DNA from: an uncultured Acidimicrobiia bacterium | GTDB taxonomy: Bacteria > Actinomycetota > Acidimicrobiia > Spongiisociales > ZC4RG35 | Direction: 5' to 3' | DNA length: 64,000 nt | NCBI GenBank assembly: GCA_964195405.1 | Contig: CAXMPK010000119.1 | Span: forward strand, 13,075 to 77,074 | In this document: one piece after another, positions 1 to 64,000 of the stretch | How positions within the stretch are numbered: position 1 is the stretch's first letter | How the letters are laid out: every line of letters starts with the position of its first letter | Notes under the pieces: generated by a model | What the model was told of the DNA's origin: nothing | Seen by the model: the letters and a program-made list of their open reading frames with translations, nothing else | Database searches by the model: none | Position numbers and translations under genes: made by a program

Positions 1-1
1 T

Positions 2-706
2 GTACGTGGCCTGCGGGTGGGAGTGGTCAAGGAGTTGTCGGGTGAAGGATATGAGCCCGCTGTCGAAGAGGCCGTGGCCACCATGGTGGAGCGACTGGCC
101 GCCGAAGGCGCTGAGATAGTTGAGGTGTCTCTGCCCACGTTCGATATCGCCATGTCGGCCTATTACCTGATCGCCCCAGCAGAGGCCTCAGCCAACCTGG
201 CCCGTTTCGACGGGATTCGCTTCGGTCACCGAGCCGAAGGAGCCACCACCAACGCCCTGATGGCACGGACAAGGGCCGAAGGTTTCGGCCCGGAAGTGAT
301 CAGAAGAATTCTGCTGGGGACATATGCACTATCGGCCGGGTATTACGACGCTTTCTATGGCCAGGCCCAGAAGGTGAGGGCGGCAGTCCAGGAGGACCTT
401 GCCCGAACCTATAAGACGGTTGACGTGTTGGTTTCACCGACCAGCCCAACCGTGGCGTTTGTGGCCGGCGACCGGGTTGACGATCCACTCGCCATGTATC
501 TGTCGGACATCTGCACGATCCCGATGAACCTCTCGGGTGATCCGGGGATCTCGGTGCCGATCAGCCTGGACCACCAGAATCTTCCGATCGGATTTCATGT
601 GATGGCACCCTCACTCGGCGAGTCGGTCCTGTTCAGGGTTGCAGCGGAAGTCGAGCGTCTCGCGGAGTTCACCGCGAAACCCGTGCTCCAAGAGGTTGCT
701 GGATGA
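2..706 (+). CDS. gatA: Glu-tRNA(Gln)/Asp-tRNA(Asn) amidotransferase subunit A, C-terminal part; the 5' end lies outside the window
   Basis: Amidase-signature-like segment DICTIPMNLSGDPGISVPISL. The stop overlaps the gatB start as ATGA. The frame is open to the window edge. Confidence 0.85.
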   Translation, partial: VRGLRVGVVKELSGEGYEPAVEEAVATMVERLAAEGAEIVEVSLPTFDIAMSAYYLIAPAEASANLARFDGIRFGHRAEGATTNALMARTRAEGFGPEVIRRILLGTYALSAGYYDAFYGQAQKVRAAVQEDLARTYKTVDVLVSPTSPTVAFVAGDRVDDPLAMYLSDICTIPMNLSGDPGISVPISLDHQNLPIGFHVMAPSLGESVLFRVAAEVERLAEFTAKPVLQEVAG

Positions 707-2175
707 CTTCTCCGACTGCCAACCCGACGAAATACGAGTCCGTGATCGGTATTGAGGTCCATGTCGAGCTCGCCACCAAATCGAAGATGTTTTGCGGCTG
801 TGCCGTCGAGTTCGGTGCCGAGCCCAACACCAACATATGCCCGGTCTGTCTCGGTCTTCCCGGAGCACTGCCAGTGGCCAACGCACAGGCCATCGAATGG
901 ATCATGGAGATCGGTCTGGCCCTCGACTGCGAGGTATCGGAGCGTTCCATTTTTCATCGGAAAAACTACTTCTATGCAGACTTGCCAAAGAACTATCAGA
1001 TCAGCCAGTTCGACATCCCGGTCTGTCATGACGGTCATCTGGATGTGACGGTCGACAACAACACCACCCGGATACGGATCGAACGTGCCCACATGGAAGA
1101 GGACACTGGAAAATCCACTCACATTGGCGATGGCGGGCGGATCCACTCAGCTGAGTCGACTCTGCTCGACTTCAACCGCTCAGGTGTTCCCTTGGTGGAG
1201 ATCGTTACTCGACCCGACATCCGAAGTGCCGCTGAGTCGAGGGTTTACGCACAGGAGCTGAGGTCCGTTGTTGCTGAACTCGGGGTGTCCGATGCCAGGT
1301 TGGAGGAAGGTTCGATCAGGTTTGATGCCAATGTCTCGATCCGCCCCGAAGGTCAGGAAGAGCTGGGAACCAAGGTCGAGATAAAGAATATGAACTCGTT
1401 TCGCTCACTGGAACGAGCGGTCGAATATGAGATTGAGCGTCAGATCGCCGCGGTTGACGCCGGACGGCCGATCGTCATGGAGACCCGACACTGGGATGAG
1501 GAGGCCGAAGTCACCCATTCCATGCGAATCAAGGAAGGGTCATCCGACTACCGCTATTTCACAGAGCCAGATTTGGTGCCCATGTTGATGGACGAGTCCT
1601 GGGTGACTGCCGTCCGGGAGGGTCTTCCCGAGCTGCCTGCTGACCGCCTGGTCCGATATCAAAGCCAGGGTCTCGAGGGCGATCTCGCCGGGGTGATGTC
1701 TGCGGCCTCGACCCCCGTCCGCAGCGTCTATGAAAACGCCGTGGACTCTGGGGGGGACCCGAAGTCGGCGGCCAACTGGCTAACAGGCGAAGTAACAGCT
1801 TGGTTGCGTCGCAACGACACTGATCCGACCGATATGTCGTTGGACGGAGCCCAGCTCACCGAGTTGCTTGCCATTGTCGATGAGGGTGTCGTGTCTTCGT
1901 CGGCGGCAAAGGAAGTCCTCGTCGGAGTGCTCGAAGGTGAAGGAACTGCGAGGGAGGTCGCAGAGAGTCGCGATCTCGTTCAGATCTCCGACCTCAGTGC
2001 CCTCGAGGCTGCGGTCGACGCCGTGCTGGATGCCAACCCTGAGGCCGCCGATAATTACCGTTCCGGTGAGCAGAAAGTGCTGGGTTTCTTGGTCGGGCAG
2101 GTCATGCGCGCCACCCAGGGGAAGGCCGATCCCAAACAGGTCAACCAGCTTCTCCGAGGCAAGCTGGCAAGCTGA
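703..2175 (+). CDS. gatB: Asp-tRNA(Asn)/Glu-tRNA(Gln) amidotransferase subunit B
   Basis: N-terminus YESVIGIEVHVELATKSKMFCGC and the conserved GatB core. C-terminal GatB/YqeY-like tail. Coupled to gatA. Confidence 0.9.
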   Translation: MTSPTANPTKYESVIGIEVHVELATKSKMFCGCAVEFGAEPNTNICPVCLGLPGALPVANAQAIEWIMEIGLALDCEVSERSIFHRKNYFYADLPKNYQISQFDIPVCHDGHLDVTVDNNTTRIRIERAHMEEDTGKSTHIGDGGRIHSAESTLLDFNRSGVPLVEIVTRPDIRSAAESRVYAQELRSVVAELGVSDARLEEGSIRFDANVSIRPEGQEELGTKVEIKNMNSFRSLERAVEYEIERQIAAVDAGRPIVMETRHWDEEAEVTHSMRIKEGSSDYRYFTEPDLVPMLMDESWVTAVREGLPELPADRLVRYQSQGLEGDLAGVMSAASTPVRSVYENAVDSGGDPKSAANWLTGEVTAWLRRNDTDPTDMSLDGAQLTELLAIVDEGVVSSSAAKEVLVGVLEGEGTAREVAESRDLVQISDLSALEAAVDAVLDANPEAADNYRSGEQKVLGFLVGQVMRATQGKADPKQVNQLLRGKLAS

Positions 2176-2189
2176 CCCCTCCGGTTAGC

Positions 2190-3632
2190 GTGGTGCAAAT
2201 GCAACGTCAGACCAAGATCATCGCCACCCTCGGTCCATCGGTGGGTACCGAGGACGGTGTGAAGTCGTTGGTGGCGGCGGGCATGGATGTCGCCCGACTC
2301 AACTTCTCCCACGGAGACCACGACTTCCATCGCCAGATGTTGATCTGGGTTCGATCGGCTGGACACGAGTTGGGGCGAAACGTGGCGGTGATGCAGGATG
2401 TCCAGGGGCCAAAGCTCCGGCTCGGAGAATTCCCCGGTGGGTCGTTCGAGCTGGAAACGGGCACTGTGGTCGAGTTGGCCCCCGATGCGGGTGAAGGTTC
2501 GCATCGGAGAATCCCAATCGGTTACAGCAACCTTCTCGATGATGTCGAGACTGGTCACAGGGTCATTCTCGCCGACGGACTCGCAACTCTGGAGGTTGTG
2601 GATTGCAGGGAGTCCTGTCTCGACGCCAGGGTCATCGTTGGAGGAGTTCTTTCAGATCACCAGGGCGTGGCCTTCCCCGACAGCCGACTCTCCGTCGCCA
2701 CTATTACCGAGAAGGATGAGATCGACCTCGCTTACGGGCTGGAGTTGGGCGTCGACTACGTAGCCGCCTCTTTCGTGCGCTCGGCGTCTGACGTCGAGGC
2801 AGTTGCCGCTCTTGCCGGCGACACGCCAGTCATTGCCAAGATCGAGCTGGCTCAGGCCCTGGATAATCTTGATGAGATCGTTCAGTCGTCGTTTGGGGTG
2901 ATGGTTGCCAGGGGGGATCTCGGGGTTCAGCTCCCATTGGAGAGAATTCCGCTGATCCAGAGCGACATTCTTTCCCGCGCCAACTCGGCAGGTGTCATCT
3001 CTGTAACTGCCACCGAGATGCTCGAGTCGATGACGCACAGCCCGCGACCCACTCGCGCCGAGGTCACCGATGTCGCCAACGCGGTGATGGCGGGCACAGA
3101 CGCGGTGATGCTGTCTGGTGAGACGGCTGTGGGCGACTATCCGGCCGAGGCGGTTGAAGCCATGGCGAGGATCTGTCAAACAGTCGAAGAGGGCACTTTG
3201 GGCAAGCGCGGAGAGACTCCGGTTGCTTTCGTTGGTGATGAGAACAATGTCGCTTCGGCTGTTTCGCTGGCGGCGACACAGATCTCGAGGAACGTCGGAG
3301 CCGGGACGATCGTAGCTTTCACCGAATCGGGCAACACCGCGCGACTCATCTCCAAATACCGTCCCGAGCAGCGAATCGTGGCCTTTACTCCCAACGACGC
3401 AACACTCCGTCGGATGGCCCTCTATTGGGGAGTCATTTCACATGAGTTCAAACGACGCGACTCCACAGATGAGGAGATGGCTGCGGCTGCGCGCCATCTC
3501 GAGGCCGATGGTTTGGCTGAGAGCGGTGAGACGGTGGTAATGGTTGCGGGAGTTCCTCCAAATTTCCAAGCTTCTACCAATCTCGTGAAAGTACACAAGA
3601 TCGGTGAGCTTTCTGGTGGTCTCGGAGGCTGA
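2190..3632 (+). CDS. pyk: pyruvate kinase
   Basis: QTKIIATLGPS N-terminus, the MVARGDLG motif, and a C-terminal regulatory domain. 480 aa. Confidence 0.9.
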   Translation: MVQMQRQTKIIATLGPSVGTEDGVKSLVAAGMDVARLNFSHGDHDFHRQMLIWVRSAGHELGRNVAVMQDVQGPKLRLGEFPGGSFELETGTVVELAPDAGEGSHRRIPIGYSNLLDDVETGHRVILADGLATLEVVDCRESCLDARVIVGGVLSDHQGVAFPDSRLSVATITEKDEIDLAYGLELGVDYVAASFVRSASDVEAVAALAGDTPVIAKIELAQALDNLDEIVQSSFGVMVARGDLGVQLPLERIPLIQSDILSRANSAGVISVTATEMLESMTHSPRPTRAEVTDVANAVMAGTDAVMLSGETAVGDYPAEAVEAMARICQTVEEGTLGKRGETPVAFVGDENNVASAVSLAATQISRNVGAGTIVAFTESGNTARLISKYRPEQRIVAFTPNDATLRRMALYWGVISHEFKRRDSTDEEMAAAARHLEADGLAESGETVVMVAGVPPNFQASTNLVKVHKIGELSGGLGG

Positions 3633-3647
3633 GTACGATCGGATGCA

Positions 3648-3944
3648 ATGGGTCAGAACGTAGAAATCAAGGACGCTGTGGAGATTGGCGACGTTCTCAT
3701 CGTCGACACCGATAGAAGCTTCACCGGCCAAGACGGTCATGTAATCACCCCCGAGTCCGGTGGAGAGGGTGTGCCGCGATTGCTCGCCTCTCGTCTATTC
3801 GATCTCGATATCGGAATCGATCATGTCTTTGTCCTCCAGAACACGGTCACGGTGCGCCGACCGGGCGGATGGGACGAGGACAGCGCCGGAAGTGTTACCG
3901 ACGTCACCCACACCTTCCTGCGTTTCTACAACGAAGAGGAATAG
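3648..3944 (+). CDS. hypothetical small protein (98 aa)
   Basis: ORF in the pyk/epimerase intergenic space with coding-like GC3. No motif was recognised. Followed by a hairpin. Confidence 0.35.
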   Translation: MGQNVEIKDAVEIGDVLIVDTDRSFTGQDGHVITPESGGEGVPRLLASRLFDLDIGIDHVFVLQNTVTVRRPGGWDEDSAGSVTDVTHTFLRFYNEEE

Positions 3945-3952
3945 CAGTCACC

Positions 3953-3972
3953 TAAGGGGAGACGACCCCTTA
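3953..3972. terminator. GC-rich hairpin between convergent genes: TAAGGGG-agacga-CCCCTTA
   Basis: 7-bp perfect inverted repeat with a 6-nt loop, seen directly. There is no clear U-tract. It overlaps the stop of the minus-strand epimerase gene. Confidence 0.3.
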
Positions 3973-4944
3973 AACACCCCGCCTATCGAACCAGTCGTAG
4001 ACATCGGCCACGGTGTCTTCGATCGGACGTGGCTCATGGCCCAACTGCTGATGAGCTTTCTCCCCTGTGATCGGCGGGCAGTGCTGCAAAGCATGTAAAG
4101 ACCCGCTGGTAAAGGTCAGGGCGCTGCCGCTCCGTCTGCTGAGGCGGTCGCCGACAGGGCTCCACATCTTTGCCATCCACATTGGCATGGTGATCCTTGG
4201 TTTTGGCGTGCCACTCACCTGCTCGACGATGGTGGCCAGCTCAGCCATGGTGCAATGGTGTCCCGGGAGCAAATAGTTCTCGCCCTTGAGCCCCCGCGCG
4301 TCTGCGGCCAGGATCGAGTTGGCAACGTCTCGGGAATCGACCCAGTCGAACCCACCTTCTATCAAGGCTGGGAGTTTGCCCGCGAACAGAGCTTGGAACA
4401 CTTGGCCCATGTGCGAGGGCACATAGTCGTAGGGGCCGATGATGCCGGTCGGGTTGACGATCACTGCGTCCAGACCTCGATCGATCACGTCACGCAACAC
4501 CGACTCACCGGCGGCTTTCGACCGGTCGTATGCAGGGAGTTGCGGAGCTGTTGCCCGGGCGTGTTCCTCGGTGATGGGCCTGCCGCCGGTTTCGAGGTCG
4601 AAGGCATGGACCGAACTGCAGTGGACCATCCGTCGCACCCGCCTTTCGAGCGCCGCTTCGGCAACGTTGCGCGCGCCGTCGACGTTGACCCGTCTCACTT
4701 GTCCAGAAGCGTCTCCGGCAATGGAGATCAGCGCAACAAGGTGGTAGACAGCTTCGGCGCCGTCAAAAGCTGTGAGAAGACTCTCGGGATCGAGCACGTC
4801 GCCGCGAACGAACTCAACATCGAGCCCTTGGAGAGTCGGCCCACGGTGAAGGTCAACGGCTCGCACGGTGCGGTCCTGTTCGAGAAGACTTCTCACCACT
4901 GCCCCGCCAAGGAACCCGGACGCACCGGTGACGACAGTGGTCAT
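3970..4944 (-). CDS. NAD-dependent epimerase/dehydratase family protein (extended SDR)
   Basis: N-terminal Rossmann motif VVTGASGFLGGAVVRSL. 324 aa, a typical extended-SDR length. Confidence 0.75.
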   Translation of the reverse strand: MTTVVTGASGFLGGAVVRSLLEQDRTVRAVDLHRGPTLQGLDVEFVRGDVLDPESLLTAFDGAEAVYHLVALISIAGDASGQVRRVNVDGARNVAEAALERRVRRMVHCSSVHAFDLETGGRPITEEHARATAPQLPAYDRSKAAGESVLRDVIDRGLDAVIVNPTGIIGPYDYVPSHMGQVFQALFAGKLPALIEGGFDWVDSRDVANSILAADARGLKGENYLLPGHHCTMAELATIVEQVSGTPKPRITMPMWMAKMWSPVGDRLSRRSGSALTFTSGSLHALQHCPPITGEKAHQQLGHEPRPIEDTVADVYDWFDRRGV

Positions 4945-4953
4945 TTGGGATCC

Positions 4954-6930
4954 TTAAGGCGTGGTCGGAGGAGGAGTAGAAGTAGGCGTAGTAGGAGTAG
5001 TTGTGCTCGGAGGAATTGTTGTGGTAGTGGTTGTGGTCGGACAGGTGTGCTCCCGACCCGGGATCTTGCACGGATGAACCTCAAAGACCGCAAAAGCCGG
5101 TGAATAGCGGACGGCCCATTCCTCTTCCCTGAGCAGCTCGGTGCCGTCTCTGAGGATGCGTCGGGTCACAGTGACGCTCCAACCGTCTCTTTCGGTCTGA
5201 GTCTGGTCTACCTGATTGAGACCGAAGTTTGGATTCCCCCGGTATTTCGGCGCTCCCGGGCTGGTGTGGGCAAAACGCTCGCTGACGGTGCCCACGACAT
5301 GAAGGGCATCGGGTCCACCCGATGAGGCCACCCACCTCTTGGTCTGACCACCACTCTGTTCACCCTTGACGGTTCGTCCATCATTCTCGCCAAAGATGCG
5401 AATCGTGATCGAATCGGCCGTGTGAATGGTGTCGATCATGATCGCCTTGTTGGTGTTGTTGCGGAACACAAGGTCTGGCGTTGTCCAGTTGATGGTGGCT
5501 TCGATCCCCTCGGGATAGCGGCTGAAGTAATAGGAGTGCGGCTTATGGGTTATGTCTTGGTAGCCCCCCCAAAACACCGCGTTGTACATAGTTGTAGCGA
5601 ATTGGCTGACACCGCCACCGACTGTGTCCTTGAGCTCGCCGGCGACGATCGTCCCAGCAGGAACGTAGCCCTTCTCCGATGTGCGTTGTCCAACGAAGCC
5701 GTTGACACTGAATTCCTGACCGGATCTGACTATCACCCCATCCAACCGGTCTGCCATGTTCTGAATGTTGGTCACACGGTCGGCACAACAGGGGTGATAG
5801 GTAGTAAAAGATGACACCAGATGATTGATCCCCAGCGTCTCGAGCTCCTCTGTGGTGACGTCCGGTTCAGCATCCTCGACCAGGGAGAGTTGACCTGTTC
5901 GGTTAGTGGAGAGGCCGGCCAGATAGAGACGCACCGCCGCTTCGTTTTCGTCGATCCTGGTTCCACGGCTACCTGGCTCTATCGAAATACTGTCACCGGA
6001 GATGACAAATCTGGCGTTGACTGGCTCGGCTTCGAAATCGGACCGGAGCGGGACGAGAAACCCGTCGATTACCTCCGGATCGAAAGAGTTGATGATTTGG
6101 GGTGAGCCGCCGGCAATGGTCTCGGATCGGAACGCTTCCATGAGTTGTTCCGACGTGAGTGTGATGTTGCTGTTGTTGTAGACGAGTTTGATCGGACCGG
6201 CGACAAGTGTGTTGGCTTCGAGCAGTGCCTCATCAATGTCCCCATCGTTTAGCTGAGGGATGATCGTCACGGTGGGGAGAGCGGCGTTGCCGCCATTGTT
6301 GGCCAGCATCGCGGCAAGCATGATCTCCGATGCAGCGTCACGGTCGACACCCGTCCCGGTCTCCGGGTAGATCGGTTGCACCACACTCTCAACCAGCTCG
6401 AGCGAACCAAGGCTGGCGGGCATTCCGATGACATCGGTGTCCCACGTGTCAAAGACATCGGCCATCGCTTGGTTGTCCACCGATCCAGTCAGGTCGAGTT
6501 CGACTTTTGAGAAGACATGACCCATCCACCAAAGGAACTGATAGATGGCGTTGCCCTCGCGGCCAACTGCCATGGCGCTGTCGACAATCGCGAACTCATC
6601 GACATCGAATCCGGTGACCGGAGGCTGGATATGCACCGGTGTACCGTCAAGGGAGAAGCTGGCGGTTTTGGCGAGATGCTCGTCCTCGACCGCAACCATT
6701 GTGTTCAACGCCTGGTCCACGGTCTGTCCGCCAATCTCCGTCCCGGAAACGTCGACTCTGCCCATAACCTCGTCCTGAGAGAAGGCTCGTGTCAGTCCGT
6801 AGAAGCTCAAAAGGGCGACGAAAAGTCCACCGACGATGATGGCAGCTGCCACCAACGGATGTATGCGAAAAAGGAAGCTGTCTTTCATGGATGAGGCCGC
6901 CATAATCGACCGGAGGCCGGGAATTCGCAT
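4954..6930 (-). CDS. VanW family protein
   Basis: One N-terminal TM segment and a VanW-like core (YHPCCADRVTNIQ...GQEFSVN). Low-complexity Thr/Pro tail at the C-terminus. The true start may be the internal Met at MAASSMKD. Confidence 0.7.
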   Translation of the reverse strand: MRIPGLRSIMAASSMKDSFLFRIHPLVAAAIIVGGLFVALLSFYGLTRAFSQDEVMGRVDVSGTEIGGQTVDQALNTMVAVEDEHLAKTASFSLDGTPVHIQPPVTGFDVDEFAIVDSAMAVGREGNAIYQFLWWMGHVFSKVELDLTGSVDNQAMADVFDTWDTDVIGMPASLGSLELVESVVQPIYPETGTGVDRDAASEIMLAAMLANNGGNAALPTVTIIPQLNDGDIDEALLEANTLVAGPIKLVYNNSNITLTSEQLMEAFRSETIAGGSPQIINSFDPEVIDGFLVPLRSDFEAEPVNARFVISGDSISIEPGSRGTRIDENEAAVRLYLAGLSTNRTGQLSLVEDAEPDVTTEELETLGINHLVSSFTTYHPCCADRVTNIQNMADRLDGVIVRSGQEFSVNGFVGQRTSEKGYVPAGTIVAGELKDTVGGGVSQFATTMYNAVFWGGYQDITHKPHSYYFSRYPEGIEATINWTTPDLVFRNNTNKAIMIDTIHTADSITIRIFGENDGRTVKGEQSGGQTKRWVASSGGPDALHVVGTVSERFAHTSPGAPKYRGNPNFGLNQVDQTQTERDGWSVTVTRRILRDGTELLREEEWAVRYSPAFAVFEVHPCKIPGREHTCPTTTTTTTIPPSTTTPTTPTSTPPPTTP

Positions 6931-6989
6931 GGTACATCCGCGAGGTCACCTACCAGAACCCATCTGAGCTGGGTCCAGGTATACGCTCG

Positions 6990-7772
6990 GTGATGATGAT
7001 TGTGTCTATCCCTCATGTGATCCCTGGCGATCCGCTACGTCTTTCTGCTTCGACGTACGTGGCATGGAAAAAGTGCCCGGATTCTGCAAAGGCACGTCTC
7101 GAGGGCATCTATGGACCCGATACCCGACCGGCTTTTCTGGGCAGTCTCGCCCACCGGATCTTCAGTCGGCACCTGACCGCTGGGCCGATCACGTCCGAGG
7201 AGTTCGTCCAGGCTTGCCGGGAGGAAATCGGTGGATCGAATCTCAACCACAAGCTGGCAGGGCTGGAGATGAAACCTTCGAGTCTGGCGGGTGTGATTGA
7301 GGAGGTCCGGGATCTCTACGAACGCTTCACAAGGTTGCCGACGGAGGGTTTCGAGGGATCCGAAGTAGACATCGACTACAAGGGCGATGACGCCGTCCAA
7401 CTCGTCGGAACGGTCGACGCCATATATCGAGAAGACCTTGGTGGGCATCGCCTCGTCGACTGGAAGACCGGCGAGTTAGGTGAGCCCGAAAACCAGCTGT
7501 TGTTCTATGCGTTGCTCTGGGCTCTAGACCGAGACGACATACCGTCATATGTAGAGGCAGTGTCGGTGAGGACAGGGGAGCGATATCGCACGGTCCCTTC
7601 CAGTGACGACATCAACCGAGTCGCCACTGAGGTCGCTGATTTGGCGAACGAGATGCGAAGCGCCTGGAACGAGGATTCCGGTCTGCCAAAGAGAGGAGGG
7701 CCCTGGTGTCGATTCTGTCCGATCCTGAGTGAATGCGACGAAGGCAAGTCGGCGGAGGCCCTTCTCAGATGA
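6990..7772 (+). CDS. PD-(D/E)XK nuclease family protein, Cas4/RecB-like with a four-Cys cluster
   Basis: N-terminal Cys (WKKCPDS) plus a C-terminal CRFCPILSEC triad, which is a Cas4/AddB-like Fe-S pattern. DAIY...VDWKTGE fits a D...E.K catalytic core. Confidence 0.5.
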   Translation: MMMIVSIPHVIPGDPLRLSASTYVAWKKCPDSAKARLEGIYGPDTRPAFLGSLAHRIFSRHLTAGPITSEEFVQACREEIGGSNLNHKLAGLEMKPSSLAGVIEEVRDLYERFTRLPTEGFEGSEVDIDYKGDDAVQLVGTVDAIYREDLGGHRLVDWKTGELGEPENQLLFYALLWALDRDDIPSYVEAVSVRTGERYRTVPSSDDINRVATEVADLANEMRSAWNEDSGLPKRGGPWCRFCPILSECDEGKSAEALLR

Positions 7773-7787
7773 TGCGTTGATCCCTAT

Positions 7788-7809
7788 TGTATTGATCACT
7801 GTCAATACA
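7788..7809. promoter_or_regulatory. Candidate ArsR/SmtB operator: TGTATTGA-tcactg-TCAATACA
   Basis: 8-bp perfect inverted repeat with a 6-bp spacer in an AT-rich island, ending 22 nt upstream of the ArsR ATG at 7831. Confidence 0.35.
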
Positions 7810-7830
7810 TCGTCTATCATCGACTCGACA

Positions 7831-8160
7831 ATGGACAATTGCTGCACACCACTCTTCGCCGGGGTGATCAACGATGAAGACGCCACCGAAATGGCACCAG
7901 TCCTGGCGGCTTTAGCCGACCCGGTCCGGCTCCGCGTGGTGTCGATGCTTGCCGCCGCACCCGATGGAAGTGCATGCGGCTGCGACCTCGAAGACCCGCT
8001 TGGGCTATCACAGCCGACGGTGTCCCATCATCTCAAAGTCCTTCGTGAAGCCGGGTTGATCGAAGGTGAACGACGTGGTCGCTGGATTCACTACCGCGTC
8101 GTCCCCGAGCGTCTTGCCGAGATCAGGGAGGCATTGAGCCCGGCTGGAGTTCTTGTCTGA
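7831..8160 (+). CDS. ArsR/SmtB family transcriptional regulator
   Basis: HTH region LADPVRLRVVSMLA...CGCDLEDPLGLSQPTVSHHLKVLREAGLI. The start is placed at the ATG downstream of the operator-like palindrome. The ORF track extends upstream to a GTG at 7729. Confidence 0.75.
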   Translation: MDNCCTPLFAGVINDEDATEMAPVLAALADPVRLRVVSMLAAAPDGSACGCDLEDPLGLSQPTVSHHLKVLREAGLIEGERRGRWIHYRVVPERLAEIREALSPAGVLV

Positions 8161-8182
8161 GAGGCAGCGTGGCCGCTCGCAT

Positions 8183-8902
8183 CTAGCCGGAAATGGCTTT
8201 CCGGAATGCGTGGAACAGCTCTCTATGTTCGCCTTCCATCCGTTCGGGATGCCACTGCACCCCTAGTGCCCACCAGGCTCCGTCGCAGCGGGCAGCTTCG
8301 ATTAAGCCGTCGTCGGTCCTGGCTTCCACGATGAGTTCGGGGGCGAGTCTTTTGATTCCCTGGTGATGAAGCGTGTTGACTTTCGCCTCGCTCGACTGAT
8401 ATAACCCGGCCAGAACCGACTCCGGTTCGAGTTGGACGACGTGGCGTCGTGCGTTGAGCTCGACCCGGTCAGTGTCTTTGTTGATCAGTTCGTGGGCGGT
8501 ACCCGAGACCAGGACATCCTGGGCGAGGGTGCCCCCCAAAGCAACATTGAGAAGCTGCAGCCCCCGACAAATCGCAAGCACTGGCTTGTCTTGAGCTCGG
8601 GCAGCCGTGACCACCGCGATCTCAAAGTCGTCGACGGCTTTGCTGTAACCCCTTGAGCCGTCATTCCCCAAACCGTATGACTCAGGGTCGACGTCGTCAC
8701 CACCCGAGATCAGCACCCCATCGACCATGTCGACGAGACGTTGAGCCTCGTCAGGATCCTGACCGTTCGGAAAGACGATTGGTGTCATCCCTGCGTCGAT
8801 GAGTGCGTCTGTGTAGAAGGTGGACAGAGTCTGCAGCGACTCCTTCCCCAGGAAGGTGTCCAGATCTCGTCGCCACGCCGTGACCGCAATGACTGGTCTC
8901 AT
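8183..8902 (-). CDS. class I glutamine amidotransferase-like gamma-glutamyl hydrolase (peptidase C26, PuuD-like)
   Basis: Catalytic Cys context LAICRGLQLLNVALGG and a C-terminal WALGVQWHPE. Confidence 0.75.
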   Translation of the reverse strand: MRPVIAVTAWRRDLDTFLGKESLQTLSTFYTDALIDAGMTPIVFPNGQDPDEAQRLVDMVDGVLISGGDDVDPESYGLGNDGSRGYSKAVDDFEIAVVTAARAQDKPVLAICRGLQLLNVALGGTLAQDVLVSGTAHELINKDTDRVELNARRHVVQLEPESVLAGLYQSSEAKVNTLHHQGIKRLAPELIVEARTDDGLIEAARCDGAWWALGVQWHPERMEGEHRELFHAFRKAISG

Positions 8903-9780
8903 TCATCCAACTCCGACTCGTAGTGTTGTGCCCCGGGGCCTTGTGGTGCCCTGATACCGCGAAGCTCCCAGTCGCCACCCATGGCGGTGGAGAGAACTTC
9001 TTCGGAATCACTTGGTTGGGCTCCGAGTTCTGGTCTGACTTCAATGTCTCCGGACACAATGGTATTCGTTAATTCTCCGAGACCCTCAACTGCAACCGTC
9101 ACCACATCTCCAGGCTCCACCGGGCGCGACCCTGCCGGTGTGCCACTGAGGATGACGTCGCCGGGCAGAAGGGTGATGGTGCGTGCGATGTCGGCGACCA
9201 GATAATGCATGTCCCACTCCATCTCAGATGTGCTGGCCGACTGTTTCGCCTCACCGTTGACAAGCGTTTGGATGTTCTTGTCGTGGAAGTCCCAATCGGT
9301 CACCAAACCGGGTCCCAGTGGGCAAAGGGTGTCTGACCCTTTCACCCGCAGCATCGAGCCGGCGTCGGTATCTCTGAAATCGTGCAGGCCATAGTCGTTG
9401 GCGATGGTGTAGCCGGCGATGTATTGGTCTGCGTCGCCCTGGGAGATGTTGAAAGCGGTTTCGCCGATGACGATGGCGATCTCACCTTCGAAGTTGAGGT
9501 ACCTGCAACGCAACGGTCTGACAACCACTCCCAAGTGAGCGTTCAATGACGTCGTTGGTTTGTGGAAGTAGGTGGGCGCCGGCGGCAGTTTTGTCATGAA
9601 CTCGTCGACCCGGCTCAGATAGGTGAGGTGGGTGGCGATTATCTTCGTCGGCTCGACCGGTGGGAGATGGATGGCATCATCGATGGCAATCCGCTCGCCA
9701 TCGTCGGTTACCAATTCGTCACCGTCACGATGGACACGGGCGGGGGCGTCATTGAGCAGGATCCTTCGATACTCGGTCAT
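8899..9780 (-). CDS. fumarylacetoacetate hydrolase (FAH) family protein
   Basis: FAH-fold motifs FEGEIAIVIG and LLPGDVILSGTPAGS. The start is placed at the internal Met (MTEYRR). Its stop overlaps the upstream gene by 4 nt. Confidence 0.7.
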   Translation of the reverse strand: MTEYRRILLNDAPARVHRDGDELVTDDGERIAIDDAIHLPPVEPTKIIATHLTYLSRVDEFMTKLPPAPTYFHKPTTSLNAHLGVVVRPLRCRYLNFEGEIAIVIGETAFNISQGDADQYIAGYTIANDYGLHDFRDTDAGSMLRVKGSDTLCPLGPGLVTDWDFHDKNIQTLVNGEAKQSASTSEMEWDMHYLVADIARTITLLPGDVILSGTPAGSRPVEPGDVVTVAVEGLGELTNTIVSGDIEVRPELGAQPSDSEEVLSTAMGGDWELRGIRAPQGPGAQHYESELDE

Positions 9781-9912
9781 TGCGGGGGACGGTAATCCTG
9801 GCCAGGGAAGAAGACCTACCCAGATGGCTGTTTGCTCGAGGGTCGCTGCAGCCATACCTTGATCGGAGCAGTTCCCACCTGTCCTCGGATTATGTTTAGG
9901 TACCTAACGAGC

Positions 9913-11172
9913 ATGCCTCCTGATCTTCTCCATTCCGATCTTGGCGACCCCAACGCCGACATCACGTCGCACGACACCTATCTGTCGGGATTCCCACACG
10001 CCGCGTTCAAGCAGCTCCGCGAAAACGAACCGGTCGCCTGGATCTCCGAGGCCGATGGATCTGGTTTCTGGGCTGTGACCAAACACGCCGATGTGATCGA
10101 TGTGAGTCGCGACTACAAACGGTTCAGCGCAGCCCGGGGGATACGCATCGAAGACATGGCGGATGACGAGCTCGAGGCTCGACGCACCATGATGGAGTTC
10201 GATCCACCCGACCACACCCGTCTGCGGAGACTGGTCCAGCCCGGATTCACACCCAAGGTGGTTGCCACCTACGAGTCGGCATTCCGGCTTCTGGTGGGAC
10301 ATGTGCTCGATGGTGTTCTGACCGAGGGCGAGTTCGATTTTGTTACTGAGATCGCCCGGGAGCTGCCGATTCGAATGTTGTGTCGTTTGCTCGGGATTCC
10401 CGAGTCAGATGCCGGGAAGATGGTGTCCTGGGGCGACCAGATGATCTCCAACGCCGACCCGGAGTACACACCAGTGATCATCGACAAGGTGGACACCGAG
10501 GAATACCGCCTGTTGCCGTTCCGTGCCCCGGCGGCCATCGATGTGTTTCGCTATGCCGAGGAGATCGCCCTCGAGCGACGACGCAATCCCGCCGACGACA
10601 TCATCACCACACTGTTGACAGCCGAGCCCGATGGAGAGCCGTTGACCGACCTGGAGTTCAAGAACTTCTTCACCCTGATGATGGTGGCGGGCAACGAGAC
10701 CACCCGGCACACCATTAGCCATGGTTTGGTTTTCCTGGGCAAGCACCCCGAACAGCTTTCGGCGTGGACGGCCAATCCGGCAGCGATGTCAGAGCTGGCC
10801 ACCGAGGAGATTCTTCGCGCATCGAGCGTGACGATGCACTTCCGGCGCACCGCCACCGTCGATACAAAAATCAGGGGTGTGCCGGTGGCTTCGGGTGACA
10901 AGGTGGTCATTTGGTACACATCGGCCAACTACGACACCGACGTGTTCAACGATCCTTTCACCTTCGACCTCGAACGTGAGCCAAACAACCACATCACTTT
11001 CGGGACCGGTCGTCACGTATGTCTTGGCGCATCCCTGGCTCGGCTCGAAGTGCGTGTGTTCTTTGAGGAATTCCTGGCTCGGGTATCCCGTTTTGAGGTG
11101 GGCGAGCCAGACCGACTTCGTTCCAACTTCATCTCCGGGATCAAGCACTTGCCGGTGAATGTGTGGGTTTGA
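9913..11172 (+). CDS. cytochrome P450
   Basis: Heme-binding loop FGTGRHVCLGASLA, an ETLR-like K-helix and I-helix AGNETT. The start is trimmed to MPPDLL. Confidence 0.85.
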   Translation: MPPDLLHSDLGDPNADITSHDTYLSGFPHAAFKQLRENEPVAWISEADGSGFWAVTKHADVIDVSRDYKRFSAARGIRIEDMADDELEARRTMMEFDPPDHTRLRRLVQPGFTPKVVATYESAFRLLVGHVLDGVLTEGEFDFVTEIARELPIRMLCRLLGIPESDAGKMVSWGDQMISNADPEYTPVIIDKVDTEEYRLLPFRAPAAIDVFRYAEEIALERRRNPADDIITTLLTAEPDGEPLTDLEFKNFFTLMMVAGNETTRHTISHGLVFLGKHPEQLSAWTANPAAMSELATEEILRASSVTMHFRRTATVDTKIRGVPVASGDKVVIWYTSANYDTDVFNDPFTFDLEREPNNHITFGTGRHVCLGASLARLEVRVFFEEFLARVSRFEVGEPDRLRSNFISGIKHLPVNVWV

Positions 11173-11233
11173 GACCTCGAGCGTCTAACGCCTGGGCGGA
11201 ATCCCGACCCGTCGCACGCTCGACGTGTGAGGA

Positions 11234-12622
11234 CTAGCCGATCAGTGTCTTTTCGATGATCTCGATGGCGTGATCGACGTGTTCGGTGGTTGAACGCCGA
11301 TTGAGGATTGCGAACCGGAGGATGAATCGTCCGTCGATGATCGTCGGGGAGAGGTGAACCTTTGCGTCCTGGTTGACCGCCTCCCAGGCAGCTCTTCCGA
11401 GTTTGTCGTCATCAAAGCCAAACGCCACGATCGAAAGATCGGGTATCCACCGTGGGTCGACACCATCAATGGACGTCAGACGGTCGTAGGCATATCGAGC
11501 CAGGTCGAGGTGGGAATCGAGGGGTTCCCCGAAAGATCTTACGCCATGGAGTTGCAATGGCAGCCAAACGGAGAGCCCCCGGAACGGCCGGCTCAGCTCC
11601 GGGCCCAGCGAAGAAATGTCCCGCATCCCCAGGTAGCTGTCTTCGTCGCGGAGGTAGGCCCCCCTTCCCTCGTGGGCATCCACCAGCTTTGACTCGTCTC
11701 GTGCCAGCAGAGCACCAACTCCAAAGGGGATCGAAAGACCCTTGTGTGGGTCGAGGGCAATTGAGTCCGAACGGTTGATTCCAGACAATGTGTTTTTGCC
11801 ACGTTCGGTCAGCTGAAAGAAGCCGCCGTAAGCCGCGTCCACATGAAGCCACAACTTTTCGGTCGCGGCAACATCGGCCAATAGCTCGAGAGGATCCACG
11901 GTGCCGGTGTCAGTGGTGCCGGCTGATCCAATGATGAGGAACGGCTGACGACCCGCGGCGCGGTCGGAAGCGATTTCGGAGCGCAACAGACCCACATTCA
12001 TCCGCAGTTCATCGTCGGCGTCGATGGTGACGATCTGATCGGTGCGAAACCCGGCCAGGCGCGCAGCCTTGGCCGCCGAATGATGTGTGTGAGTCGTCAC
12101 GTACATCACACCGTTGGTGAATTCGTCGCCGAGTTGGGCGACTCGGGCGGTGACGATGCCGGTGAAGTTGGCCGTTGACCCGCCAGAGAGAAGTAGTCCT
12201 GATGCGTCCGGTCCCAATTCGAACAAACCTGTGAGCCACTCGACGACACCGTGTTCGATGGCTGTGAACCCGGGTGCTGCCGAGGCCACGCCCGTGTAGC
12301 GGTTGAGACCGGCCGCGAGGAACTCGGCGAGGGCTGCGGTGTACATGCCCGAGTTGGGGATGTAAGACATATGGCCGCCGGAGGGGTGAAAAATCCCACT
12401 CTGACCTGCCTTGGCGATGTCCTCGAGGATCGTCGTGAGAGAGCGCCCGACCTCCGACGGTTGCGTTTGCAGATATTCGAGAAACTCTTCGCTCGGGTCG
12501 CTTCCGTGAGCCTTCATCGTGTTCGCCTCGTCGAACCAGTTGGCCAGAAACTGCGCAATCTCGGCGGTCAGCGCTGCTCGTTCCTCTCGGTTTGGCTCAA
12601 GCGGGCTGGTCACGAAGAACAA
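11234..12622 (-). CDS. pyridoxal-dependent group II amino-acid decarboxylase
   Basis: PLP-lysine motif SIALDPHKGLSIPFG. 462 aa, with a fold-type I decarboxylase layout. Confidence 0.8.
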   Translation of the reverse strand: MFFVTSPLEPNREERAALTAEIAQFLANWFDEANTMKAHGSDPSEEFLEYLQTQPSEVGRSLTTILEDIAKAGQSGIFHPSGGHMSYIPNSGMYTAALAEFLAAGLNRYTGVASAAPGFTAIEHGVVEWLTGLFELGPDASGLLLSGGSTANFTGIVTARVAQLGDEFTNGVMYVTTHTHHSAAKAARLAGFRTDQIVTIDADDELRMNVGLLRSEIASDRAAGRQPFLIIGSAGTTDTGTVDPLELLADVAATEKLWLHVDAAYGGFFQLTERGKNTLSGINRSDSIALDPHKGLSIPFGVGALLARDESKLVDAHEGRGAYLRDEDSYLGMRDISSLGPELSRPFRGLSVWLPLQLHGVRSFGEPLDSHLDLARYAYDRLTSIDGVDPRWIPDLSIVAFGFDDDKLGRAAWEAVNQDAKVHLSPTIIDGRFILRFAILNRRSTTEHVDHAIEIIEKTLIG

Positions 12623-12692
12623 GGTAATCGTGGTTCGCCCGATGTGCCCATCTCGAAGGATCTACGATCAGTTCTATGAGTGTGGGTGAAAT

Positions 12693-13979
12693 GTGAGCAT
12701 CGAGTTCGACCGACTGAGACTTCTTTGGCCCGACCACCTCGGTCTGGCTCGTGGAAAATATCTGACGCCAGACAAGGCCGAATCCGGGACGGCGCACGCC
12801 ATTTCCCTTTTCACGCTTGGTTTCGACAGAGTGATGTACGACCACAAGGCCGGCATGATGACCGAGGGGCTTCCCGACTGCGATGCCAACTACGAGGGCT
12901 CCGACATTCGTCCTGGATGGCAAAAGGGAACACCGGTGGTCATCCCAGACATCACCCGCCAGGGCGAGCCGGTGCCGATGGCTCCTCGAAATGTTCTCAA
13001 AGACGCATTGGAGAAGTGGCGTTCCCATGGTCTGGAGCCGATGGTCGGTATTGAGTTGGAGGCATTCCTCTTCGAGCCGGACGGCAGCGGAAGCTGGACA
13101 CCCATTTCCACTCCCGGCGCCTATGTGTACGGAACCGGGATGTCCGTGGACCCCACAGGAACGATCGATGAAATCATGGCAACCGCCCGGGAGGTCAACC
13201 TTCCTCTGGAGTCGGTCAACAGCGAGTACGACAACGGACAGTTCGAACTCACCCTGGCATACACAGACGCACTCAAGGCTGCCGATGAGGCCTTCCTTTT
13301 CAAAGTGATGGCCAAGGAGATCGCGGCACAGCGTGGTCTGCTCCTGACGTTCATGGGCAAGCCGATCAACAATCGTGGTGGCAGTGGTCTCCACGTCAAT
13401 CTTTCGCTCAACGACTCCAGCGGTTCCAACGTCCTCTACGAAGAAGCTGCCGACGACGGGTTGAGTGAGATAGCACGGTCGGTGACGGCGGGACTGCTTC
13501 ACCATCATGTCGGCATGACCGCGTTGATCGCACCGACCGTCAACTCCTACAAACGGCTCCAGCCGGGATCATTATGTGGTTATTGGGCCAACTGGGGTTA
13601 CGACCATCGCGGGGTGACCGTTCGTGTCCCCCCGGCTAGGGGTAACGGCACCCGTCTCGAGCATCGTGTCGGCGACGGCTCAGTGGCACCCCATCAAGCT
13701 GTGGCCGCCGTTTTGACAGCAGGCCGCCTCGGCTATGAGAACGGCTACGAATTGCCTCCTGCCGAGACGCTCGACTGCTTGGAGAGCGCATCGACCGACG
13801 TGGTTTGCCCGTCGTCACTCGAGGCCGCCCTTGACGCTCTGGAGGCAGACACCGTTCTGGTCGAGGCTTTCGGCCCTGTGTTTGTTGACGGCTACGTAAC
13901 CGTCAAGCGTGCCGAATGGAACCGTTACAAGGTCTGGACCACCGATTGGGAGATGGCCGAATACTTGCCGTTCCTCTGA
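12693..13979 (+). CDS. glutamine synthetase family protein (type III, gamma-glutamyl-amine synthetase-like)
   Basis: GS catalytic-domain motifs NGQFE and GSGLHVNLSL. 428 aa. Confidence 0.8.
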   Translation: MSIEFDRLRLLWPDHLGLARGKYLTPDKAESGTAHAISLFTLGFDRVMYDHKAGMMTEGLPDCDANYEGSDIRPGWQKGTPVVIPDITRQGEPVPMAPRNVLKDALEKWRSHGLEPMVGIELEAFLFEPDGSGSWTPISTPGAYVYGTGMSVDPTGTIDEIMATAREVNLPLESVNSEYDNGQFELTLAYTDALKAADEAFLFKVMAKEIAAQRGLLLTFMGKPINNRGGSGLHVNLSLNDSSGSNVLYEEAADDGLSEIARSVTAGLLHHHVGMTALIAPTVNSYKRLQPGSLCGYWANWGYDHRGVTVRVPPARGNGTRLEHRVGDGSVAPHQAVAAVLTAGRLGYENGYELPPAETLDCLESASTDVVCPSSLEAALDALEADTVLVEAFGPVFVDGYVTVKRAEWNRYKVWTTDWEMAEYLPFL

Positions 13980-14767
13980 TGAGCGGATTTCTTTTCCCAA
14001 AGACACCGAGTGGGCGCTCCTCACTGATCCCTGAGCCGCCCTGGCACTACTCCGGGGAGATGCTGAGCGTCGAGTATCGGACCAAACCCGGTCGTGTCGC
14101 TGACCTATTACCCGAGGGCGTAACACTCGCAGATGACGATCCTGGGGCGGTGGCTCTCATCTGGGCCGACTGGCAGAGCACCGGTGACGGCCTCGAAGAG
14201 ACCCTCGACCCCGTTCGCAGCCAGTACAAGGAGGCGTTTGTGGTGATTCGCTGCGAGTGGGACGACAAGATTTGGAGTCGGTGTCCTTACATCTGGGTAG
14301 ATAAGGACTTTGCCCTGGTCAGGGGTTATCACCAGGGCTACCCGAAGAAGCTTGGCGACATCTGGATGACCCGGCCGATAACCGTGGGTCGGGCCGGCCC
14401 CCGGTTGGAAGAGGGAGGCCGATTCGGGATGACCCTCGGTGCCGCCGGTCGGCGTCTGGCCGAGGCGACTGTGACGCTTTCGGAACAGGTGACTTCACCT
14501 GGATTCGTAAACGGGCACCCCATGCTCCACAACCGGATTTGGCCTTCGATCGAGTCGGACGGCTCTCGATCAATGGACGAGTTGGTGACCATGAGCGGTT
14601 ACGACGGGGAGATCGCCGACGTCTGGGCCGGGCAGGCCACCATTGAGCTCTTCGAGTCACCCTCAGAGGAATTGTCGCTTCTCGAGCCGGAAGAGGTGAT
14701 CGGCGGCTTCTATCACCGGGTCGGCGTTTCCTGGAAGGGCGGAACCACCCTGCGGTCCACCCCATGA
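13979..14767 (+). CDS. acetoacetate decarboxylase (ADC) family protein
   Basis: GYPKKLG matches the ADC active-site region YPKKLG. The N-terminal PPWHYSGE...EYRT is ADC-like. The start overlaps the GS-like stop (TGATG). Confidence 0.6.
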   Translation: MSGFLFPKTPSGRSSLIPEPPWHYSGEMLSVEYRTKPGRVADLLPEGVTLADDDPGAVALIWADWQSTGDGLEETLDPVRSQYKEAFVVIRCEWDDKIWSRCPYIWVDKDFALVRGYHQGYPKKLGDIWMTRPITVGRAGPRLEEGGRFGMTLGAAGRRLAEATVTLSEQVTSPGFVNGHPMLHNRIWPSIESDGSRSMDELVTMSGYDGEIADVWAGQATIELFESPSEELSLLEPEEVIGGFYHRVGVSWKGGTTLRSTP

Positions 14768-16017
14768 CCGAGGTTGTTGTCCTCGTTGCCGCGGGGGCGA
14801 TTCTCGTGATCACAGTGGTTTCGGGCCGTTTAGAGCGATTCTGGCTGACCGAGCCGCTGGTCGCCGTGGTGTTTGGCGTGGTGCTCGGGCAATTCATCAT
14901 CGGCCCGGTCGACCTGACCCAGCCTGGTTTCTTGACGTTTCTGGAACTGACTCTCGCTCTGGTTCTCTTTAGTGACGCGTCACGTGTCAGCGTTCGCCGG
15001 GTCAAAGGCACTTATGCGTGGCCGGCACGGATGTTGACGCTGGGTCTGCCGCTGACAATTGCTCTCGGGACTGCTGCCGCAGCCTGGCTGCTCGGTCTTC
15101 CGTTGGGGTTCGCCCTACTGATTGGTGTCGTGTTGGCACCCACGGACGCGGCGCTCGCTGAGCCGGTTTTGGAGAACAAGTCGGTGCCTGCACGAGTGAG
15201 GCAGACCTTGAACATCGAATCTGGTCTCAATGACGGGCTGGCGGTCCCTGCCCTTCTGGTTGCCGTGGCTCTGCTCGAGGCCGATGAAGGAATGGTCACA
15301 CCAGCGGAGGCAGTGTTGGTGTTCATCCAACAGCTTGGCATTGGCATCGTGGGTGGGGTCGTTCTCGGACTTTTGGGTGCGTTCATCATCGGAAAGGGGG
15401 TGGAGCGGGGTTGGATGAACTCGCTACATCAAAAGATCGCTGCCCTCTCGTTGGCCCTGGCAGGTTTTGCTGCCGTCCAGTTGTTGGGCGGATCGGGGTT
15501 TGTCGCCGTGTTCATCGCCGGTGGGCTGATGAGTCACCGGCTTGAAGAGAGATCTGAGTACCTCTACGAATTCGCCGAAACCGAAGGTCACGTCATGGTC
15601 TCGTTAGCGTTCTTGTTCGTCGGAGCCGGTCCGGCTGTCGAGATGATTTCTGGAAGTGTCTCCTGGGAAGCGTTGGTGCTGGCTCTTGTGGCTCTAGTTG
15701 TGGTTCGCCCTATCGCGATTGGGCTGTCGCTGATCGGCGAGAAATTGATGGTTTCGACGGTGGCGTTTCTCGGCTGGTTCGGTCCTCGCGGCCTGGCGAC
15801 AATCGTTTTCTATCTACTGGCGATCGAGGAATTACCGGAGGTCCCGTTGCTGGTCACAGAAACCGTGACCGCGACTCTGGTGCTGTCGATTGTGCTCCAT
15901 GGAATCACTGCCGTGCCGGCGTCGAACTGGCTCGCGAGGAGGTTTGAGGGCATGGATGAAGACGAGGACATGCCCGAAATGGGCGATTCGATCGAATTCC
16001 CGACTCGAAAGGGTTAG
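14764..16017 (+). CDS. cation:proton antiporter (CPA1, NhaP-type Na+/H+ exchanger)
   Basis: Polytopic membrane protein with the ESGLNDGLAVPAL signature. Confidence 0.8.
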   Translation: MTEVVVLVAAGAILVITVVSGRLERFWLTEPLVAVVFGVVLGQFIIGPVDLTQPGFLTFLELTLALVLFSDASRVSVRRVKGTYAWPARMLTLGLPLTIALGTAAAAWLLGLPLGFALLIGVVLAPTDAALAEPVLENKSVPARVRQTLNIESGLNDGLAVPALLVAVALLEADEGMVTPAEAVLVFIQQLGIGIVGGVVLGLLGAFIIGKGVERGWMNSLHQKIAALSLALAGFAAVQLLGGSGFVAVFIAGGLMSHRLEERSEYLYEFAETEGHVMVSLAFLFVGAGPAVEMISGSVSWEALVLALVALVVVRPIAIGLSLIGEKLMVSTVAFLGWFGPRGLATIVFYLLAIEELPEVPLLVTETVTATLVLSIVLHGITAVPASNWLARRFEGMDEDEDMPEMGDSIEFPTRKG

Positions 16018-16029
16018 TCGTCAAGGACA

Positions 16030-16050
16030 GCATCTGTTCACAACAGATGC
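16030..16050. terminator. Hairpin GCATCTGTT-cac-AACAGATGC between convergent genes
   Basis: 9-bp perfect inverted repeat with a 3-nt loop, 13 nt after the antiporter stop. Only a weak U-tract follows. Confidence 0.35.
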
Positions 16051-16055
16051 AATCT

Positions 16056-17519
16056 TCAGGAGACAGTGTCCTCACTGATCTGGAGTGTCTTCAGGTCGGA
16101 ATGGAAATCGAGTGCGTAGTCGCCGCCTTCACGTCCGATTCCCGAAATGCCACAGCCGCCAAACGGAGCGGTTAGGTCTCGGACCAGATATGTGTTGACC
16201 CAGACGGTTCCGGCGCGAATCCCGGCGCCGGTCCGTTGCGCCCTTTGCTCCGACCCTGTGTAGACAATTCCCGAGAGGCCGTATGCGGTTGAATTGGCGA
16301 GAGCGATGGCCTCTGTCTCATCCTCAAATGTTTGATAGGTGAGCACCGGCCCAAAAACCTCTCGTTGCACGATTTCGGACTGATTCGACTTTGGCATGAT
16401 GAGCGTTGGCTCATACCAGAGACCATCGTCCTTCCAGCGTTCACCGCCCCGCATGATTCGGTCGCCGGCCCCGCGAGCCCGGTTGACAAATCCCTCGACT
16501 CTCTTGAGATGGTCGGGGTGAATCATCGGCGAGATTGTCGTTGTGGGGTGGCGACTGTCTCCGAGGACGTGCTCGTCGGTGTATTGGTTGAACAGCTCCA
16601 AGAACTTTCCGGACACCGACTTCTCGACCAGTAGACGGGTGCCGGCGATACAGGTTTGGCCGGAGTCGTCGTACTGACCTGCCGCCTTTCTCGCGGCTGC
16701 TTCGAGGTCTGAGTCGGCAAAGACGATCAGAGGCCCCTTGCCACCCAGCTCCGCGGTGAAGGGTGTGATGTTCCTGGCGGCGGCCACACCGATGTGGCGA
16801 GCCGTCTCTGGTGACCCGGTAAAAGAGATTCGTCTCACCCTCTTGTCGCCCACCAGGGCGGCTCCGACCTCATCGCCGATGCCATGCACGATGTTGAGGA
16901 CACCTGGGGGCAATCCTGCCTTGTCAGCCAGGTCGGCGAGGATCGATGCGGAGAGGGGTGACCATTCTGCGGGCTTGAGAATCACAGGGTTTCCAGCGGC
17001 AAGAGCGGGAGCAAGTTTCCATATCGACAGAAGCCAGGGCGCGTTCCAGGGGGTGATGATCACCGCAGGCCCGGCAGCCATCCGCTGCACTTGATTGTTG
17101 GTTCCCTTTGAGGACCAGGATCTTCCTTGGTAATTCGCAGCGAGGTTTGCGTAGTTGCGGAGGTTCTCAGCCCCGCGGTGAATCACCCGTGCCTGGAGAC
17201 TCTCCAACAGCATCGCCATGTCGACACATTCGACGGTGGCCAACTCATCGATGTTCTCGTCGATCAAATCCGCGAGATGATGCAGATACTCGGCCCGCTT
17301 CTCAGGCCTCTGCGCCGCCCATGAGGGAAAGGCATCGACGGCGGCACTTATGGCCGCATCGGCGGTGAGGGCATCACCACGGGCCATGTCGGCGAGCTTC
17401 CAATCCCAGTCGAGTGGAGAGCGGACCTCGAAGGTTTTTTCGGACGAGACTCGCTTCCCACCGATGTAGTGATCAGGTGAGACAGCAACGTCAGATATCT
17501 CCGCTCGGGACGATGGCAA
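16056..17519 (-). CDS. NAD(P)-dependent aldehyde dehydrogenase
   Basis: ALDH motifs ITPWNAPW, FTGSPETAR and the catalytic Cys region QTCIAGTRLLV. Confidence 0.85.
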   Translation of the reverse strand: MPSSRAEISDVAVSPDHYIGGKRVSSEKTFEVRSPLDWDWKLADMARGDALTADAAISAAVDAFPSWAAQRPEKRAEYLHHLADLIDENIDELATVECVDMAMLLESLQARVIHRGAENLRNYANLAANYQGRSWSSKGTNNQVQRMAAGPAVIITPWNAPWLLSIWKLAPALAAGNPVILKPAEWSPLSASILADLADKAGLPPGVLNIVHGIGDEVGAALVGDKRVRRISFTGSPETARHIGVAAARNITPFTAELGGKGPLIVFADSDLEAAARKAAGQYDDSGQTCIAGTRLLVEKSVSGKFLELFNQYTDEHVLGDSRHPTTTISPMIHPDHLKRVEGFVNRARGAGDRIMRGGERWKDDGLWYEPTLIMPKSNQSEIVQREVFGPVLTYQTFEDETEAIALANSTAYGLSGIVYTGSEQRAQRTGAGIRAGTVWVNTYLVRDLTAPFGGCGISGIGREGGDYALDFHSDLKTLQISEDTVS

Positions 17520-17579
17520 AAAGGACTCCAGGTCGTTAGCTACCTAAGGATAAGCTGATGGTGTGAACCTGAGAAGACG

Positions 17580-18125
17580 ATGCCCCGACCGCTGACCGAT
17601 CACGACCCTGGAGTGGTGTTGGAGGCCGAGCGTGACATTCGGATCCGACTGGGAGACCGCCCCCTCGATTTCGAGGCGCTTCTTGCAGTTTCCAATATCT
17701 ACCGGGCGGCCAACGCGGTACGTCATCGCATGGAGCGTGATGTCCTGGCTCCCGTCGGTCTCAGTTGGGGCGGCTTCACCATCCTTTTTGTCTTGTGGGT
17801 GTGGGGTGACCGCGAGACGGGTGATCTCGCAGAGGATTGTGGCCTGGCAAAAGGCACTTTGTCAGGAATGTTGCGGACCCTGGAACGGACGAGTCTGGTG
17901 TCGCGGTCGAGACATCTCGATGATGGGCGCAAGGTGATGGTTCACCTCGCATCATCGGGTTTGGAGACCATCGAAGAGGTGTTTCCCCGTTTCAATGAGT
18001 TCGAGACAAAACTCACCACCAGCCTTGATTCGGACGAACGTCATGAATTGGCGCGACTGCTCCGGCTGGTCACTGCCACCGCCGACGAACTTCCTCTCGT
18101 TACGGAGGGTCGAAAACAACGATGA
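17580..18125 (+). CDS. MarR family transcriptional regulator
   Basis: Winged-helix region GDLAEDCGLAKGTLSGMLRTLERTSLVSRSRHLDDGR. Divergent from the ALDH gene. Confidence 0.75.
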   Translation: MPRPLTDHDPGVVLEAERDIRIRLGDRPLDFEALLAVSNIYRAANAVRHRMERDVLAPVGLSWGGFTILFVLWVWGDRETGDLAEDCGLAKGTLSGMLRTLERTSLVSRSRHLDDGRKVMVHLASSGLETIEEVFPRFNEFETKLTTSLDSDERHELARLLRLVTATADELPLVTEGRKQR

Positions 18126-18170
18126 GAAGGAGATACAACGATGAGAAGGAGATTCAACGATGGGTGAGAT
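18117..18170 (+). repeat. Tandem 19-bp duplication CAACGATGAGAAGGAGAT(A/T) x2, plus a partial third copy containing the dioxygenase start
   Basis: Direct repeat seen in the sequence. Each copy carries a Shine-Dalgarno sequence (AAGGAG) and an ATG, giving ATGs at 18122, 18141 and 18160 in all three frames. Confidence 0.6.
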
Positions 18171-19035
18171 AGTCGGTGCCGGCCTGATCAGCCATGCCCC
18201 CACAATCATGTTCGATGAGGCGACACGGCGTGAGCTCAACGATGACAAGGAGATCAGCCTGGTCCCTGGTCTTGTCCGGCTTCGGGATCAAGTGTTTGAT
18301 CGGCTCCAGCCGGATGCGATGGTCATTGTCGACTCCCACTGGTTCACCACCGTTGAGCATGTGCTGTCAGCTCATTCTCGCCGTCAGGGGCACATGACAT
18401 CTTCCGAACTTCCCAGAGGGATGGCAGGGATCCCGTACGATTACCCGGGCGATCCCGAGTTGGCGCATCTCGCGGCCGATCTGGGCAAGGAGCTGGGCAC
18501 GCCGACACATGCCAGCGAAGATGACTATCTCCCGGTCTACTACGCAAGCGTCAACCTGGTGCACTATCTCCACCGGGACGAAAAAGTTGTATCGGTTTCC
18601 GTGGTTCAGACCGGTGAACCGGACGACTTCTTGACGATGGGCGAGGCGATTGGCGAGGCTGTGTCGCGGCTAGACCGTCGCGTTGTTGTGCTGGCTTCGG
18701 GCGGAATGAGTCATACTTTTTGGCGTCTCAAGCAGATCCACAAACACGAGGCATCAGACCCGGTCCACATAATCACACCTGAGGCCCGCGCCGCCGACGA
18801 GCTTCGTGTCGACTGGATGCGACAGGGTGACCATCAGCAGATCGTCGACTCGATGGATGACTACAAGCAGTACAACCCCGAAGGCGATTTCGGGCACTAC
18901 CTCATGATGCTGGGAGCAATCGGCGGGGCCGAATGCACTGCTCCCGGAGAGCTCTTCTCCGACTATGAGAATGCGACGGGTACAGGACAGGTTCACGTCT
19001 GGTTCGAGCGACCCGAAGGCGGTTGGACCGTCTAA
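18160..19035 (+). CDS. class III extradiol ring-cleavage dioxygenase (LigB family)
   Basis: N-terminal ISHAPTIMF, and His-containing motifs VIVDSHWF and GGMSHTF typical of LigB/DODA-type dioxygenases. Confidence 0.7.
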   Translation: MGEIVGAGLISHAPTIMFDEATRRELNDDKEISLVPGLVRLRDQVFDRLQPDAMVIVDSHWFTTVEHVLSAHSRRQGHMTSSELPRGMAGIPYDYPGDPELAHLAADLGKELGTPTHASEDDYLPVYYASVNLVHYLHRDEKVVSVSVVQTGEPDDFLTMGEAIGEAVSRLDRRVVVLASGGMSHTFWRLKQIHKHEASDPVHIITPEARAADELRVDWMRQGDHQQIVDSMDDYKQYNPEGDFGHYLMMLGAIGGAECTAPGELFSDYENATGTGQVHVWFERPEGGWTV

Positions 19036-19071
19036 CCCGGAACCGACCCCTGTCCGTGGCACAATCTGTGG

Positions 19072-20499
19072 GTGGTCGCAGTAAGAAGCTCCACGGGTCT
19101 CGTTGATGACTTAGATCGTCTCGCGCTGGCTTTGGAAAGCCTCGATCTGAGAACGGCTTCGATTCGCGGCAAGGAATCGGACTCCAAGAGGGATCAACTC
19201 GTCCGGACGATTCGATCGTATGTCGTTCCTCGCCTGAGCGATCCCACGACGCCGTTGTGTGTGGTTTTTACCGGGCCGACCGGTTCAGGTAAATCCACTC
19301 TGGTCAACAGCATTTCGGGGCACAAAGTATCCGAAACAGGTCCGGTAAGACCGACCACCACCGCACCAGTTGTGCTCGCCTCGCTAGCGAATCGGGATCG
19401 TCTCCAGAGGCTGGGGGGTGTCGAGTGCGAGGTAGTGGAAGGTGCCGCTCCAATACTCGACATGGTGGCTCTCGTCGATACGCCCGACATTGATTCCACT
19501 TCGACTGAGCATCGAGCAACAGCCGAAGCGTTGATAGACAGTGCGGACGTCGTTGTCTTCGTGACGTCCACGCTTCGTTATGCCGATCTGGTGCCGTGGG
19601 AGGTCCTCCGCCGAGCCGTGTCACGTGGAGCGCCGGTCATCAATGTGCTCAATCGCTACAGCAGTTCCTCGGCCGGGGCTTATGTCGACTTCAGAAGCTT
19701 GCTCTCCGCTGAAGGCTTGACCTCCGACGTTGTCCGGGTTCCCGAGCATCATCTTGATAGTGATGCTCATTCGGTCCCTTCTCTTGCAGTCAAGGAGCTG
19801 GCTCGGCGTCTTGTCGATGTCGCCCGTGATCGAAGGCGTTATCAACAGGAGGTCCTCGATCAGGTGTTGGCCTCATTGGTTGCTCAGAGTGAGGATTTGG
19901 TCGACAGTGTGAATGACGATCGACGTTGGCTGGGTGATCGTGAAGCAGAGCTGCGATTTGGTTTTGCCAACTCCGCAATCGATCTCGACCTCTCGGGCGT
20001 CGTCGACGACATCGTCTTTGGTTTCCCGAGTGGAGCCTCGGCCCGCCGTAAGAGACGCTGGCTGCGTCGTGCCCAGGTCGAGATGGTTGCGATCGATCGC
20101 ATCGTTGCCGCTGTCGATGCAGATATTCGCTCACGGGGTCTGAGTGATGGCGATCTTCGCGAGATGATCGCCGAAACCATTCCCCGCTGGCTCGGCTACA
20201 CCCGTCGTGTCGTCGAGGAGGCAGACGTTGTGTCCTCTGAGTTGGCGTGTTCGGTTCTTGTTTGTTCCGCCATTGGCCTACGGGATCCTCAGTTGGAAAT
20301 GTTCGTCCTCGGTGATGACTCAGATCGCCTCGTAGCCAGAGCCCGGCGCGAATTGGTCGACCGACTCCAAGTCATCTACACCCACTGTGGAGAGCGGTTG
20401 GTCGATCGACTGGAGACCGAGGCCGGTGAGCCCGATGCGGACGATCTCGCGGATCGAATGTCATTCGTCGTTGCGAGGTCGCATTTCGCCGATGCGTGA
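19072..20499 (+). CDS. dynamin-like / P-loop GTPase family protein (paralog 1)
   Basis: G1 GPTGSGKST, G2 RPTTT, G3-like LVDTPDID, G4-like NVLNRY. 475 aa with a helical C-terminal part. Confidence 0.6.
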   Translation: MVAVRSSTGLVDDLDRLALALESLDLRTASIRGKESDSKRDQLVRTIRSYVVPRLSDPTTPLCVVFTGPTGSGKSTLVNSISGHKVSETGPVRPTTTAPVVLASLANRDRLQRLGGVECEVVEGAAPILDMVALVDTPDIDSTSTEHRATAEALIDSADVVVFVTSTLRYADLVPWEVLRRAVSRGAPVINVLNRYSSSSAGAYVDFRSLLSAEGLTSDVVRVPEHHLDSDAHSVPSLAVKELARRLVDVARDRRRYQQEVLDQVLASLVAQSEDLVDSVNDDRRWLGDREAELRFGFANSAIDLDLSGVVDDIVFGFPSGASARRKRRWLRRAQVEMVAIDRIVAAVDADIRSRGLSDGDLREMIAETIPRWLGYTRRVVEEADVVSSELACSVLVCSAIGLRDPQLEMFVLGDDSDRLVARARRELVDRLQVIYTHCGERLVDRLETEAGEPDADDLADRMSFVVARSHFADA

Positions 20500-21718
20500 C
20501 GCGTTGGGCGAGATTCTCGACAAAACCGATATCGTCGTCGCTTCCTGTCGAAACGTCGTGGCCGATAAAGACCTCGAGAGTTTCGCTCGGGCTGCACGAA
20601 ACGTCAGAGCTCGGCTGAGTTTCCCCCCAGATCTGGTGGTGGCGGTCCTGGCCGGTGGGACCGGATCGGGCAAGTCCAGCATTTTCAACGTGATTGCAGG
20701 CGAGGAAGTATCAGACGTCGGGGGTGTCCGCCCCACAACCAGCACACCGCTGGCGATTGTTGCGCTCGATCGAGTTGGCGTCATGGATGGATTTCTCCGA
20801 GAGCTTGATATCGAGGTGCGTCCAGTGGCCGGCGTCCCGACGTGGTTGGTCTTGATCGATCTACCCGATATCGACAGCGTCGAGATGGATCATCGGCTTC
20901 AGGTCGAGGCGTTACTCCCGCGGGTCGACGTCATTGTCTGGGTCTCAGATCCTGAGAAGTACCGAGATGCCGTGTTTCATGACCGGTTTGTCAAGCCGCT
21001 CGCCGCTTACGCCTCCCGGATGCAGTTCGTTCTCAACCAAGCAGATCGGATTCCATACGGCTCCGTCGATGAAGTCCTCGCAGATTTCACCAGAGCACTC
21101 CGTGAGGACGGAATAGATGAGCCGCACCCCATCGCGACTGTTGCTGATCCGCCGTCGGGTCCGCCAGAAGGCATTGAGGTTCTGATTGCTGCGTTGGAAA
21201 CGATGACCGACGCCCCGCAGGGCGTGTATTCGAAACTGGTGATCGATCTGGAACGTGCTGTTGCCGTCTTGGACACAGTTGTTGGAGGTGGGGGAGTCAA
21301 TTTCGCCCATCGCTTCGGTGAAGTGATCAGCGACGCCGCGGAGATGGTGGTTGATGATCAGGGCGATGCTGCCGTATCAGCCTTGACTCGTTTCGTTGAG
21401 GGTCTGGCGACCGAGGCCGGAGGGCCGGTCGGTGATGAGATTCGCCTGGTGGCTGTGGCTATTCCCGGTGCGGTGGTGAGCGCCAGCGAATCGTTGACCA
21501 AGGCAATGGTCGAGCACCGCAAGGCACTTCCAAGGATCAGATGGAGCGAGAAGGGCGACACGATGGAACGGGAGCCCAAACTGGCCATGGCCAGCGAGCA
21601 GCTGGTCGAGACGCTGGGGCCGCCACTACGCAAGACGCTCTCCCGACGTGCCGATGCCACTGCGGCGCTCGCCGATTTGTCGCTGTCGTTGACGTCTAGA
21701 GCCGCGGGTCACCGGTAA
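20492..21718 (+). CDS. dynamin-like / P-loop GTPase family protein (paralog 2)
   Basis: G1 GGTGSGKSS, G2 RPTTS, G3-like LIDLPDID, G4 LNQAD. The start at MRDALGE overlaps the upstream stop as ATGCGTGA. Confidence 0.6.
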   Translation: MRDALGEILDKTDIVVASCRNVVADKDLESFARAARNVRARLSFPPDLVVAVLAGGTGSGKSSIFNVIAGEEVSDVGGVRPTTSTPLAIVALDRVGVMDGFLRELDIEVRPVAGVPTWLVLIDLPDIDSVEMDHRLQVEALLPRVDVIVWVSDPEKYRDAVFHDRFVKPLAAYASRMQFVLNQADRIPYGSVDEVLADFTRALREDGIDEPHPIATVADPPSGPPEGIEVLIAALETMTDAPQGVYSKLVIDLERAVAVLDTVVGGGGVNFAHRFGEVISDAAEMVVDDQGDAAVSALTRFVEGLATEAGGPVGDEIRLVAVAIPGAVVSASESLTKAMVEHRKALPRIRWSEKGDTMEREPKLAMASEQLVETLGPPLRKTLSRRADATAALADLSLSLTSRAAGHR

Positions 21719-21731
21719 TCTCTCGTCGCTC

Positions 21732-22541
21732 ATGAGTGATGCTCTCGTCGAAAGCCTGATCCGCAGCGTGGTGGTAGTGGCTATCGCCATAATCGCCTAC
21801 TTTCTATTGGTTCGGGTGGGTAGGCGTCTGGTCGACAACTACGCCGCCAAATCCGGAAAGGAAACCGGCAAAAGAATCGTCACCCTCTGGCGAGTGATGA
21901 GACGGATCGTGCTCGTGATCGTGATCCTCACGGCCATCCTGGTCCTGTTTGGAGTCTGGGGATTCAGCATTGCGCCGTTCTTGGCGGTGGGTACGGTTTT
22001 TGCCGCCGCGGTGGGGTTTGGCGCCCAGGATCTGGTCAAGGATTTCATCGCTGGCTTCTTCATCTTGGTCGAGGACCAATTTGCTATGGGTGACACCGTC
22101 ACAATTGCCGGTGTTACCGGAACTGTCGAGGACATCCAGCTCCGGGTGACGGTGTTACGTGACCTCGAGGGCAATCAGCTGTTTGTCCCCAATGGGCAGG
22201 TCGTTGTCACCACCAACTTCACCAGTGCGTACGCCAAACCGGTGATCGATGTCGGCATCTCATATGAGACGGATGTCGATCGGGCCCTCGCCATTCTCAA
22301 GGACGAGCTCGATGCTCTGGCCTCCGATCCTGCCTGGACCGGTCGCATCTCTGGCGAGTCGGAGATCATGGGTGTCAACGAACTGGGGGATTCGGCTGTT
22401 GTGTTACGAGCCCGTCTTGTCACTGACGCCAATGAGCGTTGGACGGTGAGGCGGGAGGCTCTTCGACGGGTCAAGAATCGATTTGATGCTGAGGGCATTT
22501 CGATCCCGTTCCCCCAGGTCACGGTGCATCGGGCCGACTAG
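21732..22541 (+). CDS. mechanosensitive ion channel (MscS) family protein
   Basis: Three TM helices followed by the MscS beta-domain (GDTVTIAGVTGTVEDIQLRVTVLRDLEGNQLFVPNGQ). Confidence 0.8.
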   Translation: MSDALVESLIRSVVVVAIAIIAYFLLVRVGRRLVDNYAAKSGKETGKRIVTLWRVMRRIVLVIVILTAILVLFGVWGFSIAPFLAVGTVFAAAVGFGAQDLVKDFIAGFFILVEDQFAMGDTVTIAGVTGTVEDIQLRVTVLRDLEGNQLFVPNGQVVVTTNFTSAYAKPVIDVGISYETDVDRALAILKDELDALASDPAWTGRISGESEIMGVNELGDSAVVLRARLVTDANERWTVRREALRRVKNRFDAEGISIPFPQVTVHRAD

Positions 22542-22551
22542 CGACACACCG

Positions 22552-23469
22552 TTAATTTCCCACAACTCTCAACGATTCGGCGTTCCACTCAACGACGGCC
22601 GCGTCGACCATCCCAAGTGATTCTCCGTCGGCCTGAACCGCGACCGGTGGGTCTGCTTTCAGTTCGAGAATCTTGACAGCCTCCCAAACCTCAACCTCGT
22701 TGACCGCCGACAGGGAGCGCTTGGTAAGGGCGTTGACGGCGATTTGGGGGATACGTCGTCTCCGCAGCCGTTCTAGAACGAGGGCCGTCATTGGGTTGGG
22801 CTGCTCAGAGGTGAATGTGATCGGGATCTTACCGAAATAGGTGTAGACATCGCGGAACTGGATCAAAGCGGCTGTCCCCACAGCCGATCGGTCTCCTGCG
22901 AGTATTTCGAGATGGGGTCGGCGCGACGGAAATGTCTTTATACCAACGCCGATGGCAGATCGGGCGTAGTGGATGGAGCCGAAACGGTATTTTCTGTAGG
23001 GATCTCGATCGGCCTCGATCACGATCTCAGCGTCGAGCCCAAATCCGCAGGCAAATATGGCGTGATGAACGCTCTCGGTCGCCCCGCGTGTGAGTGTCAT
23101 GGCGGCGACACCTATGACCCTGGGTGGCGATGGTGTACCGATTATCCGGGCCGCCTTCGACGCCCGTCCAGGCAGGCCTAGGAGTCTGGCGATGACATTG
23201 GTGGTTCCCACCGGAATGATCCCGAGTGTCGATTCCGATCCAATCAGCGCTTGGGCTACGTGATGGACCATTCCATCACCACCCATTGCCACGACGATGG
23301 ACACTTCGTCTTTGACCGCGGCGCGAGCGGTTTCGGTTGCTTCAGAAGCAGATCCCGGCCAAATGGCGTCAACCTCATGTGTTTTGGACAACGTCGACAT
23401 AACGTCGCGGTGGGAGCCGCCCGTGAACTGTGACGCCACCGGGTTGGCGATGACTACAAGTCGATCCAT
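22552..23469 (-). CDS. diacylglycerol kinase catalytic-domain lipid kinase (YegS/BmrU family)
   Basis: VVIANPVASQ...IVVAMGGDGMVHHV...IIPVGTTN motifs. The start is trimmed to MDRLVV. The ORF-track upstream extension is presumably non-coding. Confidence 0.7.
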   Translation of the reverse strand: MDRLVVIANPVASQFTGGSHRDVMSTLSKTHEVDAIWPGSASEATETARAAVKDEVSIVVAMGGDGMVHHVAQALIGSESTLGIIPVGTTNVIARLLGLPGRASKAARIIGTPSPPRVIGVAAMTLTRGATESVHHAIFACGFGLDAEIVIEADRDPYRKYRFGSIHYARSAIGVGIKTFPSRRPHLEILAGDRSAVGTAALIQFRDVYTYFGKIPITFTSEQPNPMTALVLERLRRRRIPQIAVNALTKRSLSAVNEVEVWEAVKILELKADPPVAVQADGESLGMVDAAVVEWNAESLRVVGN

Positions 23470-23505
23470 TGGCCCGGCAGAGTACAGCGGTAGCCTTCCT
23501 GCCCG

Positions 23506-24522
23506 ATGAGTGTCATTCCTGACGACCACGAAGACATCCCTGCCAGCGATACCGCAGTCGAAGCGGGCGAAGGCGAGCCCCTCTTTTCCCTGGTTGCCGG
23601 TGAGGGCAACGGTTTCCTGCTCGGTGTTGCCGCCGGTGATGCGGCCGGTGGCGCATTCGAACTGGGCTATTCGGCAGTGACCGAACAGGTCACCGTCCTC
23701 TCGTACCAGCTGATCGATCATCGTCATCTCGACCCGACAATCGTTGTCCGAAGGATCAGAGAACTTGACGGCTCGGAGGACGAAGGCAACGTTTACAGGT
23801 CAGAAACTCCGCACTTTCGGAGTTGGCTTGATCGAGCTGCCGCTGGCTCGGCTGTGCCGGAGGAGGAGTCCTCTTCGGACGGCATCGCCCGCTCTGTCGC
23901 GCTGGGCGTGGCTTTTCGCAATGATCCCAGAGCCCTCGTCGATCAGGCTGTGAGCCTCGGGCGTCTCTTCCATCGTGATGCGGGCAGTGTGGCCGCTGGC
24001 GTCATTTCGGCAGCAGCCGTTGCCGCGTCGTGTTTTGGGCAAACCGGCCGTGACCTGGTGATAGGTGTGGCTGAGGCCGTCGTTCCCGCGATTCCCGAGA
24101 TCGTTGTTGAGATGACAGGCGCCGAACGGCTCAACAATCTCGAGAAAGAGTTCTCGGACTTGGAAGACTCAGTGGGAGTGAGAACAAGTCAGCAGGCGAT
24201 GGCGTTGATGGGCGATGGAACCGGTGATCCGGTACAGCAGGCCATGGCCGGAGTGCTTCTCGCCGCGCCCATGGATGAGGTGTACCACAGTCCCGTTGAG
24301 CAGGCAGCCCTAATCGGCGGCAGTGTTCTAGGTGCGGCCGTCGGGGCCATTGTTGGCGCCCGGATCGGTATTCGCGCCTGGCCTTGGGCTTTCCCCAACG
24401 ACACTTGGTTTGCCGAGATAGGTCGCCGGCTGGTCAGTGGCCCAAACGAGACCCGTGATCTTCCGATTCCGTATGCGGTGGAGCAGCACCTCATGTCGGG
24501 ATCTCGTCCGGGCTTTCACTGA
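23506..24522 (+). CDS. ADP-ribosylglycohydrolase family protein
   Basis: GVAAGDAAGGAFE metal-binding motif, with Gly/Ala-rich helices throughout. Divergent from the lipid kinase gene. Confidence 0.65.
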   Translation: MSVIPDDHEDIPASDTAVEAGEGEPLFSLVAGEGNGFLLGVAAGDAAGGAFELGYSAVTEQVTVLSYQLIDHRHLDPTIVVRRIRELDGSEDEGNVYRSETPHFRSWLDRAAAGSAVPEEESSSDGIARSVALGVAFRNDPRALVDQAVSLGRLFHRDAGSVAAGVISAAAVAASCFGQTGRDLVIGVAEAVVPAIPEIVVEMTGAERLNNLEKEFSDLEDSVGVRTSQQAMALMGDGTGDPVQQAMAGVLLAAPMDEVYHSPVEQAALIGGSVLGAAVGAIVGARIGIRAWPWAFPNDTWFAEIGRRLVSGPNETRDLPIPYAVEQHLMSGSRPGFH

Positions 24523-25774
24523 GAACCAGCAACTCGTCTGCACCCCACTTTCTCTCGGTGTCGTCGACCTTGCGAAGGATCCACCAGCCAGCGGCAACGA
24601 ACATTGCCAGGGCGGCCATCGCTGCATTGCGGCCTATGCCGAAGCCGTCGACGATGATTGCCCAAACCAGCGGGCCGCCGATCGTGGCGAATCGCCCCAC
24701 GGTCGCATACAGACCGTAGAATTCGCCGAGGTGCCGGGGAGGCGAGACTCTTGTCATGACAACCCGGTCCGCCGACCAGGTGGCGCCGAGTGCGATTCCG
24801 CCGAGCGGGCCGATGACCCAAGCGAGGTTCGTTTGACCGGTCACCGAGGCGGCTATGCCCGATACCAGAGCCACGACCCACAGCACCAGAACGAAGCGAA
24901 GCACCCTGATGGGACCGAGTCTGTTGACAAACCAACCGGCGCCCAAGCCACCGAAGACGGCGGCGGTGATCGCTACAGCCATCAACGCCGTGAAGAACTC
25001 GCGATCCAGCCCGAGTTCATCGATCACGAAGATTGCAAGGAATCCCGAGATGAGAGTGTTGATGGCATCGGTGTAGAGGAATCGACCGACAAGGAACCTG
25101 ACGACACCGTCATATTGGGCTGCTTTGCGCCATGCGGCCACGAGACGACCGCCGATCGTGCTCAGAGCGGGGAGCGGAGCGTCCGAAGAGCCGGGAGGTT
25201 CCCTGATGAAGAAAAACGCCGGTAGGGAGAACAAGAGGAAGGCTGCCGCCAGAATCCGAAATGTGGCGGCATGTGTCCAACCAAGGACCTCGAGAGCGAT
25301 CGTCCCTATTGCCAGACCTATAAACGATCCGAGGTAGCCGATGCCAACACCCAGGCCGGAGATCCAGCCCCGGTTCTCGGGTGTGCTCACGTCTACCAAC
25401 AATGCGTCGTAAACGACTGATCCGGTGTTCACCGATACCACTGCGACCCAGAGCATCACGAGTGTCATTGCCACCGGGCCCGCTGCGAGGAGTGCGGTTG
25501 CAGCCACTGCGATCACAGTGGTGACCGCCAGAGTCGGGACTCGAGTGCCCCGCACATCGCTCCGAGCGCCTGCCCACGGGGCGAGGAAGATCACGACCAC
25601 CGCTGCAGCAATCTGCACCCCGGCCAACGCGCTGTCGGGTAGCCCCTCGTTTATCAGCCAATCGGAGAAGTAGAAGCCAACGACTCCCAGGGCGAAGATC
25701 GTGTTGGCCAGGTCGTAGATGACCCAAGAAGCCACCGACAGGCGCCCCGGCATGGGTGCGGCCCGGCTCATCAC
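24491..25774 (-). CDS. MFS transporter, UMF1 (Atg22-like) family
   Basis: N-terminal SWVIYDLANTIF signature. 12-TM profile. Confidence 0.7.
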   Translation of the reverse strand: MMSRAAPMPGRLSVASWVIYDLANTIFALGVVGFYFSDWLINEGLPDSALAGVQIAAAVVVIFLAPWAGARSDVRGTRVPTLAVTTVIAVAATALLAAGPVAMTLVMLWVAVVSVNTGSVVYDALLVDVSTPENRGWISGLGVGIGYLGSFIGLAIGTIALEVLGWTHAATFRILAAAFLLFSLPAFFFIREPPGSSDAPLPALSTIGGRLVAAWRKAAQYDGVVRFLVGRFLYTDAINTLISGFLAIFVIDELGLDREFFTALMAVAITAAVFGGLGAGWFVNRLGPIRVLRFVLVLWVVALVSGIAASVTGQTNLAWVIGPLGGIALGATWSADRVVMTRVSPPRHLGEFYGLYATVGRFATIGGPLVWAIIVDGFGIGRNAAMAALAMFVAAGWWILRKVDDTERKWGADELLVLSESPDEIPT

Positions 25775-25780
25775 CCTGAT

Positions 25781-26857
25781 TCAGAACGTGACGGCGACGG
25801 AGATCAGTTCCTCACGTCCCAACAGCCCGGCGGCGGCCTGGAGGGCCCGCGGCGACTCCGAGAGAGGGAATTGGTGTGACACCAGGTCATCGATGCGGGG
25901 ATCGGTTGCGACCTGATTGGTCGCCCACTGGTATCCGATGCTGGTGGCTCCCATTGCTCCCTTGATCGTCAACTGCTTGGCCACGATCACGTCGGAGAGA
26001 AAATGGAAGGCACGGTCGCCTTTGGTGGAGGCGAGCACTACCCGACCGCCGCTACGCACCAAGTCAAGTGCGGTGAAGACCGCCTCGGGGTCATCGGAAG
26101 TGACATCGACAACCACATCTGGCCGCCGTCCCAATGCGCTGGCGATTTCGCCGGCCACATCACCTTGTTCGGCGTTGATGGTCATGTCTGCCCCGAGTGT
26201 CTTCGCCAGTTCGAGTCGGTCACGATCGTGGGAGAGGCCAGTGATACCGACCCATCCGGCTCCGGCAGCCTTGGCCGCGATAAGACAGGCCAAACCACGC
26301 GGGCCAGGACCCAGAATCAGCACGCTTTCGCCCGCCTGCAGTGCCGGCAATTCGACAGCCCAGCTGTGGCCCGACGCCAGCGGGTGAACGTACGTAGCCA
26401 CCTCAGCGGGGACATCGTCGGTCAGTTCGTGAAGATGGGAGTTGGGATCGAGGTACATCATCTCTGCCAACCCGCCCCACAGCCCGGGTGGCTCGATCGA
26501 GGGGATCAAACCGTAGGAGTTCGTCGGTTTGCGACTCACGCATGTGGCGAGGTTTTGAGCACAACGTCGGCAGCGGCCACAGCGAATACGAGGCTCGACT
26601 ATTACCCTTGTTCCAACGGCGTAGGGGACGTTGGGCCCCTGGATTGCAATTCTTCCGACGACTTCGTTGCCTGGCACCAAGGGGTAGACGATGTCGCGGG
26701 CTTCACCCTTCCAAACCTGGACGTCAGAGCCAGAAATGCCGGTGGCTTCAACGGCCAGCCAACCGCCGTCCTCGTCGTCGTGAGCCGCTATTTGTGTGTC
26801 AGAGAAATGACGTGGCTCGATCAGCATCATCGCTCGAGCAGTAGTCCCCGAATCCAT
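25781..26857 (-). CDS. zinc-binding alcohol dehydrogenase family protein (MDR, threonine/sorbitol dehydrogenase-like)
   Basis: GISGSDVQVW...GNEVVGRI and structural-zinc cysteines CGRCRRC. GxGxxG Rossmann motif LGPGPRG. Confidence 0.8.
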   Translation of the reverse strand: MDSGTTARAMMLIEPRHFSDTQIAAHDDEDGGWLAVEATGISGSDVQVWKGEARDIVYPLVPGNEVVGRIAIQGPNVPYAVGTRVIVEPRIRCGRCRRCAQNLATCVSRKPTNSYGLIPSIEPPGLWGGLAEMMYLDPNSHLHELTDDVPAEVATYVHPLASGHSWAVELPALQAGESVLILGPGPRGLACLIAAKAAGAGWVGITGLSHDRDRLELAKTLGADMTINAEQGDVAGEIASALGRRPDVVVDVTSDDPEAVFTALDLVRSGGRVVLASTKGDRAFHFLSDVIVAKQLTIKGAMGATSIGYQWATNQVATDPRIDDLVSHQFPLSESPRALQAAAGLLGREELISVAVTF

Positions 26858-26893
26858 TGCAGGCGAGTGTAAACCCGCCTCAGGGGGCTCCAG

Positions 26894-28078
26894 TCACCTC
26901 TCAATCAGATCGGCGATTGCGGCGACGCCACGCCGGATCTCTTCCTCACCGACGGCATAAGAAAGACGGAGATAGCCGGGTGCCCCGAATGACTCGCCGG
27001 GGACCAAAGCGACGCTTGCCTGGTCGATGATTGCTTCGGCGAGGTCCGCCGAAGTTGGATATTGCTCACCCAGCGCTTCGCTCACGTTGGGGAAGACATA
27101 AAAGGCGCCTTGGGGCTCCACACAATGGAAGCCGGAGACTTCGGAGACCAGCGAATACATCAGGTCCCGTCGCTTGGCGAAAGCGTCGCGCATCACATCG
27201 ACGGTGTCCTGAGGGCCAGTGAGCGCGGCCAGTGCGGCATGTTGAGACACATTGGAGACGTTGGAGGTAGCGTGTGACTGGAGCCGTGCCGCCGCGGCCA
27301 TCACATCGATTGGGCCGATCATCCACCCGACCCGCCAGCCGGTCATCGCGAAACTCTTTGCCACACCGTTGATAATGATCCAATTCTCAAAGCGGGGGGT
27401 GACGGCCACGATGGAGGGAGCGACGCCACCCTCGTAGTAGAGACGTTGGTAGATCTCGTCGGTGATGACCCAGACATCGTGCTGGGCCGCCCATTGACCG
27501 ATGGCCTTTGCCTCGTCGGCGGTGTAGACCGAACCGGTTGGGTTGGATGGCGAGACGAACACCAGGGCCTGGGTGCGCTCGGTCAGGGCAGCATCCAGGT
27601 CTTCAACCGTCACTTTGAAGCCAGATTCCGGGCCGGTCTCCACAGGAATTGGGACACCTCCGGCCAGCTCTATACCCGCCGGGTAGGTCACCCAGTAAGG
27701 AGCGGGGAGGAGCACCTCGTCGCCGGGATCGATGAGGGCTGCGAAGGTTTGAAACACTGCCTGCTTTGCGCCGTTTGTCACCACGACTTCAGACGAGTCG
27801 ACTTCGACGCCCGAGTTGATGGCGGTGTATTCGGCCACCGCTTCTCGCAAGGGCGGTAACCCCTGGTTGGCCGTGTACTTGTGGTTGGCGGGGTCGTGGG
27901 CAGCCCGGGCCGCCGCAGCCACGATGTGCTCCGGGGTGGGGAAGTCGGGCTCGCCGGCCGCGAAAGAGATGACCTCGCGACCCTCGGCGCGCAATTCACG
28001 GGCACGGCTGCTGATGGCCATCGTCGCCGAGGCTGGGATCGCGGCGAGACGACGGGAGACTCTCTTCATAGACGGCAT
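26894..28078 (-). CDS. pyridoxal phosphate-dependent aminotransferase (class I, AspC-like)
   Basis: PLP-lysine context SKSFAMTGWRVGW, plus NPTGSVY. Confidence 0.85.
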   Translation of the reverse strand: MPSMKRVSRRLAAIPASATMAISSRARELRAEGREVISFAAGEPDFPTPEHIVAAAARAAHDPANHKYTANQGLPPLREAVAEYTAINSGVEVDSSEVVVTNGAKQAVFQTFAALIDPGDEVLLPAPYWVTYPAGIELAGGVPIPVETGPESGFKVTVEDLDAALTERTQALVFVSPSNPTGSVYTADEAKAIGQWAAQHDVWVITDEIYQRLYYEGGVAPSIVAVTPRFENWIIINGVAKSFAMTGWRVGWMIGPIDVMAAAARLQSHATSNVSNVSQHAALAALTGPQDTVDVMRDAFAKRRDLMYSLVSEVSGFHCVEPQGAFYVFPNVSEALGEQYPTSADLAEAIIDQASVALVPGESFGAPGYLRLSYAVGEEEIRRGVAAIADLIER

Positions 28079-28114
28079 CGTACGACTTGACTAGCGGGTA
28101 AGAAGATTGGCCTC

Positions 28115-28324
28115 TTAGGAGAAACTCCACATGATCAACCCGATCACAAGCGTCAAGACGATGGTCCCAACGACGATCAGCACAACACCTGACGACTTCA
28201 GTTCCGGTGGCGCCTTTCTCGGGGCGCCTGACCAATCGTCGCCGTTCCAGTAGCGCTGCATCCCTTTTCTGCCGTCGGGATGGTCATACCAACCAGGTTC
28301 TGAGGGTGTTTCCGAGTGCGTCAT
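28115..28324 (-). CDS. DUF2510-like small membrane protein
   Basis: PGWYDHPDG...RYWNGDDWS N-terminal motif, followed by one TM helix. Confidence 0.5.
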   Translation of the reverse strand: MTHSETPSEPGWYDHPDGRKGMQRYWNGDDWSGAPRKAPPELKSSGVVLIVVGTIVLTLVIGLIMWSFS

Positions 28325-28336
28325 GTTTCGTCGATG

Positions 28337-29104
28337 TTACGCACAACTATGGAGCGGTCGGTAACGCCAACGGTCGACGACACGCCCGTCACGGTCGAGG
28401 AGCAATGCCATGTCACCGTCGTTGTTCCAGACCGGCGATCCTCCCGGATCCCAGGCGAGGTCGGCACTGCTTATGGTCATGTGGGCTCCCGGTTGAAGAG
28501 CCGACCCGTTAGGGAACCGGTAGCGATGTCGTGACGACTCGTCCCGCACCGTCCATCCCGAGAGGTCAACTTCGGCAGACTCGTTATTGATGATCACAAT
28601 GGTCTCCTTTGAGGGATCCAGAGCGATGATCATGATCTGGGGGATCGGTCCTGACCCACAAGCGTCGCCGGACCAGAGACCGATGTCGTTTTCGAAGGCT
28701 CCCTCTTCTTCAACCAGGTACCCGCTCCCCGAGTCGGGCGTGGTGGCGAGGGCCAGGCCCATCTCGACCAGCTCGACATTGACATTCCGGTCGTCGTCCC
28801 AGACATGGGCCAGAGTTCGGCCGAACTGATCCAGAGTGGCGCCGATATCAAGTCTGACATTGCGGCCTTTCAAGGTGTCGATCAGATGGTCAAGCGACTC
28901 CTTGTAGAAACACTCGTCATTCTCGGGAGCGTTGATGTCGAGAAGCCGGACATCGATGTTTCCCTGATCTAGGTCAACAGCGATGGTGTCACCGTCATAA
29001 ATCCAGGTCACGACACCCAATGAGCCTTTGGGGGTTGTCTGTCCGGGGGTGGCCGTTGGCGTGCACGCTGTCGTCAGGAGCATGACGACAGCGACCACGC
29101 GCAA
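28337..29104 (-). CDS. secreted thermonuclease (SNase-like) with a C-terminal lamin-tail domain, lipoprotein
   Basis: Lipobox LTTAC. SNase motifs IYDGDTI and RLLDINAPE. LTD-like C-terminus GWTVRD...NNDGDMALLLD. Confidence 0.6.
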   Translation of the reverse strand: MRVVAVVMLLTTACTPTATPGQTTPKGSLGVVTWIYDGDTIAVDLDQGNIDVRLLDINAPENDECFYKESLDHLIDTLKGRNVRLDIGATLDQFGRTLAHVWDDDRNVNVELVEMGLALATTPDSGSGYLVEEEGAFENDIGLWSGDACGSGPIPQIMIIALDPSKETIVIINNESAEVDLSGWTVRDESSRHRYRFPNGSALQPGAHMTISSADLAWDPGGSPVWNNDGDMALLLDRDGRVVDRWRYRPLHSCA

Positions 29105-29109
29105 TGTTT

Positions 29110-29424
29110 TCAGTCGTCGCCCCTCAGCTGGCGCAGCTCGTGTTTCTCGGCGCGTCGTGCCCTTCGTTTTCGTCTGTAGAAGGCCCCCGACAGCAGGGCG
29201 AGAACAGCGGCGGACACGGCGGTGACAAGGATGACGATCGACAGCGGAAACTCGGCCGACAGCCAGAGGAAGTCAATGGCCACTGTTTCGGTGTTCTGAA
29301 CGGCGAAGACCACCAGGAGGACCACTCCAAGCGTCCCCACGATTCCTCCCCAGGGGATTCCGTCACTCGACGGAGGTGTCGGGTCGCTGTCCGATGTTTC
29401 GTCAATCTCAAGAATCTCGCCCAT
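29110..29424 (-). CDS. LapA/DUF1049-like small membrane protein
   Basis: Two TM helices followed by a basic tail YRRKRRARRAEKHELRQL. The start is trimmed to MGEILEI. Confidence 0.45.
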   Translation of the reverse strand: MGEILEIDETSDSDPTPPSSDGIPWGGIVGTLGVVLLVVFAVQNTETVAIDFLWLSAEFPLSIVILVTAVSAAVLALLSGAFYRRKRRARRAEKHELRQLRGDD

Positions 29425-29435
29425 GGGCAAAGAGC

Positions 29436-30773
29436 CTATCCGCTGTCGGTGAGCACCCATCTCTCTCGCGATGCCCTGGCTTCCTCGACGTCGACTCTGG
29501 AGAGGAGGATCAAGCCCACGCTGAAGAAGAACACCACCGACAAGATCGCCGGCCGTCCCGAGCCGGTGGCGTTACTGACGATTGCGAATACCAGGGGACC
29601 GAAGATTGCTGAGAACTTGGAAAAAACCGAGAAGAACCCGTAGAACTCTGCCGACCCCTCCTCCGGGATCATCGATCCGTAGAGACTCCGTGACAATGCC
29701 TGCACACCGCCGAGCACGAAGCCGACGAACACTGCGAGCCCGTACAGCGGCAAAGCTTGACCCTCGGGTAGGAAGTAGGCAGCGATTGCGATCCCTATCC
29801 ATACGACCAGTGAGATCATGATCGCCCCCTTGGCACCGACCCGGCCGGCCAGGGAGCCAAAAGCCAACGCCCCGCCAAATGCAACGAACTGAACGATCAG
29901 AAACACAATGATTATCTCTGCCGCTTCCAATTTGAGTGTCTCTTCCGCATAGGCACCTGACACTGCGATCACTGTTTGAGTGGCGTCGTTATAGAAGAGG
30001 TAGGCAACGATGAAGAGAAGCAGCTGTTTGAAGCCAAGAAGCTTCTTGCCGGTCGAAAGAGTGCGCCCAAACCCGATCTTCCAGTAGGCCAGCATCTTTG
30101 GCTGACCCCTTAGGGCCTCTGGAAGTTCAGTGGCGTCTCCTTCATCAGGGAGGCGTTTCAGTGAGACGGAAGTGAAGATCAGCCACCACACACCGGCACC
30201 TGCGATGCCGATCCGCGATGCAGTAGCCACCGAAAGACCGGTCGTGCTGTCATCACCGCTGAGGAGGATCAGCACAAGTGCGAGGAGCACATAGAGACCG
30301 CCCCCGATGTAGCCAAAGGCAAAGCCCCTGGAGGAGACTTTGTCGATCGTCTCGTCCGTCGAGATGTCGGGGAGAAAACCATCGTAAAACACGTTGGCGG
30401 CCACGAACCCCATCTGGCCGAGGAGAACAACCACCAGGAAGAGTGGGACCGACCCGTCGGGGACAAGGGGGAGGGCGATGGTGATCAGCGCGCCTGCCGT
30501 CGCAAAAAAGCGGAGGAAGCGCTTCTTCGCTGCTGCGTAGTCGGCCACTGCTCCGAGCACCGGCATGATCAGGAACAGGACCACTGCACCGATCGAGATC
30601 ACCAGCGACCACAGGGTTTGGCCGCTCAACCCGTTCCACCCGTCGTCGACGATGACTCCGGTGAAGAAGGCGGCGACGATTGCGGCGAAGGTGGTGATGT
30701 ACGCCGAGTTGGCCCAGTCGTACATTGCCCACCCGAAGATGGTGCGTCGGTCGTTCTTCGATGCTTGGTTCAC
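29436..30773 (-). CDS. MFS transporter, UMF1 (Atg22-like) family
   Basis: N-terminal GWAMYDWANSAY signature. A paralog of the 24491-25774 gene. Confidence 0.75.
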   Translation of the reverse strand: MNQASKNDRRTIFGWAMYDWANSAYITTFAAIVAAFFTGVIVDDGWNGLSGQTLWSLVISIGAVVLFLIMPVLGAVADYAAAKKRFLRFFATAGALITIALPLVPDGSVPLFLVVVLLGQMGFVAANVFYDGFLPDISTDETIDKVSSRGFAFGYIGGGLYVLLALVLILLSGDDSTTGLSVATASRIGIAGAGVWWLIFTSVSLKRLPDEGDATELPEALRGQPKMLAYWKIGFGRTLSTGKKLLGFKQLLLFIVAYLFYNDATQTVIAVSGAYAEETLKLEAAEIIIVFLIVQFVAFGGALAFGSLAGRVGAKGAIMISLVVWIGIAIAAYFLPEGQALPLYGLAVFVGFVLGGVQALSRSLYGSMIPEEGSAEFYGFFSVFSKFSAIFGPLVFAIVSNATGSGRPAILSVVFFFSVGLILLSRVDVEEARASRERWVLTDSG

Positions 30774-30827
30774 AAAATGAAGCTAGTGGTCGGGCCTAAA
30801 ACTGGCCACCAAATAGCCTGTCCGACA

Positions 30828-32021
30828 ATGCGTCGGCTATTAGTTGTTTTATCGGCCCTGATTGTGGCGTGTTCTTCTGCGGGGGAGCTGGCCCCTACCA
30901 CCTCTGCCGCGAAGAGTGTTGCCACGACTCCGACCTTGGCCCCCACAACCACGGGTGGTCTCATCAGCACGACGAGTACCACAGCCAACCAGGGCGATTC
31001 GACGACAACAACCGGCCCTCGGGTACTGGAACCACTCATCGGCCTCGAATACCAGGAGATAGCCACCATCGACTTTCCTATTCACCTGGTGGCCCGGCCG
31101 GGAGACGACAACTCCTATCTCGCTACCAAAGATGGGCGGGTCTGGCTGGTTGAGGGGGGTGCGGTCCATGAGACCTTGCTCGACATCAGGGACAAGGTGC
31201 GTGACAGCGGTGAGCAGGGGCTGCTCTCGCTGGCGGTGAAGCAGGACGATCCCGACCACCTTTATCTGCACTACTCGGCGAAAGACGGTGCCACGGTGGT
31301 GTCGGAGTTCACGTTCATCAGCCAGGCAGGGTCGGTCGATCCAGAAAGTGAAAGGGTTCTACTTCAGCTCGATCAACCTGCTCGCAACCACAACGGCGGG
31401 ATGATCCAATTTGGACCCGATGGAGGTCTGTATCTCGGTCTTGGTGATGGCGGAGGCCGCGGAGACCGTTTCAACAACGCGCAGAACCGCGACACTCTGT
31501 TGGGGGGCTTGGTGAGGATCGACGTCGAATCCGGTGACGCTGAATTTTTTCAATATGGACTGCGTAACCCGTGGCGATTCTGGATCGACGGTTCCACCGT
31601 TTACGTCGCTGACGTTGGTCAGGGGGCGTTCGAGGAGATTTCGGTGGCAGCCCTGATCCCCAACGTGAACTATGGCTGGCCGATCACCGAGGGTTTGCAT
31701 TGCTTTCGACCCAGATCTGACTGCGACACCCTCGGCTTGACCCTTCCCGTCGTCGAGGTCCCGCATGGGGATGGCGGTACCTGTTCGATCACGGGCGGGG
31801 TGGTTTACCGGGGCCAGGCGATCCCCGAACTCGACGGCACTTTCTTCTTCTCTGACTATTGCGGTGGATATCTGCGCGGCCTGATGGAGGGGGAAGTCAC
31901 CGATTTCACTGACGAGGTGGGCGCGCTCGCGCGGGTGGCCAGTTTTGGCCTCGATGGCTCTGGCGAGGCGTACGTCATGACCATCGACCGGCTTCTCAGG
32001 CTGGTGCCGGTTCGAGGTTGA
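30828..32021 (+). CDS. PQQ-dependent sugar dehydrogenase (glucose/sorbosone dehydrogenase family), lipoprotein
   Basis: Lipobox LIVAC and a Thr-rich linker. Beta-propeller motifs NHNGGMIQFGPDGGLYLGLGDGG and GLRNPWRF. The start is trimmed to MRRLLVV. Confidence 0.75.
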   Translation: MRRLLVVLSALIVACSSAGELAPTTSAAKSVATTPTLAPTTTGGLISTTSTTANQGDSTTTTGPRVLEPLIGLEYQEIATIDFPIHLVARPGDDNSYLATKDGRVWLVEGGAVHETLLDIRDKVRDSGEQGLLSLAVKQDDPDHLYLHYSAKDGATVVSEFTFISQAGSVDPESERVLLQLDQPARNHNGGMIQFGPDGGLYLGLGDGGGRGDRFNNAQNRDTLLGGLVRIDVESGDAEFFQYGLRNPWRFWIDGSTVYVADVGQGAFEEISVAALIPNVNYGWPITEGLHCFRPRSDCDTLGLTLPVVEVPHGDGGTCSITGGVVYRGQAIPELDGTFFFSDYCGGYLRGLMEGEVTDFTDEVGALARVASFGLDGSGEAYVMTIDRLLRLVPVRG

Positions 32022-32040
32022 GCGTCTATAGGCTCCGGTC

Positions 32041-32463
32041 ATGGCCACCATTTTCACCGGAATCATCGAAGGCGAGATCCCTGGCACATTTGTCTGGAAG
32101 GATGACGAGTGTGTCGCCTTCATGTCGATCAACCCACTTCGAACCGGTCACACGCTGGTGGTTCCGAGACTTGAGGTCGACCATTGGATCGAGTGCCCGC
32201 TGGATTTGCGTCATCATCTTTTCGATGTCTCCCAGACCATTGGCAAGGCAATCGACAAGGTCTACGGTGCTGAGAAGGTTGGGATGATGATCGCCGGTCT
32301 TGAGGTGCCTCATCTCCACATTCACCTGGTGCCAATGGACGGTGTCCACGATCTCGACTTCGCCAACGCCGCCGTCTCGGTCGACCGTGACGACCTCGAA
32401 GAAGCCGCCTCTTCGATTCGGTACGTCTTGACCAGTCATGGGGCCAGCGGGGTTTCCGACTAG
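32041..32463 (+). CDS. HIT family protein
   Basis: Histidine triad HLHIHLVP. Confidence 0.8.
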   Translation: MATIFTGIIEGEIPGTFVWKDDECVAFMSINPLRTGHTLVVPRLEVDHWIECPLDLRHHLFDVSQTIGKAIDKVYGAEKVGMMIAGLEVPHLHIHLVPMDGVHDLDFANAAVSVDRDDLEEAASSIRYVLTSHGASGVSD

Positions 32464-33294
32464 GTGGGCATATTCCTAGGGGGCCTAGCCTCCCTCTTCT
32501 GGGGCGTTGGTGACTTTCTGGGCGGAGAGGGGGCAAAGCAGGCGCCGGCGGCGTCTGTAGTTATTTGGGCAGGTGTGTTCTCGTTTCCTGTGGTGACGGT
32601 GGTCGCTTTGGGGATAGGTGGGACCGTGTCGATCGTCGACGTTGGGCTGGGTGTGGCCGCCGGCGCCGGGGGAGCGCTTGGTCTGGTGTTTCTCTTTGCT
32701 GGATTGGGGAAGGGTCAGGCCGCCGCGGTAGCACCGGCTTCGGGGGCATTGACCGGGATCCTTCCCGTCGGAGTTGCGTTGCTGTTGGGGGAAAGACCCT
32801 CTGTGCTCGCCTGGGCCGGCGTCGTTTTGGCAATTCCTGCCATCGTTCTCTGCTCTTGGGTGGCCGAGCCGGGTGACGTGCCGCATGGAGGTCTTTGGTA
32901 CGGCGTGATAGCTGGTTTGGGTTTCGGGAGCTACACAATCCTGATCAGCATGACCAGCGAGACAGCCGAGCTGCTGCCATTGATTCCGGCTCGGGCGGCG
33001 ACGATGGCAGTTGTCGCCCTTGTGGCTGTCTTCGGTGTGTGGAAGGTGGTTGGGTTCGCCAAGGTACCGAAGATGATTGTGATCGGCAGTGGTCTTTTCG
33101 ACGTAGGGGCCAACATGACACTTCTGGCAGGGCTCAGGCTTGGCTCGCTGGCGTTGGTGTCAGTTTCGGCATCGCTATTCCCGGCAGTGACGGTAGTTCT
33201 GGCACGGGTGGTAAACCATGAGCATCTCCGGGCCCGCCAGGTGCTGGGATTGGTGATGGTCCTCGTCGCAATCACGGCTATCGCCCTCGGTTAG
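32464..33294 (+). CDS. DMT family transporter (EamA-like)
   Basis: Ten predicted TM segments with Gly-rich EamA repeats. Confidence 0.65.
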   Translation: MGIFLGGLASLFWGVGDFLGGEGAKQAPAASVVIWAGVFSFPVVTVVALGIGGTVSIVDVGLGVAAGAGGALGLVFLFAGLGKGQAAAVAPASGALTGILPVGVALLLGERPSVLAWAGVVLAIPAIVLCSWVAEPGDVPHGGLWYGVIAGLGFGSYTILISMTSETAELLPLIPARAATMAVVALVAVFGVWKVVGFAKVPKMIVIGSGLFDVGANMTLLAGLRLGSLALVSVSASLFPAVTVVLARVVNHEHLRARQVLGLVMVLVAITAIALG

Positions 33295-33301
33295 CGACCT
33301 T

Positions 33302-33754
33302 CTATGACGTGACGGAAGGGTTGGTCCCGATGACCAGCCACGTCCCGAATATGACCAATGCGATTCCGCCGAGACGTCTGGCGTCGAGAGGGTGAGCGGT
33401 CCCAAAAAGGCCGAAGTTGTCGATCAATGCCCCAATTGCGATCGACGCCCCCGTAAACAATGTGAGACCAGCCCCCAAGCCGAGATTGGAGATGGTTATG
33501 CCCAACGAAGCCACAATCACGAGCCCCATCAGACCCGCAGTGAGAGCCCACCACGGCACCTCACGAAGATCGGAGAGTCGTGCTCCACCGAACGCAAGCA
33601 TCATCAGCGCAATTGCCAGTCCACCACCGCCGTATGTCACAAACGTGGAGACCAGGGTTCCTGCTTTTGCTTCCATGATTCCCACAAAGGAACCCTGGAG
33701 CGCACCGGCCAGGCCGCCGACAACGCCTATTAAGACAACGAGGATCATGCTCAT
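33302..33754 (-). CDS. DMT-superfamily small membrane protein (DUF606-like)
   Basis: 150 aa with four TM helices and Gly-rich segments. Confidence 0.45.
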   Translation of the reverse strand: MSMILVVLIGVVGGLAGALQGSFVGIMEAKAGTLVSTFVTYGGGGLAIALMMLAFGGARLSDLREVPWWALTAGLMGLVIVASLGITISNLGLGAGLTLFTGASIAIGALIDNFGLFGTAHPLDARRLGGIALVIFGTWLVIGTNPSVTS

Positions 33755-34905
33755 GTTCGATCATGGTGGTCGGCCAGCTTCTCGTAGTCGCGGATTGTTC
33801 GGTCGAGATACCGGACCGCGGTGTCGTAACCCTGAAGGGCCTGATTGGTGGTGTAGGCGAGAACCCGCATCAGCCACAGTCGAAACGCCAACGCCTCCCA
33901 TGCCGGGTCGCCCAACCGAAACTCGTTGTGGAGGACAGCCAGGGTCTCGCCCCACGTGGACGCATCCATGAAATCGAAATGGGGTGCCTGGTGATTCCGG
34001 AGAACTTCAACCGCAAGAGGCTCCGGCAAGCTTTCTGCAAGTTTCTGCTCACCGGGTTGCCACGCCGCGTTGAGCAACGTGATGGTTGGGTTGACATCGT
34101 AAGCCACGGTGTTCTTGAGATCATCGGGAACCGGGGCGGGGGGATCGGCGGCAAATTCAGTCTCACCGTTCGGGCTTTCTTTCCCGCGAAGACTGATCAC
34201 CGCATCCAGGCATTCAATTGCCATGGCCCTGATCTCGTCGAGAGTCCCGTAGAGGGCATGACGCTTGCCCTCAGCAACGTTGTGTTCATAAACCGGCAGA
34301 CCGAGTGTTGTGGTGGCGTGGGTGATCATGGTGTCAACACCCCAGTCAGAGCGCGCCTGCACCGAAGAGTCCGAGGCGAGAGCGGCGATCGCCTCCCCGG
34401 TCAAAAGCATCTCGCCACCGAGCGGCTGGCCCAATCGGGGAAGGACAGTGCCGGGAAAGAGCATGGCCAGGGATGGCCTTGTGATCATCCAAGTGATCAT
34501 TGCGTCCGTCGACGCCCGAGGGAACCTATGGCGTACAACGCCATAACCCCGATCTACCGCCGTCTCGGCTCCGTCTATCCAGTTGTCATCGAAGTTGGTG
34601 ATGTCAGCGTCGTAGAAGTGGACCCTGTCGAACCCACGCTCCGCAGCCCGCCGAATCGCGGTGTTCATCCCGTCCCCTTTGCCACTGCGAAAGACTCCGA
34701 TTCTCTCCTGGGCAAAGACCTCGATCGGTGTGGATTCGCCAGTCGCGATCTCACCCGAGATAGATGAGACCTCATTCATCTCAGGTCCGGCGGTGGCGGC
34801 AACCGCCCACACCTCGTCGACGCGACGGTGACGGGCCGCAGTCGTGAGGTTGGCGGCGATGACACTCAAGTCCTCCTGCTTGAAGGGAAAAACGATCAGG
34901 CTCAT
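33751..34905 (-). CDS. GT-A glycosyltransferase, probable mannosylglycerate synthase (GT78-like)
   Basis: MSLIVFPFK, GKGDGMNTA, HFYDADIT (DxD), RHRFPRASTDAMITWMITR, QPLGGE and RSDWGVDT match my recollection of Rhodothermus marinus mannosylglycerate synthase. The start is trimmed to MSLIVF. Confidence 0.5.
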   Translation of the reverse strand: MSLIVFPFKQEDLSVIAANLTTAARHRRVDEVWAVAATAGPEMNEVSSISGEIATGESTPIEVFAQERIGVFRSGKGDGMNTAIRRAAERGFDRVHFYDADITNFDDNWIDGAETAVDRGYGVVRHRFPRASTDAMITWMITRPSLAMLFPGTVLPRLGQPLGGEMLLTGEAIAALASDSSVQARSDWGVDTMITHATTTLGLPVYEHNVAEGKRHALYGTLDEIRAMAIECLDAVISLRGKESPNGETEFAADPPAPVPDDLKNTVAYDVNPTITLLNAAWQPGEQKLAESLPEPLAVEVLRNHQAPHFDFMDASTWGETLAVLHNEFRLGDPAWEALAFRLWLMRVLAYTTNQALQGYDTAVRYLDRTIRDYEKLADHHDRT

Positions 34906-34964
34906 GGAAATGTCCGGGATGGGGGGGCGGAATCTGTCACAACCGGCGTCTACTCTCGTGGCTG

Positions 34965-36641
34965 ATGGAAGAAATGGTCGGAAGGGTCCTCGGGACCAAA
35001 GACGCAACACCGCTCGAGTTTTGGGTTGGTGTGAGTGAAGGCGAGTTCATTCAACTCGACGATGTCGTCGCCCTGGAGCGTGTGTTGCCAACCGGTGAGG
35101 TGGTCAGGATGTACGGGACCGTGGGTCAGGTGATCGCACGTCATGAGGGGGCGCGCTTCGATTCCGATGTCTTTCTGATCGAAGACGGGATCCTCCCCGC
35201 TGAGGTGTCCGAGGCAGCCCAGGTGACCGCCACCAGATTCGAGCCCGAGGTGTTTGTGCCGCCGCGTCCCGGTCAAGCGGTACGCATCGCGGAAGGCGAA
35301 GAGAGGGAGCGTGCCCTTTTCTTCGACCAAATGGATAAGCGGTTCCCGGTTGGGATCACCAGGAACGGCGATCCACTTTGGGTCAACTTCGAGTTCATCA
35401 ACGGTGAGCGAGGGGCTCATGTCAACATTTCTGGCATCTCGGGTGTGGCAACCAAGACGAGCTACGCAACCTTCCTTCTTCATTCCCTTTTCACATCTGG
35501 AGTGCTGGGGACAGCAGTGGTCAACACCAAGGCGCTGATCTTCAACGTCAAGGGTGAGGATTTGCTTCATCTCGACCGGGTCAACACTCGACTAGATGAC
35601 GAACAGCGACGGCGTTATGCCGACTTGGGTTTGCCTTCTACTCCTTTCGAGTCGGTGGGCACATTTGCGCCGCCCCGGATCGATGATCCCAGAGCCACGG
35701 CGGATGTCGCCTCGAGATCGGATGTCACCTCGTTCTTCTGGGGTGTCCATGAGTTCTGTATTGACGACTTGCTGCCCTTCCTATTTGCCGACGCCGAGGA
35801 CGACCGGGCCCAATACACAACGGTGGTCTACAACGTGATGGCCCAATTGCGATTGGCGGAGGCGACTGAGACCGGGGCAGCACACATCGATGGGGTCAAG
35901 GTGCGGACGTTTCGCGAGCTAGCCGATCTCATCACCGAGCGGGTGCAATCTGACGACGGATCGATTCGACACCGCTGGGCCGGCCCGGCGATAGGGATTG
36001 GAACCATCAATGCCTTTGTCCGCCGTCTCCAGGCCTCGGTGAGACATGTGGGACGGCTTGTCCGGTCCGACATCGCCGACGCCGATCGGCATCGAATCGA
36101 TCTCGGCCGCAATCAGGTCACTGTCGTCGACCTCCACAATCTCAACGACCGTGCCAAGCGCTTCGTGGTGGGGATCACCCTGAAACGTGCCTTCGACGAG
36201 AAGGAGCGCGCCGGTCAGTCGGATGAGTTGCTCTTGGTGGTGCTTGACGAACTCAACAAATACGCGCCACGTGAGGGGACGAGCCCGATCAAGGAGGTTC
36301 TTCTCGATGTTGCTGAGCGCGGTCGGTCACTTGGTGTGATTCTGATTGGTGCTCAACAGACCGCATCAGAGGTCGAGCGGCGGATCATCGCCAACTCATC
36401 GATCCGGGTGGTCGGGCGTCTCGATTCGGCAGAGGCTGCTCGCGAGGAATACGGGTTTCTACCGGGGGTCCATCGGCAACGAGCGACCATCGTCAAGCCC
36501 GGCACGATGATCCTCAGTCAGCCCCAACTACCTGTTCCACTTGTGCTCGAATTCCCCTTCCCGGCCTGGGCGACAAGGGCGTCGGAAGCTGTAATCCCGC
36601 CGGACAACACCGGTTCGGAGGATCCTTTCGACGATCTCTAG
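34965..36641 (+). CDS. HerA/FtsK-superfamily ATPase (HerA-like: N-terminal HAS-barrel plus ATPase)
   Basis: The N-terminal beta-rich segment resembles the HAS-barrel of HerA. It is followed by a deviant P-loop GISGVATKTS, Walker B VVLDELNKY, and GAQQ. Confidence 0.5.
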   Translation: MEEMVGRVLGTKDATPLEFWVGVSEGEFIQLDDVVALERVLPTGEVVRMYGTVGQVIARHEGARFDSDVFLIEDGILPAEVSEAAQVTATRFEPEVFVPPRPGQAVRIAEGEERERALFFDQMDKRFPVGITRNGDPLWVNFEFINGERGAHVNISGISGVATKTSYATFLLHSLFTSGVLGTAVVNTKALIFNVKGEDLLHLDRVNTRLDDEQRRRYADLGLPSTPFESVGTFAPPRIDDPRATADVASRSDVTSFFWGVHEFCIDDLLPFLFADAEDDRAQYTTVVYNVMAQLRLAEATETGAAHIDGVKVRTFRELADLITERVQSDDGSIRHRWAGPAIGIGTINAFVRRLQASVRHVGRLVRSDIADADRHRIDLGRNQVTVVDLHNLNDRAKRFVVGITLKRAFDEKERAGQSDELLLVVLDELNKYAPREGTSPIKEVLLDVAERGRSLGVILIGAQQTASEVERRIIANSSIRVVGRLDSAEAAREEYGFLPGVHRQRATIVKPGTMILSQPQLPVPLVLEFPFPAWATRASEAVIPPDNTGSEDPFDDL

Positions 36642-36708
36642 GGCAAGTACCTATGAGAACGGACCGTCTTCCACAAATCTGTCTTACCCACGATTTACGA
36701 TCTGGGCG

Positions 36709-37839
36709 ATGGCAGTGAAGATCCTTCACACATCCGACTGGCATGTCGGCAGGAGAATTCGGGGTAGGGATAGATCCGAGGAGCATCGCGCCGTCCTCGC
36801 CGAGATCGCAGGCCTGGCCCGTGAAAACGATGTCGATCTGACCGTTGTGTCCGGTGACACCTTTGACACGTCTTCACCGACACCGATTGCCGAGCAGATC
36901 GTTTGGAGTGCCCTTCTCGAGCTGGCCGAGGTGGCTCCTGTGGCAGTAGTCGCCGGCAATCATGACAACCAGGCCCGACTCGATGCGGTCGCCCCGCTGC
37001 TCGCTATGGGAGGCATCACGATGGTAGGGGCTGCGAGGGGGCCCGACGATGGTGGAGTGGTGTCCATGGATGCTCTAGGTGTGAAGCTGGCCCTGTTGCC
37101 TTTTGTCTCGCAGCGAGCGATGGTCAAGGTCGAGGAGATCATGGGATCGGATCCCGATCAGCACGCCGGGGTCTACGAGCAACGGCTTCGTCGGATCATT
37201 GATGCACTTACCTCCGGGATGACCTCGGATACGGTCAACATCGTTGTCAGTCATCTCACGGTTTACGGAGGTCTGGTTGGAGGGGGTGAGAGACAGGCCC
37301 ATATCTTTGGATACGCGATACCGGCTTCGATTTTTCCCGGACATCTTTCGTACGTGGCACTTGGTCATTTGCACCGCCAGCAGAAGATGCCCCACTCAGG
37401 TGCCGTCTGGTACTCGGGGTCGCCGCTGCAGCTCGATTTTGGCGAGGTGGCGGACAGCAAAGGTGCCTTGCTCGTCGAGGCCACACCGGGTCTGCCGTCA
37501 AAGGTGACCAGTCTCCCGCTGCAGTCTGGAACCAGGCTGGCGACCGCCAGGGGGACACTCGAAGAGATTCTTGGACGGGCCGACGATCTCGCCGATGCCT
37601 ACGTGAGAGTTGAGCTCACCGAGAAGGCCCGTGTCGGGTTGGCCGATGAGGTGAGAGAAGCCATTCCGGGCGCAGTCGAGGTGCTCCTCGACAATCCGAG
37701 CCCGGCAAAGAAGAAAACTGTGTCTCGACAGAGTCTCCAGCCACTTGAGGCCTTCCACCGCTACCTCGAAGAAAAGGGTGGTGATGACAAGGACGTAGAA
37801 GCCTTGTTTGCCGAGCTACTGGATGAGGCCGTCGCATGA
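36709..37839 (+). CDS. sbcD: DNA repair exonuclease SbcD (Mre11-type)
   Basis: Phosphoesterase motifs ILHTSDWHVG, GDTFD, GNHD and GHLH. Confidence 0.85.
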   Translation: MAVKILHTSDWHVGRRIRGRDRSEEHRAVLAEIAGLARENDVDLTVVSGDTFDTSSPTPIAEQIVWSALLELAEVAPVAVVAGNHDNQARLDAVAPLLAMGGITMVGAARGPDDGGVVSMDALGVKLALLPFVSQRAMVKVEEIMGSDPDQHAGVYEQRLRRIIDALTSGMTSDTVNIVVSHLTVYGGLVGGGERQAHIFGYAIPASIFPGHLSYVALGHLHRQQKMPHSGAVWYSGSPLQLDFGEVADSKGALLVEATPGLPSKVTSLPLQSGTRLATARGTLEEILGRADDLADAYVRVELTEKARVGLADEVREAIPGAVEVLLDNPSPAKKKTVSRQSLQPLEAFHRYLEEKGGDDKDVEALFAELLDEAVA

Positions 37840-37869
37840 AGACAACGTGGCCATCTTTGTGATGGCGTC

Positions 37870-40230
37870 ATGAGACCACTTCGTATCCGAGCCGAAGGTT
37901 TCTCGGCATATCGGACACCGGTAGAAGTCGATCTCGACGGTGTCGACTTCTTCTCGTTGAGCGGAGCAACCGGTTCGGGCAAGTCGAGCCTCATCGATGC
38001 CATGGTCTTTGCCCTTTATGGGCGGGTTCCCCGACTTGGGGGCAGCACCGTCGCTCCCGCGATCAGCGCCGGTGTCGACCGAGCTCGAGTCGCCTTCGAT
38101 TTCGAGATCGACGGTTCCGTGTATACCGCTGTTCGTCTTGTCGAAAGGACCAAGACCGGGGGAGCCAGTGTCAAAGAGGCGAGACTTCAAAAGGGCCAGT
38201 CAGTCTTGGCCGATGGTGCCGACGACGTAACCGTGGCAGTTGAAGGCCTTCTCAAGCTCCGTTTCGAAGACTTCACCAGGACGGTGGTCTTACCGCAGGG
38301 TGACTTCGCCCAGTTTCTCACCGCCACCAAGGCGGAACGCCAGTCGTTGTTGCGAAGTTTGCTGGGACTCGACATGTACACGGCAGTTCGTGGGCTGGCC
38401 AAGACCCGCGCCGCGGTTGCCGGGGATCGCGCTGAGACCGCCCATGCTTCGCTTGAATCTCTGCAAATTCCTGATGATGAATCGGTGGTCTCCGCCGAAC
38501 GGCGGCTGACCGATCTCGAAACTCTGTCCACTGAAATCGTCGAGCGGGAGAAGAGGCTGTCCAGTCTCGACAAGAAGGTGGCGGATACGCGGGCCGAGGT
38601 TGATCGTCTCTCCGACGCGGCAACGCGATTGGAATCAATCTCACCGCCGGACCAACTCGAGAGACTCGACGGTCTTGCCAATGACGCTCGTGACGGTGTC
38701 GCCCTGGCGGAGAAATCCCTGGAGGAGGCGCGTACAGAGGTGCTCTCGCTCGAAACACGCCTCCGCGACCTGACATCACCTGCTCAAATCGCCACACATC
38801 GCATCAGCCATGAGAATCTTGGCGAACTGGAGGAGCGGATGGCCGCCCACAACCTCGAGCTGATCGAAGCCGAAGTGGAGGCTTTATCCGAGGAGTTCGA
38901 TGAAACGGTCGGGCGACTCCAGGAGACCCGGGATTTGCTGGCGTCGGCTCGATTCGCCCATGCTGCCCATGCTCTTGTGTCCACACTTGTTGTCGGCGAG
39001 CCCTGTCCGGTATGTGACCACGAGGTCATCGACATACCGAGCTACTCCACTCCCACCGAATTGGAACAGCTCGAGGCGGATGATGTATCGCATTTGCAGG
39101 CTCGTGAAGCGGCCCGATTGAATCTGGACACTGTGAAGGGTCGCCTCACCAGTGTCCGGGCAACCCTCAGCGAACAGACAGAACAACTAGGTCGACTCCA
39201 AGAAGCTTTGACTGACATTCCAAACATTGAGGAGTTGACTGAGCTCGAGAGCCGGTACGACGAGATTGTCGTGGTCCTCGAGGATCGTCGGGCTGTTCAG
39301 GTGGTCCGCGACGGTGAGCTCGAGACCGCCAGGCAAAGCCTTGATGGCCTCGCTGACGCCGTCCGGCTTGTCGGCAAACAGTTGACCGCAGCTCAATTAG
39401 AAGTTGCCGATTTGAAGCCACCAGTGTCCGATGCGGATGATGTGGTGGTTCGCTGGAAAGACCTGATCAGTTGGCGTGACGAGGCTCGTGCCGCCATCGA
39501 TGCAGAGACTCTGCTCGCGGTGGACTCTGTTGCGTCTGCCAATGACAGGGCGGCCGACGCCAGACATGAGTTGACCTCGACACTCCGCGATGCAGGCGTG
39601 AAGGATGAGGAGCCCCATTCGGCCCAGGTGGCGACTGAGTTGGAGAAGGCCCGCCAGCTTGTTGCTGACTTCAAGAAGACGTTGTCCGCGGTCAACAAGC
39701 TTCAGGTGGAAGTTGAGGAGGCTTCCTCAAAGGCCACCGTGGCCGAAGCTCTCGCCGGCCATCTGCGGGCGAACGGTTTTGAGCGATGGCTGATGGCTGG
39801 CGCACTCAGTGATTTGGTTGGCGGTGCCAACGGGTTACTCGGGGAGTTGTCATCTGGCGGCTATTCCCTCCATTCGGATGACGTCGGTTCGTTCTCCATC
39901 GTCGACCATCGCAATGCCGATGAGTTGAGGTCCGTTTCGACACTTTCCGGCGGAGAGACGTTCTTGGTTTCCTTGGCCCTGGCGTTGTCTCTCGCAGAGA
40001 CTCTGGCGGCTGCCGGCGGTGCACGTCTCGACACCATCATTCTCGACGAAGGCTTTGGAACGCTGGACACCGAGTCGCTGGACACGGTCGCATCTGTGCT
40101 CGAGGAACTCGCCGGCGACGGGCTCATGGTGGGAGTCATCACACACGTCAAGGAGCTGGCAGCGCGGGCGCCGACCCGGTTTGAGGTCACACGAGAGCCG
40201 ACAGGCTCGGTGGTGGAGAAGGTCTCATGA
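37870..40230 (+). CDS. sbcC: DNA repair ATPase SbcC (Rad50-type)
   Basis: Walker A GATGSGKSS, central coiled coil with a CPVC zinc hook, signature LSGGE, Walker B IILDEGFGTLD. Confidence 0.85.
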   Translation: MRPLRIRAEGFSAYRTPVEVDLDGVDFFSLSGATGSGKSSLIDAMVFALYGRVPRLGGSTVAPAISAGVDRARVAFDFEIDGSVYTAVRLVERTKTGGASVKEARLQKGQSVLADGADDVTVAVEGLLKLRFEDFTRTVVLPQGDFAQFLTATKAERQSLLRSLLGLDMYTAVRGLAKTRAAVAGDRAETAHASLESLQIPDDESVVSAERRLTDLETLSTEIVEREKRLSSLDKKVADTRAEVDRLSDAATRLESISPPDQLERLDGLANDARDGVALAEKSLEEARTEVLSLETRLRDLTSPAQIATHRISHENLGELEERMAAHNLELIEAEVEALSEEFDETVGRLQETRDLLASARFAHAAHALVSTLVVGEPCPVCDHEVIDIPSYSTPTELEQLEADDVSHLQAREAARLNLDTVKGRLTSVRATLSEQTEQLGRLQEALTDIPNIEELTELESRYDEIVVVLEDRRAVQVVRDGELETARQSLDGLADAVRLVGKQLTAAQLEVADLKPPVSDADDVVVRWKDLISWRDEARAAIDAETLLAVDSVASANDRAADARHELTSTLRDAGVKDEEPHSAQVATELEKARQLVADFKKTLSAVNKLQVEVEEASSKATVAEALAGHLRANGFERWLMAGALSDLVGGANGLLGELSSGGYSLHSDDVGSFSIVDHRNADELRSVSTLSGGETFLVSLALALSLAETLAAAGGARLDTIILDEGFGTLDTESLDTVASVLEELAGDGLMVGVITHVKELAARAPTRFEVTREPTGSVVEKVS

Positions 40231-41138
40231 AGTACACCGTTGAGGCCTGGGATTCGGACTACGGCGCACCTACAGACCCTGAGCTGGACGATGCCACCCA
40301 GTCAGTGGACGCTTCTGTTGAGGTGCCGGTCGATCAATGGCGGCCTCTGCTCCCTGAGGTCGATCCGGTCGACGACATCCTCTTTGTCGACGGAGTCCGG
40401 CGGGTCGACGCAACCCTGTGGATCGACCAGCCACCCGATTTTCCTGCCTTCGCCCTGGCAGCCACATACGCCGCCGGTGCAGTCCGCTGCAATGGGACGG
40501 CACAGGTCGAGGTAGCGGATGTCGGGAGAGGTCTCTTCACTTCCGCGCCGGCCGACGACATCGAGACGAGTGTTGGCACCTATGAGATCAAGGCCACCAA
40601 AGGAACAACATCCGAGGAGCTCTGGCTTGGTATACAGCAGCGGATGGGCGATCTCGAGGCACACGTAGCGCACAAGGCCGGTGGTGGTGAGCTTCTAGTT
40701 GTCGACGGGCCGCTTTCCCATGCCCGTGATCTCGAAAATGCGGTTGGCTACATCAAGACTCAGAAGGTGCAATATCTACCGCTCGAATTGCGGTCGGTTC
40801 TGACTTCACTGCCGGCTGGATATCGCACGCCACTGTTTTTGACGACCACGTCATGGAGTCGTTATTCGTGGTACTTGCGGCTCGCCAATCATGCGGGTCC
40901 GGCGGGTGGGCTGGTGCGTTGTGAAATCGATGCGAACAAATCGGTCGCCGACGCTGCCAGAGTGGCCACGCGTGTCAGTGCGACGTTGCCCCGTTTTGCA
41001 TCTGCAAGTCACAAGGATCCCCGGGCGCCGCAGAATCTCTATCCGATAGGTGGTCTGGAACGTGAGCTCCGACGACGGCTCGGTGACAAAGAACTGGCGG
41101 TTCGATCGTTGCGGAAGGCTTCAGCGGTCGCGGCGTGA
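40227..41138 (+). CDS. hypothetical protein, candidate NurA-like nuclease
   Basis: The ATG overlaps the sbcC stop as ATGA. An acidic N-terminal segment is followed by FVDGVRR and VVDGPLS motifs consistent with an RNase-H-like NurA fold. The position matches nurA in archaeal herA-mre11-rad50-nurA operons. Confidence 0.35.
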   Translation: MKYTVEAWDSDYGAPTDPELDDATQSVDASVEVPVDQWRPLLPEVDPVDDILFVDGVRRVDATLWIDQPPDFPAFALAATYAAGAVRCNGTAQVEVADVGRGLFTSAPADDIETSVGTYEIKATKGTTSEELWLGIQQRMGDLEAHVAHKAGGGELLVVDGPLSHARDLENAVGYIKTQKVQYLPLELRSVLTSLPAGYRTPLFLTTTSWSRYSWYLRLANHAGPAGGLVRCEIDANKSVADAARVATRVSATLPRFASASHKDPRAPQNLYPIGGLERELRRRLGDKELAVRSLRKASAVAA

Positions 41139-42026
41139 GGCCAGGAAGGCCCCAACAATCACCAAGCCGACACCTGCGATGGCCAGCGGCGCAACCACCT
41201 CGTCCCGGAAGACGACACCAAGGGTCAGCGCGACCACCGGGATCACATACGTGAGGAATGCCGACCGGGTAGCCCCAACGCTCCCCACAAGGGCACCCAT
41301 CATGTAGAAGGCGATACCGGTGCCTACTGCACCGAGTGCCAGCGTCGCTATGAATGCCGGCCAAGTGAAACTGGATTGGGTCAGGCCATAGATCCCGAAA
41401 GGGGTCACCAGGAGTGTCGCGCTTCCCAAGACGTGGGCCATGACCGGCAGCGAGCCATATTTCTGTGCCGCCGGCGTGACCATATTGAGAGCGATGGCAT
41501 AACAGACCGTTGCCACCAGGATGAGGGCTACGCCGAGGGTGGCGGTGGCCCCTGTCCCAGCCGATGGGAGAGCTATGGCCACGATCCCGGCAAACCCAAC
41601 GATCAGCCCCACGATTTGGAGTCTTGCGGGAAGGGCACGAAGCAAGATCGTCGCCAGGAGCGCAGTGAAGACCGGAGTGGCACCGTTGAGCATTCCCGCG
41701 ATTGCAGAGTCGATCCACTGCTGCGCGATTGGAAAGAGCGTGAAGGGGATCGCAACCCAGATCAGCCCGAGAAGCCGGAGTCTCGTCAGATCATCACGGT
41801 CGACGCGTGTCCGCCTGGCTTGGGGGAAGAGGGCGATCGTCACGGCTCCAAATCCAACTCGAAGCCAGGTGACCAAACCAGGGTGAAAGGCGTCGAGCCC
41901 AATCGCGATGAGAAGAAACGATGAGCCCCAGATCAGTGCCACGCCAAGGAACAGCCCCCAATCGAGCGCGGTAAAGGCATCGCGATTGGTGCCGTGGGAG
42001 GTGGTCAGGATATGAGTGTTTGCCAT
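41121..42026 (-). CDS. DMT family transporter (EamA/RhaT-like)
   Basis: Ten TM helices and two EamA-like repeats. Confidence 0.7.
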   Translation of the reverse strand: MANTHILTTSHGTNRDAFTALDWGLFLGVALIWGSSFLLIAIGLDAFHPGLVTWLRVGFGAVTIALFPQARRTRVDRDDLTRLRLLGLIWVAIPFTLFPIAQQWIDSAIAGMLNGATPVFTALLATILLRALPARLQIVGLIVGFAGIVAIALPSAGTGATATLGVALILVATVCYAIALNMVTPAAQKYGSLPVMAHVLGSATLLVTPFGIYGLTQSSFTWPAFIATLALGAVGTGIAFYMMGALVGSVGATRSAFLTYVIPVVALTLGVVFRDEVVAPLAIAGVGLVIVGAFLASRRDR

Positions 42027-42076
42027 TGGTCAGAAGAACACCACGCAGGATGCGCTGGTTGCATCTGAGTTCAAAT

Positions 42077-42709
42077 TCAACGCCGATACGGGTTCAGATA
42101 GTCCGGAGTGTCAACGTCTTCTTCGAGATCGGAAGCTCTGATCGGCTCACCCGCCTGAAGGGTCATTGGAACCACTCCGGCCCAGACCCCGCTGTTCATG
42201 TCTTCGAGCTCGTCGCTCGGATCCCCTGACCGGATCTTGGCTGACACCTCGTCGAGAGAGAGCCTGATGACAGATGTTTGCTTGAGCTCGCTCTCGGTGT
42301 TGGCTCGGATATCTGCTGTTCGCCCTGGAATCAAGGTCTCGATGATGACATCGAGAGCGTGGGCGTGCTGCTTGCCAGACACGATTTCTCCCCGACCATG
42401 GATTACAACGCTGCGGTAGTTGGCCGACGAGTGGAAAGCGCTTCGGGCCACAACAAGACCGTCGATGTGGGTGACCGCCACGCTGAGGGGTGATCCGTTT
42501 CGGACGGCCCGAGCGAGACCCATGGTGTTTGAGCCATGGAGTAGCACAGAATCGCCGTCGCGGGCATAGAGAGTTGGGAGCACCACCGGGCGATCTTCAA
42601 CGACGTAAGCCGCGTGGCATACAAATCCGGCATCGAGAATCGCATTGATGGTCTCCCTATCGGTCACACCGCGTTCTGGGAGACGGTTGAGTGCCGTCTT
42701 GTCAGACAT
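42077..42709 (-). CDS. pyridoxamine 5'-phosphate oxidase family protein (FMN-binding split barrel)
   Basis: General PNPOx/NimA-like profile, for example ETINAILDAGFVCH...VVLPTLYARDGDSVLLHGS. Confidence 0.65.
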   Translation of the reverse strand: MSDKTALNRLPERGVTDRETINAILDAGFVCHAAYVVEDRPVVLPTLYARDGDSVLLHGSNTMGLARAVRNGSPLSVAVTHIDGLVVARSAFHSSANYRSVVIHGRGEIVSGKQHAHALDVIIETLIPGRTADIRANTESELKQTSVIRLSLDEVSAKIRSGDPSDELEDMNSGVWAGVVPMTLQAGEPIRASDLEEDVDTPDYLNPYRR

Positions 42710-43706
42710 CGTGTTCCGATTTCGCTTCCCTGGTCATGAGACTGAGAACAGCATCCCGAGGCGACATCCCTTCGTAGAGCACTTTTGCCACATGCTCCAC
42801 GATCGGCATTTCAATATTCGCTCCCTCGGCGAGGCCGATAACACCGCGAGTCGTCTTGACGCCTTCGGCGACCATTTTCATTTCGGCTGTGACTTCGTCG
42901 AGTGTCCTGCCCCGTGCCAAACCTGCGCCGACACGATGGTTGCGGCTTTGAGCCGACGAGCAGGTTGCGATCAGGTCGCCCATCCCGGCGAGACCTGCAA
43001 ATGTTGCGGGGCGACCACCGAGACTGATGCCGAGTCGGGTCAGTTCGGCAAGGGCCCGCGTCAGAAGCGCGGCGCGTGTGTTGTCTCCAAACCCAAGCCC
43101 ATCGGACATTCCAGCCGCTATTGCCATGACATTCTTCATGGCCCCTCCCAGTTCACATCCAATGACATCGTCATTGGTGTACACCCGGAACGTCGGGCCC
43201 ATCAATACCGTCTGTATCGCCTGAGCTGTCGGCTCGTGACCCATCGCTATCACGGCAGCCGTCGGTTGCCCGACGATGATTTCTCCGGCGAGATTTGGAC
43301 CTGTCAGAACGCCAGTGCGGCTCGGATCGTGATTGGGCGCCTCCTCATGAACCACTCGCGTCATCGAGGCGAGAGTCCCTTCTTCGATACCCTTGGTCAG
43401 AGAGATGACCGGAGTGTCGTTGGCGAGTTGGGGCGTTAGGGTGCGAAACACCTGGCGAAACCCGTGCGAAGGAACCGCCATGATGATCGCGTCGGCGCCT
43501 TCGAGCGCTGCCGGCAAATCGGATGTCGAAGTGAGGAGTCGTGGCAGATCATATCCGGGGAGGTAGTCAGAGTTTTGCCCGGTTTCGCTGATTGAGCGTG
43601 CCAGATCATCACGTCGAGCCCAAAGAACTGTTTCAACAGATCTGGCGGCTATCGAGGCCAGGGTCGTGCCCCACGTACCCGCGCCGATCACAGTCACTCG
43701 TTGCAT
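42702..43706 (-). CDS. gpsA: NAD(P)H-dependent glycerol-3-phosphate dehydrogenase
   Basis: N-terminal VTVIGAGTWGTTLA and a conserved GpsA core. Confidence 0.9.
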   Translation of the reverse strand: MQRVTVIGAGTWGTTLASIAARSVETVLWARRDDLARSISETGQNSDYLPGYDLPRLLTSTSDLPAALEGADAIIMAVPSHGFRQVFRTLTPQLANDTPVISLTKGIEEGTLASMTRVVHEEAPNHDPSRTGVLTGPNLAGEIIVGQPTAAVIAMGHEPTAQAIQTVLMGPTFRVYTNDDVIGCELGGAMKNVMAIAAGMSDGLGFGDNTRAALLTRALAELTRLGISLGGRPATFAGLAGMGDLIATCSSAQSRNHRVGAGLARGRTLDEVTAEMKMVAEGVKTTRGVIGLAEGANIEMPIVEHVAKVLYEGMSPRDAVLSLMTREAKSEHDV

Positions 43707-43781
43707 CGTGGCGACGCTAGCTGTGAAAACGAGAAAACTGCCGGCGCCGTAGCCCCCTGTGGTTTCTAACCTCTATCGCCG

Positions 43782-44864
43782 ATGAGTCTCTCCATAGGGA
43801 TTGTTGGCTTGCCCAACGTCGGCAAGTCCACCCTCTTCAATGCTCTTACCAATGCTGGAATCGTGGCCGCCAACTACCCGTTTGCGACCATTGATCCAAA
43901 CACCGGCATCGTCCCCATTCCAGATCCACGTCTAGACCGACTGGCAGACCTGTTTGGTTCCGCGAAGAGGACGCCGGCGACAGTGACCTTTGTGGACATC
44001 GCCGGCTTGGTGAAAGGTGCCAGCAATGGGGAGGGGCTTGGCAATCAGTTCCTGGGCAACATCCGTGACGTCAACGCCATCTGTCATGTGGTTAGGGCAT
44101 TTGAGACCGAAAACGTCGTACATGTTGAAGACGGTCTCGATCCAAAACGGGACATTGGGATAGTTGAAACCGAGTTGGCAATCGCAGATCTGGAGACTAT
44201 CGGGAGACGTCTCCCCAGGCTCGAGAAGGAGGCCAAGATCGACCGTGGGCTGCAAAGGCAGGTCGATCTACTCACCGAGCTCCAAGATGTGGTTGCAGCC
44301 GGAGAGCTGGTTGTAAGTCATCTGGGGCTGATGGAACGACATTCCGAGTTTGCAGATCTCCATTTACTGACGGCCAAACCTGTTATCTACGTCTTCAACT
44401 CTGATGAGTGGCTGCTCGCCGACCCGGGCCGACGCCGGGAGCTGGAGCAGATGGTTGCCCCGTCAGAAGCGATATTCCTCGACGCGCAGATCGAGGCCGA
44501 GCTGATCGAGCTCGAGGCTGACGAGCGGGCCGAGATGCTTAGCGCTGTGGGCCAGGGCGAGCCAGGACTGGACGTCGTCATCCGGGCCGCCTACCGGACG
44601 CTGGGGCTACAGAGCTATTTGACCGGTGGAGAAAAGGAGTCCCGGGCCTGGACAATCAGGGCTGGCGCCACTGCACCGGAGGCAGCGGGTGTGATTCACA
44701 CCGATTTCGAGCGTGGGTTTATTGCGGCAGAGGTTGTCGACTTCGACAGGCTGATCGAGTCCGGCTCGTGGGTCGCAGCGCGTGCGGGTGGTCTGGTTCG
44801 GACCGAGGGTCGCGATTATGGGATGAAGCCCAACGATGTCGTCGAGTTTCGATTCAACCTATGA
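43782..44864 (+). CDS. ychF: redox-regulated ribosome-binding ATPase YchF
   Basis: IGIVGLPNVGKSTLFNALT, a TGS domain and a C-terminal region with GFIAAEVV. Confidence 0.9.
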   Translation: MSLSIGIVGLPNVGKSTLFNALTNAGIVAANYPFATIDPNTGIVPIPDPRLDRLADLFGSAKRTPATVTFVDIAGLVKGASNGEGLGNQFLGNIRDVNAICHVVRAFETENVVHVEDGLDPKRDIGIVETELAIADLETIGRRLPRLEKEAKIDRGLQRQVDLLTELQDVVAAGELVVSHLGLMERHSEFADLHLLTAKPVIYVFNSDEWLLADPGRRRELEQMVAPSEAIFLDAQIEAELIELEADERAEMLSAVGQGEPGLDVVIRAAYRTLGLQSYLTGGEKESRAWTIRAGATAPEAAGVIHTDFERGFIAAEVVDFDRLIESGSWVAARAGGLVRTEGRDYGMKPNDVVEFRFNL

Positions 44865-44911
44865 GCTAGACCTCCCGAGACATAGCGGTAACCGCAGTGA
44901 CGATTGGTGCC

Positions 44912-44950
44912 TAAGATGACGACGTCATCGATAAGATGACGTGTCATCGA
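44912..44950. repeat. Tandem direct repeat of two units, each with a palindrome GATGAC(N1-2)GTCATC
   Basis: Seen directly: TAAGATGACGACGTCATCGA and TAAGATGACGTGTCATCGA side by side, immediately 5' of the glycine aptamer. Confidence 0.55.
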
Positions 44951-45088
44951 CACCGTCGGGAGAGCCTCGATAACGAGGCGCCGAAGGGGCAACACCTTCC
45001 CGGAATCTCTCAGGCATGTAGGACCGATCGGTCGAGGCTTCGCTGAAGGAAACGACAGCAGGGAAGGGCAATAGCTTGCTACGGAGAC
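44950..45088 (+). promoter_or_regulatory. glycine riboswitch (single clear aptamer) in the gcvP leader
   Basis: GGGAGAG ... P2 hairpin CCTCGATAACGAGG ... CGCCGAAGGGGCAA ... CTCAGGCA ... GGACCG matches the glycine aptamer consensus. It lies directly upstream of gcvP. Confidence 0.6.
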
Positions 45089-45092
45089 CTCG

Positions 45093-47912
45093 ATGCCCAA
45101 CCCGTTTGAGAAGTTCGCAGACCGCCACATCGGTCCCAGTCATTCGGATATTCAGAAGATGCTTGCCACCGTTGGCGTGGCGTCTTTGGACGACTTGGTT
45201 GCCGGGACAGTTCCGACCTCGATCTTGGATGAGACGCTCGAACTGCCCGAGGCGCTGACGGAAGTAGAGGTAGTTGGACGGCTTACCGAGTTAGCTGAAA
45301 AGAACACTGTCATTACGTCGCTCATAGGTCTCGGATACCACGACACGATCACCCCACCTGTCATCCAGCGCAAAGTGTTGGAGAACCCTGCTTGGTACAC
45401 CGCCTACACCCCTTATCAAGCTGAGATCAGCCAGGGTCGACTTGAGGCCTTGCTCAATTTCCAGACCATGGTCTCGGACCTCACGGGTCTCGACATCGCC
45501 AATTCGTCACTTCTCGATGAGCCGACCGCTGCCGCCGAGGGCATGGCCATGGCTCACCGTCTCCACCGTGGGAAAGAGAGAGTTTTCTACGTCCATCCCG
45601 ATGTCCACACACCAACCAAAGCGGTCCTCACCACCAGAGCCTCGGCTGTTGGGATCGAAGTTCGAGAGCTAGACGACCATGCCGACCCTTCACAAGCATT
45701 TGGCGTGTTACTTCAATACCCAGGGTCATCTGGTGCGATCAGCGACCACAGCTCTGTTATCGACGCCTTCAGTGGTGCAGGCGCTTTCGTCGTGGTGGCC
45801 ACCGATCTGCTCGCCCTCACCATGCTTGAGCCCCCGGGGGAGTGGGGCGCCGACATCGCTGTCGGATCGGCCCAACGTTTTGGGGTGCCGCTTGGCTATG
45901 GAGGGCCCCACGCCGGCTTTATCGCATGTCGGGAGAAGCATGTGCGCGCCCTCCCCGGTCGTCTCGTGGGTGCTGCTGAGGACACCGCGGGGAGGATGAG
46001 CTATCGGCTGGCTCTCCAGACCAGGGAACAGCACATCAGACGGGAGAAGGCGACCTCCAACGTGTGTACGGCCCAAGTCTTGTTGGCGATCATGGCCGGC
46101 TTCTATGCCTGCTGGCATGGACCCCAAGGCCTCAAAGCAATCGCGGGTGAAGTCCATCGACTCACATCAAGTCTCGCGGCAGGGATTGATTCTGCCGGAT
46201 ACAAGATGGTCTCCACCTGGTTCGACACGATCACTGTCAGGACGCCAGGAGCCGCAGATGAGATCGTCGCGCGAGCTCTCGAGGTGGGAGTGAACCTCGG
46301 TCTCGTCGACGATGACCATGTGCGTGTGGCACTTGACGAGAAGTCCGATGACGACTTGGTTGGGGTGGTTCTGGGGGTTTTCGGCGCCTCGATACCGGGT
46401 GAGCAACCTTCAGGAATCCCGGATAGGGCGATTCGCCGGACAGCATTCTTGACACACCCCGTCTTCAGTCTTCATCAGTCCGAAACCGAGATGCTGCGCT
46501 ACCTGCGAAGACTGTCCGACCGCGACCTCGCCCTAGATCGCAGCATGATTCCACTTGGCTCCTGCACGATGAAGCTCAACGCGACTACCGAGATGATCCC
46601 GGTCACATGGCCCGAGTTCGCAGGGATTCACCCCTATGCGCCGGTCAGTCAGGCAGCTGGATATTTGGAGCTGATCGAAGAACTGGGTGAATACCTGGCC
46701 CAAATAACCGGCTACGACACAGTCTCTCTCCAGCCCAACGCCGGATCACAGGGCGAGTTGTCAGGCTTGCTGGCGATCGCCGCGTATCACGAGTCCCGTG
46801 GTGAAGGTCATCGTGACGTTTGTCTCATTCCCGCGTCTGCGCACGGAACCAACGCTGCGTCTGCGGTCATGGCCGGTATGCGTGTTGTGGTTGTTGCGAC
46901 GGACGACCGCGGGAATGTCGATTTCGATGATCTAGAGGCCAAGGCATCGGAGCACGCTGACGCCCTTGCCGCCGCCATGGTCACCTACCCGTCCACGCAC
47001 GGAGTTTTTGAGGAGGGGATCAAGGCACTGACCGAAATGGTGCATTCCCACGGTGGCCAGGTTTATGTCGATGGGGCCAATCTCAACGCTCTCGTAGGAT
47101 TGGCGCGACCAGCCGAGTTCGGCGCTGACATCGGTCACCTCAATCTGCACAAGACGTTCACAATCCCGCATGGGGGAGGTGGTCCAGGTGTCGGCCCAGT
47201 AGGCGCAAAGTCCCATTTGGCGCCATTCTTGCCAAGCCACCCCTTGCTGGCGGCGGCAGGCCCCGATACCGGAATCGGACCAGTTTCCGGTGCGCCTTTT
47301 GGATCGGCCGGGATTCTCCCCATCCCCTATGCGTATATTCGCCTGATGGGCGCCGAAGGGCTGCGTCAGGCAACGAAAGTGGCGATTCTGTCGGCCAACT
47401 ACGTGGCCAGACGGCTCGATCCCTACTTTCCCGTTCTCTATACAGGGGCAGGCGGGCGTGTGGCCCATGAGTGCATCCTCGATTTGCAGCCACTCACCAG
47501 AGACACCGGTATCACTGCCGAAGACGTTGCCAAACGTTTGGCTGATTATGGATTCCACGCCCCGACGCTGTCGTTCCCGGTGGTGGGGACACTCATGGTT
47601 GAACCGACCGAGTCCGAGAGCCGGGCAGAGCTCGACCGTTTCTGTGATGCGATGATCGCGATCCGAGCCGAAGCCGATCGGGTGGGTTCGGGTGAGTGGC
47701 CTCGAGATGACAATCCGCTGTCAAACGCCCCGCATACTTCCGAGGACGTTGTTGCGGATGACTGGGCACGGCCCTATTCGAGAGAACAAGCTGCGTTTCC
47801 TGTCAGGATCCTTCGTTCCGACAAATACTGGCCCCCGGTTGGGCGTATCGACGGTGTGGGTGGGGATCGGAATCTCGTCTGTGCCTGTCCGCCTCTCGAT
47901 GCCTACCGCTGA
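45093..47912 (+). CDS. gcvP: glycine dehydrogenase (decarboxylating), glycine cleavage system P protein
   Basis: 939 aa single-chain P protein, with a PLP-lysine region around HLNLHKTF. Confidence 0.9.
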
Positions 47913-47982
47913 TCAGCTTGACAATTGCTCTTGCAGTGGGATGGTTACTGCCTGATTTCCTAGCGATCTTGAGGGTCAATCG

Positions 47983-49587
47983 GTGAGATTCACCGGTCAA
48001 ATTCGGGTTCCCGATGTAGACCACCCGGGGGTTCCAGTCACCTTCGTTGTCGATGACAACCAGGCGGAGGTGATTCTGGAGGGTGACTCCCTTGGCAGGT
48101 GGTCGCTTTTTGACGTCCATGTGACCCGTCTTGTCTCCAGTGCGTTCCAGGTCGAGTTGGCCGACGAGGAAATCACATTCCTCGCCGACGAGCCCGTTGA
48201 CTTTGCCTACAACGGCGTCGAGCACATGGCTCAGGTATGGGCCCGGTATAAGACAATGACGGTCCCGCGCCGAGTGATTGCCGTCAAACGATCCCGAAAG
48301 GGAACCACACCATCGCGACTCCAGGAATTCCGCGAGGCGATGATCGAGAATCTCAGAGCTGAGGGTGGTGAGAGCTCGAGCCGGGGAGAGCCCTCGATGC
48401 TCCCCGGCGAATCCGTGGCGACAGCGGCGTCTCCATCAACACTAGACCCGCTGCTCGAGCCCGTTACGGAGTCGAACGAAGCCGAAGACGGTGCGGAAGC
48501 AGTCATTCCAATGGTCGCTGGTTCCAATGAGCTCGATCGAGCTTCGGCGAAGACGGAGCTGGAAGCAATCGAAAATGCTGAGGCCCAGCGAGCGAAAGCC
48601 ACGCTCATTGAGACCGAGCGAAGGGCCGAGGCCGATCGAATGGCGTCCGAGCGTGATGCACTCGCGGCTGAGCGTGTCCGCCTCGACGAACAGAAGCGGA
48701 GTCTGGAGGAGGCCCTTGCAGAAGCAGAACACCTAGAGAAGAAGCGTCTCGATGCGGCGCAAGTCGATATGGATCGGATCGAGAGTGAGAAGCGGGAGCT
48801 CGAGAAGCGTCATGAGGAGGAGCGTCTCAAGGCGGAGCAATTGGAAACCGAGCGACAGGCGCTTCAACAGCTTGAGGTCGATCGTGTCGAGCGCGAGCGC
48901 CAACAGGAAAAAGACCTCGCGGCGCGGCATTTGGAGGTCGAAGAGCTCGAAACCAAGAAACGGGCCGAAGCTGAGCGTCTCGAGAAGGAGCGTAAGGAGT
49001 TGGTGCGTCTCGATGCAGAGCGTGAAGAGACCGCTCGCATCGAAATGGAAAAGCTCGAGCTGGAGCGTCTCGAATTGGAGCGTCTCGAAAGTGAGAGGTT
49101 ACAACGCGAGCGGGACGAAGCCGATCGCGTCGAGAAGCAACGTCTCGCTGAAGAGAAGCAACGTCTTGCTGACGAAAAGCGGGAGGCAAAACGTCTGAAG
49201 AAGGAGAAGGAAGCGGCCGCGGCCATCGCGGCGGAGGCTGAAACCGAACCTGAAACCGATGCTGAGGAAGAACCGGGCGGACGTGTCGCTGAAGTGCTCG
49301 GAACGTCAGTTGCCGGCGACCTCCCCGATAATGCCAAGGAGTTGGTGGTCGATCTTGGAGCCTTCGAAGAGGTGGCCCCGATCGAGACACCGCAATCGGG
49401 TACCGACACCGAACCGGCAATGGCCGGAGTGACGGAGAAGGCCGGAATCATGGGTGCAGTCAAGGCTGCCTTCAGTCGCACCGGCAAGAACCATGTTCAC
49501 GAGTTCACAGAGGCCCCCGGTGGCATTGGCATGGTGCGATACATCTGCCGCGAATGTGGCTACGTCTCGATATCCAGCACAGATTGA
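47983..49587 (+). CDS. hypothetical coiled-coil protein: ~110-aa N-terminal globular domain, ~250-aa Glu/Arg/Leu-rich coiled coil, C-terminal HxH...CxxC element
   Basis: Periodic ERLELERLELERLESERLQRERDE-type repeats. C-terminal HVHEF...ICRECGY. No enzymatic motif was recognised. GTG start. Confidence 0.5.
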   Translation: MRFTGQIRVPDVDHPGVPVTFVVDDNQAEVILEGDSLGRWSLFDVHVTRLVSSAFQVELADEEITFLADEPVDFAYNGVEHMAQVWARYKTMTVPRRVIAVKRSRKGTTPSRLQEFREAMIENLRAEGGESSSRGEPSMLPGESVATAASPSTLDPLLEPVTESNEAEDGAEAVIPMVAGSNELDRASAKTELEAIENAEAQRAKATLIETERRAEADRMASERDALAAERVRLDEQKRSLEEALAEAEHLEKKRLDAAQVDMDRIESEKRELEKRHEEERLKAEQLETERQALQQLEVDRVERERQQEKDLAARHLEVEELETKKRAEAERLEKERKELVRLDAEREETARIEMEKLELERLELERLESERLQRERDEADRVEKQRLAEEKQRLADEKREAKRLKKEKEAAAAIAAEAETEPETDAEEEPGGRVAEVLGTSVAGDLPDNAKELVVDLGAFEEVAPIETPQSGTDTEPAMAGVTEKAGIMGAVKAAFSRTGKNHVHEFTEAPGGIGMVRYICRECGYVSISSTD

Positions 49588-49628
49588 GTTACATCGACTC
49601 ATAATCTGCTGCCGGTACCCTCGCCGCA

Positions 49629-50684
49629 ATGCCAATAGTCAGACCAGTCATTCTGTCCGGTGGTTCAGGAACACGTTTGTGGCCTCTCTCCACGCCCAGC
49701 CTTCCCAAACAGTTCGTCCATCTTCTCCCCGGTGGCACCCTCTTCACCCAAACGCTGGAGCGTCTCAGTGGTATAGAAGGCGTGGCACCGCCGGTGATTG
49801 TCACCGGGGCTGATTATGCCGATAGGGCGTCAGCCGCCGCCAAGGACATGGGCATGCCTGCTGAATTCATGATTGTGGAGCCGGCCGGCCGAAACACCGC
49901 ACCGGCGGCTTTGGCCGCGGCCTTTTCGGTTGCAGCTGATGAGATTCTCGTCATCCTTCCGGCCGACCACATCATCGAGGACATCATCGACTTCGGAGGG
50001 ACTGTCGAGTTGGCTGTTGATGAAGCTGAATCGGGATCCATCGTCACTTTTGGGATCACACCAACGGGCCCTGAAACGGGCTTCGGATACATCGAGATGG
50101 GTCGAGAATCGGGTCATGGGTATGTGGTCAACCGTTTCAAGGAAAAACCCGGCCCATCTGAGGCCATAGAACTTGTTGCCGATGGCCATCATATTTGGAA
50201 CTCAGGCATGTTTGTCGTTTCGGCTGGTCTTCTCATTGACGAGGCGCTGATCCACTGTCCGAAATTGGCGGAAGGGGTGCTGGCTTCATTGCAACCGTCG
50301 CAAGGCGGGATGGTGCACCTTGATGAAGGGTTCCGGTCGGTGGAGAGTATTTCACTCGATCACGCGATCATGGAGAAAACCGAGAAGGCGGTGGTTGTGC
50401 CGATTGACGTTGGGTGGAGCGACGTTGGGTCATACCAGACTCTTTGGGAGCTATCAGAAAAGGACAATGCCGGAAACTCGGTGACCGGTGACGTGGTGAT
50501 CCGCGATGTCTCCGGTTCGTTGATCCGGGCATCATCGCGAACGGTGGCCGTAGCCGGGTTGTCCGATGTGGTTGTGATCGAGACCGCAGATGCTGTGTTG
50601 GTTGTGCCCCGGGACCGCTCTCAGGACGTGAAGGATCTGGCAGCCGATGCTGGCGGCGACCGCTCTGCAGCACAATCGTCCTGA
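49629..50684 (+). CDS. mannose-1-phosphate guanylyltransferase (GDP-mannose pyrophosphorylase, no isomerase domain)
   Basis: N-terminal VILSGGSGTRLWPLS nucleotidyltransferase motif and a left-handed beta-helix C-terminus. Confidence 0.85.
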   Translation: MPIVRPVILSGGSGTRLWPLSTPSLPKQFVHLLPGGTLFTQTLERLSGIEGVAPPVIVTGADYADRASAAAKDMGMPAEFMIVEPAGRNTAPAALAAAFSVAADEILVILPADHIIEDIIDFGGTVELAVDEAESGSIVTFGITPTGPETGFGYIEMGRESGHGYVVNRFKEKPGPSEAIELVADGHHIWNSGMFVVSAGLLIDEALIHCPKLAEGVLASLQPSQGGMVHLDEGFRSVESISLDHAIMEKTEKAVVVPIDVGWSDVGSYQTLWELSEKDNAGNSVTGDVVIRDVSGSLIRASSRTVAVAGLSDVVVIETADAVLVVPRDRSQDVKDLAADAGGDRSAAQSS

Positions 50685-50698
50685 GGACGCTGCTCATC

Positions 50699-50983
50699 GT
50701 GGCGCTGCTTCTGGTTGGGGCGTGTTCGGTTGCCCGACCTGCTGATGATGCCACCGGTGAGAAGATCTACCAGCAACTGTGCTCCAATTGCCATGGTGAC
50801 GACCTTGCTGGCGGGCTCGGCCCTCCCCTTGGTCCAGGGTCCAACTCGGCCGACCAACCAGACGAGTTTCTCGAGATCACCATCCTGCGCGGACGGGGTC
50901 GCATGCCTTCGTTCTCATCATCGCTCAACGACCAGCAGTTGGATCGTTTGATCGCCTTTATGCGTGAGGTGCAAGCCGGTTGA
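50699..50983 (+). CDS. small c-type cytochrome
   Basis: CSNCHG heme-binding motif, with a Met ligand region (GRMPSF). The upstream in-frame sequence encodes a lipobox (LLVGAC), so the true start may lie upstream of the GTG at 50699. Confidence 0.6.
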   Translation: MALLLVGACSVARPADDATGEKIYQQLCSNCHGDDLAGGLGPPLGPGSNSADQPDEFLEITILRGRGRMPSFSSSLNDQQLDRLIAFMREVQAG

Positions 50984-51939
50984 GCTCAATTCTGGAAGCA
51001 CTCGAACTTCATCCGGTGCGGATCCCGATGCGTCATCGTTTTCGCCGCGTCGATCATCGCGAGGCGGTGTTGATCAAAGGCCCAACAGGTTGGGGCGAAT
51101 TTTCACCCTTTCCTGACTATCCCCCTGAGGTGACGATTCGCTGGCTGGCGGCAGCACTCGAGCTTGCATGCACCGACCTTCCTGCGCCGGGGCGTCAGGT
51201 GGTGCCCGTCAACGTCACGATCCCTGCCGTTGACCCGGAGACTGCGACGGCACTTGTTCTGGAGTCGGGAGCAACAACAGCCAAGGTGAAAATCGGTGAG
51301 CCTGGTGACGACGCGGGTGTCGACGAAGCCCGGGTCGGGGCTGTACGGGAAGCAGTAGGCCCAGCTGGCCTTGTACGTGTCGATGTCAATGCTCTATGGG
51401 ATGTCGAGACCGCCGCTCGGCGTCTAGAGAGTCTCGATAGGTTCGATCTCCAGTATGCCGAGCAGCCTGTCGCCACCGTCGACGAGATGGTGGAGCTGAG
51501 GCGGCGAATTCGAGTTCCGATTGCAGCCGATGAGCTGGTCAGGCAGAGCCCATATCCGCTTCAGGTCATTGAGGCCGGAGGAGCCGATGTGTTGATTGTC
51601 AAGGTCCAACCGATGGGCGGTATCGCCAGGGTTCTCGATCTGGCGGGTCGCTCTGAGATCCCGGTGGTGATCTCATCCGCTCTGGAGACATCCATAGGTA
51701 TGTATGGCGGTTTGTTGGCAGCCTCGCTGCTCGATGAGCTCCCATACGCATGTGGTCTTGGCACCGTTTCCCTAATCGAAGGTGACCCCACCATGGCTCC
51801 GCTCATAGCCAGCGATGGGTTCCTCGAGGTGCGACGGCCAGAGCCGAACCCAGATCTTCTCGCCCGTTGGCGGCCAGAGCGCGACCGCTCGGCGGAAATG
51901 CTCCGACGTGTCAGGGCGGCAGCTGAACTTCTCACATGA
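50980..51939 (+). CDS. menC: o-succinylbenzoate synthase (enolase superfamily)
   Basis: Enolase-superfamily barrel with metal ligands (DVNALWD, QYAEQP, LIVKV), in a men gene context. TTG start. Confidence 0.7.
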   Translation: MSSILEALELHPVRIPMRHRFRRVDHREAVLIKGPTGWGEFSPFPDYPPEVTIRWLAAALELACTDLPAPGRQVVPVNVTIPAVDPETATALVLESGATTAKVKIGEPGDDAGVDEARVGAVREAVGPAGLVRVDVNALWDVETAARRLESLDRFDLQYAEQPVATVDEMVELRRRIRVPIAADELVRQSPYPLQVIEAGGADVLIVKVQPMGGIARVLDLAGRSEIPVVISSALETSIGMYGGLLAASLLDELPYACGLGTVSLIEGDPTMAPLIASDGFLEVRRPEPNPDLLARWRPERDRSAEMLRRVRAAAELLT

Positions 51940-53633
51940 GTCAACCCAACCCATCCACTGCACTGGCGCGGGCCGTCATCGATGAGTTGGCGAGAGGGGG
52001 GGTCACGCTTTTTGTGATTTCCCCAGGATCGCGTTCCGCGGCCCTGGCTATAGCCGCGTCGGACCACCCTGAGTTGGAGACCCGAGTAGTCCTAGATGAG
52101 CGTTCCGCCGCTTTTCATGCCCTGGGGAGGGCAAAAGCCTCGGGTGCTCCGACGGCGGTGATCGCCACATCGGGCACCGCACCAGCCAACCACTTGCCTG
52201 CCGTTGTTGAAGCCGACCTCTCCCTAACGCCCCTGGTGATTCTTTCTGCCGATCGTCCCATCGAGCTCCGCGGAGTTGGGGCGAACCAGACAATTGACCA
52301 GGTGAATCTCTTTGGCCCCCGTGTCCGCTTGTTCAGCGAGATTCCCGCACCGGATGAGCACAGCGATCTCAACGATCGGTGGCGAAAAGTTGTGTCTGAC
52401 TCGGTATCAGCGTCGCTTGGCGTCGGTGATAAGCCTGGTCCAGTGCACATCAACATCGCGTTCCGGGAGCCGACAGTGCCGGTGGCCGACGACGGCCGGA
52501 CCGAGAGTGGGGACTACTCATTCTCGATTGAGGGCAAGGACGACGGCAGCCGTTGGCTGTCTACCACACATCCTGGCTCTCCCCCGATCGAATTCTCGGT
52601 CGACTACCACCCACACGGGGTGGTGGTCGCTGGAGAAGGCGTGTACCACCGTGAGCGCCTTGTGGGGGTGGCCGATGAGCTCGGATGGCCAATACTGGCA
52701 ACAGCTCAGTCGGGGATGCGCGGTCAGAAGGTTGGTGCCTCCTATCACCATTTGCTGGCCGGTGGCGTCCCCAGTGTCCTCCGACCCGAGCTGGTCTATG
52801 CGATCGGTGCAGTTGGCCCCAGCTCGAGACTCGAGGAGCTGATCTCTGCGGCGAGTGTGCGCATCAGGGTCGACAGCTGGGGTCGTCACATCGATCCGCG
52901 GAGGAATGCGACCCACATTCTCAAAGCCGACCCGGTCGCCGCCCTCGAGACTCTGAAACCGCTGGCGAACACCGACCAGGGATGGTCCGACAGTTGGCTG
53001 GAGGCAGACCGTTCAGTGGAGGCGGCCATGGCTCGGGTGATCGACGCTGCGAGGTCTCCGACCGGCGCGGCAATCGCCAAATCCCTGGATCATTCAGCAT
53101 GGGAATCCCTCGTGGTTGGCTCTTCTCTCCCCATCAGGGAGGTTGACGCCCATCTCGCTCATTCAGGTGAGGTCATCGCCAATCGGGGGGCGTCCGGTAT
53201 CGATGGCTTCATCTCGACGGCGTTGGGCGTCTCATCCGTGAAACGGCGAACAGTCGCGCTGACCGGTGACCTCGGGTTGCTTCATGATGCCAATGGATTC
53301 CTATCTGACTCTGATGACGATCTCGTCATCGTCGTCGTCGACAACGACGGTGGAGGGTTGTTCGACGGGTTGCCACCGGCCCAGCATGCGCCCTCTTATG
53401 AGCGCCTGTTTGTTGCCTCCCAGGAACGGGAACTGGCGCAGTTGGCGCGATTTCATGATCTGGATTATTTCGAGACCAGCGCAATTTCAGAGCTCCCCGC
53501 TCTTGTTGATGCCGGACTTGATGCTGGGGGAGTCTCGCTGATCCGGGTTCCGGTTTCGCGGCGGGTGGACCTAGAGATGCGCCACCAGCTAGATGATGTA
53601 GCTCGCGAGGCGGTAGGCCTACTCGAGACCTAA
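51936..53633 (+). CDS. menD: 2-succinyl-5-enolpyruvyl-6-hydroxy-3-cyclohexene-1-carboxylate synthase (ThDP-dependent)
   Basis: ThDP-binding motif LTGDLGLLHDANG ... VVDNDGGG. The start overlaps the menC stop. Confidence 0.85.
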   Translation: MSQPNPSTALARAVIDELARGGVTLFVISPGSRSAALAIAASDHPELETRVVLDERSAAFHALGRAKASGAPTAVIATSGTAPANHLPAVVEADLSLTPLVILSADRPIELRGVGANQTIDQVNLFGPRVRLFSEIPAPDEHSDLNDRWRKVVSDSVSASLGVGDKPGPVHINIAFREPTVPVADDGRTESGDYSFSIEGKDDGSRWLSTTHPGSPPIEFSVDYHPHGVVVAGEGVYHRERLVGVADELGWPILATAQSGMRGQKVGASYHHLLAGGVPSVLRPELVYAIGAVGPSSRLEELISAASVRIRVDSWGRHIDPRRNATHILKADPVAALETLKPLANTDQGWSDSWLEADRSVEAAMARVIDAARSPTGAAIAKSLDHSAWESLVVGSSLPIREVDAHLAHSGEVIANRGASGIDGFISTALGVSSVKRRTVALTGDLGLLHDANGFLSDSDDDLVIVVVDNDGGGLFDGLPPAQHAPSYERLFVASQERELAQLARFHDLDYFETSAISELPALVDAGLDAGGVSLIRVPVSRRVDLEMRHQLDDVAREAVGLLET

Positions 53634-54656
53634 CGCCTGAAGCATCGGGTGCAGTTTGAGCTCGGTCTCAGCGAATTCACTCGATGCGTCAGATCCGTGG
53701 ACCAAACCTCCGCCGGCGTAGAGAGTGACTTTTCCTTCCTCAACCAGCCCACAACGAAGAGCGATGGCGAACTCGCCTTCTCCTGCTGAGTTGAACCAAC
53801 CCACCGGGCCGGCGTATCGGCCTCTGGGATTGGGTTCGATCTCGCTGATCAGGTCGAGGGCCTTCTTGGTGGGGGCGCCTGCCACCGACGCAGTGGGGTG
53901 GAGTGTCCCAAGAACGTCTAGAACAGTCGAGCCATTTGTGGCTGGTCCCTCGAATCTTGTCGCGAGGTGCTTTATCTCGCCAAACTCCAGAACCGTGCGT
54001 GCCGGGATATCGAGTGCGGTGACGTACTGTGCGAGTCCTTTGCGGACCGAGGATGCGGCGAGAACGTGTTCGAGGTCCATTTTGGCCGAACCGAGACTCT
54101 CGACGTTGGGCGCAGTTCCCGCGAGTACAAGTGATGAGATGACGCCCTCGCGGTGTGAGACGAGGAGCTCGGGGCTGGCACCCACCAACCCGTCGACAGC
54201 AAAAACGTAACAGTCTGGTTGACTCGCCAGTAGGTGGCTGGCAATGGCCGTGGTCGAAGGCGGATGATCCAACTGGACTTGCACCTGTCGGGTCAAGACC
54301 ACTTTCTCGACTGCTCCCCGATCAAGGGCTGCCAGGGCAGTGTCCAAGCCTTGTTGCCAGGTGGCCTTCCCGTCTGATTGGACGGTGGCGTTGGTGATTG
54401 TTCGGTAGCTGTCGCCAAGGGTCGGTCCCTCAGTTTCGCTAACCGTTTCGGGCACAATCACGACTGAGCCTCCCACCGAAGGGTCAAAGGTGAACGAGGC
54501 AAAAGCCATCTCATTTCCAGAATCACGTAGCTCCGTGAGGGCTCGTTGGTATCGGTCGGGCCCTATGCCAGGGTCGATTCTCAGAAGCGTCCCCTTCCCG
54601 ACTCGAGTCCGGTTCCGATGCGCCCAGATGAGATTCCGCTCCGTAGTCACTTTCAC
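53619..54656 (-). CDS. menF: isochorismate synthase (chorismate-binding enzyme)
   Basis: Chorismate-binding C-terminal motifs GAPTKKALDLISEIEPNPRGRYAGPVGW and EFAIALRCG. Men gene context. Confidence 0.7.
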   Translation of the reverse strand: MKVTTERNLIWAHRNRTRVGKGTLLRIDPGIGPDRYQRALTELRDSGNEMAFASFTFDPSVGGSVVIVPETVSETEGPTLGDSYRTITNATVQSDGKATWQQGLDTALAALDRGAVEKVVLTRQVQVQLDHPPSTTAIASHLLASQPDCYVFAVDGLVGASPELLVSHREGVISSLVLAGTAPNVESLGSAKMDLEHVLAASSVRKGLAQYVTALDIPARTVLEFGEIKHLATRFEGPATNGSTVLDVLGTLHPTASVAGAPTKKALDLISEIEPNPRGRYAGPVGWFNSAGEGEFAIALRCGLVEEGKVTLYAGGGLVHGSDASSEFAETELKLHPMLQALGLE

Positions 54657-55420
54657 GTTGGGAAGGGTAGGGCTGGACGGAGTCTTTCCAATTCTGAGAG
54701 CCTGTCGACGAGGTTCTCAAACTCCTCGAGACTCCCCGATGCGACGAATTCCAGTGACCCGTTGCCTTCCTCACTGGCGACGCGTGACGTTTGGGCGGCT
54801 ACCGCCGGTGTGGGATCGATGACGCGGATTTCGGGACCAGCCACTGTTGCGATAGTTGGTTTCAGGAAAGAGAAGTGAGTGCAACCAAGGACAAGAGTGT
54901 CGGCACCACCTGCGAGAACCGGCCCAACCACTGCTTGCACCAATTCCACAACGTCGGTTCCACCTGTCTCGCCTTTCTCGACTAAGTCGACCCAACCCGG
55001 GCAAGCCACGGTCACCACCCGTACATCAGAAGCATGTGCCGACACGACGGTGTCGAACAACTCACCCTGGAATGTCGCGGCGGTGGCAAAGACACCAATG
55101 ACCCCAGTGGCACTGGCGATTGCAGCGGGCTTCACTGCAGGTTCCATCCCCACCACGGAGACTTTTGGGAACCGGTCACGGAGGCTCTCCAGCGCAGCAG
55201 CGGATGCGGTATTGCAAGCGACCACCAGGGTTGTTGCCCCCTTGTCCACAAGCATCTGAGCAACGTCTAGCGCCAACCCCTTCACCTCTTCGAGGTTCTT
55301 GGTCCCGTAGGGGGCATGAGATCGGTCGGCCACGTAGGTCAAGTCGGCGACGGGCATCAGCCGCCGAATCTCTGCCAACACCGAGAGACCCCCAACCCCT
55401 GAATCGAACACCCCAATCAT
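54653..55420 (-). CDS. murI: glutamate racemase
   Basis: IGVFDSGVGGLSV and catalytic Cys motifs VVACNTAS and LGCTHF. Confidence 0.85.
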   Translation of the reverse strand: MIGVFDSGVGGLSVLAEIRRLMPVADLTYVADRSHAPYGTKNLEEVKGLALDVAQMLVDKGATTLVVACNTASAAALESLRDRFPKVSVVGMEPAVKPAAIASATGVIGVFATAATFQGELFDTVVSAHASDVRVVTVACPGWVDLVEKGETGGTDVVELVQAVVGPVLAGGADTLVLGCTHFSFLKPTIATVAGPEIRVIDPTPAVAAQTSRVASEEGNGSLEFVASGSLEEFENLVDRLSELERLRPALPFPT

Positions 55421-55456
55421 GAAGTAGCGTCGCCATGCGCTCGACGGAGGTTGTAA

Positions 55457-56227
55457 ATGCAAATTGTTGGTTCGGTAAGTGTCATCACCGGTGGTGTCTC
55501 GGGTCTCGGATTCGGCGTTGCATCCAGGATGGTCGACAACGGCGGCTCTGTCGTGATGCTCGACATCAACGAGCAGGGCGGGGAGGAGGCTGTTTCAGAA
55601 TTGGGGGAGCGATCCCGCTTTATAACCTGCGACGTGTCCAATGCTGACGACGTCACCGCGGCAGTGACCGGCGCTCGGGACGCGTTTGGATCGATCGACG
55701 TGCTGGTCAACGCAGCAGGTGTCGCCCCTGCCCAGCGTGTCGTGTCGCGTGATGGCGTGCTGTTTGATCTCGATCTCTTCAAGTTCACGGTGGGTGTAAA
55801 TCTGGTCGGCATGTTCGACGTGATCCGAAATGTTGCCGGTGTGATGGCAAAAAACGACCCAGGGGAGACCGGTGAGCGGGGTGTGATCGTCAACGTCGCT
55901 TCGATTGCTGCTTTCGAGGGACAGGTAGGGCAGGCCGCGTATTCGGCTTCCAAAGGTGGTGTCGTGGGAATGACACTCCCCATTGCACGTGACCTCGCGG
56001 GCATTGGTGTTCGTGTCAATACGATTGCACCTGGAATCATGGACACGCCGCTTCTTGCCGGCGCTCCCCAGGAGTTGCGCGATTCCTTGGCGAAGATTCA
56101 CGTCTTTCCACAGCGTCTGGGGACGGCCGAAGACTTTGCCCATCTGGTGCAGGCCATCGTCGAGAATCCGATGATCAATGGCGAGGTGGTCCGACTCGAT
56201 GCGGCAGCGCGTATGCCCCCAAGATGA
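55457..56227 (+). CDS. SDR family oxidoreductase (3-hydroxyacyl-CoA / 3-hydroxybutyrate dehydrogenase-like)
   Basis: TGGVSGLG cofactor motif, NAAG, and the catalytic YSASK. Confidence 0.8.
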   Translation: MQIVGSVSVITGGVSGLGFGVASRMVDNGGSVVMLDINEQGGEEAVSELGERSRFITCDVSNADDVTAAVTGARDAFGSIDVLVNAAGVAPAQRVVSRDGVLFDLDLFKFTVGVNLVGMFDVIRNVAGVMAKNDPGETGERGVIVNVASIAAFEGQVGQAAYSASKGGVVGMTLPIARDLAGIGVRVNTIAPGIMDTPLLAGAPQELRDSLAKIHVFPQRLGTAEDFAHLVQAIVENPMINGEVVRLDAAARMPPR

Positions 56228-56247
56228 GAGACCAAAGTGGTCCGTCA

Positions 56248-58182
56248 CTAGAGCTCACTTAGCCCCGCCAGACTCTCGGGATTCTCCAAACTCGTCAGGT
56301 CTCCTGGATCCTGGCCCAAGGCAACAGCCTTCACTACCCGTCTCATGATCTTCTGTGACCGTGTTCTCGGCAGATCCTTCACCCACTCGACATTTCTCGG
56401 TCGAAAAGCCTTGCCCAAACTGACGTCGACGTGGGTTGTGACACGGCCGGTCAACTCGTCATCGGGGACAACTCCTGGCGCGGGCACCAAGAAGAGAGCT
56501 ATCGCTTCGCCCTTGACTTCGTCGGGAACCCCGATCGCCGCGGCCATCATCACCTCGTCAAGTGCCACCGCGACTGACTCCACTTCGGCAGGCCCGATCC
56601 GCTTGCCAGCGATGTTCAAGGTGTCGTCGGAGCGTCCATGGAGATACCAGAACCCGGCTTCGTCGACCGACGCCCAGTCGCCATGTACCCAGGTGTCATC
56701 AAACCGCGACCAATAGGTGGCGACATATCGCTCCGGTTCACCCCAGAAACCACGGGTCATGCCCGGCCATGATCCCCGAATCACCAACTCGCCGACCTCG
56801 CCGCGCAAGGGATGGCCATCGTCGTCGTAGACATCGGCATCCATGCCCAGGGCCGGCATGCCCAAGGCGGTCGGCTTGATTCCCTGGATGATGTTGGCGG
56901 AAAGGATGCAGGCTCCGATTTCGGTGCCTCCGGCGATGTTGATGATTGGAATTCGCTCTTCGCCCACCTCGCGAAACAACCACCACCAGGGATCAGGATT
57001 CCAGGGTTCGCCGGTGGATCCGAAGATCCTCATCTTTGACAGATCGTGTTTACGCGCCTCGCCGGCCCCGTGAGGTTGTAGCGCCCTGACGAGGGTGGGG
57101 GAGAGACCAAGAATCGTTAGCTGGAGTTCGGAGGCGACTTGCCATATGCGGTCTGGTCCCGGGTAGTTGGGCGCACCGTCGTAGGTGGCTATGGCTGCGC
57201 CGTTGGCGAGCCCGGCCATGACCATCCACGGACCCATGATCCAACCCATGTCAGTGGCCCACATCAGCACGTCATCGCGGTTTACGTCGAGTTGAAAGGC
57301 GCCCTCCTCGGCCAGCTTCACCGTGAGGCCCGCCTGCACATGGACCGCCCCTTTGGGGCGACCGGTTGTGCCGCTGGTGTAGGCGATCAACATCGGGTCT
57401 TCCGAATAGGTTGTTGCCGCCTCGAGCGGTTCCGACTGCGGGACGAGTTGATGCCACCAATGATCTCGTCCGGGAGTCATCGGAGATCGGTCCCGGCTGA
57501 GATAGTCGACCACGAGTACGGCATCGAGACCCCCTGCGAACTCGATGGCAGCGTCGGCCACTTCCTTCATCTCGATCACATTCCCGCGTCGGGTGAATCC
57601 GTTGGCACAGATAATCACCCGCGGTTTGGGGTTCTCGAGTCGCGCAGCCACTGCCTCTGCCCCGTAACCGGAGAACACCGGAATGAAGATCGCGCCCAAA
57701 CGGGCGACAGCGAGCAGAGAAACCACCGCCTCCTCCGACATCGGGAGATAAACGGCCACGGCGTCTCCTTTGGTGACACCCAAAGTTCGCAAGGCCGCGG
57801 CGAGACGACCGATTCGGTCCTTGAGCTCACCAAAAGTCAGTTCTCGTGTTTGACCAGTCTCTTTCTGGGATCGGACGGCCAAACGACTGGGATCGTCATC
57901 GGCCCATCTGTCGACACATGCCTTGGACATGTTGAATTCCGCACCGTTGAACCAGGTCGACCACGCATGACCACGCGAGGTGTCTTGGACGTTGGTCCAC
58001 GGAGTGTCGAACGGCAGGCCAATGTGGTCGATGGCGGCGGGCCAGAACCATTCCGGCTCTTGGGCAGACCTGGTTACGAGTTCTCCGTAGCTTTCGATGT
58101 CGTGAGCGGCCATGAACCGAGCGGTGTGGGTCGACTTGGCGTGATCGCCGTCGGGTGACCAAGCGACTTCGAATCTTTCCAT
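56248..58182 (-). CDS. acetoacetyl-CoA synthetase (AMP-forming)
   Basis: AMP-binding motifs YTSGTTGRPKG and the hinge/ACS region. 644 aa, with the AacS-type N-terminus. Confidence 0.8.
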   Translation of the reverse strand: MERFEVAWSPDGDHAKSTHTARFMAAHDIESYGELVTRSAQEPEWFWPAAIDHIGLPFDTPWTNVQDTSRGHAWSTWFNGAEFNMSKACVDRWADDDPSRLAVRSQKETGQTRELTFGELKDRIGRLAAALRTLGVTKGDAVAVYLPMSEEAVVSLLAVARLGAIFIPVFSGYGAEAVAARLENPKPRVIICANGFTRRGNVIEMKEVADAAIEFAGGLDAVLVVDYLSRDRSPMTPGRDHWWHQLVPQSEPLEAATTYSEDPMLIAYTSGTTGRPKGAVHVQAGLTVKLAEEGAFQLDVNRDDVLMWATDMGWIMGPWMVMAGLANGAAIATYDGAPNYPGPDRIWQVASELQLTILGLSPTLVRALQPHGAGEARKHDLSKMRIFGSTGEPWNPDPWWWLFREVGEERIPIINIAGGTEIGACILSANIIQGIKPTALGMPALGMDADVYDDDGHPLRGEVGELVIRGSWPGMTRGFWGEPERYVATYWSRFDDTWVHGDWASVDEAGFWYLHGRSDDTLNIAGKRIGPAEVESVAVALDEVMMAAAIGVPDEVKGEAIALFLVPAPGVVPDDELTGRVTTHVDVSLGKAFRPRNVEWVKDLPRTRSQKIMRRVVKAVALGQDPGDLTSLENPESLAGLSEL

Positions 58183-58243
58183 ATGTTGAACCAGGTTATC
58201 GGATATCCCCCAAACTCAGGTCGGTCGTTTCTACGCTCAAGGC

Positions 58244-59347
58244 ATGTCTGTGTCTACACAAACGGACCAAGATCGATTGGTCATGCGTCGCGCCGTCATG
58301 GGAGCCATCGCTCTCCTCGGTGTTGCCACAGTCGTCTGGTTGGCGTGGACGCTGCGGGACCTTCTATTCATGGTGTTCGTTTCTGTGTTTGTTGCGGTGG
58401 CGTTTGTCCCGCCAGTGCATTTCCTGGCGAAACGCGGATTGAAACGAGGTTTGGCAACGGGGGCGATCTTCCTTTCCGCGCTGCTTCTCGCAGTTGGATT
58501 CGTCTGGGCGCTGGCACCATTGTTCATACAACAAATTCAGCAATTGACCGACGCCATCCCCGAAATGGTCTTGACACTGTTCACCTGGTTGGACACCACC
58601 TTTGATCTCGATCTCACCAATTTTGACGCCGAAAATGTCGGCGCAGATTTGGCCGGTTACCTGCAAACGATCGGCGGCACGTTGATTGGCGGCGTCGTCA
58701 GCATCGCCGCCACGGTCGGAGGGTTACTGATCTTTTCCACAACGGTTGCTCTCTTTTCGTTCTACATGGTCGCTGAGCTACCCCAAATGCAGAAAACTGT
58801 CTTGTCAGCAATGCCACCAGATCAGCAGCGAAAAGCCCTCCACATCTGGGACATCGCTGTCGAGAACATGGGGGGCTATATCTACTCGCGTCTCGTACTG
58901 GCAGTCCTGAGCGCCACGTTGACGACGATCGTCCTTCAAATCCTGGGGGTGCCCTTCGCATTGTCACTTGGGATATGGGTTGGTGTCCTCAGTCAGTTCA
59001 TCCCGGTGGTAGGGACCTATCTCGCCGCGATCCTGCCGGCCATCGTTGCCCTGACATTCAACGACGTGACCACGGCGGTGATCGTGGTCGTCTATTTCAC
59101 TGCCTATCAGCAGGTGGAGAATTATGTCTTCTCGCCTCGCATAACCAAGCGAACGATGGAGATTCACCCCGCAGTTTCTATTGCGGCGATCATCGGTGGC
59201 GCGGCCCTGATGGGAGGGATTGGTGTCATCTTGGCCCTTCCGATGACCGGGATCATCCAGGCAATCATCTCGGAGTCGAGGAAGCGTCACAAAACGATTC
59301 TCGACGAACCGGAGACGGCGGACGAGACTTCACGCGATGGAATCTGA
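58244..59347 (+). CDS. AI-2E family transporter (PerM/UPF0118)
   Basis: 8-TM protein with conserved AI-2E segments around VGTYLAAILP and LALPMTG. Confidence 0.75.
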   Translation: MSVSTQTDQDRLVMRRAVMGAIALLGVATVVWLAWTLRDLLFMVFVSVFVAVAFVPPVHFLAKRGLKRGLATGAIFLSALLLAVGFVWALAPLFIQQIQQLTDAIPEMVLTLFTWLDTTFDLDLTNFDAENVGADLAGYLQTIGGTLIGGVVSIAATVGGLLIFSTTVALFSFYMVAELPQMQKTVLSAMPPDQQRKALHIWDIAVENMGGYIYSRLVLAVLSATLTTIVLQILGVPFALSLGIWVGVLSQFIPVVGTYLAAILPAIVALTFNDVTTAVIVVVYFTAYQQVENYVFSPRITKRTMEIHPAVSIAAIIGGAALMGGIGVILALPMTGIIQAIISESRKRHKTILDEPETADETSRDGI

Positions 59348-59398
59348 GGCCCGCATAGCAACAGGGCCTTGCTTACCTTGTCGCTTCGATCTTATGGA

Positions 59399-61576
59399 AT
59401 GGCTCTAGCTGGAGGAACAAGAGTGACCACGACAAAGCCCTCTGGGCTCAGGTTGTTTGCACTCCTCGCGGTTTTCGCACTTGTTGCGGTGACCTGCGCC
59501 GACGCCGATCCAACGAGCACAACCCAACCGGTTGCCGACACTTCCACAACCGTCGAAACCGATGGCGGAGAGGGCGCAGATGGGATTGAAACCGATGTTG
59601 GCGGCGTCTTCAGAATCGGTCTCATCTCCAACATCACCACCGATAACTGGTTTGCGGCGCTTGATGAGTTCAATTCGACCTACAACCAGGCGTTTCTTGG
59701 TAGTGGAAAAATGGCGATGTTCACACTGACCCATCCCGGATTCGTATACGTGCCCGAGTTGGCGGCGACATCCGAACCCGTGAGGGCTGTTCAGGAAGGT
59801 GATATCTGGGTTGTGGAACAGCCGATACGCTCTGACGTGATCTGGTCGGATGGCACCGCGGTCAGCGCACGTGACCTTGCGTTCTATTTCGACGTGCAGC
59901 GTGAGTTCGAGCTTGGGGGCAACCATGTTTCCAGTTTTGTCTCGTCAGTTGTCCGTGTGACTGCCCCAGCGGACGATCTGGTCCGCATCGAATTCGACAC
60001 AAAGCCCGGTCTTGCTGCGTGGCAGCATGGTGTCGGGCTCACCAGTTTCGTACCGGCGCACTTCTGGCAGACCCATGTCGAAGAGGCGCGCACGGTCGCT
60101 GCTGAGTTGGCGGCAACGATCACCGATCAGGAGGCCACGGCTGCTCTTGTTGATGTTTCGCTTGCTGACGAGGACCCTGGGAACGATCTGGCGCCAGAGG
60201 ACATCACGCAGCAAATACTCGACTCATATGTCGCCGACCTTGGTGCTGATGAGAGCCGAGATGTTCTCTACCGAGTATCTGCTCCCATGGAGCCGTCGTC
60301 CGGTCCACAGATCTTCGATCGGTGGGAGCCTGGAGTCGTCGGGGTCACGATTTCGAATCCTGGCTATTTCAACAAGGGAACCGAGCACACTCTGTACTCG
60401 GACGGCTCAGCCCGCATAGTCAACGCGGCTCGCGGTGAAGACAATCTTTACGGTGGTTCCGGTGAAGGCGATGTGGTGTCCAGCTATGTCGAGGGCCCTC
60501 TTGTATCGGAGATCCATTGGATCGAACACGACACCAAAGATGCTGCCTACAACCAGTTGGTCGCAGGAGAGGTCGATTTCGTCTACGACCCGACCGGTCT
60601 TTCCAGCGGGCTGCGCGATCAGCTGGCGGCGCAGCCCGACCTGACATTCTCGGTGAATCAAACTGAGCGTTTCCGGTACATGGCGTTCAACATGCGCAAA
60701 GCGCCAATGTCCGACCTGGCCTTTCGTCAGGCCGTGGCAACTATCGTCAACAAGGAGGTGGTTGCTGAGACCGTTCTCGCCAACGCTGTATCTCCCGCCT
60801 ACACCATCATCCACCCTGGTTTGACCTCGTTCTACAACGCCGACGCCCCCAGAGCGGGATGGGCCGATGGGGTTCCGATGAGTGAAGCCGACCGCTTTCT
60901 ATCAGCCGTCGCCACTCTCCAGGATGCCGGCTACACATGGGATGTTGAGCCGGTAATCGATCCGGGCGACCCGGACCCGGTTGCCACGGCAGGTGCGGGG
61001 CTGACGATGCCCAACGGAGTGAAGGTTCCGGAGCTCACCATCCTTGCTCCCGCGTTGGGCTACGACCCGTACCGTGCCACCTTTTCGGTTTGGATCGAAG
61101 CGTGGCTGAACGACCTCGGTATTCCTGCATCTGCGGAGCCCACCGATTTCGAAACCATTGTCTCGGCAGTGTTCCCACCTCAGACCGAGGAGACTGCCCA
61201 GGATTGGGACTTGTACGTGCTTGGGTGGACTGGAGGCGAAACTTCGCTCAGGGGGACCTTGCAGGTGGCATTCTTCCACTCTCGTGAAGACACAGTGAGT
61301 GGGGGAGGTTTCAACACGCCCGGCTACGCGAGTGAGCGTTTCGATGCCGCAGCCGACGCTTTCGAATCCGCTACCGATATCGAGACCGCAGCGCGGTTCA
61401 CCAGGGAGATGGATCTGATATTGGCGGAGGAGTTGCCATACGTCGTGCTCTTTCGGACTCAGATCATTGAGGCCTACAGCACGAGGGTTCGGTTTCCGAC
61501 TGAAGTAATCATGAGCGGTCACTCTGGTTTTCCGAACGTATGGCCCAGCGCTGTGGTGATTGACGAAGAATCGTAG
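59399..61576 (+). CDS. ABC transporter substrate-binding protein, family 5 (peptide/nickel type), secreted
   Basis: Signal peptide LRLFALLAVFALVAVTCAD and a large SBP_bac_5-like body. Start at the MALAGG Met. Confidence 0.65.
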   Translation: MALAGGTRVTTTKPSGLRLFALLAVFALVAVTCADADPTSTTQPVADTSTTVETDGGEGADGIETDVGGVFRIGLISNITTDNWFAALDEFNSTYNQAFLGSGKMAMFTLTHPGFVYVPELAATSEPVRAVQEGDIWVVEQPIRSDVIWSDGTAVSARDLAFYFDVQREFELGGNHVSSFVSSVVRVTAPADDLVRIEFDTKPGLAAWQHGVGLTSFVPAHFWQTHVEEARTVAAELAATITDQEATAALVDVSLADEDPGNDLAPEDITQQILDSYVADLGADESRDVLYRVSAPMEPSSGPQIFDRWEPGVVGVTISNPGYFNKGTEHTLYSDGSARIVNAARGEDNLYGGSGEGDVVSSYVEGPLVSEIHWIEHDTKDAAYNQLVAGEVDFVYDPTGLSSGLRDQLAAQPDLTFSVNQTERFRYMAFNMRKAPMSDLAFRQAVATIVNKEVVAETVLANAVSPAYTIIHPGLTSFYNADAPRAGWADGVPMSEADRFLSAVATLQDAGYTWDVEPVIDPGDPDPVATAGAGLTMPNGVKVPELTILAPALGYDPYRATFSVWIEAWLNDLGIPASAEPTDFETIVSAVFPPQTEETAQDWDLYVLGWTGGETSLRGTLQVAFFHSREDTVSGGGFNTPGYASERFDAAADAFESATDIETAARFTREMDLILAEELPYVVLFRTQIIEAYSTRVRFPTEVIMSGHSGFPNVWPSAVVIDEES

Positions 61577-61582
61577 GGGCGC

Positions 61583-63286
61583 ATGCTGATGCTCGACTCG
61601 ACGAAACGCACGTTGCTTGGCTTCACCGCTCTTCTGGCTCTCGCTGAGGTGTTGATCGCATGCTCCGGATCGAGCGCCGGGACAACAACCACGGAGTTCG
61701 TTGCACCGGAAACCACAACCACCACTGTCCCAATCACCACTACAACGGTTGATGAGCGACCGTGCGCAGTGGCGTTCTGCGTTACTTACCACATCCGACC
61801 GGAAGCCATTTGGTCAGACGGGATTCCGGTGACGTCTGACGACTTCGTCTATACCTATGAGGTCTTTTCCGATCCGCTGAGGGGAAGTTCGATAACAATC
61901 GGATACGACCTTGTTGAAACGGTCGAAGTTGTCGACGACAAGACCGTCATATTTGGGCTCTCCGAGGTCTTCGGGCCGTGGAGAACCCTCTTCGACATTG
62001 TGCTCCCTGCTCACGTGGCCGACCCGATGAACCTTTCGGTTACCGCTTCGGCGTTCCGTCTTCAGGACCAAATTGTTGATGATCGGATCCTGCTCACACG
62101 CAACACCAACTTCTGGTCGTCCATCGACCCGGCGTCGGGGGCACCGGTCGGCGACGTGGAGCAGGTGGAGTTCGTCTTTGTCGAATCGGTGCGGGAACGA
62201 CTTGGCGGTCTCGGCGAAAACACGTTCGACATGATCAACCCGAGTCCCCTTGCTTGGATGGTCGAAGACCTCGCAGAACTGACTGAGGTGACCACCACTA
62301 TCTCAACAGGACCTTTCTGGGAGCATATCGACTTCAACCATGACGACCCGCTCCTCGGCCAAAGTTGGGTTAGGGAAGCCATTGCCCTTGCCATCGATCG
62401 GGAGGCAATCCTCGATCTGACGGTGAGGACGATAGGGCCTAATGCTCGGCCGCTCGACAACAGCATCTGGACGACCGACGCAGACGTCTATTCGCCCCAC
62501 TACGACATTCCATTTGACCCGGTTCGGTCCGAGCAGGTCCTTGAGGATCATCTCTGCGTGAAAGGGGACGATGGTGTCTACGACTGTCAGGGGAGACGCA
62601 TGTCTTTCGCCTGGACGACGACGGTCGGCGATGAGTTCAGGGTCGATACCGCAACAATGGTTCAGGAGAGTCTCGAACAGGTCGGGATCGAGATCGATAT
62701 CCAACTGCGAACGCCGTCGGACCTCTTCTCGGGCGATGTCTTTTTTGGGGGTCCCGAGGTATGGCAGTTGATCAACTTCTCCTGGAAGGCTGCTGCCGAC
62801 CCTCATCTTGGGAACTCGACGTACTACTGCACGGGACAGGCGCTCAGTGGATTTGGGTCACTCAATGTGAACAGGTATTGCAACGATGAGGTCGAGGCAC
62901 TGGTTCGGTCGACCGACGAAATCGTAGATTCGTCTTCGCGTGCCGAGGCGTACAACGAGGCGGACAGGATCTATTTGGAGGATCTCGCCATTGTCCCGCT
63001 TTATCAAAAGCCATCGTTGCTCGCCTGGAATGTCGAGTTGGACGGACCTGAACCGAACATGTCGCGCGCTACCGACATGTGGAATCTGGCGGCTTGGGCT
63101 GGTCAGGGCTCGATCGTGTTTGCGTTGGAGACTGAACCGACTCAGCTCGATCCGGTAGCGCAGTGGGACAAAGACACGGCAGTGGTGATGAGGGCGTTGG
63201 TTTCGGGCGCGTTCTCGACAACACCCGCCCTCGAGTTTGTTCCGATCCTTATCGAGAGTGCAGACACCTATGTGAGCGACCGTTGA
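61583..63286 (+). CDS. ABC transporter substrate-binding protein, family 5, lipoprotein
   Basis: Lipobox LIACS, a Thr-rich linker, and an SBP_bac_5-like body. Confidence 0.65.
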   Translation: MLMLDSTKRTLLGFTALLALAEVLIACSGSSAGTTTTEFVAPETTTTTVPITTTTVDERPCAVAFCVTYHIRPEAIWSDGIPVTSDDFVYTYEVFSDPLRGSSITIGYDLVETVEVVDDKTVIFGLSEVFGPWRTLFDIVLPAHVADPMNLSVTASAFRLQDQIVDDRILLTRNTNFWSSIDPASGAPVGDVEQVEFVFVESVRERLGGLGENTFDMINPSPLAWMVEDLAELTEVTTTISTGPFWEHIDFNHDDPLLGQSWVREAIALAIDREAILDLTVRTIGPNARPLDNSIWTTDADVYSPHYDIPFDPVRSEQVLEDHLCVKGDDGVYDCQGRRMSFAWTTTVGDEFRVDTATMVQESLEQVGIEIDIQLRTPSDLFSGDVFFGGPEVWQLINFSWKAAADPHLGNSTYYCTGQALSGFGSLNVNRYCNDEVEALVRSTDEIVDSSSRAEAYNEADRIYLEDLAIVPLYQKPSLLAWNVELDGPEPNMSRATDMWNLAAWAGQGSIVFALETEPTQLDPVAQWDKDTAVVMRALVSGAFSTTPALEFVPILIESADTYVSDR

Positions 63287-64000
63287 ATAACGGACCGCTT
63301 TCGACGCTCCAGGTCGTCGAGCTTGCCGGTCTCGGCCCTGCTCCGTTTTGCGGGATGGTCCTGGCCGATTTGGGAGCCAATGTCATCAAAGTCGATCGGG
63401 TGTCGGATGTGATCGGAGGTCACTCTCCATCGTCACGTTACGACCTCCTCGATCGGGGTAAACGCTCGATGGGCTTGAACCTGAAGTCTGGGGAAGGAGT
63501 TGAGATTGCGTTGCAACTCATCTCGGGTTTAGACGTCCTTATTGAAGGGTTTCGTCCTGGTGTTGCCGAGAAGTTGGGCATCGGTCCGGCTGAATCACTC
63601 GCCGTCAACACCAGGCTGGTTTACGGGCGGATGACAGGCTGGGGTCAGGACGGCCCATATGCATCCATGGCCGGTCATGACATCGACTACATCGCCTTGT
63701 CGGGCGCCCTTCATCCTGTCGGTGGGGCCGATCACCCGATTCCGCCACTCAATCTCGTAGGTGACTTTGGTGGAGGGGGGATGTTGTTGGCACTCGGGGT
63801 GGTCTCAGCGGTTCTGCATGCCAGGGAAACCGGCATCGGCCAGGTTATCGACGCAGCCATGGTCGATGGTTCGGCCCTTCTCACAACAATGCAACACGGG
63901 ATGATGGCCTCAGGCACATGGCAGCCGCAGCGCGAGTCAAACCTGTTGGACGGTGCCGCACCGTTCTACACGACATACGAGACTTCGGACGGTGAGCACG
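63283..64000 (+). CDS. CoA-transferase family III (CaiB/BaiF-like) protein; the 3' end lies outside the window
   Basis: LQVVELAGLGPAPFCGMVLADLGANVIKVDR N-terminus and the GRMTGWGQDGPY region. The TTG start overlaps the upstream stop as TTGA. Confidence 0.65.
   Translation, partial: MNNGPLSTLQVVELAGLGPAPFCGMVLADLGANVIKVDRVSDVIGGHSPSSRYDLLDRGKRSMGLNLKSGEGVEIALQLISGLDVLIEGFRPGVAEKLGIGPAESLAVNTRLVYGRMTGWGQDGPYASMAGHDIDYIALSGALHPVGGADHPIPPLNLVGDFGGGGMLLALGVVSAVLHARETGIGQVIDAAMVDGSALLTTMQHGMMASGTWQPQRESNLLDGAAPFYTTYETSDGEH

Follow-up and report, generated by a model that had tools for sequence, protein, structure and literature searches.

In the analysed window, a 64,000-nt stretch of DNA from an uncultured Acidimicrobiia bacterium, two genes for dynamin-like proteins lie in tandem. 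The first, the dynA-like ORF1 (19072..20499, plus strand), has a GTG start and encodes a 475-aa protein in which helices at the N-terminus precede a G domain and a helical stalk. The second, the dynB-like ORF2 (20492..21718, plus strand), starts at ATG 20492 and encodes a 408-aa protein without a transmembrane hairpin. The two genes overlap by 8 nt (20492..20499, plus strand) in ATGCGTGA, ORF2 starting at its ATG and ORF1 stopping at its TGA, which makes a probable translational-coupling junction. An MscS-family mechanosensitive channel gene (21732..22541, plus strand; 269 aa; Pfam and NCBIfam MscS matches) begins 13 nt beyond the end of ORF2, and a LigB-family (extradiol dioxygenase-like) gene (18160..19035, plus strand), considered here as context only, lies 36 nt upstream of dynA. 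Re-reading of the sequence recovered the 475-aa ORF1, the overlap, and the 13-nt spacing exactly as given in the original prediction, and the N-terminus MVAVR was found in ORF1 as well as in its homologues. The 443 aa previously assigned to ORF2 came from a mechanical ORF opened at GTG 20387, which would overlap ORF1 by 113 nt; since approximately 120 homologues of ORF2 have lengths of 376-415 aa and invariably begin with MRD or MHD, the length was corrected to 408 aa. A promoter and terminator scan of positions 17400-22800 gave results at chance level.

Both proteins scored above the Pfam Dynamin_N cut-off of 27 bits (ORF1, 45 bits; ORF2, 32 bits), in agreement with their earlier description as dynamin-like GTPases. 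The AF2 models (pLDDT 86.8 for ORF1 and 89.0 for ORF2) placed the G domain of ORF1 at approximately residues 58-235 and a helical stalk of about 240 residues in each protein. Foldseek searches against the PDB returned BDLP (2j69, E=6.7e-11) and IniA (6j72, E=3e-10) as the top matches of ORF1, and IniA (6j72, E=1.6e-9), MFN2, and EHD2 as those of ORF2, with further matches to mitofusins, Fzo1, EHD, and the Campylobacter Cj-DLP1/2 pair. Dynamin_N, AF2, and Foldseek together revealed the G domain with flanking helical bundles that characterises the dynamin superfamily, and the predicted structures show that both proteins adopt a dynamin-like fold with the G domain set between helical bundles. When the PDB was searched by sequence, using either the family profile or the G3-G4 segment, the matches were confined to the P-loop level. 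The MMR_HSR1 model also exceeded its threshold of 21.9 bits in ORF1 (37 bits) and ORF2 (25 bits), and weak NCBIfam matches to HydF, Der, and Era were obtained, as could be expected if both ORFs were housekeeping small GTPases of the Era/EngA/HydF type with extra helices. However, MMR_HSR1 recognises G domains in general, the Era, EngA (Der), and HydF scores reached 14-29 bits against equivalog cut-offs of 116-325, and the full-length folds, with their long stalks, resemble those of BDLP, IniA, mitofusin, and EHD and neither Era nor Der. An Era/EngA identity, named beforehand as a finding that would speak against the assignment, is thus hardly credible given NCBIfam scores so far under the cut-offs.

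ORF1 and ORF2 share 37% identity over 163 aa (BLASTP, E=1e-20), which bears out their description as tandem paralogues, and their GTPase motifs translated as originally described and proved to be conserved across the family. In the DynA-like protein, the G1/P-loop GPTGSGKST (Lys74; 19273..19299, plus strand) is invariant in the DynA-type family, and the G2/switch I motif RPTT (19348..19359, plus strand) is present in 234/234 DynA-type proteins. The DynB-like counterparts, assigned by translation and family alignment, are GGTGSGKSS (Lys61; 20654..20680, plus strand) and RPTT (20729..20740, plus strand). The canonical DxxG, the G3 motif of the dynamin superfamily with its otherwise near-universal switch-II glycine, is absent from both ORFs. 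Instead, the DynA-like protein has DTPDIDS (19477..19497, plus strand), with Asp139 at the Gly position, after the strand 132-136 in the AF2 model, and the DynB-like protein has DLPDIDS (20858..20878, plus strand), in which Asp likewise replaces Gly. Given that D-x-P-D was found in 233/234 DynA-type proteins and D-[LM]-P-D-x-D-S in 122/122 DynB-type proteins, Streptomyces DynB included, the motif is real and no alignment artefact. The Streptomyces versions are DAPDIDS in DynA and DLPDHDS in DynB, and the G3 Gly-to-Asp replacement is a trait of the whole family rather than a peculiarity of the Acidimicrobiia locus.

The G4 motifs differ between the two subunits. With reference to the N/T-K-x-D of the dynamin superfamily, ORF1 has the variant LNRYS (19648..19662, plus strand), that is N-R-x-S without the guanine-specifying Asp, its position being fixed by the alignment of N-R-Y-S to N-K-L-D of the GTPase Der, whereas ORF2 agrees in part with LNQADR (21032..21049, plus strand), an N-Q-x-D in which the Asp is kept and the Lys lost. 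This asymmetry is family-wide, with N-R-x-x in DynA-type proteins (D-R-V-x in Streptomyces and Micrococcaceae) and N-Q-x-D in DynB-type proteins. A signature for the pair was accordingly derived in this analysis, consisting of DxPDxDS in both subunits, N/D-R-x-x in DynA, and N-Q-x-D in DynB, and the present locus carries all of it; we know of no published definition that contains this signature. Among the papers listed by a literature search, none combined the G3 motif term with DynA/DynB as these names are used for Streptomyces. As Streptomyces DynA and DynB, which have been studied experimentally, are equally affected, the unusual G3 and G4 motifs no longer set this locus apart, and the atypical nucleotide chemistry suggested for it, if real, would apply to the Streptomyces proteins too.

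Streptomyces dynAB was reached via translated published primers and a metagenome scan. Primer Table S2 of bioRxiv 10.1101/2025.06.23.661029 provided the DynA start (VVTLDVR), P-loop (STGAGK(74)STLVNSLVG), and C-terminus (SVLQKER) together with the DynB P-loop, and a degenerate pattern of the latter retrieved 23 metagenome loci. Among them, L024 matched the S. coelicolor primers at the dynA start (21/21) and end (22/22) and has its DynA P-loop lysine at Lys74, and L017 matched the S. venezuelae start primer (20/20). The ORF1-family profile scored 184-197 bits against DynA-type proteins of Streptomyces and Micrococcaceae vs 81-85 bits against DynB-type proteins, and the ORF2-family profile scored 195-198 bits against DynB-type vs 63-64 bits against DynA-type proteins, so that each subunit resembles the corresponding Streptomyces protein more than it does the other paralogue. 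On account of these reciprocal scores, ORF1 is very probably the orthologue of DynA in Acidimicrobiia and ORF2 that of DynB, the two members of the actinobacterial dynamin-like pair. Identity to the Streptomyces proteins is about 36-40%, mostly in the G domain and first stalk helices. The likeness to paired bacterial dynamin-like proteins therefore held, with DynA/DynB, through profile orthology and primer-authenticated loci, as the right one of the examples proposed.

The gene order supports the same assignment, dynA being followed by dynB with overlapping stop and start as in the actinobacterial pair. Overlaps of 4 or 8 nt were also detected in L002, L005, L007, L009, L010, L014, L015, L021, L024, L032, L031, and L033, spanning Streptomyces-type, Micrococcaceae, and other loci, and the L004 junction has a 3-nt gap and no overlap. 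The profile search uncovered 5347 representatives of the family at a threshold of E<=1e-3, of which 642 also passed E<=1e-30. Relatives from cultured Micrococcaceae carry the annotation 'dynamin family protein'; cluster look-ups of 20 distant representatives, like the last homologue search, returned Micrococcaceae names only and none from Streptomyces. Scanning genome contigs with the family alignment confirmed one locus, L001, at a contig end, one of the two patterns used being the generic P-loop GPTGSGKST. These results show that dynA and dynB are an ancient paralogous pair, older than the split between Acidimicrobiia and classical actinomycetes, which agrees with the published spread of DynB orthologues in unicellular actinobacteria (PMC8748795).

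An Eleos-type (LeoA/LeoBC) two-GTPase anti-phage defence system had also been suggested. LeoA-type proteins are dynamin-like too, and weak PADLOC matches were obtained for ORF1 (LeoBC 25 bits, LeoA 23 bits) and ORF2 (LeoA 15 bits). These matches nevertheless cover only about 80-150 positions, in the region of the P-loop and G3, of models with 559 and 601 positions, and the DynA/DynB orthology is far stronger at 184-198 bits. Moreover, the genes sit in conserved metabolic surroundings within a stable chromosomal block of housekeeping type, which genomes of an order-level range have in common and which is not a variable defence island, so that the likeness to Eleos did not survive scrutiny and a defence role is extremely improbable.

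The main departure from the known pair concerns the membrane anchor of DynB. Streptomyces DynB has two transmembrane segments and binds SepX, DynA, SepF2, and SsgB, and these segments are needed for SepX binding (PMC8748795). Using a 19-residue window with hydrophobicity of at least 1.6, no such segment was detected in ORF2, and none was conserved in 23 Acidimicrobiia homologues or six syntenic partners; the DynB proteins of L007 and L032 have two clear hydrophobic segments and that of L024 a hydrophobic hairpin. The Acidimicrobiia DynA also lacks the hydrophobic stretch of its longer relatives, and, as regards membrane-binding elements (a paddle, a PH domain, or transmembrane segments), no conserved hydrophobic segment is present in either ORF. 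Amphipathic, peripheral membrane binding by ORF1 and ORF2 is possible. What is new at this locus, judging from the hydrophobicity profiles, is an Acidimicrobiia DynB (376-408 aa) that has lost both transmembrane segments found elsewhere. Membrane or divisome targeting would therefore have to come via a partner protein or peripheral binding, and since the SepX-binding anchor is absent, the proteins may be localised in another way than in Streptomyces and may possibly also differ in function.

The gene downstream of dynB was confirmed as an MscS channel by the Pfam models MS_channel_2nd (PF00924, 73 bits) and MS_channel_3rd (PF21082, 44 bits), both above their cut-offs. PF21088 (18 bits) and the NCBIfam MscS models (<=172 bits) remained below their cut-offs, the latter being equivalog cut-offs, and the protein has the beta-domain and C-terminal domain after TM helices that are typical of the family. 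In every one of the Acidimicrobiia loci that were examined (the window, L002, L004, L005, L006, L034, L035, L036, and, in part, L003), the MscS gene adjoins dynB on the same strand with a gap of 12-32 nt. The linked genes are always part of a syntenic block that extends over about 15 genes, in which LigB is the constant upstream neighbour, Pfam LigB being recorded on its syntenic counterparts. The LigB-dynA-dynB-mscS core persists, and the MarR, Na/H exchanger, GlnA-like, and ADP-ribosylglycohydrolase genes come and go. Such a pattern could reflect a membrane-stress module, in which the anchorless DynA and DynB would dock on, or be controlled by, the co-transcribed channel, and membrane tension would be linked to dynamin-like membrane repair or remodelling, not to cell division. 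The invariable position of MscS, the persistence of the core, and the exact coincidence of the clade with an adjoining MscS with the clade having a TM-less DynB are in its favour, as are other bacterial dynamin-like proteins in membrane-damage responses, e.g., B. subtilis DynA (PMC12998192). Nonetheless, the whole neighbourhood is syntenic, and the identity of LigB (79-83%), MarR (72-75%), and MscS (62-68%) exceeds that of the GTPases (44-56%); because the neighbours are the more conserved, relatedness alone can explain the linkage. In addition, no MscS gene was found beside dynAB in Micrococcaceae (L007), another actinobacterial lineage (L032), or the Streptomyces-type loci L008-L030. The dynB and mscS genes neither overlap nor show a signal of coupling, and scanning for promoters and terminators gave no useful information. 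A literature search for the dynamin-like pair with mechanosensitive channels found nothing. Such a module is unlikely, and mscS is most probably just a neighbour that shares the orientation, and perhaps the transcript, of dynAB inside a conserved block. The idea of MscS as a conserved functional partner could not be upheld, the co-occurrence survey having placed it beside dynAB in Acidimicrobiia only and within the syntenic block.

As an orthologous DynA/DynB pair, two Acidimicrobiia genes annotated as 'GTPase / ABC transporter / EcfA2' gain an identity, and with it a role at the membrane or the site of division that can be tested. The presence in every DynA and DynB of Asp for the switch-II Gly, and of the guanine-specifying Asp in DynB only, deserves experiments in Streptomyces, and the natural anchorless DynB offers a comparison for engineered TM-less DynB, which loses SepX binding. 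These findings do not overturn current understanding. A bolder combination, marginally less likely still than the membrane-stress module, is that DynA/DynB gave up the anchor for docking on the co-transcribed MscS or another membrane protein and that, in parallel, DynA-type proteins are not conventional GTP hydrolases. If so, membrane-tension sensing would be wired to a dynamin-like machine, DynA-type subunits, from their G3 Asp and missing specificity Asp, would only bind nucleotide or would use another nucleotide, and the heterodimer would be a built-in asymmetric switch.

Among other dynamin-like systems, mycobacterial IniA/IniC is likewise a pair of actinobacterial dynamin-like proteins sharing an operon, and in the fold searches IniA structures rank first or second for each ORF. 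Unlike the ORFs, IniA has the canonical DxxG motif, and it mediates membrane fission. Structural-alignment identity to IniA is only 13-18%, IniA was absent among the best 60 of 160 PDB sequence matches (family profile, E<=1), and IniA/IniC represent a dynamin-like lineage separate from ORF1/ORF2. Nostoc BDLP, Campylobacter DLP1/DLP2, and mitofusins, the BDLP-mitofusin class of the dynamin superfamily, resemble the ORFs in combining a G domain with helical bundles, and DLPs that are encoded in one operon and pair heterotypically are known from this class (PMC6104087). Their TM-scores against the ORFs are low (0.3-0.47), the fold being shared at the domain level only; they are 590-700 aa long and have the G3 Gly, whereas ORF1/ORF2 (408-475 aa) have Asp and are without a paddle or hydrophobic membrane-insertion tip. 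EHD ATPases, a precedent for an ATP-using member of the dynamin superfamily, also have a dynamin-like fold, but the ORFs have no EH domain and no sequence-level relationship to them.

The closest system is Streptomyces DynA/DynB, which shares with the present locus the dynA-dynB order, the overlapping stop and start, the P-loop lysine at residue 74 of DynA, the DxPDxDS motif in both subunits, the Asp-less G4 in DynA, and the N-Q-x-D in DynB. In Streptomyces, recruitment of DynA by DynB needs the GTP-binding (P-loop) ability of both, and the P-loop mutants K74A and K129A indicate that GTP binding modulates DynA-DynB interaction and function (bioRxiv 10.1101/2025.06.23.661029); DynB orthologues are widespread among unicellular actinobacteria (PMC8748795). 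By homology, the Acidimicrobiia DynA and DynB would be made in fixed proportion via translational coupling, would associate in a nucleotide-dependent manner through their G domains, and may act at the membrane and divisome. In Streptomyces, DynB recruits DynA, and the two proteins, which are known for FtsZ-dependent localisation at the septum, stabilise or modulate FtsZ rings. Streptomyces DynB (vnz_12105 in S. venezuelae), in contrast to the 408-aa ORF2 with no transmembrane segment, has two of them and a long N-terminal extension that is missing in ORF2. DynA has 535 aa and the G4 motif D-R-V-P in Streptomyces vs 475 aa and N-R-Y-S in ORF1, the MscS neighbour is confined to Acidimicrobiia dynAB, and the Acidimicrobiia host is presumably unicellular and non-sporulating, unlike Streptomyces. 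In this comparison, the Acidimicrobiia dynAB locus is a reduced variant of a known family.

ORF1, a dynA-like gene (19072-20499, forward strand, GTG start, 475 aa), ORF2, a dynB-like gene (20492-21718, forward strand, ATG start, 408 aa), and a third gene of the MscS family (21732-22541, forward strand) stand in a row, with a gap of 13 bases between the last two. At the ORF1/ORF2 junction (...GCCGATGCGTGAC...), the 8-nt overlap ATGCGTGA combines the ATG of ORF2 at 20492 with the TGA of ORF1 at 20497-20499, as originally noted. The length of 443 aa given for ORF2 corresponds to the longest mechanical ORF, from a GTG at 20387, and had to be corrected to 408 aa from 20492, because the approximately 120 homologues measure 376-415 aa and without exception start with MRD or MHD, and the 8-nt overlap implies the same start. 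Overlaps of 4 or 8 nt were present at almost all dynA/dynB junctions examined, and the two genes would be translationally coupled via this stop/start overlap. At 20485-20499, GATGCGTGA encodes both the DynA-like C-terminus (…F-A-D-A-stop, the last Ala being invariant in 21/21 sequences) and the DynB-like N-terminus (M-R/H-D), and the same dual-coding junction is found in the Acidimicrobiia loci L002 and L005. Since the same bases code for both ends, the conservation of these ends may partly reflect a dual-coding constraint rather than one at the protein level.

By sequence comparison, ORF1 and ORF2 are true paralogues (BLASTP, 37% identity over 163 aa, E=1e-20). Both exceeded the Pfam thresholds for Dynamin_N and MMR_HSR1, and the third gene those for the MscS beta and C-terminal domains. 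Confident AlphaFold2 models built from the family alignments (pLDDT 86.8 for ORF1 and 89.0 for ORF2) revealed, in both proteins, a Ras-like G domain flanked by N-terminal helices and a long helical stalk, and the top Foldseek matches in the PDB were exclusively dynamin-superfamily proteins, including BDLP (E=6.7e-11) and IniA (E=3e-10) for ORF1, IniA (E=1.6e-9) for ORF2, and mitofusins, Fzo1, EHD2/4, Drp1, and the Campylobacter DLP1/2 pair for both. The TM-scores to these matches were low (0.3-0.47), and the fold class is therefore shared, but conformation and length are not; sequence-only PDB searches returned nothing beyond P-loop-level similarity. The nearest relatives of the pair belong to Acidimicrobiia MAGs and bear the labels "GTPase", "dynamin family protein" and the erroneous "EcfA2". 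Many homologues likewise carry wrong public annotations, such as [quoted passage not shown], "ABC transporter", and "EngB/Era". An Era/Der/HydF identity was rejected, as NCBIfam models scored 14-29 bits against cut-offs of 116-325, with no model near its cut-off. The proposed resemblance to the Eleos (LeoA/LeoBC) defence system did not hold up either, PADLOC giving only 15-25-bit matches to LeoA and LeoBC. The pair is neither a new system, nor a defence module, nor a housekeeping Era/EngA GTPase.

With the ORF1-family profile, 5347 representatives were retrieved at E<=1e-3, of which 642 also passed E<=1e-30. The more distant ones are 550-710 aa long; one of them, from a Micrococcaceae bacterium, is named "dynamin family protein" and groups with hundreds of Arthrobacter/Pseudarthrobacter proteins. 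At the locus of this Micrococcaceae protein, L007, a second dynamin-like gene overlaps the end of the DynA-type gene by 8 nt and encodes a protein with two strong transmembrane segments, as described for DynB of Streptomyces (PMC8748795). Translating the Table S2 primers of bioRxiv 10.1101/2025.06.23.661029 provided features of Streptomyces dynAB: for dynA, the start (V-V-T-L-D-V/E-R), the P-loop of its product (STGAGK(74)STLVNSLVG), and the end (SVLQKER, after which a GTGA overlap leads into dynB); for DynB, the P-loop (TVIAIAGATGSGK(129)STLFNALAGVPVSE). From metagenomes, a degenerate DNA pattern of this DynB P-loop brought up 23 loci of high G+C content, which were then checked against the primers. 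Locus L024 matched the S. coelicolor primers at 21/21 (dynA-start) and 22/22 (dynA-end) positions, with 1-2 mismatches to the flanking "confirm" primers, and locus L017 matched the S. venezuelae dynA-start primer at 20/20; the L024 DynA has 535 aa with its P-loop Lys at residue 74, in agreement with the published position. The ORF1-family profile gave 184-197 bits to DynA-type versus 81-85 bits to DynB-type proteins, whereas the ORF2-family profile gave 195-198 bits to DynB-type versus 63-64 bits to DynA-type proteins. Similarly, BLASTP matched ORF1 to DynA with 40% identity (E=3e-32; to DynB, E=8e-17) and ORF2 to DynB with 36% identity (E=3e-39; to DynA, E=2e-16). This reciprocal pattern identifies ORF1 as the DynA orthologue and ORF2 as the DynB orthologue, and indicates that the dynA/dynB duplication is older than the split between Acidimicrobiia and classical actinomycetes.

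Both proteins have intact P-loops (G1, GPTGSGKST in ORF1 and GGTGSGKSS in ORF2) and switch-I threonines (G2, RPTT in both), together with the G3 motifs DTPDIDS (ORF1) and DLPDIDS (ORF2) and an asymmetric G4 (LNRYS in ORF1 and LNQADR in ORF2). When 234 DynA-type and 122 DynB-type proteins were aligned to their own profiles, G3 read D-x-P-D in 233/234 of the former and D-[LM]-P-D in 122/122 of the latter, and DxPG was absent from all of the ~130 representatives inspected. The DynA-type G4 is N-R-x-x, or D-R-V-x in Streptomyces and Micrococcaceae, with no Asp at the guanine-specifying position, and the DynB-type G4 is N-Q-x-D. The register was checked for G3, which follows beta-strand 132-136 of the ORF1 model, and for G4, which aligned to N-K-L-D of the GTPase Der. 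The non-canonical motifs first pointed out at this locus are therefore real and no artefact, but they are not peculiar to it, as Streptomyces DynA and DynB likewise carry DAPDIDS and DLPDHDS (also read directly from the loci); the odd G3/G4 motifs are hallmarks of the whole DynA/DynB family. P-loop mutants of Streptomyces DynA/DynB have already been studied (bioRxiv 10.1101/2025.06.23.661029), and no discussion of the G3 peculiarity was found in the searchable literature outside the 2017 DynAB paper. Among P0379 (1166 aa, catalogued from soil reads) and P0343 (705 aa), one predicted protein unites G domains of both types, with DAPDIDS (DynA-type) and DLPDFDS (DynB-type), within one chain; it represents either a frameshift/assembly artefact or a natural DynA-DynB fusion, which would resemble the engineered Dyn[AB] or the DynA of B. 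subtilis with its two heads.

The order LigB-dynA-dynB-mscS, followed by a convergent DAGK gene, was found in every Acidimicrobiia locus retrieved (L002, L003 (partial), L004, L005, L006, L034, L035, and L036), with ORF1 relatives of 44-47% identity. This core lies in a larger block, with genes for a PLP decarboxylase, a GlnA-like protein, ADC, and an aldehyde dehydrogenase (and optionally a Na/H exchanger and MarR) upstream, and an optional ADP-ribosylglycohydrolase, MFS, ADH, and aminotransferase downstream. Identities to the window copies were 79-83% for the highly conserved LigB-family protein, 72-75% for MarR, 62-68% for MscS, 50-56% for DAGK, and 44-56% for the GTPases. As the larger block is syntenic and its neighbours are conserved more strongly than the GTPases, the mscS adjacency is what shared ancestry alone would produce. 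Moreover, no MscS match was detected in any of L007-L033; at L032, from another actinobacterial lineage, a convergent DJ-1 gene comes after dynAB, and at L007, where dynAB lies just 3' of uvrB, an acyltransferase (Acyl_transf_3) gene and two ABC exporters come next. The L007 contig (JASGEI010000020.1, "Micrococcaceae bacterium" MAG) has a G+C content of 38.7%, unusually low for Micrococcaceae. The idea of MscS as a conserved partner is thus not supported, its adjacency having been seen only in the Acidimicrobiia block, and a functional DynAB-MscS link is considered improbable. MarR, LigB, dynA, dynB, and mscS (17580-22541) all lie on the forward strand with gaps of 13-36 nt, and therefore may form one transcription unit, as also in L002-L006 and L034-L036; L034 and L036 are without MarR and retain the LigB-dynA-dynB-mscS core. 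The DAGK-like mechanical ORF (22552-23727, reverse strand) has 391 aa, versus 305-312 aa in its syntenic homologues, so the gene probably begins further in, near MDRLVVIANP…, and would then no longer overlap the divergent ADP-ribosylglycohydrolase gene (23506-24522, forward strand) by the apparent 220 nt.

The mscS-adjoining clade is also the one whose DynB lost the transmembrane hairpin, its DynB proteins being 376-408 aa long with no conserved hydrophobic segment, versus 534-695 aa at L007 and L032 (two transmembrane segments) and L024 (a hydrophobic hairpin). This coincidence of anchor loss and mscS adjacency is the sole point suggestive of a DynAB-MscS link. In the family alignment, longer DynA-type proteins outside Acidimicrobiia (P0297, P0312, P0314, P0317, and P0350) show a Gly/Ala-rich hydrophobic stalk stretch (…GVNAAxVxxxxAxFAxTGGLTGAEVGVxAG…), which may be a membrane-binding paddle and is missing from the 475-aa Acidimicrobiia DynA; no membrane element was detectable in either Acidimicrobiia subunit. 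The locus is of modest interest for the family-wide G3/G4 peculiarities and for a natural DynB without a transmembrane anchor. By analogy with Streptomyces (PMC8748795; bioRxiv 10.1101/2025.06.23.661029), Acidimicrobiia DynA and DynB would form a nucleotide-dependent heterotypic complex, in which DynA would be recruited by DynB and which would act on Z-ring stability and septum formation. In summary, the pair is a reduced, anchorless variant of the known, experimentally studied DynA/DynB family.

Follow-up and report, generated by a model that had tools for sequence, protein, structure and literature searches.

A predicted one-step mannosylglycerate synthase of family GT78 encoded next to herA in uncultured Acidimicrobiia

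Mannosylglycerate (MG) has usually been described in (hyper)thermophiles and red algae, mostly as the product of a two-step route (PMC8490865). The enzymes of that route are mannosyl-3-phosphoglycerate synthase of family GT55 (the Rubrobacter MpgS and the mycobacterial GpgS belonging to GT81) and MPG phosphatase. A single-step alternative is represented by the mannosylglycerate synthase (MGS) of Rhodothermus marinus, a thermophilic member of the Rhodothermota (CAZy GT78; PDB 2BO4, 2BO6-8, 2Y4J-M). The two-step synthases share with MGS the GT-A fold, a GDP- or NDP-sugar donor, a glycerate-type acceptor and the class of the final solute; unlike MGS, they use 3-phosphoglycerate as acceptor and need a phosphatase. 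Eukaryotic members of GT78 are known from Selaginella, Physcomitrium, and charophyte and red algae, and a 2012 paper counted two entries only in CAZy GT78, plus early-diverging plant homologues (PMC3342304).

The roles of the site residues in R. marinus MGS are taken here from the comparison in PMC2581804. In that enzyme, Glu11 contacts the ribose hydroxyls and Gln66 the guanine, Asp102 of the DxD motif (Asp100-Ala-Asp102) binds the metal together with His217, and Lys76, Asp100 and Asp192 form a network. The sugar pocket is lined by Leu163, Trp189, Met229 and Tyr220, and the glycerate carboxylate is held by the main chain of Ile138 and the side chain of Thr139.

Sequence, fold and active site of the Acidimicrobiia protein

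The gene that we compare with these systems lies in a 64-kb window, the whole stretch of DNA analysed, from a probably mesophilic, uncultured member of the Acidimicrobiia:

33751..34905, minus strand: mgs, predicted GT78 mannosylglycerate synthase of 384 aa (ORF, homology, Pfam, site residues, AlphaFold/Foldseek)

The reading frame runs without interruption from an ATG at 34905 to a TGA stop at 33753-33751; the ORF reported in the preliminary description, which gave no strand, is real and lies on the minus strand. A longer ORF of 419 aa, starting from a GTG at 35010, was rejected because the starts of the homologues correspond to the ATG at 34905: the R. marinus crystal-structure protein and 19 of 19 aligned relatives share this starting Met. 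The extension would also cross the herA promoter and the herA start codon. The window gene, read from this ATG, is an intact, genuine relative of the Rhodothermus one-step MGS.

The protein comprises a GT-A catalytic domain (residues 2-238) and an MGS C-terminal helical domain (residues 264-367), the same length and two-domain architecture as in R. marinus. At the level of sequence, its similarity to MGS is far beyond chance: phmmer aligns residues 1-375 with residues 1-375 of the PDB chains (2bo4/2y4k) at E = 2.8e-100, and identity to the R. marinus enzyme is 46% end to end, across 374 residues. Pfam assigns MGS_GT (PF21969; 284.5 bits, 8e-85) and MGS_C (PF21967; 90.8 bits, 9e-26), both with cut-offs of 27 bits, and reports no other family at E <= 0.1, GT55 included. 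The AlphaFold model (pLDDT 91.4, pTM 0.90) superimposes on 2y4m, 2bo7 and 2bo4 with TM-scores of 0.94-0.96 (0.95 for 2BO4/2Y4M; TMq 0.94-0.95) and an rmsd of 1.3-1.6 Å over 378 columns in Foldseek; the next structural families, GT55 and GT81, reach TM-scores of only about 0.45-0.5 at 14-24% identity. Assignment to either of these two-step synthase families was rejected, given a GpgS NCBIfam score of 19.7 bits where the cut-off is 262, no Pfam GT55 match, TM <=0.5 and no adjacent phosphatase.

Every site residue listed for R. marinus MGS in PMC2581804 is kept in the aligned window protein, in which numbering runs one lower beyond residue 88 owing to a one-residue deletion near that position. 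The metal site and network (D99-A100-D101, H216, K76, D191), the GDP-recognition residues Q66 and E11, and the acceptor and sugar-pocket residues I137, T138, L162, W188 and M228 are all present, the last five inside the STDAMITWMITR and QPLGGE blocks, and the same site residues are invariant across 20 Acidimicrobiia homologues. One substitution stands out: Rhodothermus Arg218 is Ala in the window protein, and an Arg instead precedes the metal-binding His (KAHR to KRHA). Arg218 is kept in no other GT78 clade either. Among eukaryotic members, with about 40% identity to the window protein, a Closterium representative (P0144) has the same site residues where aligned, positions 186-193, including Trp189 and Asp192, falling in an alignment gap.

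The preliminary description had recognised a GT78 MGS in an actinobacterial context from a set of hallmark segments. GKGDGMNTA (residues 75-83), YDADIT (98-103), RHRFPRASTDAMITWMITR (125-143) and QPLGGE (160-165) are indeed found, but the quoted N-terminus MSLVVFPFK is the Rhodothermus sequence; that of the window protein, MSLIVFPFK, differs by one residue. The assignment itself is upheld by the sequence, the two domains, the residues of the active site, the predicted fold and the rejection of GT55 and GT81; the best PDB matches are MGS chains, and the GT78 active-site residues are conserved. The window protein is a new member of a known enzyme family, its activity and product being predicted by homology.

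Donor supply and probable product

The window also encodes a probable supplier of the GDP-mannose donor:

49629..50684, plus strand: mannose-1-phosphate guanylyltransferase of the ManC type without the isomerase domain, 351 aa (Pfam PF00483 NTP_transferase and PF22640 ManC_GMP_beta-helix)

It matches the guanylyltransferase part of NCBIfam TIGR01479 at 333 bits. The gene, earlier described as a dedicated GDP-mannose pyrophosphorylase, is real, but the word dedicated is unsupported: it lies 15 kb from mgs, on the other strand, among housekeeping genes between gcvP and menC/menD, and tblastn placed a GMPP within 8 kb of this type of MGS in none of 80 related loci. No second or degraded MGS copy was found beside the window GMPP, the sole tblastn match being 33754-34905. 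A functional link between mgs and GMPP is plausible because, in a sister Acidimicrobiia lineage (L087/L088), a divergent, 41%-identical MGS lies in the same syntenic region only 22 nt from a ManC-type pyrophosphorylase, itself 46% identical to the window enzyme. Pfam annotation of 60 ORFs, essentially all those of about 140 aa or more, revealed no MPGS/MPGP, glycerate kinase/dehydrogenase or GH63 MG hydrolase in the 64-kb window; the absence of the two-step enzymes, against which the preliminary description had set the single-step route, is stated for these 64 kb only.

The best explanation, which we consider likely, is that this old, vertically inherited gene directs one-step MG synthesis from GDP-mannose and D-glycerate. 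From homology we infer that the product of mgs would act as a retaining GT-A glycosyltransferase of GT78, passing mannose from GDP-mannose directly onto the 2-OH of D-glycerate while the second Asp of the D-A-D motif and a His coordinate a divalent metal. A single step, with no phosphorylated intermediate, would give alpha-mannosylglycerate from GDP-mannose delivered by the unlinked ManC-type enzyme, and this product would most likely act inside the cell as a compatible solute, protecting against osmotic stress or desiccation.

The same family and mechanism could also yield a different glycosyl-hydroxyacid, such as glucosylglycerate or mannosyl-lactate, through a shifted donor or acceptor preference. 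Identity between the Acidimicrobiia clade and the characterised Rhodothermus enzyme amounts to only 41-47%, and 10 nt downstream of a 37%-identical GT78 homologue (L085) lies a GalU-like sugar-1-phosphate nucleotidyltransferase gene of the UTP-glucose-1-phosphate uridylyltransferase type. The partner gene of this distant homologue is GalU-like and not ManC-like, so the donor may differ between GT78 members. GT78 enzymes are also reported to be promiscuous in vitro, the Selaginella enzyme yielding both MG and GG. We nonetheless regard a different product as unlikely, since the guanine-reading Gln66 and all the sugar-pocket and glycerate-binding residues are unchanged, and since the gene neighbour in another Acidimicrobiia lineage is a ManC-type GDP-mannose enzyme, of which the window also encodes one.

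An identity of 46% does not in itself fix substrate specificity. R. marinus MGS is reported (Flint 2005; Nielsen 2011) not to be confined to one substrate pair: GDP-glucose and UDP-sugars can also serve as donors, and lactate or glycolate can replace glycerate as the acceptor. Near the window gene, neither an enzyme that forms glycerate nor an MG hydrolase nor an osmoregulated promoter was detected. We found no report of mannosylglycerate in Acidimicrobiia in the open-access literature.

Gene neighbourhood and the shared control region

The genomic setting of mgs is unlike that of R. marinus MGS: the window gene overlaps a YdcZ-family gene at its 3' end and is divergent from herA at its 5' end. 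The features concerned are as follows:

33302..33754, minus strand: YdcZ-family membrane protein of the DMT superfamily, 150 aa (Pfam PF04657 DMT_YdcZ, 2.5e-19)
34906..34964, no strand assigned: divergent spacer of 59 nt between the mgs and herA start codons, from sequence
34935..34956, plus strand: TGTCACAACCGGCGTCTACTCT, putative PafBC/RecA-NDp-type promoter for herA-mre11-rad50-nurA, from motif conservation

Downstream, the ATG of the YdcZ gene overlaps the TGA stop of mgs (ATGA, within cgaacATGAgcatg), so that co-transcription and translational coupling of the two genes are probable. Near-identical contigs show this same gene pair. Across 76 related loci, YdcZ lies directly downstream of MGS (gap <=30 nt) in 19, nine of which show the 4-nt overlap; it is parted from MGS by one or more other genes in 30, mostly at a distance of about 1.24 kb (in L018 an MFS gene on the opposite strand intervenes), and does not appear in the examined flank in 27. 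YdcZ was accordingly rejected as a universal MGS partner, being directly downstream in only these 19 loci and missing beside distant MGS clades.

Upstream, mgs is divergent from herA-mre11-rad50-nurA, a double-strand-break resection operon, in 72 of 80 related GTDB loci, and the neighbourhood is syntenic across uncultured Acidimicrobiia. The spacer, which must carry signals for both transcription units, measures 36-60 nt in most of these 72 loci and has a conserved core. It contains no match to the sigma-70 consensus in a promoter and terminator scan of 33200-35100. A TANNNT element 4-10 nt ahead of the mgs ATG is present in 42 of 72 spacers (71 related loci and the window), the window itself having none.

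The pattern TGTC-N12-TANNNT occurs in 61 of 72 related spacers, with the -10 element ending 7-8 nt before the herA ATG in 50 of the 61 and 8 nt before it in the window; such proximity implies a leaderless or near-leaderless herA mRNA. The generic pattern has two matches in the whole window, both strands considered, and two stricter patterns with the conserved GTCTA core match at 34935 only. Its 22-nt bipartite geometry is that of mycobacterial PafBC/RecA-NDp promoters, whose PafBC motif is tGTCgg(N10)tA(N3)T (PMC8635444). Unlike that motif, the herA signal mostly has C/A-C and not g-g at positions 5-6, and in Acidimicrobiia it would drive an archaeal-type herA-mre11-rad50-nurA operon. On this comparison TGTCACAACCGGCGTCTACTCT is a putative promoter of the PafBC/RecA-NDp type; it is the signal of the neighbour, herA, and overlaps the upstream region of mgs. 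No WYL-domain regulator was found among the genes annotated in the window.

In approximately 90% of species mgs and the PafBC-type herA promoter share a divergent control region of 36-60 nt, and MG synthesis in Acidimicrobiia might be wired to the DNA-damage/desiccation response. Solute and repair would then be co-regulated as one module for desiccation and radiation survival and, in the subclade of the window, membrane transport of MG, or of the glycerate from which it is made, would fall to the translationally coupled YdcZ protein. We see only an outside chance for this extended reading.

The neighbourhood also bears on whether MG might be made mainly to prime, or be built into, a larger glycoconjugate, and not to act as a compatible solute in free form. 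A precedent exists in the actinobacterial glucosyl-3-phosphoglycerate synthase (PMC2581804), the parallel being glucosylglycerate, which primes mycobacterial methylglucose lipopolysaccharide. Moreover, mgs lies among housekeeping genes and has no evident partner for osmoregulation. However, neither the window nor the 80 syntenic loci contain a further glycosyltransferase, methyltransferase or acyltransferase adjacent to the gene, and we know of no MG-primed polymer, all of which makes a primer role very improbable.

Distribution and ancestry of mgs

Acidimicrobiia, of the phylum Actinomycetota, are abundant and almost uncultured bacteria, and this class hosts most of the relatives of the window MGS: such relatives make up at least 837 protein clusters at 90% identity and are carried by 173 GTDB species, mostly represented by Acidimicrobiia MAGs whose names suggest soil, sediment and saline-lake sources. 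For many of these relatives JGI or NCBI already uses the name "mannosylglycerate synthase", and their identification as MGS is routine homology that the Pfam, JGI and NCBI pipelines had already made. In sequence space GT78 is compact, with about a dozen full-length clusters at 50% identity among 1.84 billion representatives. The family, previously characterised as small, is thus small in the literature and compact in sequence space, but not rare in genomes; mgs is a conserved, database-labelled but unstudied feature of many uncultured Acidimicrobiia, and no rarity.

At least 173 species-level lineages thus carry a predicted single-step GT78 enzyme as a conserved part of the chromosome. If these enzymes are active, MG would rank among the mainstream stress solutes of mesophiles, biotechnological MG production could draw on a large set of MGS variants from non-thermophiles, and there would be a bacterial clade to set beside Rhodothermus on the question of how plants and algae came by their GT78 genes.

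On the chromosome of this lineage mgs is old and vertically inherited, and no recent import. Species-level relatives that share its chromosomal position encode MGS proteins at 51-82% identity, and in a neighbour-joining tree the Acidimicrobiia sequences make up a separate clade, apart from Rhodothermus and Closterium, the eukaryotic members grouping with Rhodothermus. A recent transfer of the gene from a eukaryote or a Rhodothermus-like donor, as an oddity of a single genome, would fit the patchy occurrence of GT78 in Rhodothermus, some plants and algae, and the Acidimicrobiia clade (PMC3342304), but is effectively refuted by this tree, by a composition without anomaly (GC flat at about 0.59), by the lack of mobile-element genes or a tRNA nearby, and by a chromosomal position that 72 of the 80 species-level relatives share. 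Transfer at a much earlier date, into the clade's ancestor, is conceivable.

Closer to the window, the MGS of the nearest GTDB species representative is 82% identical to the protein studied here. The same 90%-identity cluster, whose representative is 98% identical, includes sequences from GCA_964194925.1, an ENA assembly and a JGI metagenome, and the exact window protein occurs on a single Logan contig of 3.9 kb.

Sequence, residue and fold evidence for a GT78 enzyme

The gene mgs encodes the predicted mannosylglycerate synthase (MGS) of the window.

33751-34905, minus strand: mgs; ATG at 34905, TGA at 33753-33751, 384 aa, uninterrupted

We rejected a longer frame from GTG at 35010 because the Rhodothermus marinus protein and 19 aligned relatives share the same start Met, and because the extension would run over the herA promoter and start codon. 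Among the hallmark peptides quoted in the preliminary description, GKGDGMNTA, YDADIT, RHRFPRASTDAMITWMITR and QPLGGE are present, while MSLVVFPFK belongs to Rhodothermus and reads MSLIVFPFK here.

The proposal of a GT78 mannosylglycerate synthase, to be checked against PDB 2BO4 and profile models, was borne out. Against all PDB chains, phmmer matched only R. marinus MGS entries (2bo4, 2y4j, 2y4k and related; E 3e-100 to 5e-100), with residues 1-375 aligned in both proteins and a global identity of 46%. Pfam returned PF21969 MGS_GT (284 bits), PF21967 MGS_C (91 bits) and no further model; NCBIfam holds no equivalog for MGS, its only match being glucosyl-3-phosphoglycerate synthase at 19.7 bits, below the cut-off of 262.

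The crystal structures summarised in PMC2581804 assign Glu11 to the ribose hydroxyls, Gln66 to guanine, Lys76-Asp100-Asp192 to a network, Asp102 and His217 to the metal, Leu163, Trp189, Met229 and Tyr220 to the surroundings of the sugar, and the Ile138 main chain and Thr139 to the glycerate carboxylate. All of these are kept in the window protein, with numbering shifted by -1 after residue 88, and are invariant across 20 clade members. The sole difference named lies beside the metal-binding His, where Rhodothermus KAHR becomes KRHA; because Rhodothermus Arg218 is unconserved in every other GT78 clade, it is not a GT78-defining residue.

An AlphaFold2 model built from the 20-sequence alignment reached a pLDDT of 91.4 and a pTM of 0.90. 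Its top eight Foldseek matches in the PDB are MGS chains (TM 0.94-0.96, rmsd 1.3-1.6 A over 378 columns), followed after a large gap by GT55 and GT81 enzymes (TM 0.5 or less, 14-24% identity). On every computable criterion, namely sequence, domains, residues and fold, the protein therefore belongs to GT78, a well-supported assignment from which its activity is predicted.

Predicted reaction and sugar-nucleotide supply

Pyrophosphorylase genes and divergent GT78 types bear on the supply of the donor.

49629-50684, plus strand: ManC-type GDP-mannose pyrophosphorylase (GMPP)
L087 3760-4953 and L088 4781-5974, other Acidimicrobiia MAGs: second MGS type, 397 aa, 41% identical
L085 7001-8936 and L086 4227-6162: GT78 homologue, 37% identical, with a GalU-like gene

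The window pyrophosphorylase had been called dedicated; a ManC-type gene is indeed there, but it lies 15 kb from mgs and nothing shows dedication to mannosylglycerate (MG). The second MGS type adjoins such a gene divergently, 22 nt away. This pyrophosphorylase is 46% identical to the window enzyme, and its surroundings, ychF-gcvP...GMPP-cytochrome c-menC-menD, are syntenic with window 43782-53633, so that Acidimicrobiia possess two alternative mgs locus types. In L085 and L086, a GalU-like sugar-1-phosphate nucleotidyltransferase (TIGR01099 197 bits, below cut-off) starts 10 nt after the GT78 homologue, which keeps Gln66. The ManC and GalU-like pairings indicate that GT78 genes repeatedly occur beside genes for sugar-nucleotide supply. 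In Acidimicrobiia this neighbour encodes the GDP-mannose enzyme, and the GalU-like pairing is a hint that GT78 clades may differ in donor sugar or nucleotide.

Transferring the Rhodothermus structures by residue identity, GDP-mannose supplied by ManC would bind MGS with guanine read by Gln66 and ribose by Glu11, and Mn2+ or Mg2+ would bridge the diphosphate to Asp101 and His216. The D-glycerate carboxylate would dock onto Thr138 and the Ile137 amide, and its 2-OH would attack C1 on the leaving-group face, with the Leu162 carbonyl close to the anomeric carbon; this follows the front-face, retaining mechanism put forward for MGS, and the predicted product is 2-O-alpha-mannosylglycerate. No candidate gene for a source of free D-glycerate was found within the window. 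From the role of MG elsewhere, we infer that it would serve in osmo- or xero-protection.

GT78 enzymes are promiscuous in vitro, which, along with the GalU-linked homologue, speaks for a shifted donor or acceptor, for instance with glucosylglycerate as product; against the intact guanine and sugar-pocket residues, such a shift is unlikely. Mycobacterial analogy, and that alone, would make MG a primer for a larger glycan, which is very unlikely given that no neighbour genes support it.

The mgs-herA spacer

Divergently from mgs runs a DNA-repair operon.

34935-34956, plus strand (that of herA): PafBC/RecA-NDp-type box TGTCACAACCGGCGTCTACTCT, inside the 59-nt spacer 34906-34964
34965-41138, plus strand: herA-mre11(sbcD)-rad50(sbcC)-nurA, an archaeal-type double-strand-break resection operon

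Pfam at E 0.001 gave HerA (558 aa) no match and NurA just a weak match, yet across the closest related loci both proteins are 77-96% conserved. In geometry the box equals the PafBC (RecA-NDp) promoter of mycobacteria, tGTCgg(N10)tA(N3)T (PMC8635444; PMC6789036). TGTC-N12-TANNNT is present in 61 of 72 related mgs-herA spacers, and its -10 ends 7-8 nt ahead of the herA ATG in 50 of those 61. Over both strands of the whole window this generic pattern matches only twice, and more specific patterns with the conserved GTCTA core match at 34935 alone. Geometry and -10 position imply that transcription of herA-mre11-rad50-nurA from the putative promoter would be induced by DNA damage and yield a leaderless mRNA.

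The commonest distance between the box and the mgs start is 26-27 nt; in eight loci it is as short as 6 nt. A TANNNT stands 4-10 nt ahead of the mgs start in 42 of 72 spacers (71 related loci and the window), suggesting that mgs mRNAs may be leaderless there; the window and its nearest relatives have none at this distance. An influence of PafBC occupancy on mgs is pure speculation, and it is improbable that the spacer shared with herA wires mgs to the DNA-damage response.

In locus L062, the spacer (128 nt) holds four tandem copies of a ~22-nt unit, CAGTGACACTTCCCRCCCAACCAC, in each of which the conserved box is represented by its GTGACA half. These copies are an expansion of a putative regulator-binding element.

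Distribution, synteny and neighbourhood

A one-genome-per-GTDB-species scan found MGS relatives in 173 species, the nearest 82% identical. The best 80 are uncultured MAGs, mostly labelled Acidimicrobiia, Acidimicrobiaceae or Actinomycetota, in agreement with the actinobacterial-type context first described; about a dozen were submitted under other names, such as 'Acidobacteriota' or 'Gammaproteobacteria', and most of these share the syntenic neighbours of mgs where neighbours are visible. A 90%-clustered protein database contains at least 837 clusters of relatives, many already named 'mannosylglycerate synthase' (JGI) or 'mannosylglycerate synthase domain-containing protein' (NCBI), and of the 1.84 billion representatives at 50% clustering, about a dozen full-length ones belong to the family. 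GT78 is thus compact in sequence space yet populous in one bacterial class; the label 'small family' holds for that compactness and for the literature, where GT78 is described as tiny (PMC3342304), but not for its cluster and species counts.

Published work treats MG as a solute found in thermophiles and red algae, with the two-step route as the main way of making it (PMC8490865), and we found no open-access paper tying it to Acidimicrobiia. In a rough NJ tree, Acidimicrobiia MGS form a separate clade and Rhodothermus clusters with a charophyte Closterium sequence. That mgs is a new member of a large, uncharacterised, already auto-annotated Acidimicrobiia GT78 clade is well supported. Given the database distribution, it will not surprise a specialist; the clade is modestly interesting for compatible-solute ecology and as an enzyme resource.

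Neighbours of mgs in related loci (loci having the gene within the flank examined, n=80)
herA, immediately divergent: 72/80
mre11: 66/80
HIT gene: 63/80
dehydrogenase (GSDH-like): 60/80
EamA gene: 56/80
rad50: 55/80
nurA: 50/80

This deep synteny argues for vertical inheritance, and also means that adjacency inside the class says little on function. Recent horizontal acquisition of mgs is extremely improbable, being effectively excluded by synteny and composition (GC flat across the window at about 0.59); no tRNAs were found in the window.

Downstream, the mgs stop codon overlaps (ATGA) the start of a YdcZ-family DMT gene. YdcZ is immediately 3' of mgs in 19 of 76 related loci, parted from it by other gene(s) in 30, mostly by ~1.24 kb, and missing from the examined flank in 27; distant MGS clades have no accompanying YdcZ gene in the loci examined. 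One insertion breaks up the putative two-gene mgs-YdcZ operon seen in the window:

L018 9119-10279, minus (opposite) strand: MFS transporter gene, 386 aa, between mgs and YdcZ

About 25 other loci show the same ~1.24-kb spacing, the inserted gene being identified in L018 alone.

The window neighbours are ordinary chromosomal genes: gatB, pyk, glutamine synthetase, HIT protein and EamA transporters, together with two Atg22-like MFS transporters, a sorbosone-dehydrogenase-like protein, gpsA, ychF, gcvP, the herA-mre11-rad50-nurA and ManC-type genes, menC/menD and menF-like genes. The Na+/H+ exchanger and the MscS channel belong with these; two further genes are listed with them:

14764-16017, plus strand: Na+/H+ exchanger
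21732-22541, plus strand: MscS-type mechanosensitive channel
28337-29104, minus strand: staphylococcal-nuclease and lamin-tail domain protein, 255 aa
47983-49587, plus strand: ORF of 534 aa between gcvP and the GDP-mannose pyrophosphorylase

The exchanger and channel fit an organism managing osmotic shifts and have no linkage to mgs. The nuclease/lamin-tail protein keeps its position in 33 of the 80 related loci. The 534-aa ORF matches nothing in Pfam or NCBIfam. Its middle is long, rich in Glu/Arg/Lys/Leu and coiled-coil-like, a Cys pair (...YICRECGY...) lies at the C-terminus, and the protein weakly resembles one of 413 aa that L087 encodes at the corresponding position.

Follow-up and report, generated by a model that had tools for sequence, protein, structure and literature searches.

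Organization of the herA-sbcD-sbcC-nurA locus

Four co-directional ORFs on the + strand fill positions 34965-41138 of the window, the whole 64,000-nt stretch of Acidimicrobiia DNA that was analysed. The first gene, herA (34965-36641), codes for a 558-aa bacterial-type HerA, a predicted hexameric DNA translocase/ATPase of the FtsK-HerA superfamily. It is followed by sbcD (36709-37839), the gene for a 376-aa Mre11-family nuclease subunit, by sbcC (37870-40230), which codes for a 786-aa ABC ATPase of the Rad50 family whose coiled coil is short, and by nurA (40227-41138), whose 303-aa product is a bacterial-type NurA nuclease with an RNase H-like fold. The ORF listing of the window exactly reproduced the layout given by a previous sequence-only reading of this DNA, namely four co-directional genes of which the first three are spaced by 67 nt and 30 nt and the last two overlap by 4 nt. 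The 67-nt herA-sbcD junction (36642-36708) is the sole loose joint of the cluster. At its other end, the stop of sbcC and the start of nurA share the ATGA at positions 40227-40230 of the + strand (CTCATGAAG), a putative case of translational coupling, and tblastn revealed the same coincidence of the SbcC end and the NurA start in ten related loci.

A divergent intergenic region (34906-34964) separates herA from a mannosylglycerate synthase gene on the - strand and presumably contains the promoter of the four-gene cluster. The Pfam MGS_GT match of the mannosylglycerate synthase begins only at residue 37 of a long GTG ORF, suggesting that the internal ATG at position 34905 is the probable start of this gene. 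No sigma-70 consensus was seen upstream of herA, and the promoter scan found 0 promoters. Downstream, the 3′ end of nurA overlaps a convergent EamA gene (41121-42026, - strand) by 18 nt. A scan for terminator-like sites inside the cluster returned none above chance level, and none in the 67-nt herA-sbcD junction. The GC content is even across the region, and the ORFs scanned over the window included no mobile-element genes.

The predicted products are bacterial-type HerA, SbcD, SbcC and NurA

A phmmer search against the PDB aligned residues 3-541 of ORF1 with residues 13-600 of HerA from Deinococcus radiodurans (7f6d_B, E = 3.1e-146, 491 bits), a full-length match that includes the N-terminal HAS-barrel region. 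The unusual Walker A motif GISGVATKTS (K164/T165) is identical to that of D. radiodurans HerA (drHerA, K175/T176), the Walker B residues D428/E429 align to drHerA D487/E488, and both pore arginines, R436 and R493, are equivalent to drHerA R495 and R552, which are needed for translocation. All of these features are thus shared with the D. radiodurans NurA-HerA complex, which has been studied by mutagenesis (PDB 7F6D, 7WRW, 7WRX; PMC9960219), and the match to its solved HerA confirms the earlier view of the first ORF as a HerA-like ATPase. By its sequence, ORF1 clearly codes for a bacterial HerA of the D. radiodurans type, predicted to assemble into a ring with DNA-dependent ATPase and translocase activity. 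Pfam was silent on ORF1, as nothing passed E≤0.01 and relaxing the threshold to E≤10 brought up no HerA-related family, and HerA matches in NCBIfam and PADLOC were weak. Given a PDB sequence match at E = 3e-146, we discount this silence as evidence against HerA. The Pfam HerA/FtsK models, on which the sequence-only reading had relied for a refuting check of ORF1, would therefore give a false negative, and the models of Pfam at present fail to cover the bacterial clade of HerA proteins.

ORF2 matched the Pfam families Metallophos and SbcD_C, scored 161 bits against TIGR00619 (sbcd), well above the cut-off of 77.65, and had E. coli SbcD as its top PDB match (E = 5e-30). Phosphoesterase motifs I to V were found as DWH (residue 10), GDTFD (49), GNHD (83), SHL (181) and GHLH (219). 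ORF3 matched the Pfam families AAA_23, SMC_N and SbcC_Walker_B, all above their cut-offs, and its top PDB match was E. coli SbcC (E = 2e-37), to which the head domains match well. Its motifs comprise those of a split ABC ATPase head, namely Walker A GATGSGKS (32), the signature LSGGE (692), Walker B ILDEGF (724) and the H-loop ITHV (757), and, in the coiled coil between the two halves, the zinc hook CPVC (379), of the CxxC type. The score of ORF3 against TIGR00618 (sbcc, 257 bits) is under the cut-off of 478.5, as would fit a coiled coil that lacks about 260 residues relative to E. coli SbcC. For both proteins, the PDB matches rank E. coli SbcCD (PDB 6S6V and others) above Thermotoga proteins and these above archaeal Mre11/Rad50. 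Although the nuclease motifs, the ABC-ATPase motifs and the CxxC hook of E. coli SbcCD are all present here, the SbcC of the window is only 786 aa long compared to 1048 aa in E. coli, with a much shorter coiled coil. The Pfam, TIGR00619 and PDB matches, along with the motifs, uphold the earlier identification of the middle two genes as SbcD (Mre11) and SbcC (Rad50), and ORF2 and ORF3 code for an intact SbcD and a short SbcC, respectively. In E. coli itself, sbcC and sbcD are not known to be linked to either herA or nurA.

The last ORF had been proposed, with a question mark, to code for NurA. ORF4 matched Pfam NurA (PF09376) with 23.8 bits (cut-off 21, E = 3.7e-5) and, in the PDB, D. radiodurans NurA (7f6d_H, E = 2.1e-20) and TM1739 (1zup, E = 3e-6), which settles the question in favor of NurA. 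No NCBIfam family matched ORF4, and close homologues are named 'DNA double-strand break repair nuclease NurA' by NCBI. The AlphaFold check that had been suggested for the 303-aa protein gave the same answer. An AF2 model built from a shallow alignment of sequences of at least 80% identity was of moderate confidence (pLDDT 68, pTM 0.71), and its first Foldseek matches were bacterial NurA structures, with D. radiodurans NurA (7f6d_G, E = 9e-13, TM 0.65) ahead of TM1739 (1zup, E = 7e-12). TdpAB chains came next, and Argonaute PIWI domains gave much weaker scores. Despite its moderate confidence, the model was sufficient for an unambiguous fold match. Residues D55, E144, D160, K177 and R266 are invariant among 19 diverse homologues, down to 20% identity. 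D55, K177 and R266 align to D53, K201 and R309 of D. radiodurans NurA (drNurA) and W8 aligns to W8, these four drNurA residues being required for nuclease activity (PMC9960219). Sequence and model thus both point to ORF4 as a NurA nuclease with an RNase H-like fold.

The cluster is conserved in a housekeeping region across related genomes

We searched for the cluster in 80 species-level genomes, the relatives of at least 65% identity obtained from a single-protein contig query. All four genes were found tightly packed and in the same order in 47 of the 80, and in 13 others the order is retained but herA and sbcD are separated by an insert. In a further 12, a contig end cuts a locus that is otherwise consistent, and partners were absent despite a full 8-kb flank at only 2 loci. 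The order herA-sbcD-sbcC-nurA is therefore kept in 60 of the 62 informative relatives (Acidimicrobiia, Nitriliruptorales), indicating that the adjacency of the four genes is not due to chance. The identities of the four proteins also fall together across the related loci. The inserts at the herA-sbcD junction (13/60 related loci) measure 0.47-3.8 kb. In the single case that was inspected, the added DNA carries genes for a DsbA-like and a DUF952 protein that lie on the opposite strand, so that a shared transcript of all four genes cannot be taken for granted. The same neighbours, GSDH-like, EamA, PNPox-like, gpsA, ychF and gcvP genes, accompany the cluster in 20-46 of the 80 loci, and the locus of the window thus lies in a housekeeping region whose synteny is preserved throughout the class.

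Linkage of herA-nurA with sbcCD in other bacteria

A wider survey, based on representatives of HerA clusters at 50% identity with gene-context look-ups and on tblastn against a plasmid collection, revealed the order herA-sbcD-sbcC-nurA in Nonomuraea gerenzanensis and on a linear Streptomyces plasmid. The order nurA-herA-sbcD-sbcC was found in Dehalococcoidia/Chloroflexota, in candidate division WS2 and on a conjugative cyanobacterial plasmid, nurA coming first in the nearest HerA relatives outside Actinomycetota. A phage collection yielded only distant, partial HerA matches. In Oceanithermus profundus, the adjacency of sbcD-sbcC to nurA-hepA(herA) was noted in 2017 by Blesa et al., who read this cluster as an archaeal-like architecture for double-strand-break repair (PMC5448004). 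There too, the genes of a bacterial HerA/NurA pair lie with those of bacterial SbcD and SbcC; however, Oceanithermus belongs to Deinococcota, not Actinomycetota, and nurA is the first gene of its cluster, whereas here nurA is last and coupled to sbcC. The suggestion that the linkage of these four genes is exceptional for a bacterium thus finds no support in view of the linkage in at least 60 related Actinomycetota genomes as well as in Nonomuraea, the Streptomyces plasmid, Chloroflexota, WS2, the cyanobacterial plasmid and Oceanithermus. Gene clusters of this kind, for the processing of DNA breaks, have been recognised before, and the cluster is not a new kind of system.

About half of the sampled distant bacterial HerA representatives are not adjacent to sbcCD, as in Deinococcus and Thermus, and the linkage is hence not obligatory. 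Deinococcus encodes sbcCD apart from nurA-herA. Its nurA and herA form a two-gene operon, whereas here sbcD and sbcC separate herA from nurA, and the proteins of the window are shorter than the Deinococcus chains (558 versus 618 aa for HerA, 303 versus 369 aa for NurA). A connection of SbcCD with HerA-NurA in Deinococcus was posed as an open question in 2015 (PMC4663267). The presence of the cluster in dozens of Actinomycetota, together with linkage in another order in Chloroflexota, WS2, Cyanobacteria and Oceanithermus, provides strong comparative evidence for SbcCD/HerA-NurA cooperation in bacteria, as in archaea. The value of the locus lies in this genomic support, and the survey also revealed culturable carriers, Nonomuraea gerenzanensis and Streptomyces sp. 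BB1-1-1.

A probable role in the repair of DNA ends

We propose that the cluster is probably a DNA-end repair unit made of bacterial-type proteins, in which SbcCD would process the ends and HerA-NurA would resect them for recombination. DNA ends would first be recognised by SbcC, the Rad50-like ATPase with its zinc hook, and SbcD, the Mre11-like nuclease, which would trim off hairpins or blocked termini. A HerA hexamer with a NurA dimer as its cap, predicted to dock on the HAS-barrel face of HerA as the conserved adjacency of the genes indirectly suggests, would then thread the end and draw the duplex through its pore using ATP, while NurA would degrade the 5′ strand to leave a 3′ single-stranded tail for RecA. 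The catalytic and motor residues of the four proteins are intact, and the cluster is conserved across Actinomycetota. We infer that SbcCD and HerA-NurA may cooperate physically, that the four genes may be co-transcribed and that their products may contribute to homologous recombination in vivo. The NurA-HerA complex of D. radiodurans translocates on double-stranded DNA and resects the 5′ strand in vitro (PMC9960219). However, deletion of nurA-herA in D. radiodurans did not sensitise the cells but increased their resistance to UV and mitomycin C by about 10 fold (PMC9960219), which leaves the in vivo repair role of bacterial HerA-NurA unsettled.

More tentatively, the operon might be the main machine for end resection at double-strand breaks in Acidimicrobiia and many other Actinomycetota, a single SbcCD/HerA-NurA assembly equivalent to the archaeal system that might replace RecBCD, AddAB or AdnAB. 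If this were true, the archaeal-like gene order would have arisen convergently, through selection for the co-translation and the stoichiometry of an MR-HerA-NurA super-complex, and Nonomuraea and Streptomyces would offer a tractable bacterial model of a pathway on which most work to date has been done in hyperthermophilic archaea.

Alternatively, the cluster could act mainly against foreign DNA, either by degrading linear phage or plasmid DNA like RecBCD or as a dedicated defence module of the HerA-nuclease type. In PADLOC, ORF1 partially matched HerA defence models as well as mad8, and SbcC partially matched LmuB and mad3, and TdpAB chains are the structures closest to the NurA model after bacterial NurA. 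Homologous clusters also reside on plasmids, namely the conjugative cyanobacterial plasmid and the linear Streptomyces plasmid, where the copy adjoins ImmA/IrrE and the genes TIGR02680, TIGR02678 and DUF2397, which we take to be Wadjet-like. Moreover, the destruction of extrachromosomal DNA was put forward by Blackwood et al. as a speculative function of HerA-NurA in archaea (PMC3326311). Nevertheless, we regard a primarily defensive function as unlikely, for the PADLOC matches of ORF1 span only residues ~370-490, the C-terminal ATPase core, with 15-38 bits, compared to 491 bits over the full length for the repair-type drHerA. Furthermore, the locus of the window lies in the syntenic housekeeping region rather than in a variable island, the cluster occurs in almost all of the related genomes sampled, unlike patchy defence systems, and no methyltransferase, sensor or toxin gene stands alongside it. 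Membership in the PADLOC HerA defence system was rejected on similar grounds, ORF1 having only partial matches over residues ~370-526 and no partner effector (Sir2, DUF4297, etc.), and its neighbours being SbcCD, NurA and housekeeping genes.

An archaeal gene order with bacterial genes

In Sulfolobus and Pyrococcus, the corresponding archaeal operon has the order herA-mre11-rad50-nurA. The genes of the Sulfolobus 'mre11 operon' are listed in precisely this order (PMC4351679), with which the order in the window agrees, as the sequence-only reading had pointed out. In archaea, the four genes share a transcript and are essential, and the proteins that they encode work together to resect 5′ ends (PMC2288612, PMC3326311, PMC4351679). 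Both clusters bring together the same four functional roles in the same gene order; however, the genes found here are bacterial orthologues, and their host is not a hyperthermophile-type archaeon.

The sequence-only reading had gone further and raised the possibility of an archaeal-type machine or of a unit acquired from archaea. Horizontal transfer of an archaeal herA-mre11-rad50-nurA operon would explain the identical gene order shared with Sulfolobus and Pyrococcus, and earlier authors held bacterial HerA to be archaeal in origin (PMC5448004). The proteins themselves argue strongly against such a transfer. Archaeal HerA equivalogs of NCBIfam scored only 12-14 bits on ORF1, and for ORF1 and ORF4 no archaeal HerA or NurA structure in the PDB matched even at E≤10, solely bacterial structures being recovered. 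Likewise, archaeal Mre11 models of NCBIfam reached at most 40 bits on ORF2 compared to 161 bits for sbcd, and archaeal Rad50 models at most 93 bits on ORF3 compared to 257 bits for sbcc, in keeping with the closer match of SbcD and SbcC to E. coli SbcCD. The four-gene order thus agrees with the archaeal operon, but the proteins of the window are not orthologous to the archaeal families and are of bacterial and not archaeal type. The uniform GC content and the flanks, syntenic across the class, also speak against an acquired unit. Since other bacterial phyla, including those with the nearest HerA relatives outside Actinomycetota, have nurA first, the archaeal-like order is best explained by bacterial genes having been arranged independently, and not by a recent transfer from archaea, which we consider very improbable. 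HerA-NurA may have passed into bacteria in ancient times, but such an event would be much older than this cluster.

Finally, that an ordinary sbcCD pair is flanked by chance by two unrelated genes, with no functional unit of four genes, a reading invited by the invisibility of ORF1 to Pfam and by a Pfam NurA score barely above the cut-off, is scarcely credible and is refuted by the matches of ORF1 to HerA (E = 3e-146) and of ORF4 to NurA (E = 2e-20), by the NurA fold, and by the occurrence of the four genes together in 60/62 informative genomes and in several other phyla.

A tightly packed four-gene cluster coding for HerA, SbcD, SbcC and NurA

A six-frame ORF list placed four co-directional genes on the + strand of the window: herA (ORF1, 34965-36641, 558 aa), sbcD (ORF2, 36709-37839, 376 aa), sbcC (ORF3, 37870-40230, 786 aa) and nurA (ORF4, 40227-41138, 303 aa). 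Gaps of 67 and 30 nt separate ORF1 from ORF2 and ORF2 from ORF3, and an ATGA is shared by the stop codon of sbcC and the start codon of nurA, exactly as an earlier reading of this DNA made without database searches (the sequence-only reading) had described. That reading had also proposed the four gene identities, with a question mark for NurA, and all were borne out by PDB, profile, motif and fold matches.

ORF2 codes for SbcD: it scores 161 bits against TIGR00619 (cut-off 77.65) and carries the Pfam domains Metallophos and SbcD_C with complete phosphoesterase motifs. ORF3 codes for SbcC: the Walker A, LSGGE signature, Walker B and H-loop motifs are all in place, as is a zinc hook, CPVC, at residue 379. 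It scores below the TIGR00618 cut-off because its coiled coil is short (786 aa).

Pfam searches, which the sequence-only reading had proposed for both HerA and NurA, recognized NurA (23.8 bits, gathering score 21) and failed for HerA, as ORF1 had no match even at E≤10. HerA matches of ORF1 in NCBIfam and PADLOC were weak and partial only. Nevertheless, a PDB sequence search aligned residues 3-541 of ORF1 to HerA of Deinococcus radiodurans (drHerA, 7f6d_B, E = 3.1e-146), with an unusual Walker A motif, GISGVATKTS, identical in the two proteins. In this alignment K164/T165 correspond to K175/T176 of drHerA, D428/E429 form the Walker B pair, and R436 and R493 are the equivalents of the drHerA pore arginines R495 and R552, mutation of which abolishes resection (PMC9960219). 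ORF1 is thus identified by sequence as a HerA. Searching the representatives of 50%-identity clusters gave 504 clusters of its relatives at E≤1e-30, and the precomputed Pfam assignment is '-' for all 120 HerA homologues among the matches listed. The whole bacterial HerA clade, including relatives of the solved D. radiodurans protein, appears to be invisible to Pfam-A, and annotation pipelines label it merely 'ATP-binding protein'.

ORF4 codes for NurA. It matched D. radiodurans NurA (drNurA, 7f6d_H, E = 2.1e-20) and Thermotoga TM1739 (1zup, E = 3e-6) in a PDB sequence search. An AlphaFold2 model (pLDDT 68, pTM 0.71), also called for by the sequence-only reading, retrieved the same two bacterial structures first from the PDB (E = 9e-13 and 7e-12, respectively; TM 0.6-0.65); TdpAB chains and PIWI domains of Argonaute scored weakly behind them. 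Five residues (D55, E144, D160, K177 and R266) never vary across 19 aligned homologues with identity as low as 20%. Three of them, D55, K177 and R266, line up with D53, K201 and R309 of drNurA, mutation of which kills nuclease activity (PMC9960219). W8 of ORF4 is plausibly the counterpart of drNurA W8, which was proposed to stack on a DNA base (PMC9960219), the N-terminus lying outside the PDB alignment, which begins at query residue 32.

The cluster is conserved and syntenic among actinobacterial relatives

A one-genome-per-species scan for close relatives of HerA identified at least 561 stretches. Of these, the 80 best (65-96% identity), almost all from Acidimicrobiia, Nitriliruptorales or unclassified Actinomycetota MAGs, were classified by tblastn with the four proteins of the window; the nearest relative, at 96%, comes from an uncultured Acidimicrobiia bin. 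The synteny comparison suggested earlier upheld the gene order: all four genes are tightly packed in the same order in 47 of the 80 loci, and 13 others differ by an insert of 0.47-3.8 kb at the herA/sbcD junction only. Another 12 are consistent with this order and cut by a contig end. In the last eight, sbcD is absent from the available flank, which in six is less than 3 kb long downstream. Identity falls in parallel for all four proteins across loci, from 96 to 65% for HerA, 89 to 42% for SbcD, 78 to 31% for SbcC and 94 to 40% for NurA, and the closer relatives likewise have sbcC and nurA overlapping at the stop and start codons.

At the herA/sbcD junction, one sub-clade (L036, L038, L040, L041, L046 and L055) carries 2-4 kb of extra DNA. 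In L041 this DNA carries two genes on the - strand (9708-12369), opposite to the cluster, one DsbA/thioredoxin-like and the other a DUF952 gene, which separate herA from sbcD-sbcC-nurA. Only L037 (HerA at 8001-9668) and L044 (6222-7880), whose HerA proteins are 73% identical to that of the window, have a full 8-kb flank without partner genes; neither has sbcD, sbcC or nurA within 8 kb 3' of herA or anywhere in the locus, and these genes may be encoded elsewhere or lost. In L037, herA neighbours a patatin-like gene and an ABC ATPase gene.

Flanking genes are kept in 20-46 of the 80 loci, a GSDH-like gene and an EamA gene 5' of the cluster and EamA, a PNPox-like gene, gpsA and ychF 3' of it; the cluster therefore sits in a stable housekeeping region. 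The window and three of the 80 loci have gcvP next in line. In the window, the final 18 nt of ORF4 are shared with a convergent EamA transporter gene, and the remaining genes are those of ordinary core metabolism. The 5' neighbour of herA is a divergent mannosylglycerate synthase gene (33751-34905, - strand; Pfam MGS_GT and MGS_C, E = 1e-84), separated from it by a 59-nt spacer given the probable ATG at 34905. This neighbour is variable, being found beside herA in only 14 of the 80 loci (32-52% identity).

The components are of bacterial type and linked in several phyla

In PDB searches with HerA and NurA at E≤10, every match was either a HerA chain (bacterial or defence-type) or a bacterial NurA chain, none of them labelled as archaeal, and archaeal HerA equivalog models gave ORF1 12-14 bits. 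SbcD ranked E. coli SbcD (5e-30) ahead of Thermotoga Mre11 (1.5e-22) and Pyrococcus Mre11 (1e-9); SbcC likewise ranked E. coli SbcC (2e-37) ahead of Thermotoga Rad50 (8e-27) and archaeal Rad50 (6e-16 and weaker). These rankings and low scores indicate bacterial-type components. Together with the housekeeping synteny and a flat GC content (~0.59-0.61 over the cluster region and the window), they argue against the archaeal-type machine or horizontal acquisition put forward in the sequence-only reading.

We inspected the context of nine distant HerA representatives from the 50%-identity clusters. The order nurA-herA-sbcD-sbcC was found in candidate division WS2/Psychracetigena and, with an extra SMC-like gene, in Dehalococcoidia/Chloroflexota. 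In the latter loci (L084-L086) this fifth co-directional gene (13598-14776, + strand), 8 nt 3' of sbcC, codes for a protein of 392 aa that matches SMC_N, AAA_15 and AAA_23, possibly an extra ABC/SMC-like partner. In one representative, Metallophos and SbcC genes come after HerA, and a second has a looser form of this arrangement; a Euzebya-like genome has herA, a 4-kb insert and sbcD-sbcC. Four of the nine have HerA without sbcD, sbcC or nurA partners in the local context. tblastn against a plasmid collection recovered herA-sbcD-sbcC-nurA in a chromosome-sized record of Nonomuraea gerenzanensis and on a linear plasmid (451 kb) from Streptomyces sp. BB1-1-1; a conjugative plasmid of Sphaerospermopsis carries nurA-herA-sbcD-sbcC. 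Placing nurA last thus looks typical of Actinomycetota, and placing it first typical of other phyla. Because the nearest non-actinobacterial HerA relatives are nurA-first and all four proteins are bacterial-type, the match with the archaeal gene order is most simply explained by independent rearrangement.

In Oceanithermus profundus, sbcD and sbcC are encoded 3' of nurA-hepA, which was read as an archaeal-like repair architecture (Blesa et al. 2017, PMC5448004). With this linkage, those in WS2, Chloroflexota and plasmids, and retention in dozens of relatives, the supposed rarity in bacteria is not supported, and the cluster is a well-conserved example of an already known kind of system. The literature searched, which did not include two 2004 comparative papers, yielded no account of this cluster in actinobacteria or of its archaeal-like gene order.

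A probable role in DNA end processing

The evidence best supports reading the cluster as a bacterial operon for processing the ends of double-strand breaks, whose genes would be co-transcribed and whose products would cooperate in vivo. SbcCD would recognize DNA ends and open or clean them; HerA6-NurA2 would next translocate on the duplex and strip the 5' strand, leaving a 3' tail for RecA. The Deinococcus NurA-HerA complex, of which the structure is solved, resects the 5' strand in vitro, yet its deletion raised resistance to UV and mitomycin C (PMC9960219). A connection of sbcCD with HerA-NurA in bacteria has been posed as an open question (PMC4663267); the cluster provides comparative evidence of moderate interest for such coupling, and points to tractable hosts.

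A minority reading, action against foreign DNA, draws on the fact that some copies are on plasmids, and on the Streptomyces one in particular, which lies beside TIGR02680, TIGR02678 and DUF2397 genes that we take to be Wadjet/JetABC-like; however, the window locus is core-syntenic and the cluster nearly universal within its clade, which speaks against this reading. The Streptomyces plasmid locus (L096, NZ_CP134205.1; 1-7319 and 7884-15453) also adjoins an ImmA/IrrE peptidase gene, and its neighbourhood is defence-island-like, in contrast with the housekeeping context of the window.

Other features of the window

A nucleotidyl transferase gene (49629-50684, + strand), whose product has a beta-helix domain of ManC/GMP type, is found 15 kb from the mannosylglycerate synthase gene, and the pair suggests synthesis of the compatible solute mannosylglycerate. 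A glycine riboswitch aptamer (44947-45036, + strand; Rfam RF00504, 56.9 bits, gathering score 32) lies directly 5' of gcvP (glycine cleavage P-protein, 45093-47912), an expected and ordinary arrangement. The 534-aa ORF directly 3' of gcvP (47983-49587, + strand) had no Pfam match at E≤1e-5. Two adjacent ORFs (19072-20499 and 20387-21718, + strand) each contain a Dynamin_N GTPase domain, suggesting a tandem pair of bacterial dynamin-like proteins.

Follow-up and report, generated by a model that had tools for sequence, protein, structure and literature searches.

A bacterial-type NurA gene overlapping sbcC in a conserved herA-sbcD-sbcC-nurA operon of Acidimicrobiia and other Actinomycetota

Directly 3' of an open reading frame (ORF) for the Rad50-type protein SbcC, the genome fragment of an uncultured Acidimicrobiia bacterium carries an ORF of 303 aa with an ATG start, which was first described as unannotated. 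The original prediction, made from the sequence of the window (the whole stretch of 64,000 nucleotides analyzed here), held that this ORF encodes a NurA-like nuclease that partners Rad50 in end processing. We asked whether the ORF is a real gene, whether its product is a NurA, and with which proteins it would act. The features at the junction are as follows.

37870..40230, plus strand: sbcC, Rad50-type ATPase of 786 aa with a short coiled coil and a CPVC zinc hook (from Pfam, TIGR00618 and motifs)
40227..41138, plus strand: nurA, bacterial-type NurA nuclease of 303 aa (from Pfam, sequence and profile matches to PDB chains, an AlphaFold model and Foldseek)
40227..40230, plus strand: ATGA in which the start codon of nurA overlaps the stop codon of sbcC, read from the sequence ...GGTCTCATGAAG...
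40215..40218, plus strand: GGAG Shine-Dalgarno-like motif inside the 3' end of sbcC, read from the sequence

RESULTS

The nurA reading frame and its junction with sbcC

The ATG of nurA occupies positions 40227-40229 and the TGA of sbcC positions 40228-40230, which gives the 4-nt overlap that had been described. The GGAG motif is placed 8 nt upstream of this ATG and may serve as the Shine-Dalgarno sequence of nurA. Among 8000 candidates scored, 4998 database proteins matched the encoded protein at E ≤ 1e-3, and a separate search matched 1234 cluster representatives (50% identity); the ORF is therefore not a chance ORF. Conservation was further counted over 70 diverse relatives that are 32-59% identical to the window protein. 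At the N terminus, W8 was present in 69/70, P10 in 63/70 and Y/F12 in 65/70 of them, which supports the overlapping ATG as the start of nurA.

A start/stop overlap between sbcC and nurA was kept in 54 of the 77 related loci; 50 of these had the same 4-nt overlap, (A/G/T)TGA, and 4 more had a 1-nt overlap. The ATGA overlap, together with the GGAG motif 8 nt upstream, would couple nurA translation to that of sbcC. From this coupling a stoichiometric partnership with Rad50 had been proposed. The overlap is real, but the established partner of NurA is HerA, not Rad50/SbcC, and the binding of a NurA dimer to a HerA hexamer has been established biochemically (PMC9960219, PMC3326311). The overlap therefore argues for co-expression and need not mean that SbcC and NurA bind each other directly.

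Assignment to the NurA family

The product of the window gene is a genuine bacterial-type NurA, a member of a family that has already been characterized. It matched Pfam PF09376 (NurA) with 23.8 bits (gathering score 21; E 3.7e-5), and 32 of the 70 diverse relatives matched NurA while no other Pfam family was found in them. The Pfam match of the window protein covers residues 137-271 only and lies 2.8 bits above the cut-off. A phmmer comparison with PDB chains aligned residues 32-297 to Deinococcus radiodurans NurA (drNurA; 7f6d_H) with an E of 2.1e-20, and Thermotoga maritima TM1739 (1zup_A) was matched with an E of 3e-6. The family profile raised these matches to 5e-50 for drNurA (7f6d) and 3.8e-19 for TM1739 (1zup), while the same sequence search of PDB chains gave no match to archaeal NurA structures. 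No NCBIfam model matched the window NurA, and the NCBIfam archaeal HerA models barely matched the HerA of the window (E ~0.01); the sequence search of the PDB was the informative route. As for existing names, NCBI uses "DNA double-strand break repair nuclease NurA" for some of the homologues with 84-87% identity, while other homologues are called "hypothetical protein"; an identical database protein carries no name.

Predicted structure

An AlphaFold (AF2) model computed from 70 diverse sequences reached a pLDDT of 94.5 and a pTM of 0.91. It superseded an earlier run with 54 close homologues (80-91% identical; pLDDT 66), for which the Foldseek matches already pointed to NurA. The best PDB match of the 70-sequence model was drNurA (TM 0.71, E 4e-17, ~27% identity), TM1739 was matched with a TM of 0.67-0.71, and the fourth-best match was the NurA-like TdpAB chain 8wfd_G (TM 0.42). 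These were followed by Argonaute PIWI domains and RNase H, so that NurA stands at the top and other RNase H/PIWI nucleases come next, in line with the nuclease fold originally proposed. The model predicts an RNase H/PIWI-like fold built around a mixed beta-sheet, with helices toward the C terminus, and it places a beta-strand at residues 3-5.

Conservation of active-site residues

The following codons encode residues with predicted functions.

40389..40391, plus strand: D55, predicted catalytic Asp, aligned to drNurA D53 and present in 70/70 relatives
40656..40658, plus strand: E144, predicted catalytic Glu on helix 129-151, 70/70
40704..40706, plus strand: D160, predicted second catalytic Asp (VVDGPLS), aligned to the D of LQDGPV in drNurA, 70/70
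40755..40757, plus strand: K177, predicted phosphate-binding Lys, aligned to drNurA K201, 70/70
41022..41024, plus strand: R266 of the invariant RAPQNL motif, aligned to drNurA R309, 70/70

Five residues, D55, E144, D160, K177 and R266, were thus invariant in 70/70 relatives, and W8 was found in 69/70. The translation contains the sequence elements to which attention had been drawn, namely, an acidic N terminus (~13 D/E in residues 9-50) and the segments FVDGVRR (residues 53-59) and VVDGPLS (158-164). Both VDG aspartates, D55 and D160, are invariant. Their comparison to DGS-type catalytic motifs holds for the catalytic Asp, D55 being aligned to D53 of drNurA, but the motifs read DGV and DGP rather than DGS.

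D55, E144 and D160 are predicted to form the active site together with K177 and R266, both of which would contact phosphate; a fourth carboxylate probably also belongs to it, and the candidates for this fourth metal ligand are D287 and E278. E278 is invariant, and D287, conserved in 63/70 relatives, is Asp in TM1739 and Asn in drNurA. By family homology, D55 would correspond to D58 of ssoNurA, whereas the position in the fold suggests that E144 and D160 are equivalent to ssoNurA E116 and D133, respectively; in the AF2 model, helix 129-151, which bears E144, sits between the two Asp-bearing strands. The residues of drNurA are numbered here as in the paper (PMC9960219), to which the chain numbering of 7f6d adds 20. 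D53, K201 and R309 are essential for the nuclease activity of drNurA, since D53A abolishes activity and K201A and R309A are inactive, and W8A lowers the resection efficiency (PMC9960219). The counterpart of drNurA K201 is ssoNurA K202 (PMC9960219), and ssoNurA K202A is inactive (PMC3326311). Bacterial-type NurA proteins possess an N-terminal dimerization beta-strand, a conserved Trp (W8 in drNurA) and a pin-like motif, which comprises residues 10-15 in drNurA. W8 of the window protein was matched to drNurA W8 by position, as the HMMER alignment to drNurA begins at residue 32.

The partner genes

Two further genes precede sbcC on the same strand.

34965..36641, plus strand: herA, bacterial-type HerA (HepA) hexameric translocase/ATPase (from the match to PDB 7f6d_B)
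36709..37839, plus strand: sbcD, Mre11-type nuclease (from TIGR00619 and Pfam Metallophos and SbcD_C)

Residues 3-541 of the window HerA aligned to D. radiodurans HerA (7f6d_B) with an E of 3.1e-146 and 491 bits, and the stretches of Walker A (GVATKTS) and Walker B (VLDE) are identical in both proteins. The start of herA may be Met4 at 34974 instead of 34965; gene callers give a HerA of 555 aa on sister contigs. SbcD scored 161 bits with TIGR00619 (sbcd), above the cut-off of 77.65. SbcC was above the cut-offs of Pfam AAA_23, SMC_N and SbcC_Walker_B, and its translation contains the CPVC hook, LSGGE, ILDEGFG and the Walker A/B motifs. Its score with TIGR00618, 257 bits, is below the full-length cut-off of 478.5, to which the shortness of the protein (786 aa, compared with the 1043 positions of the model) may contribute.

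Conservation of the operon

Related loci were fetched for 80 out of at least 597 species matched. Where at least 5.5 kb of upstream sequence was available, 60 of 63 species-level genomes had the order herA-sbcD-sbcC-nurA on one strand. According to C-terminal sbcC HSPs, sbcC is directly upstream of nurA in 74/79 loci, and the remaining 5/79 show an N-terminal sbcC HSP ~2.4 kb upstream of nurA. A frequent absence of the gene from this position, which had been named as evidence against the prediction, was not seen; in practically all of the related genomes that were examined, nurA adjoins sbcC. The operon is syntenic across dozens of species of Acidimicrobiia and Actinomycetota and was apparently vertically inherited. 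The GC content is 0.58-0.62 throughout, with no composition anomaly, and the neighbors are housekeeping genes. A scan of positions 34600-41500 for promoter and terminator consensus sequences yielded nothing above shuffle expectation and therefore lends no support to internal transcription signals or to an operon promoter.

DISCUSSION

Comparison with known systems

The window NurA resembles that of D. radiodurans (DR_0836; 7f6d) most, by the near full-length match (32-297), the best fold match and the conserved counterparts of D53, K201, R309 and, by position, W8, but it is ~45 residues shorter than native drNurA. The HerA proteins are likewise highly similar (E 3e-146). The arrangement of the genes differs. 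In Deinococcus, nurA-herA is a two-gene unit apart from sbcCD, whereas in the window sbcD-sbcC is flanked by herA on one side and by nurA on the other, with a predicted coupling of nurA to sbcC. Thermus nurA-herA also forms a two-gene unit apart from sbcCD (PMC5448004). TM1739 (1zup), an uncharacterized bacterial NurA, shares the fold and the C-terminal R-x-P-x-N and LE...D motifs with the window NurA at an identity of ~24-26%.

Archaeal NurA proteins (S. solfataricus 2YGK, P. furiosus 3TAI, T. kodakarensis 9x1n) have in common with the window protein the Pfam family, the RNase H/PIWI core and an active site of D-E-D plus a conserved Lys. They differ by a sequence identity below about 20% (PMC9960219), their chains being missed by the family profile, and the archaeal type has an N-terminal dimerization helix and an extra M domain. 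The archaeal operon unites the same four functions as the window, except that Mre11 and Rad50 are of the bacterial SbcD/SbcC type here. In Sulfolobus, the physical gene order is herA-mre11-rad50-nurA. In the literature, the archaeal genes are listed in this same order (PMC4351679). A published bacterial precedent for the linkage of nurA/herA and sbcD/sbcC is nurA-hepA-sbcD-sbcC of Oceanithermus profundus (PMC5448004), a member of another phylum, in which sbcD-sbcC is downstream of hepA, whereas nurA follows sbcC in the window. In the papers searched, we found no description of an actinobacterial herA-sbcDC-nurA operon, and only the Oceanithermus cluster was mentioned (PMC5448004); bacterial operons may be covered by Iyer et al. 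2004.

Function of the window NurA and alternatives

The best explanation as a whole, in which we have high confidence, is that the gene is the nurA of a herA-sbcD-sbcC-nurA operon and encodes a metal-dependent NurA nuclease that would work with HerA and SbcCD. By analogy to the studied complexes, its function is most likely that of a HerA6-NurA2 translocase-nuclease resecting the DNA ends handled by SbcCD. Our data show the family membership, the fold, the conservation of the key residues and that of the operon and its junction; that the protein is active as an enzyme, forms the complex, cooperates with SbcCD and has this role in vivo is inferred. Characteristic of NurA is a Mn2+-dependent 5'-3' exo/endonuclease activity that HerA stimulates, and the window protein would be expected to share it. 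SbcCD, made from the same transcript, would most likely first recognize and clean the DNA end. A NurA dimer would cap the HAS-barrel face of the HerA hexamer, as in the D. radiodurans complex, and HerA would drive duplex DNA into this dimer, where the N-terminal W8/pin region may separate the strands. Digestion of the 5' strand during translocation would leave a 3' tail for RecA.

The in vivo role of bacterial NurA-HerA is disputed, as D. radiodurans knockouts are not sensitized and are ~10-fold more resistant to UV/MMC (PMC9960219, PMC4663267). A true NurA nuclease might thus have a main task other than canonical 5'-3' resection for RecA loading, such as modulating nucleases like RecJ, restraining recombination, replication or hairpin processing with SbcCD, or DNA transfer. 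Beyond the raised UV and MMC resistance upon nurA/herA deletion, DrHerA binds and stimulates RecJ (PMC9960219, PMC4663267). In this lineage, however, the genes are joined with sbcCD in one operon, as in thermophilic archaea and unlike in Deinococcus/Thermus, and we consider such a different main task rather unlikely.

It is much less probable still that the four genes form a module for anti-phage defense or degradation of foreign DNA instead of chromosomal repair. Defense roles are known for pairs of HerA-family ATPases and nucleases, including the NurA-like TdpAB whose chain 8wfd_G was the fourth-best fold match (TM 0.42), and for the SMC/Rad50-like ATPases of Lamassu and MADS; a genome-protection role for HerA-NurA was a speculation by Blackwood et al. 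(PMC3326311). The PADLOC matches were weak to moderate: SbcC reached ~91 bits with LmuB/mad3 and HerA at most 38 bits with mad8/HerA models, compared with 491 bits to drHerA, and NurA had no match at E ≤ 0.01. Both SbcC and SbcD were matched far better by sbcC/sbcD models than by defense models. Based on these PADLOC results, the synteny with apparently vertical inheritance in dozens of Acidimicrobiia/Actinomycetota species, the host-like GC content and the housekeeping neighbors, which do not form a defense island, we rejected the defense reading. A catalytically dead scaffold with a NurA fold is hardly credible, as the marginal Pfam score provides no specific support for it, whereas the window protein has every residue that catalysis is known to require in drNurA/ssoNurA, and none of these varies within the family.

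Returning to the resection function, we tentatively propose an extension that we regard as possible rather than probable. SbcCD and HerA-NurA may form one four-component end-resection machine in Acidimicrobiia and many other Actinomycetota, the counterpart of archaeal Mre11-Rad50-HerA-NurA. In that case, the deeply conserved sbcC/nurA overlap would stem from assembly of the proteins during translation or from direct binding between SbcC and NurA, which is undescribed in any organism. If true, this would answer the question, open in Deinococcus, of whether SbcCD connects with HerA-NurA, and would define one more major pathway of resection in bacteria, in addition to RecBCD, AddAB, AdnAB and RecJ.

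Significance

The annotation of the window gene is settled by these data, which otherwise represent a routine ortholog assignment. They indicate that the bacterial link between NurA-HerA and SbcCD is no oddity of a single genome, since no fewer than 60 species-level genomes, most of them from Acidimicrobiia and other Actinomycetota, have retained the four-gene operon with its predicted coupling of nurA to sbcC. The mildly interesting point is the breadth with which bacteria have retained this four-gene layout with its predicted translational coupling. Most work on bacterial NurA-HerA to date concerns Deinococcus/Thermus, in which there is no linkage of these genes to sbcCD and the knockout phenotypes are puzzling. 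A cultivable actinobacterium with the operon would be a better system in which to determine the role of bacterial NurA-HerA and any physical cooperation with SbcCD, such as the archaeal proteins show with Mre11-Rad50.

Identification of the nurA product

The original prediction, made from the sequence alone, proposed that a 303-aa ORF coupled to sbcC encodes a candidate NurA-like nuclease. Overall, this inference was supported by our analysis. The ORF, referred to here as nurA, is the last gene of a four-gene cluster on one strand:

34965-36641, + strand: herA, 558-aa ATPase; Deinococcus radiodurans HerA (drHerA) matched with an E value of 3.1e-146 over residues 3-541
36709-37839, + strand: sbcD; TIGR00619, 161 bits (cut-off 77.65)
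37870-40230, + strand: sbcC; Pfam AAA_23, SMC_N and SbcC_Walker_B, with a CPVC hook
40215-40218, + strand: GGAG, 8 nt 5' of the nurA ATG
40227-41138, + strand: nurA, 303 codons with an ATG start (ORF list and sequence)

The nurA product scored 23.8 bits against Pfam NurA (PF09376), above the gathering score of 21, and 32 of 70 diverse relatives matched this family and no other. Sequence searches of the PDB retrieved D. radiodurans NurA (drNurA, 7f6d_H; E value of 2.1e-20, residues 32-297) and Thermotoga maritima NurA (TM1739, 1zup; 3e-6), for which a profile of the 70 relatives gave E values of 5e-50 and 3.8e-19, respectively. An AlphaFold2 model based on a diverse alignment (pLDDT 94.5, pTM 0.91) was submitted to Foldseek against the PDB, and the best match was drNurA (TM 0.71, E value of 4e-17), followed by TM1739 (TM 0.67-0.71), the NurA-like TdpAB chain 8wfd_G and Argonaute PIWI/RNase H domains. 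A poorer model from close homologues only (pLDDT 66) gave the same top matches, and also matched archaeal Thermococcus kodakarensis NurA and EndoV. The Pfam, PDB sequence, profile and Foldseek matches thus all point to NurA, and on these sequence and model comparisons we assign the protein to the bacterial-type NurA family, the structure and mechanism of which have been published.

A word-indexed search with NurA returned 4,998 proteins at E≤1e-3 among 8,000 candidates scored, and when representatives clustered at 50% identity were searched exhaustively with HMMER, 1,234 clusters matched at E≤1e-3, of which 229 reached E≤1e-30. Three metagenome contigs in ENA encode the identical protein, and many proteins from Acidimicrobiia and Actinomycetota MAGs were 80-91% identical; three of the latter are named "DNA double-strand break repair nuclease NurA" in GenBank and others hypothetical. 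Judged by these homologues, nurA is a real, conserved gene.

Conservation and context of the operon

NurA relatives are encoded by at least 597 genomes in a scan of GTDB species representatives. The best 80 of these loci (43-85% identity) were fetched, and synteny was determined by tblastn with the four window proteins. They belong mostly to Acidimicrobiia and other Actinomycetota, including Pseudonocardiaceae, Streptosporangiaceae and Nitriliruptorales, and a few to MAGs labelled Acidobacteriota, Gemmatimonadota or Eiseniibacteriota. Absence of nurA from beside sbcC is clearly not frequent: by the C-terminal HSP, sbcC lies immediately 5' on the same strand in 74/79 loci. In the remaining five, an N-terminal sbcC HSP was found ~2.4 kb upstream, which fits a diverged but full-length sbcC. 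Of the 63 loci with 5.5 kb or more of upstream sequence, 60 have the order herA-sbcD-sbcC-nurA. In 12 of these 60 loci, herA and sbcD are separated by an insert of 0.8-4.7 kb (L009 1842-6508, with several minus-strand ORFs; L011, L029-L032, L034-L036, L044, L066 and L081), which splits the operon in some lineages and leaves sbcD-sbcC-nurA undisturbed. The full operon, with 43-71% identical NurA, also occurs in L020, L021, L022, L027 and L066 (labelled Acidobacteriota), L077 (Eiseniibacteriota) and L080 (Gemmatimonadota). These cases may be due to binning or labelling errors, or to horizontal transfer of the operon as a unit.

In the window, the intergenic distances are 67 nt (herA/sbcD), 30 nt (sbcD/sbcC) and -4 nt (sbcC/nurA), and no promoter-like or terminator-like sites above shuffle expectation were found inside the cluster. 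The Walker A and Walker B stretches of HerA are identical to those of drHerA. Despite an E value of 3e-146 to drHerA, the protein was nearly missed by Pfam and NCBIfam (best E values of 0.005-0.02), so that automated annotation will probably label this gene only as a generic ATPase or a hypothetical protein.

That the cluster is a defence system is unlikely. HerA and SbcC did have PADLOC matches, but these reflect generic ATPase similarity and score far below drHerA and the sbcC models, respectively, and NurA had none. Furthermore, the locus is syntenic and of host-like composition (GC 0.58-0.62, uniform across the window), with housekeeping neighbours (glycosyltransferase, EamA transporters, gpsA, ychF and gcvP). 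Directly 5' of gcvP (glycine dehydrogenase; 45093-47912) is a glycine riboswitch aptamer (RF00504; 44947-45036, + strand; 56.9 bits, E value of 4e-9), an ordinary and expected arrangement. nurA itself converges with an EamA-family transporter gene (41121-42026, - strand): the two genes share 18 nt at their 3' ends (41121-41138), and no terminator-like hairpin was found between them.

Coupling of nurA to sbcC

The descriptive claims of the original prediction all proved correct: the nurA ATG shares ATGA with the TGA of the 786-codon sbcC, the N-terminal third of the protein is acidic, and FVDGVRR and VVDGPLS are present (residues 53-59 and 158-164). Among relatives 32-59% identical, the N-terminus is conserved (W8 in 69/70, also P10 and Y/F12), which supports the overlapping ATG as the true start. 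A 4-nt overlap, (A/G/T)TGA, was found in 50 of 77 loci and a 1-nt overlap in four more; from this distribution, we consider the translational coupling an old, selected feature. The prediction had also read the coupling to Rad50 as a sign of a stoichiometric partner. The ATGA overlap argues for expression coupled with SbcC, but does not imply binding to it, and the established stoichiometric partner of NurA is HerA, not Rad50.

In three metagenome contigs whose four operon proteins are 99-100% identical to those of the window (L001, 8647-8795; likewise L002 and L003), the sbcC-stop/nurA-start junction is duplicated in tandem (74 nt, 2.1 copies, 94% match). This yields a 25-codon mini-ORF (MKYTVEAAWDSDYGAPTGSVVGKVS*), ATGA-coupled to sbcC and, on the other side, to intact nurA. 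The junction is single-copy in the window (40197-40275) and in other species, so we read the duplication as a polymorphism of derived origin or, possibly, an artefact common to related assemblies.

Active site

Chain numbers in 7f6d exceed those of the paper by 20, presumably owing to an expression tag; with this offset, the HMMER alignment gave the following correspondences:

D55: drNurA D53
D160: D of drNurA LQDGPV
K177: drNurA K201
R266: drNurA R309

In drNurA, D53A, K201A and R309A abolish nuclease activity and W8A lowers resection efficiency (PMC9960219); Sulfolobus solfataricus NurA has catalytic D58, E116 and D133, and K202 is essential (PMC3326311). D55, E144, D160, K177, R266, N270 and E278 are invariant in the 70-sequence alignment, and this invariance of the catalytic residues contradicts a dead scaffold. 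Both VDG segments thus bear a predicted catalytic Asp, as proposed, although they read DGV and DGP rather than DGS. In the model, the two Asp-bearing strands are separated by a long helix (129-151) that carries E144, where the Glu of an RNase H fold is usually found. The fourth ligand is His411 in Pyrococcus furiosus and Asp in T. maritima NurA (PMC3300031). In our protein, it is probably D287 (Asp in 63/70 and in TM1739, Asn in drNurA), with the invariant E278 as the alternative candidate.

Possible implications for end resection

In the literature searched, no description of an actinobacterial herA-sbcD-sbcC-nurA operon or of conserved sbcC/nurA coupling was found; either Constantinesco et al. 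2004 or Iyer et al. 2004 may treat bacterial operons. The bacterium Oceanithermus profundus also links nurA/herA with sbcD/sbcC, but in a different gene order (PMC5448004). In Deinococcus, the link of SbcCD to HerA-NurA "remained to be uncovered" (PMC4663267); DrHerA interacts with RecJ, and nurA or herA knockouts show increased, not decreased, UV and MMC resistance (PMC9960219, PMC4663267). The in vivo role of bacterial NurA-HerA is disputed.

The D. radiodurans complex consists of a HerA hexamer with a NurA dimer docked to its HAS-barrel face. HerA translocates dsDNA, unwinding needs a pin-like N-terminal NurA motif, and translocation is accompanied by cleavage of the 5' strand, which leaves a 3' tail (PMC9960219). 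By homology, we propose a division of labour in which SbcCD would recognise and trim DNA ends and HerA6-NurA2 would carry out long-range 5'-3' resection.
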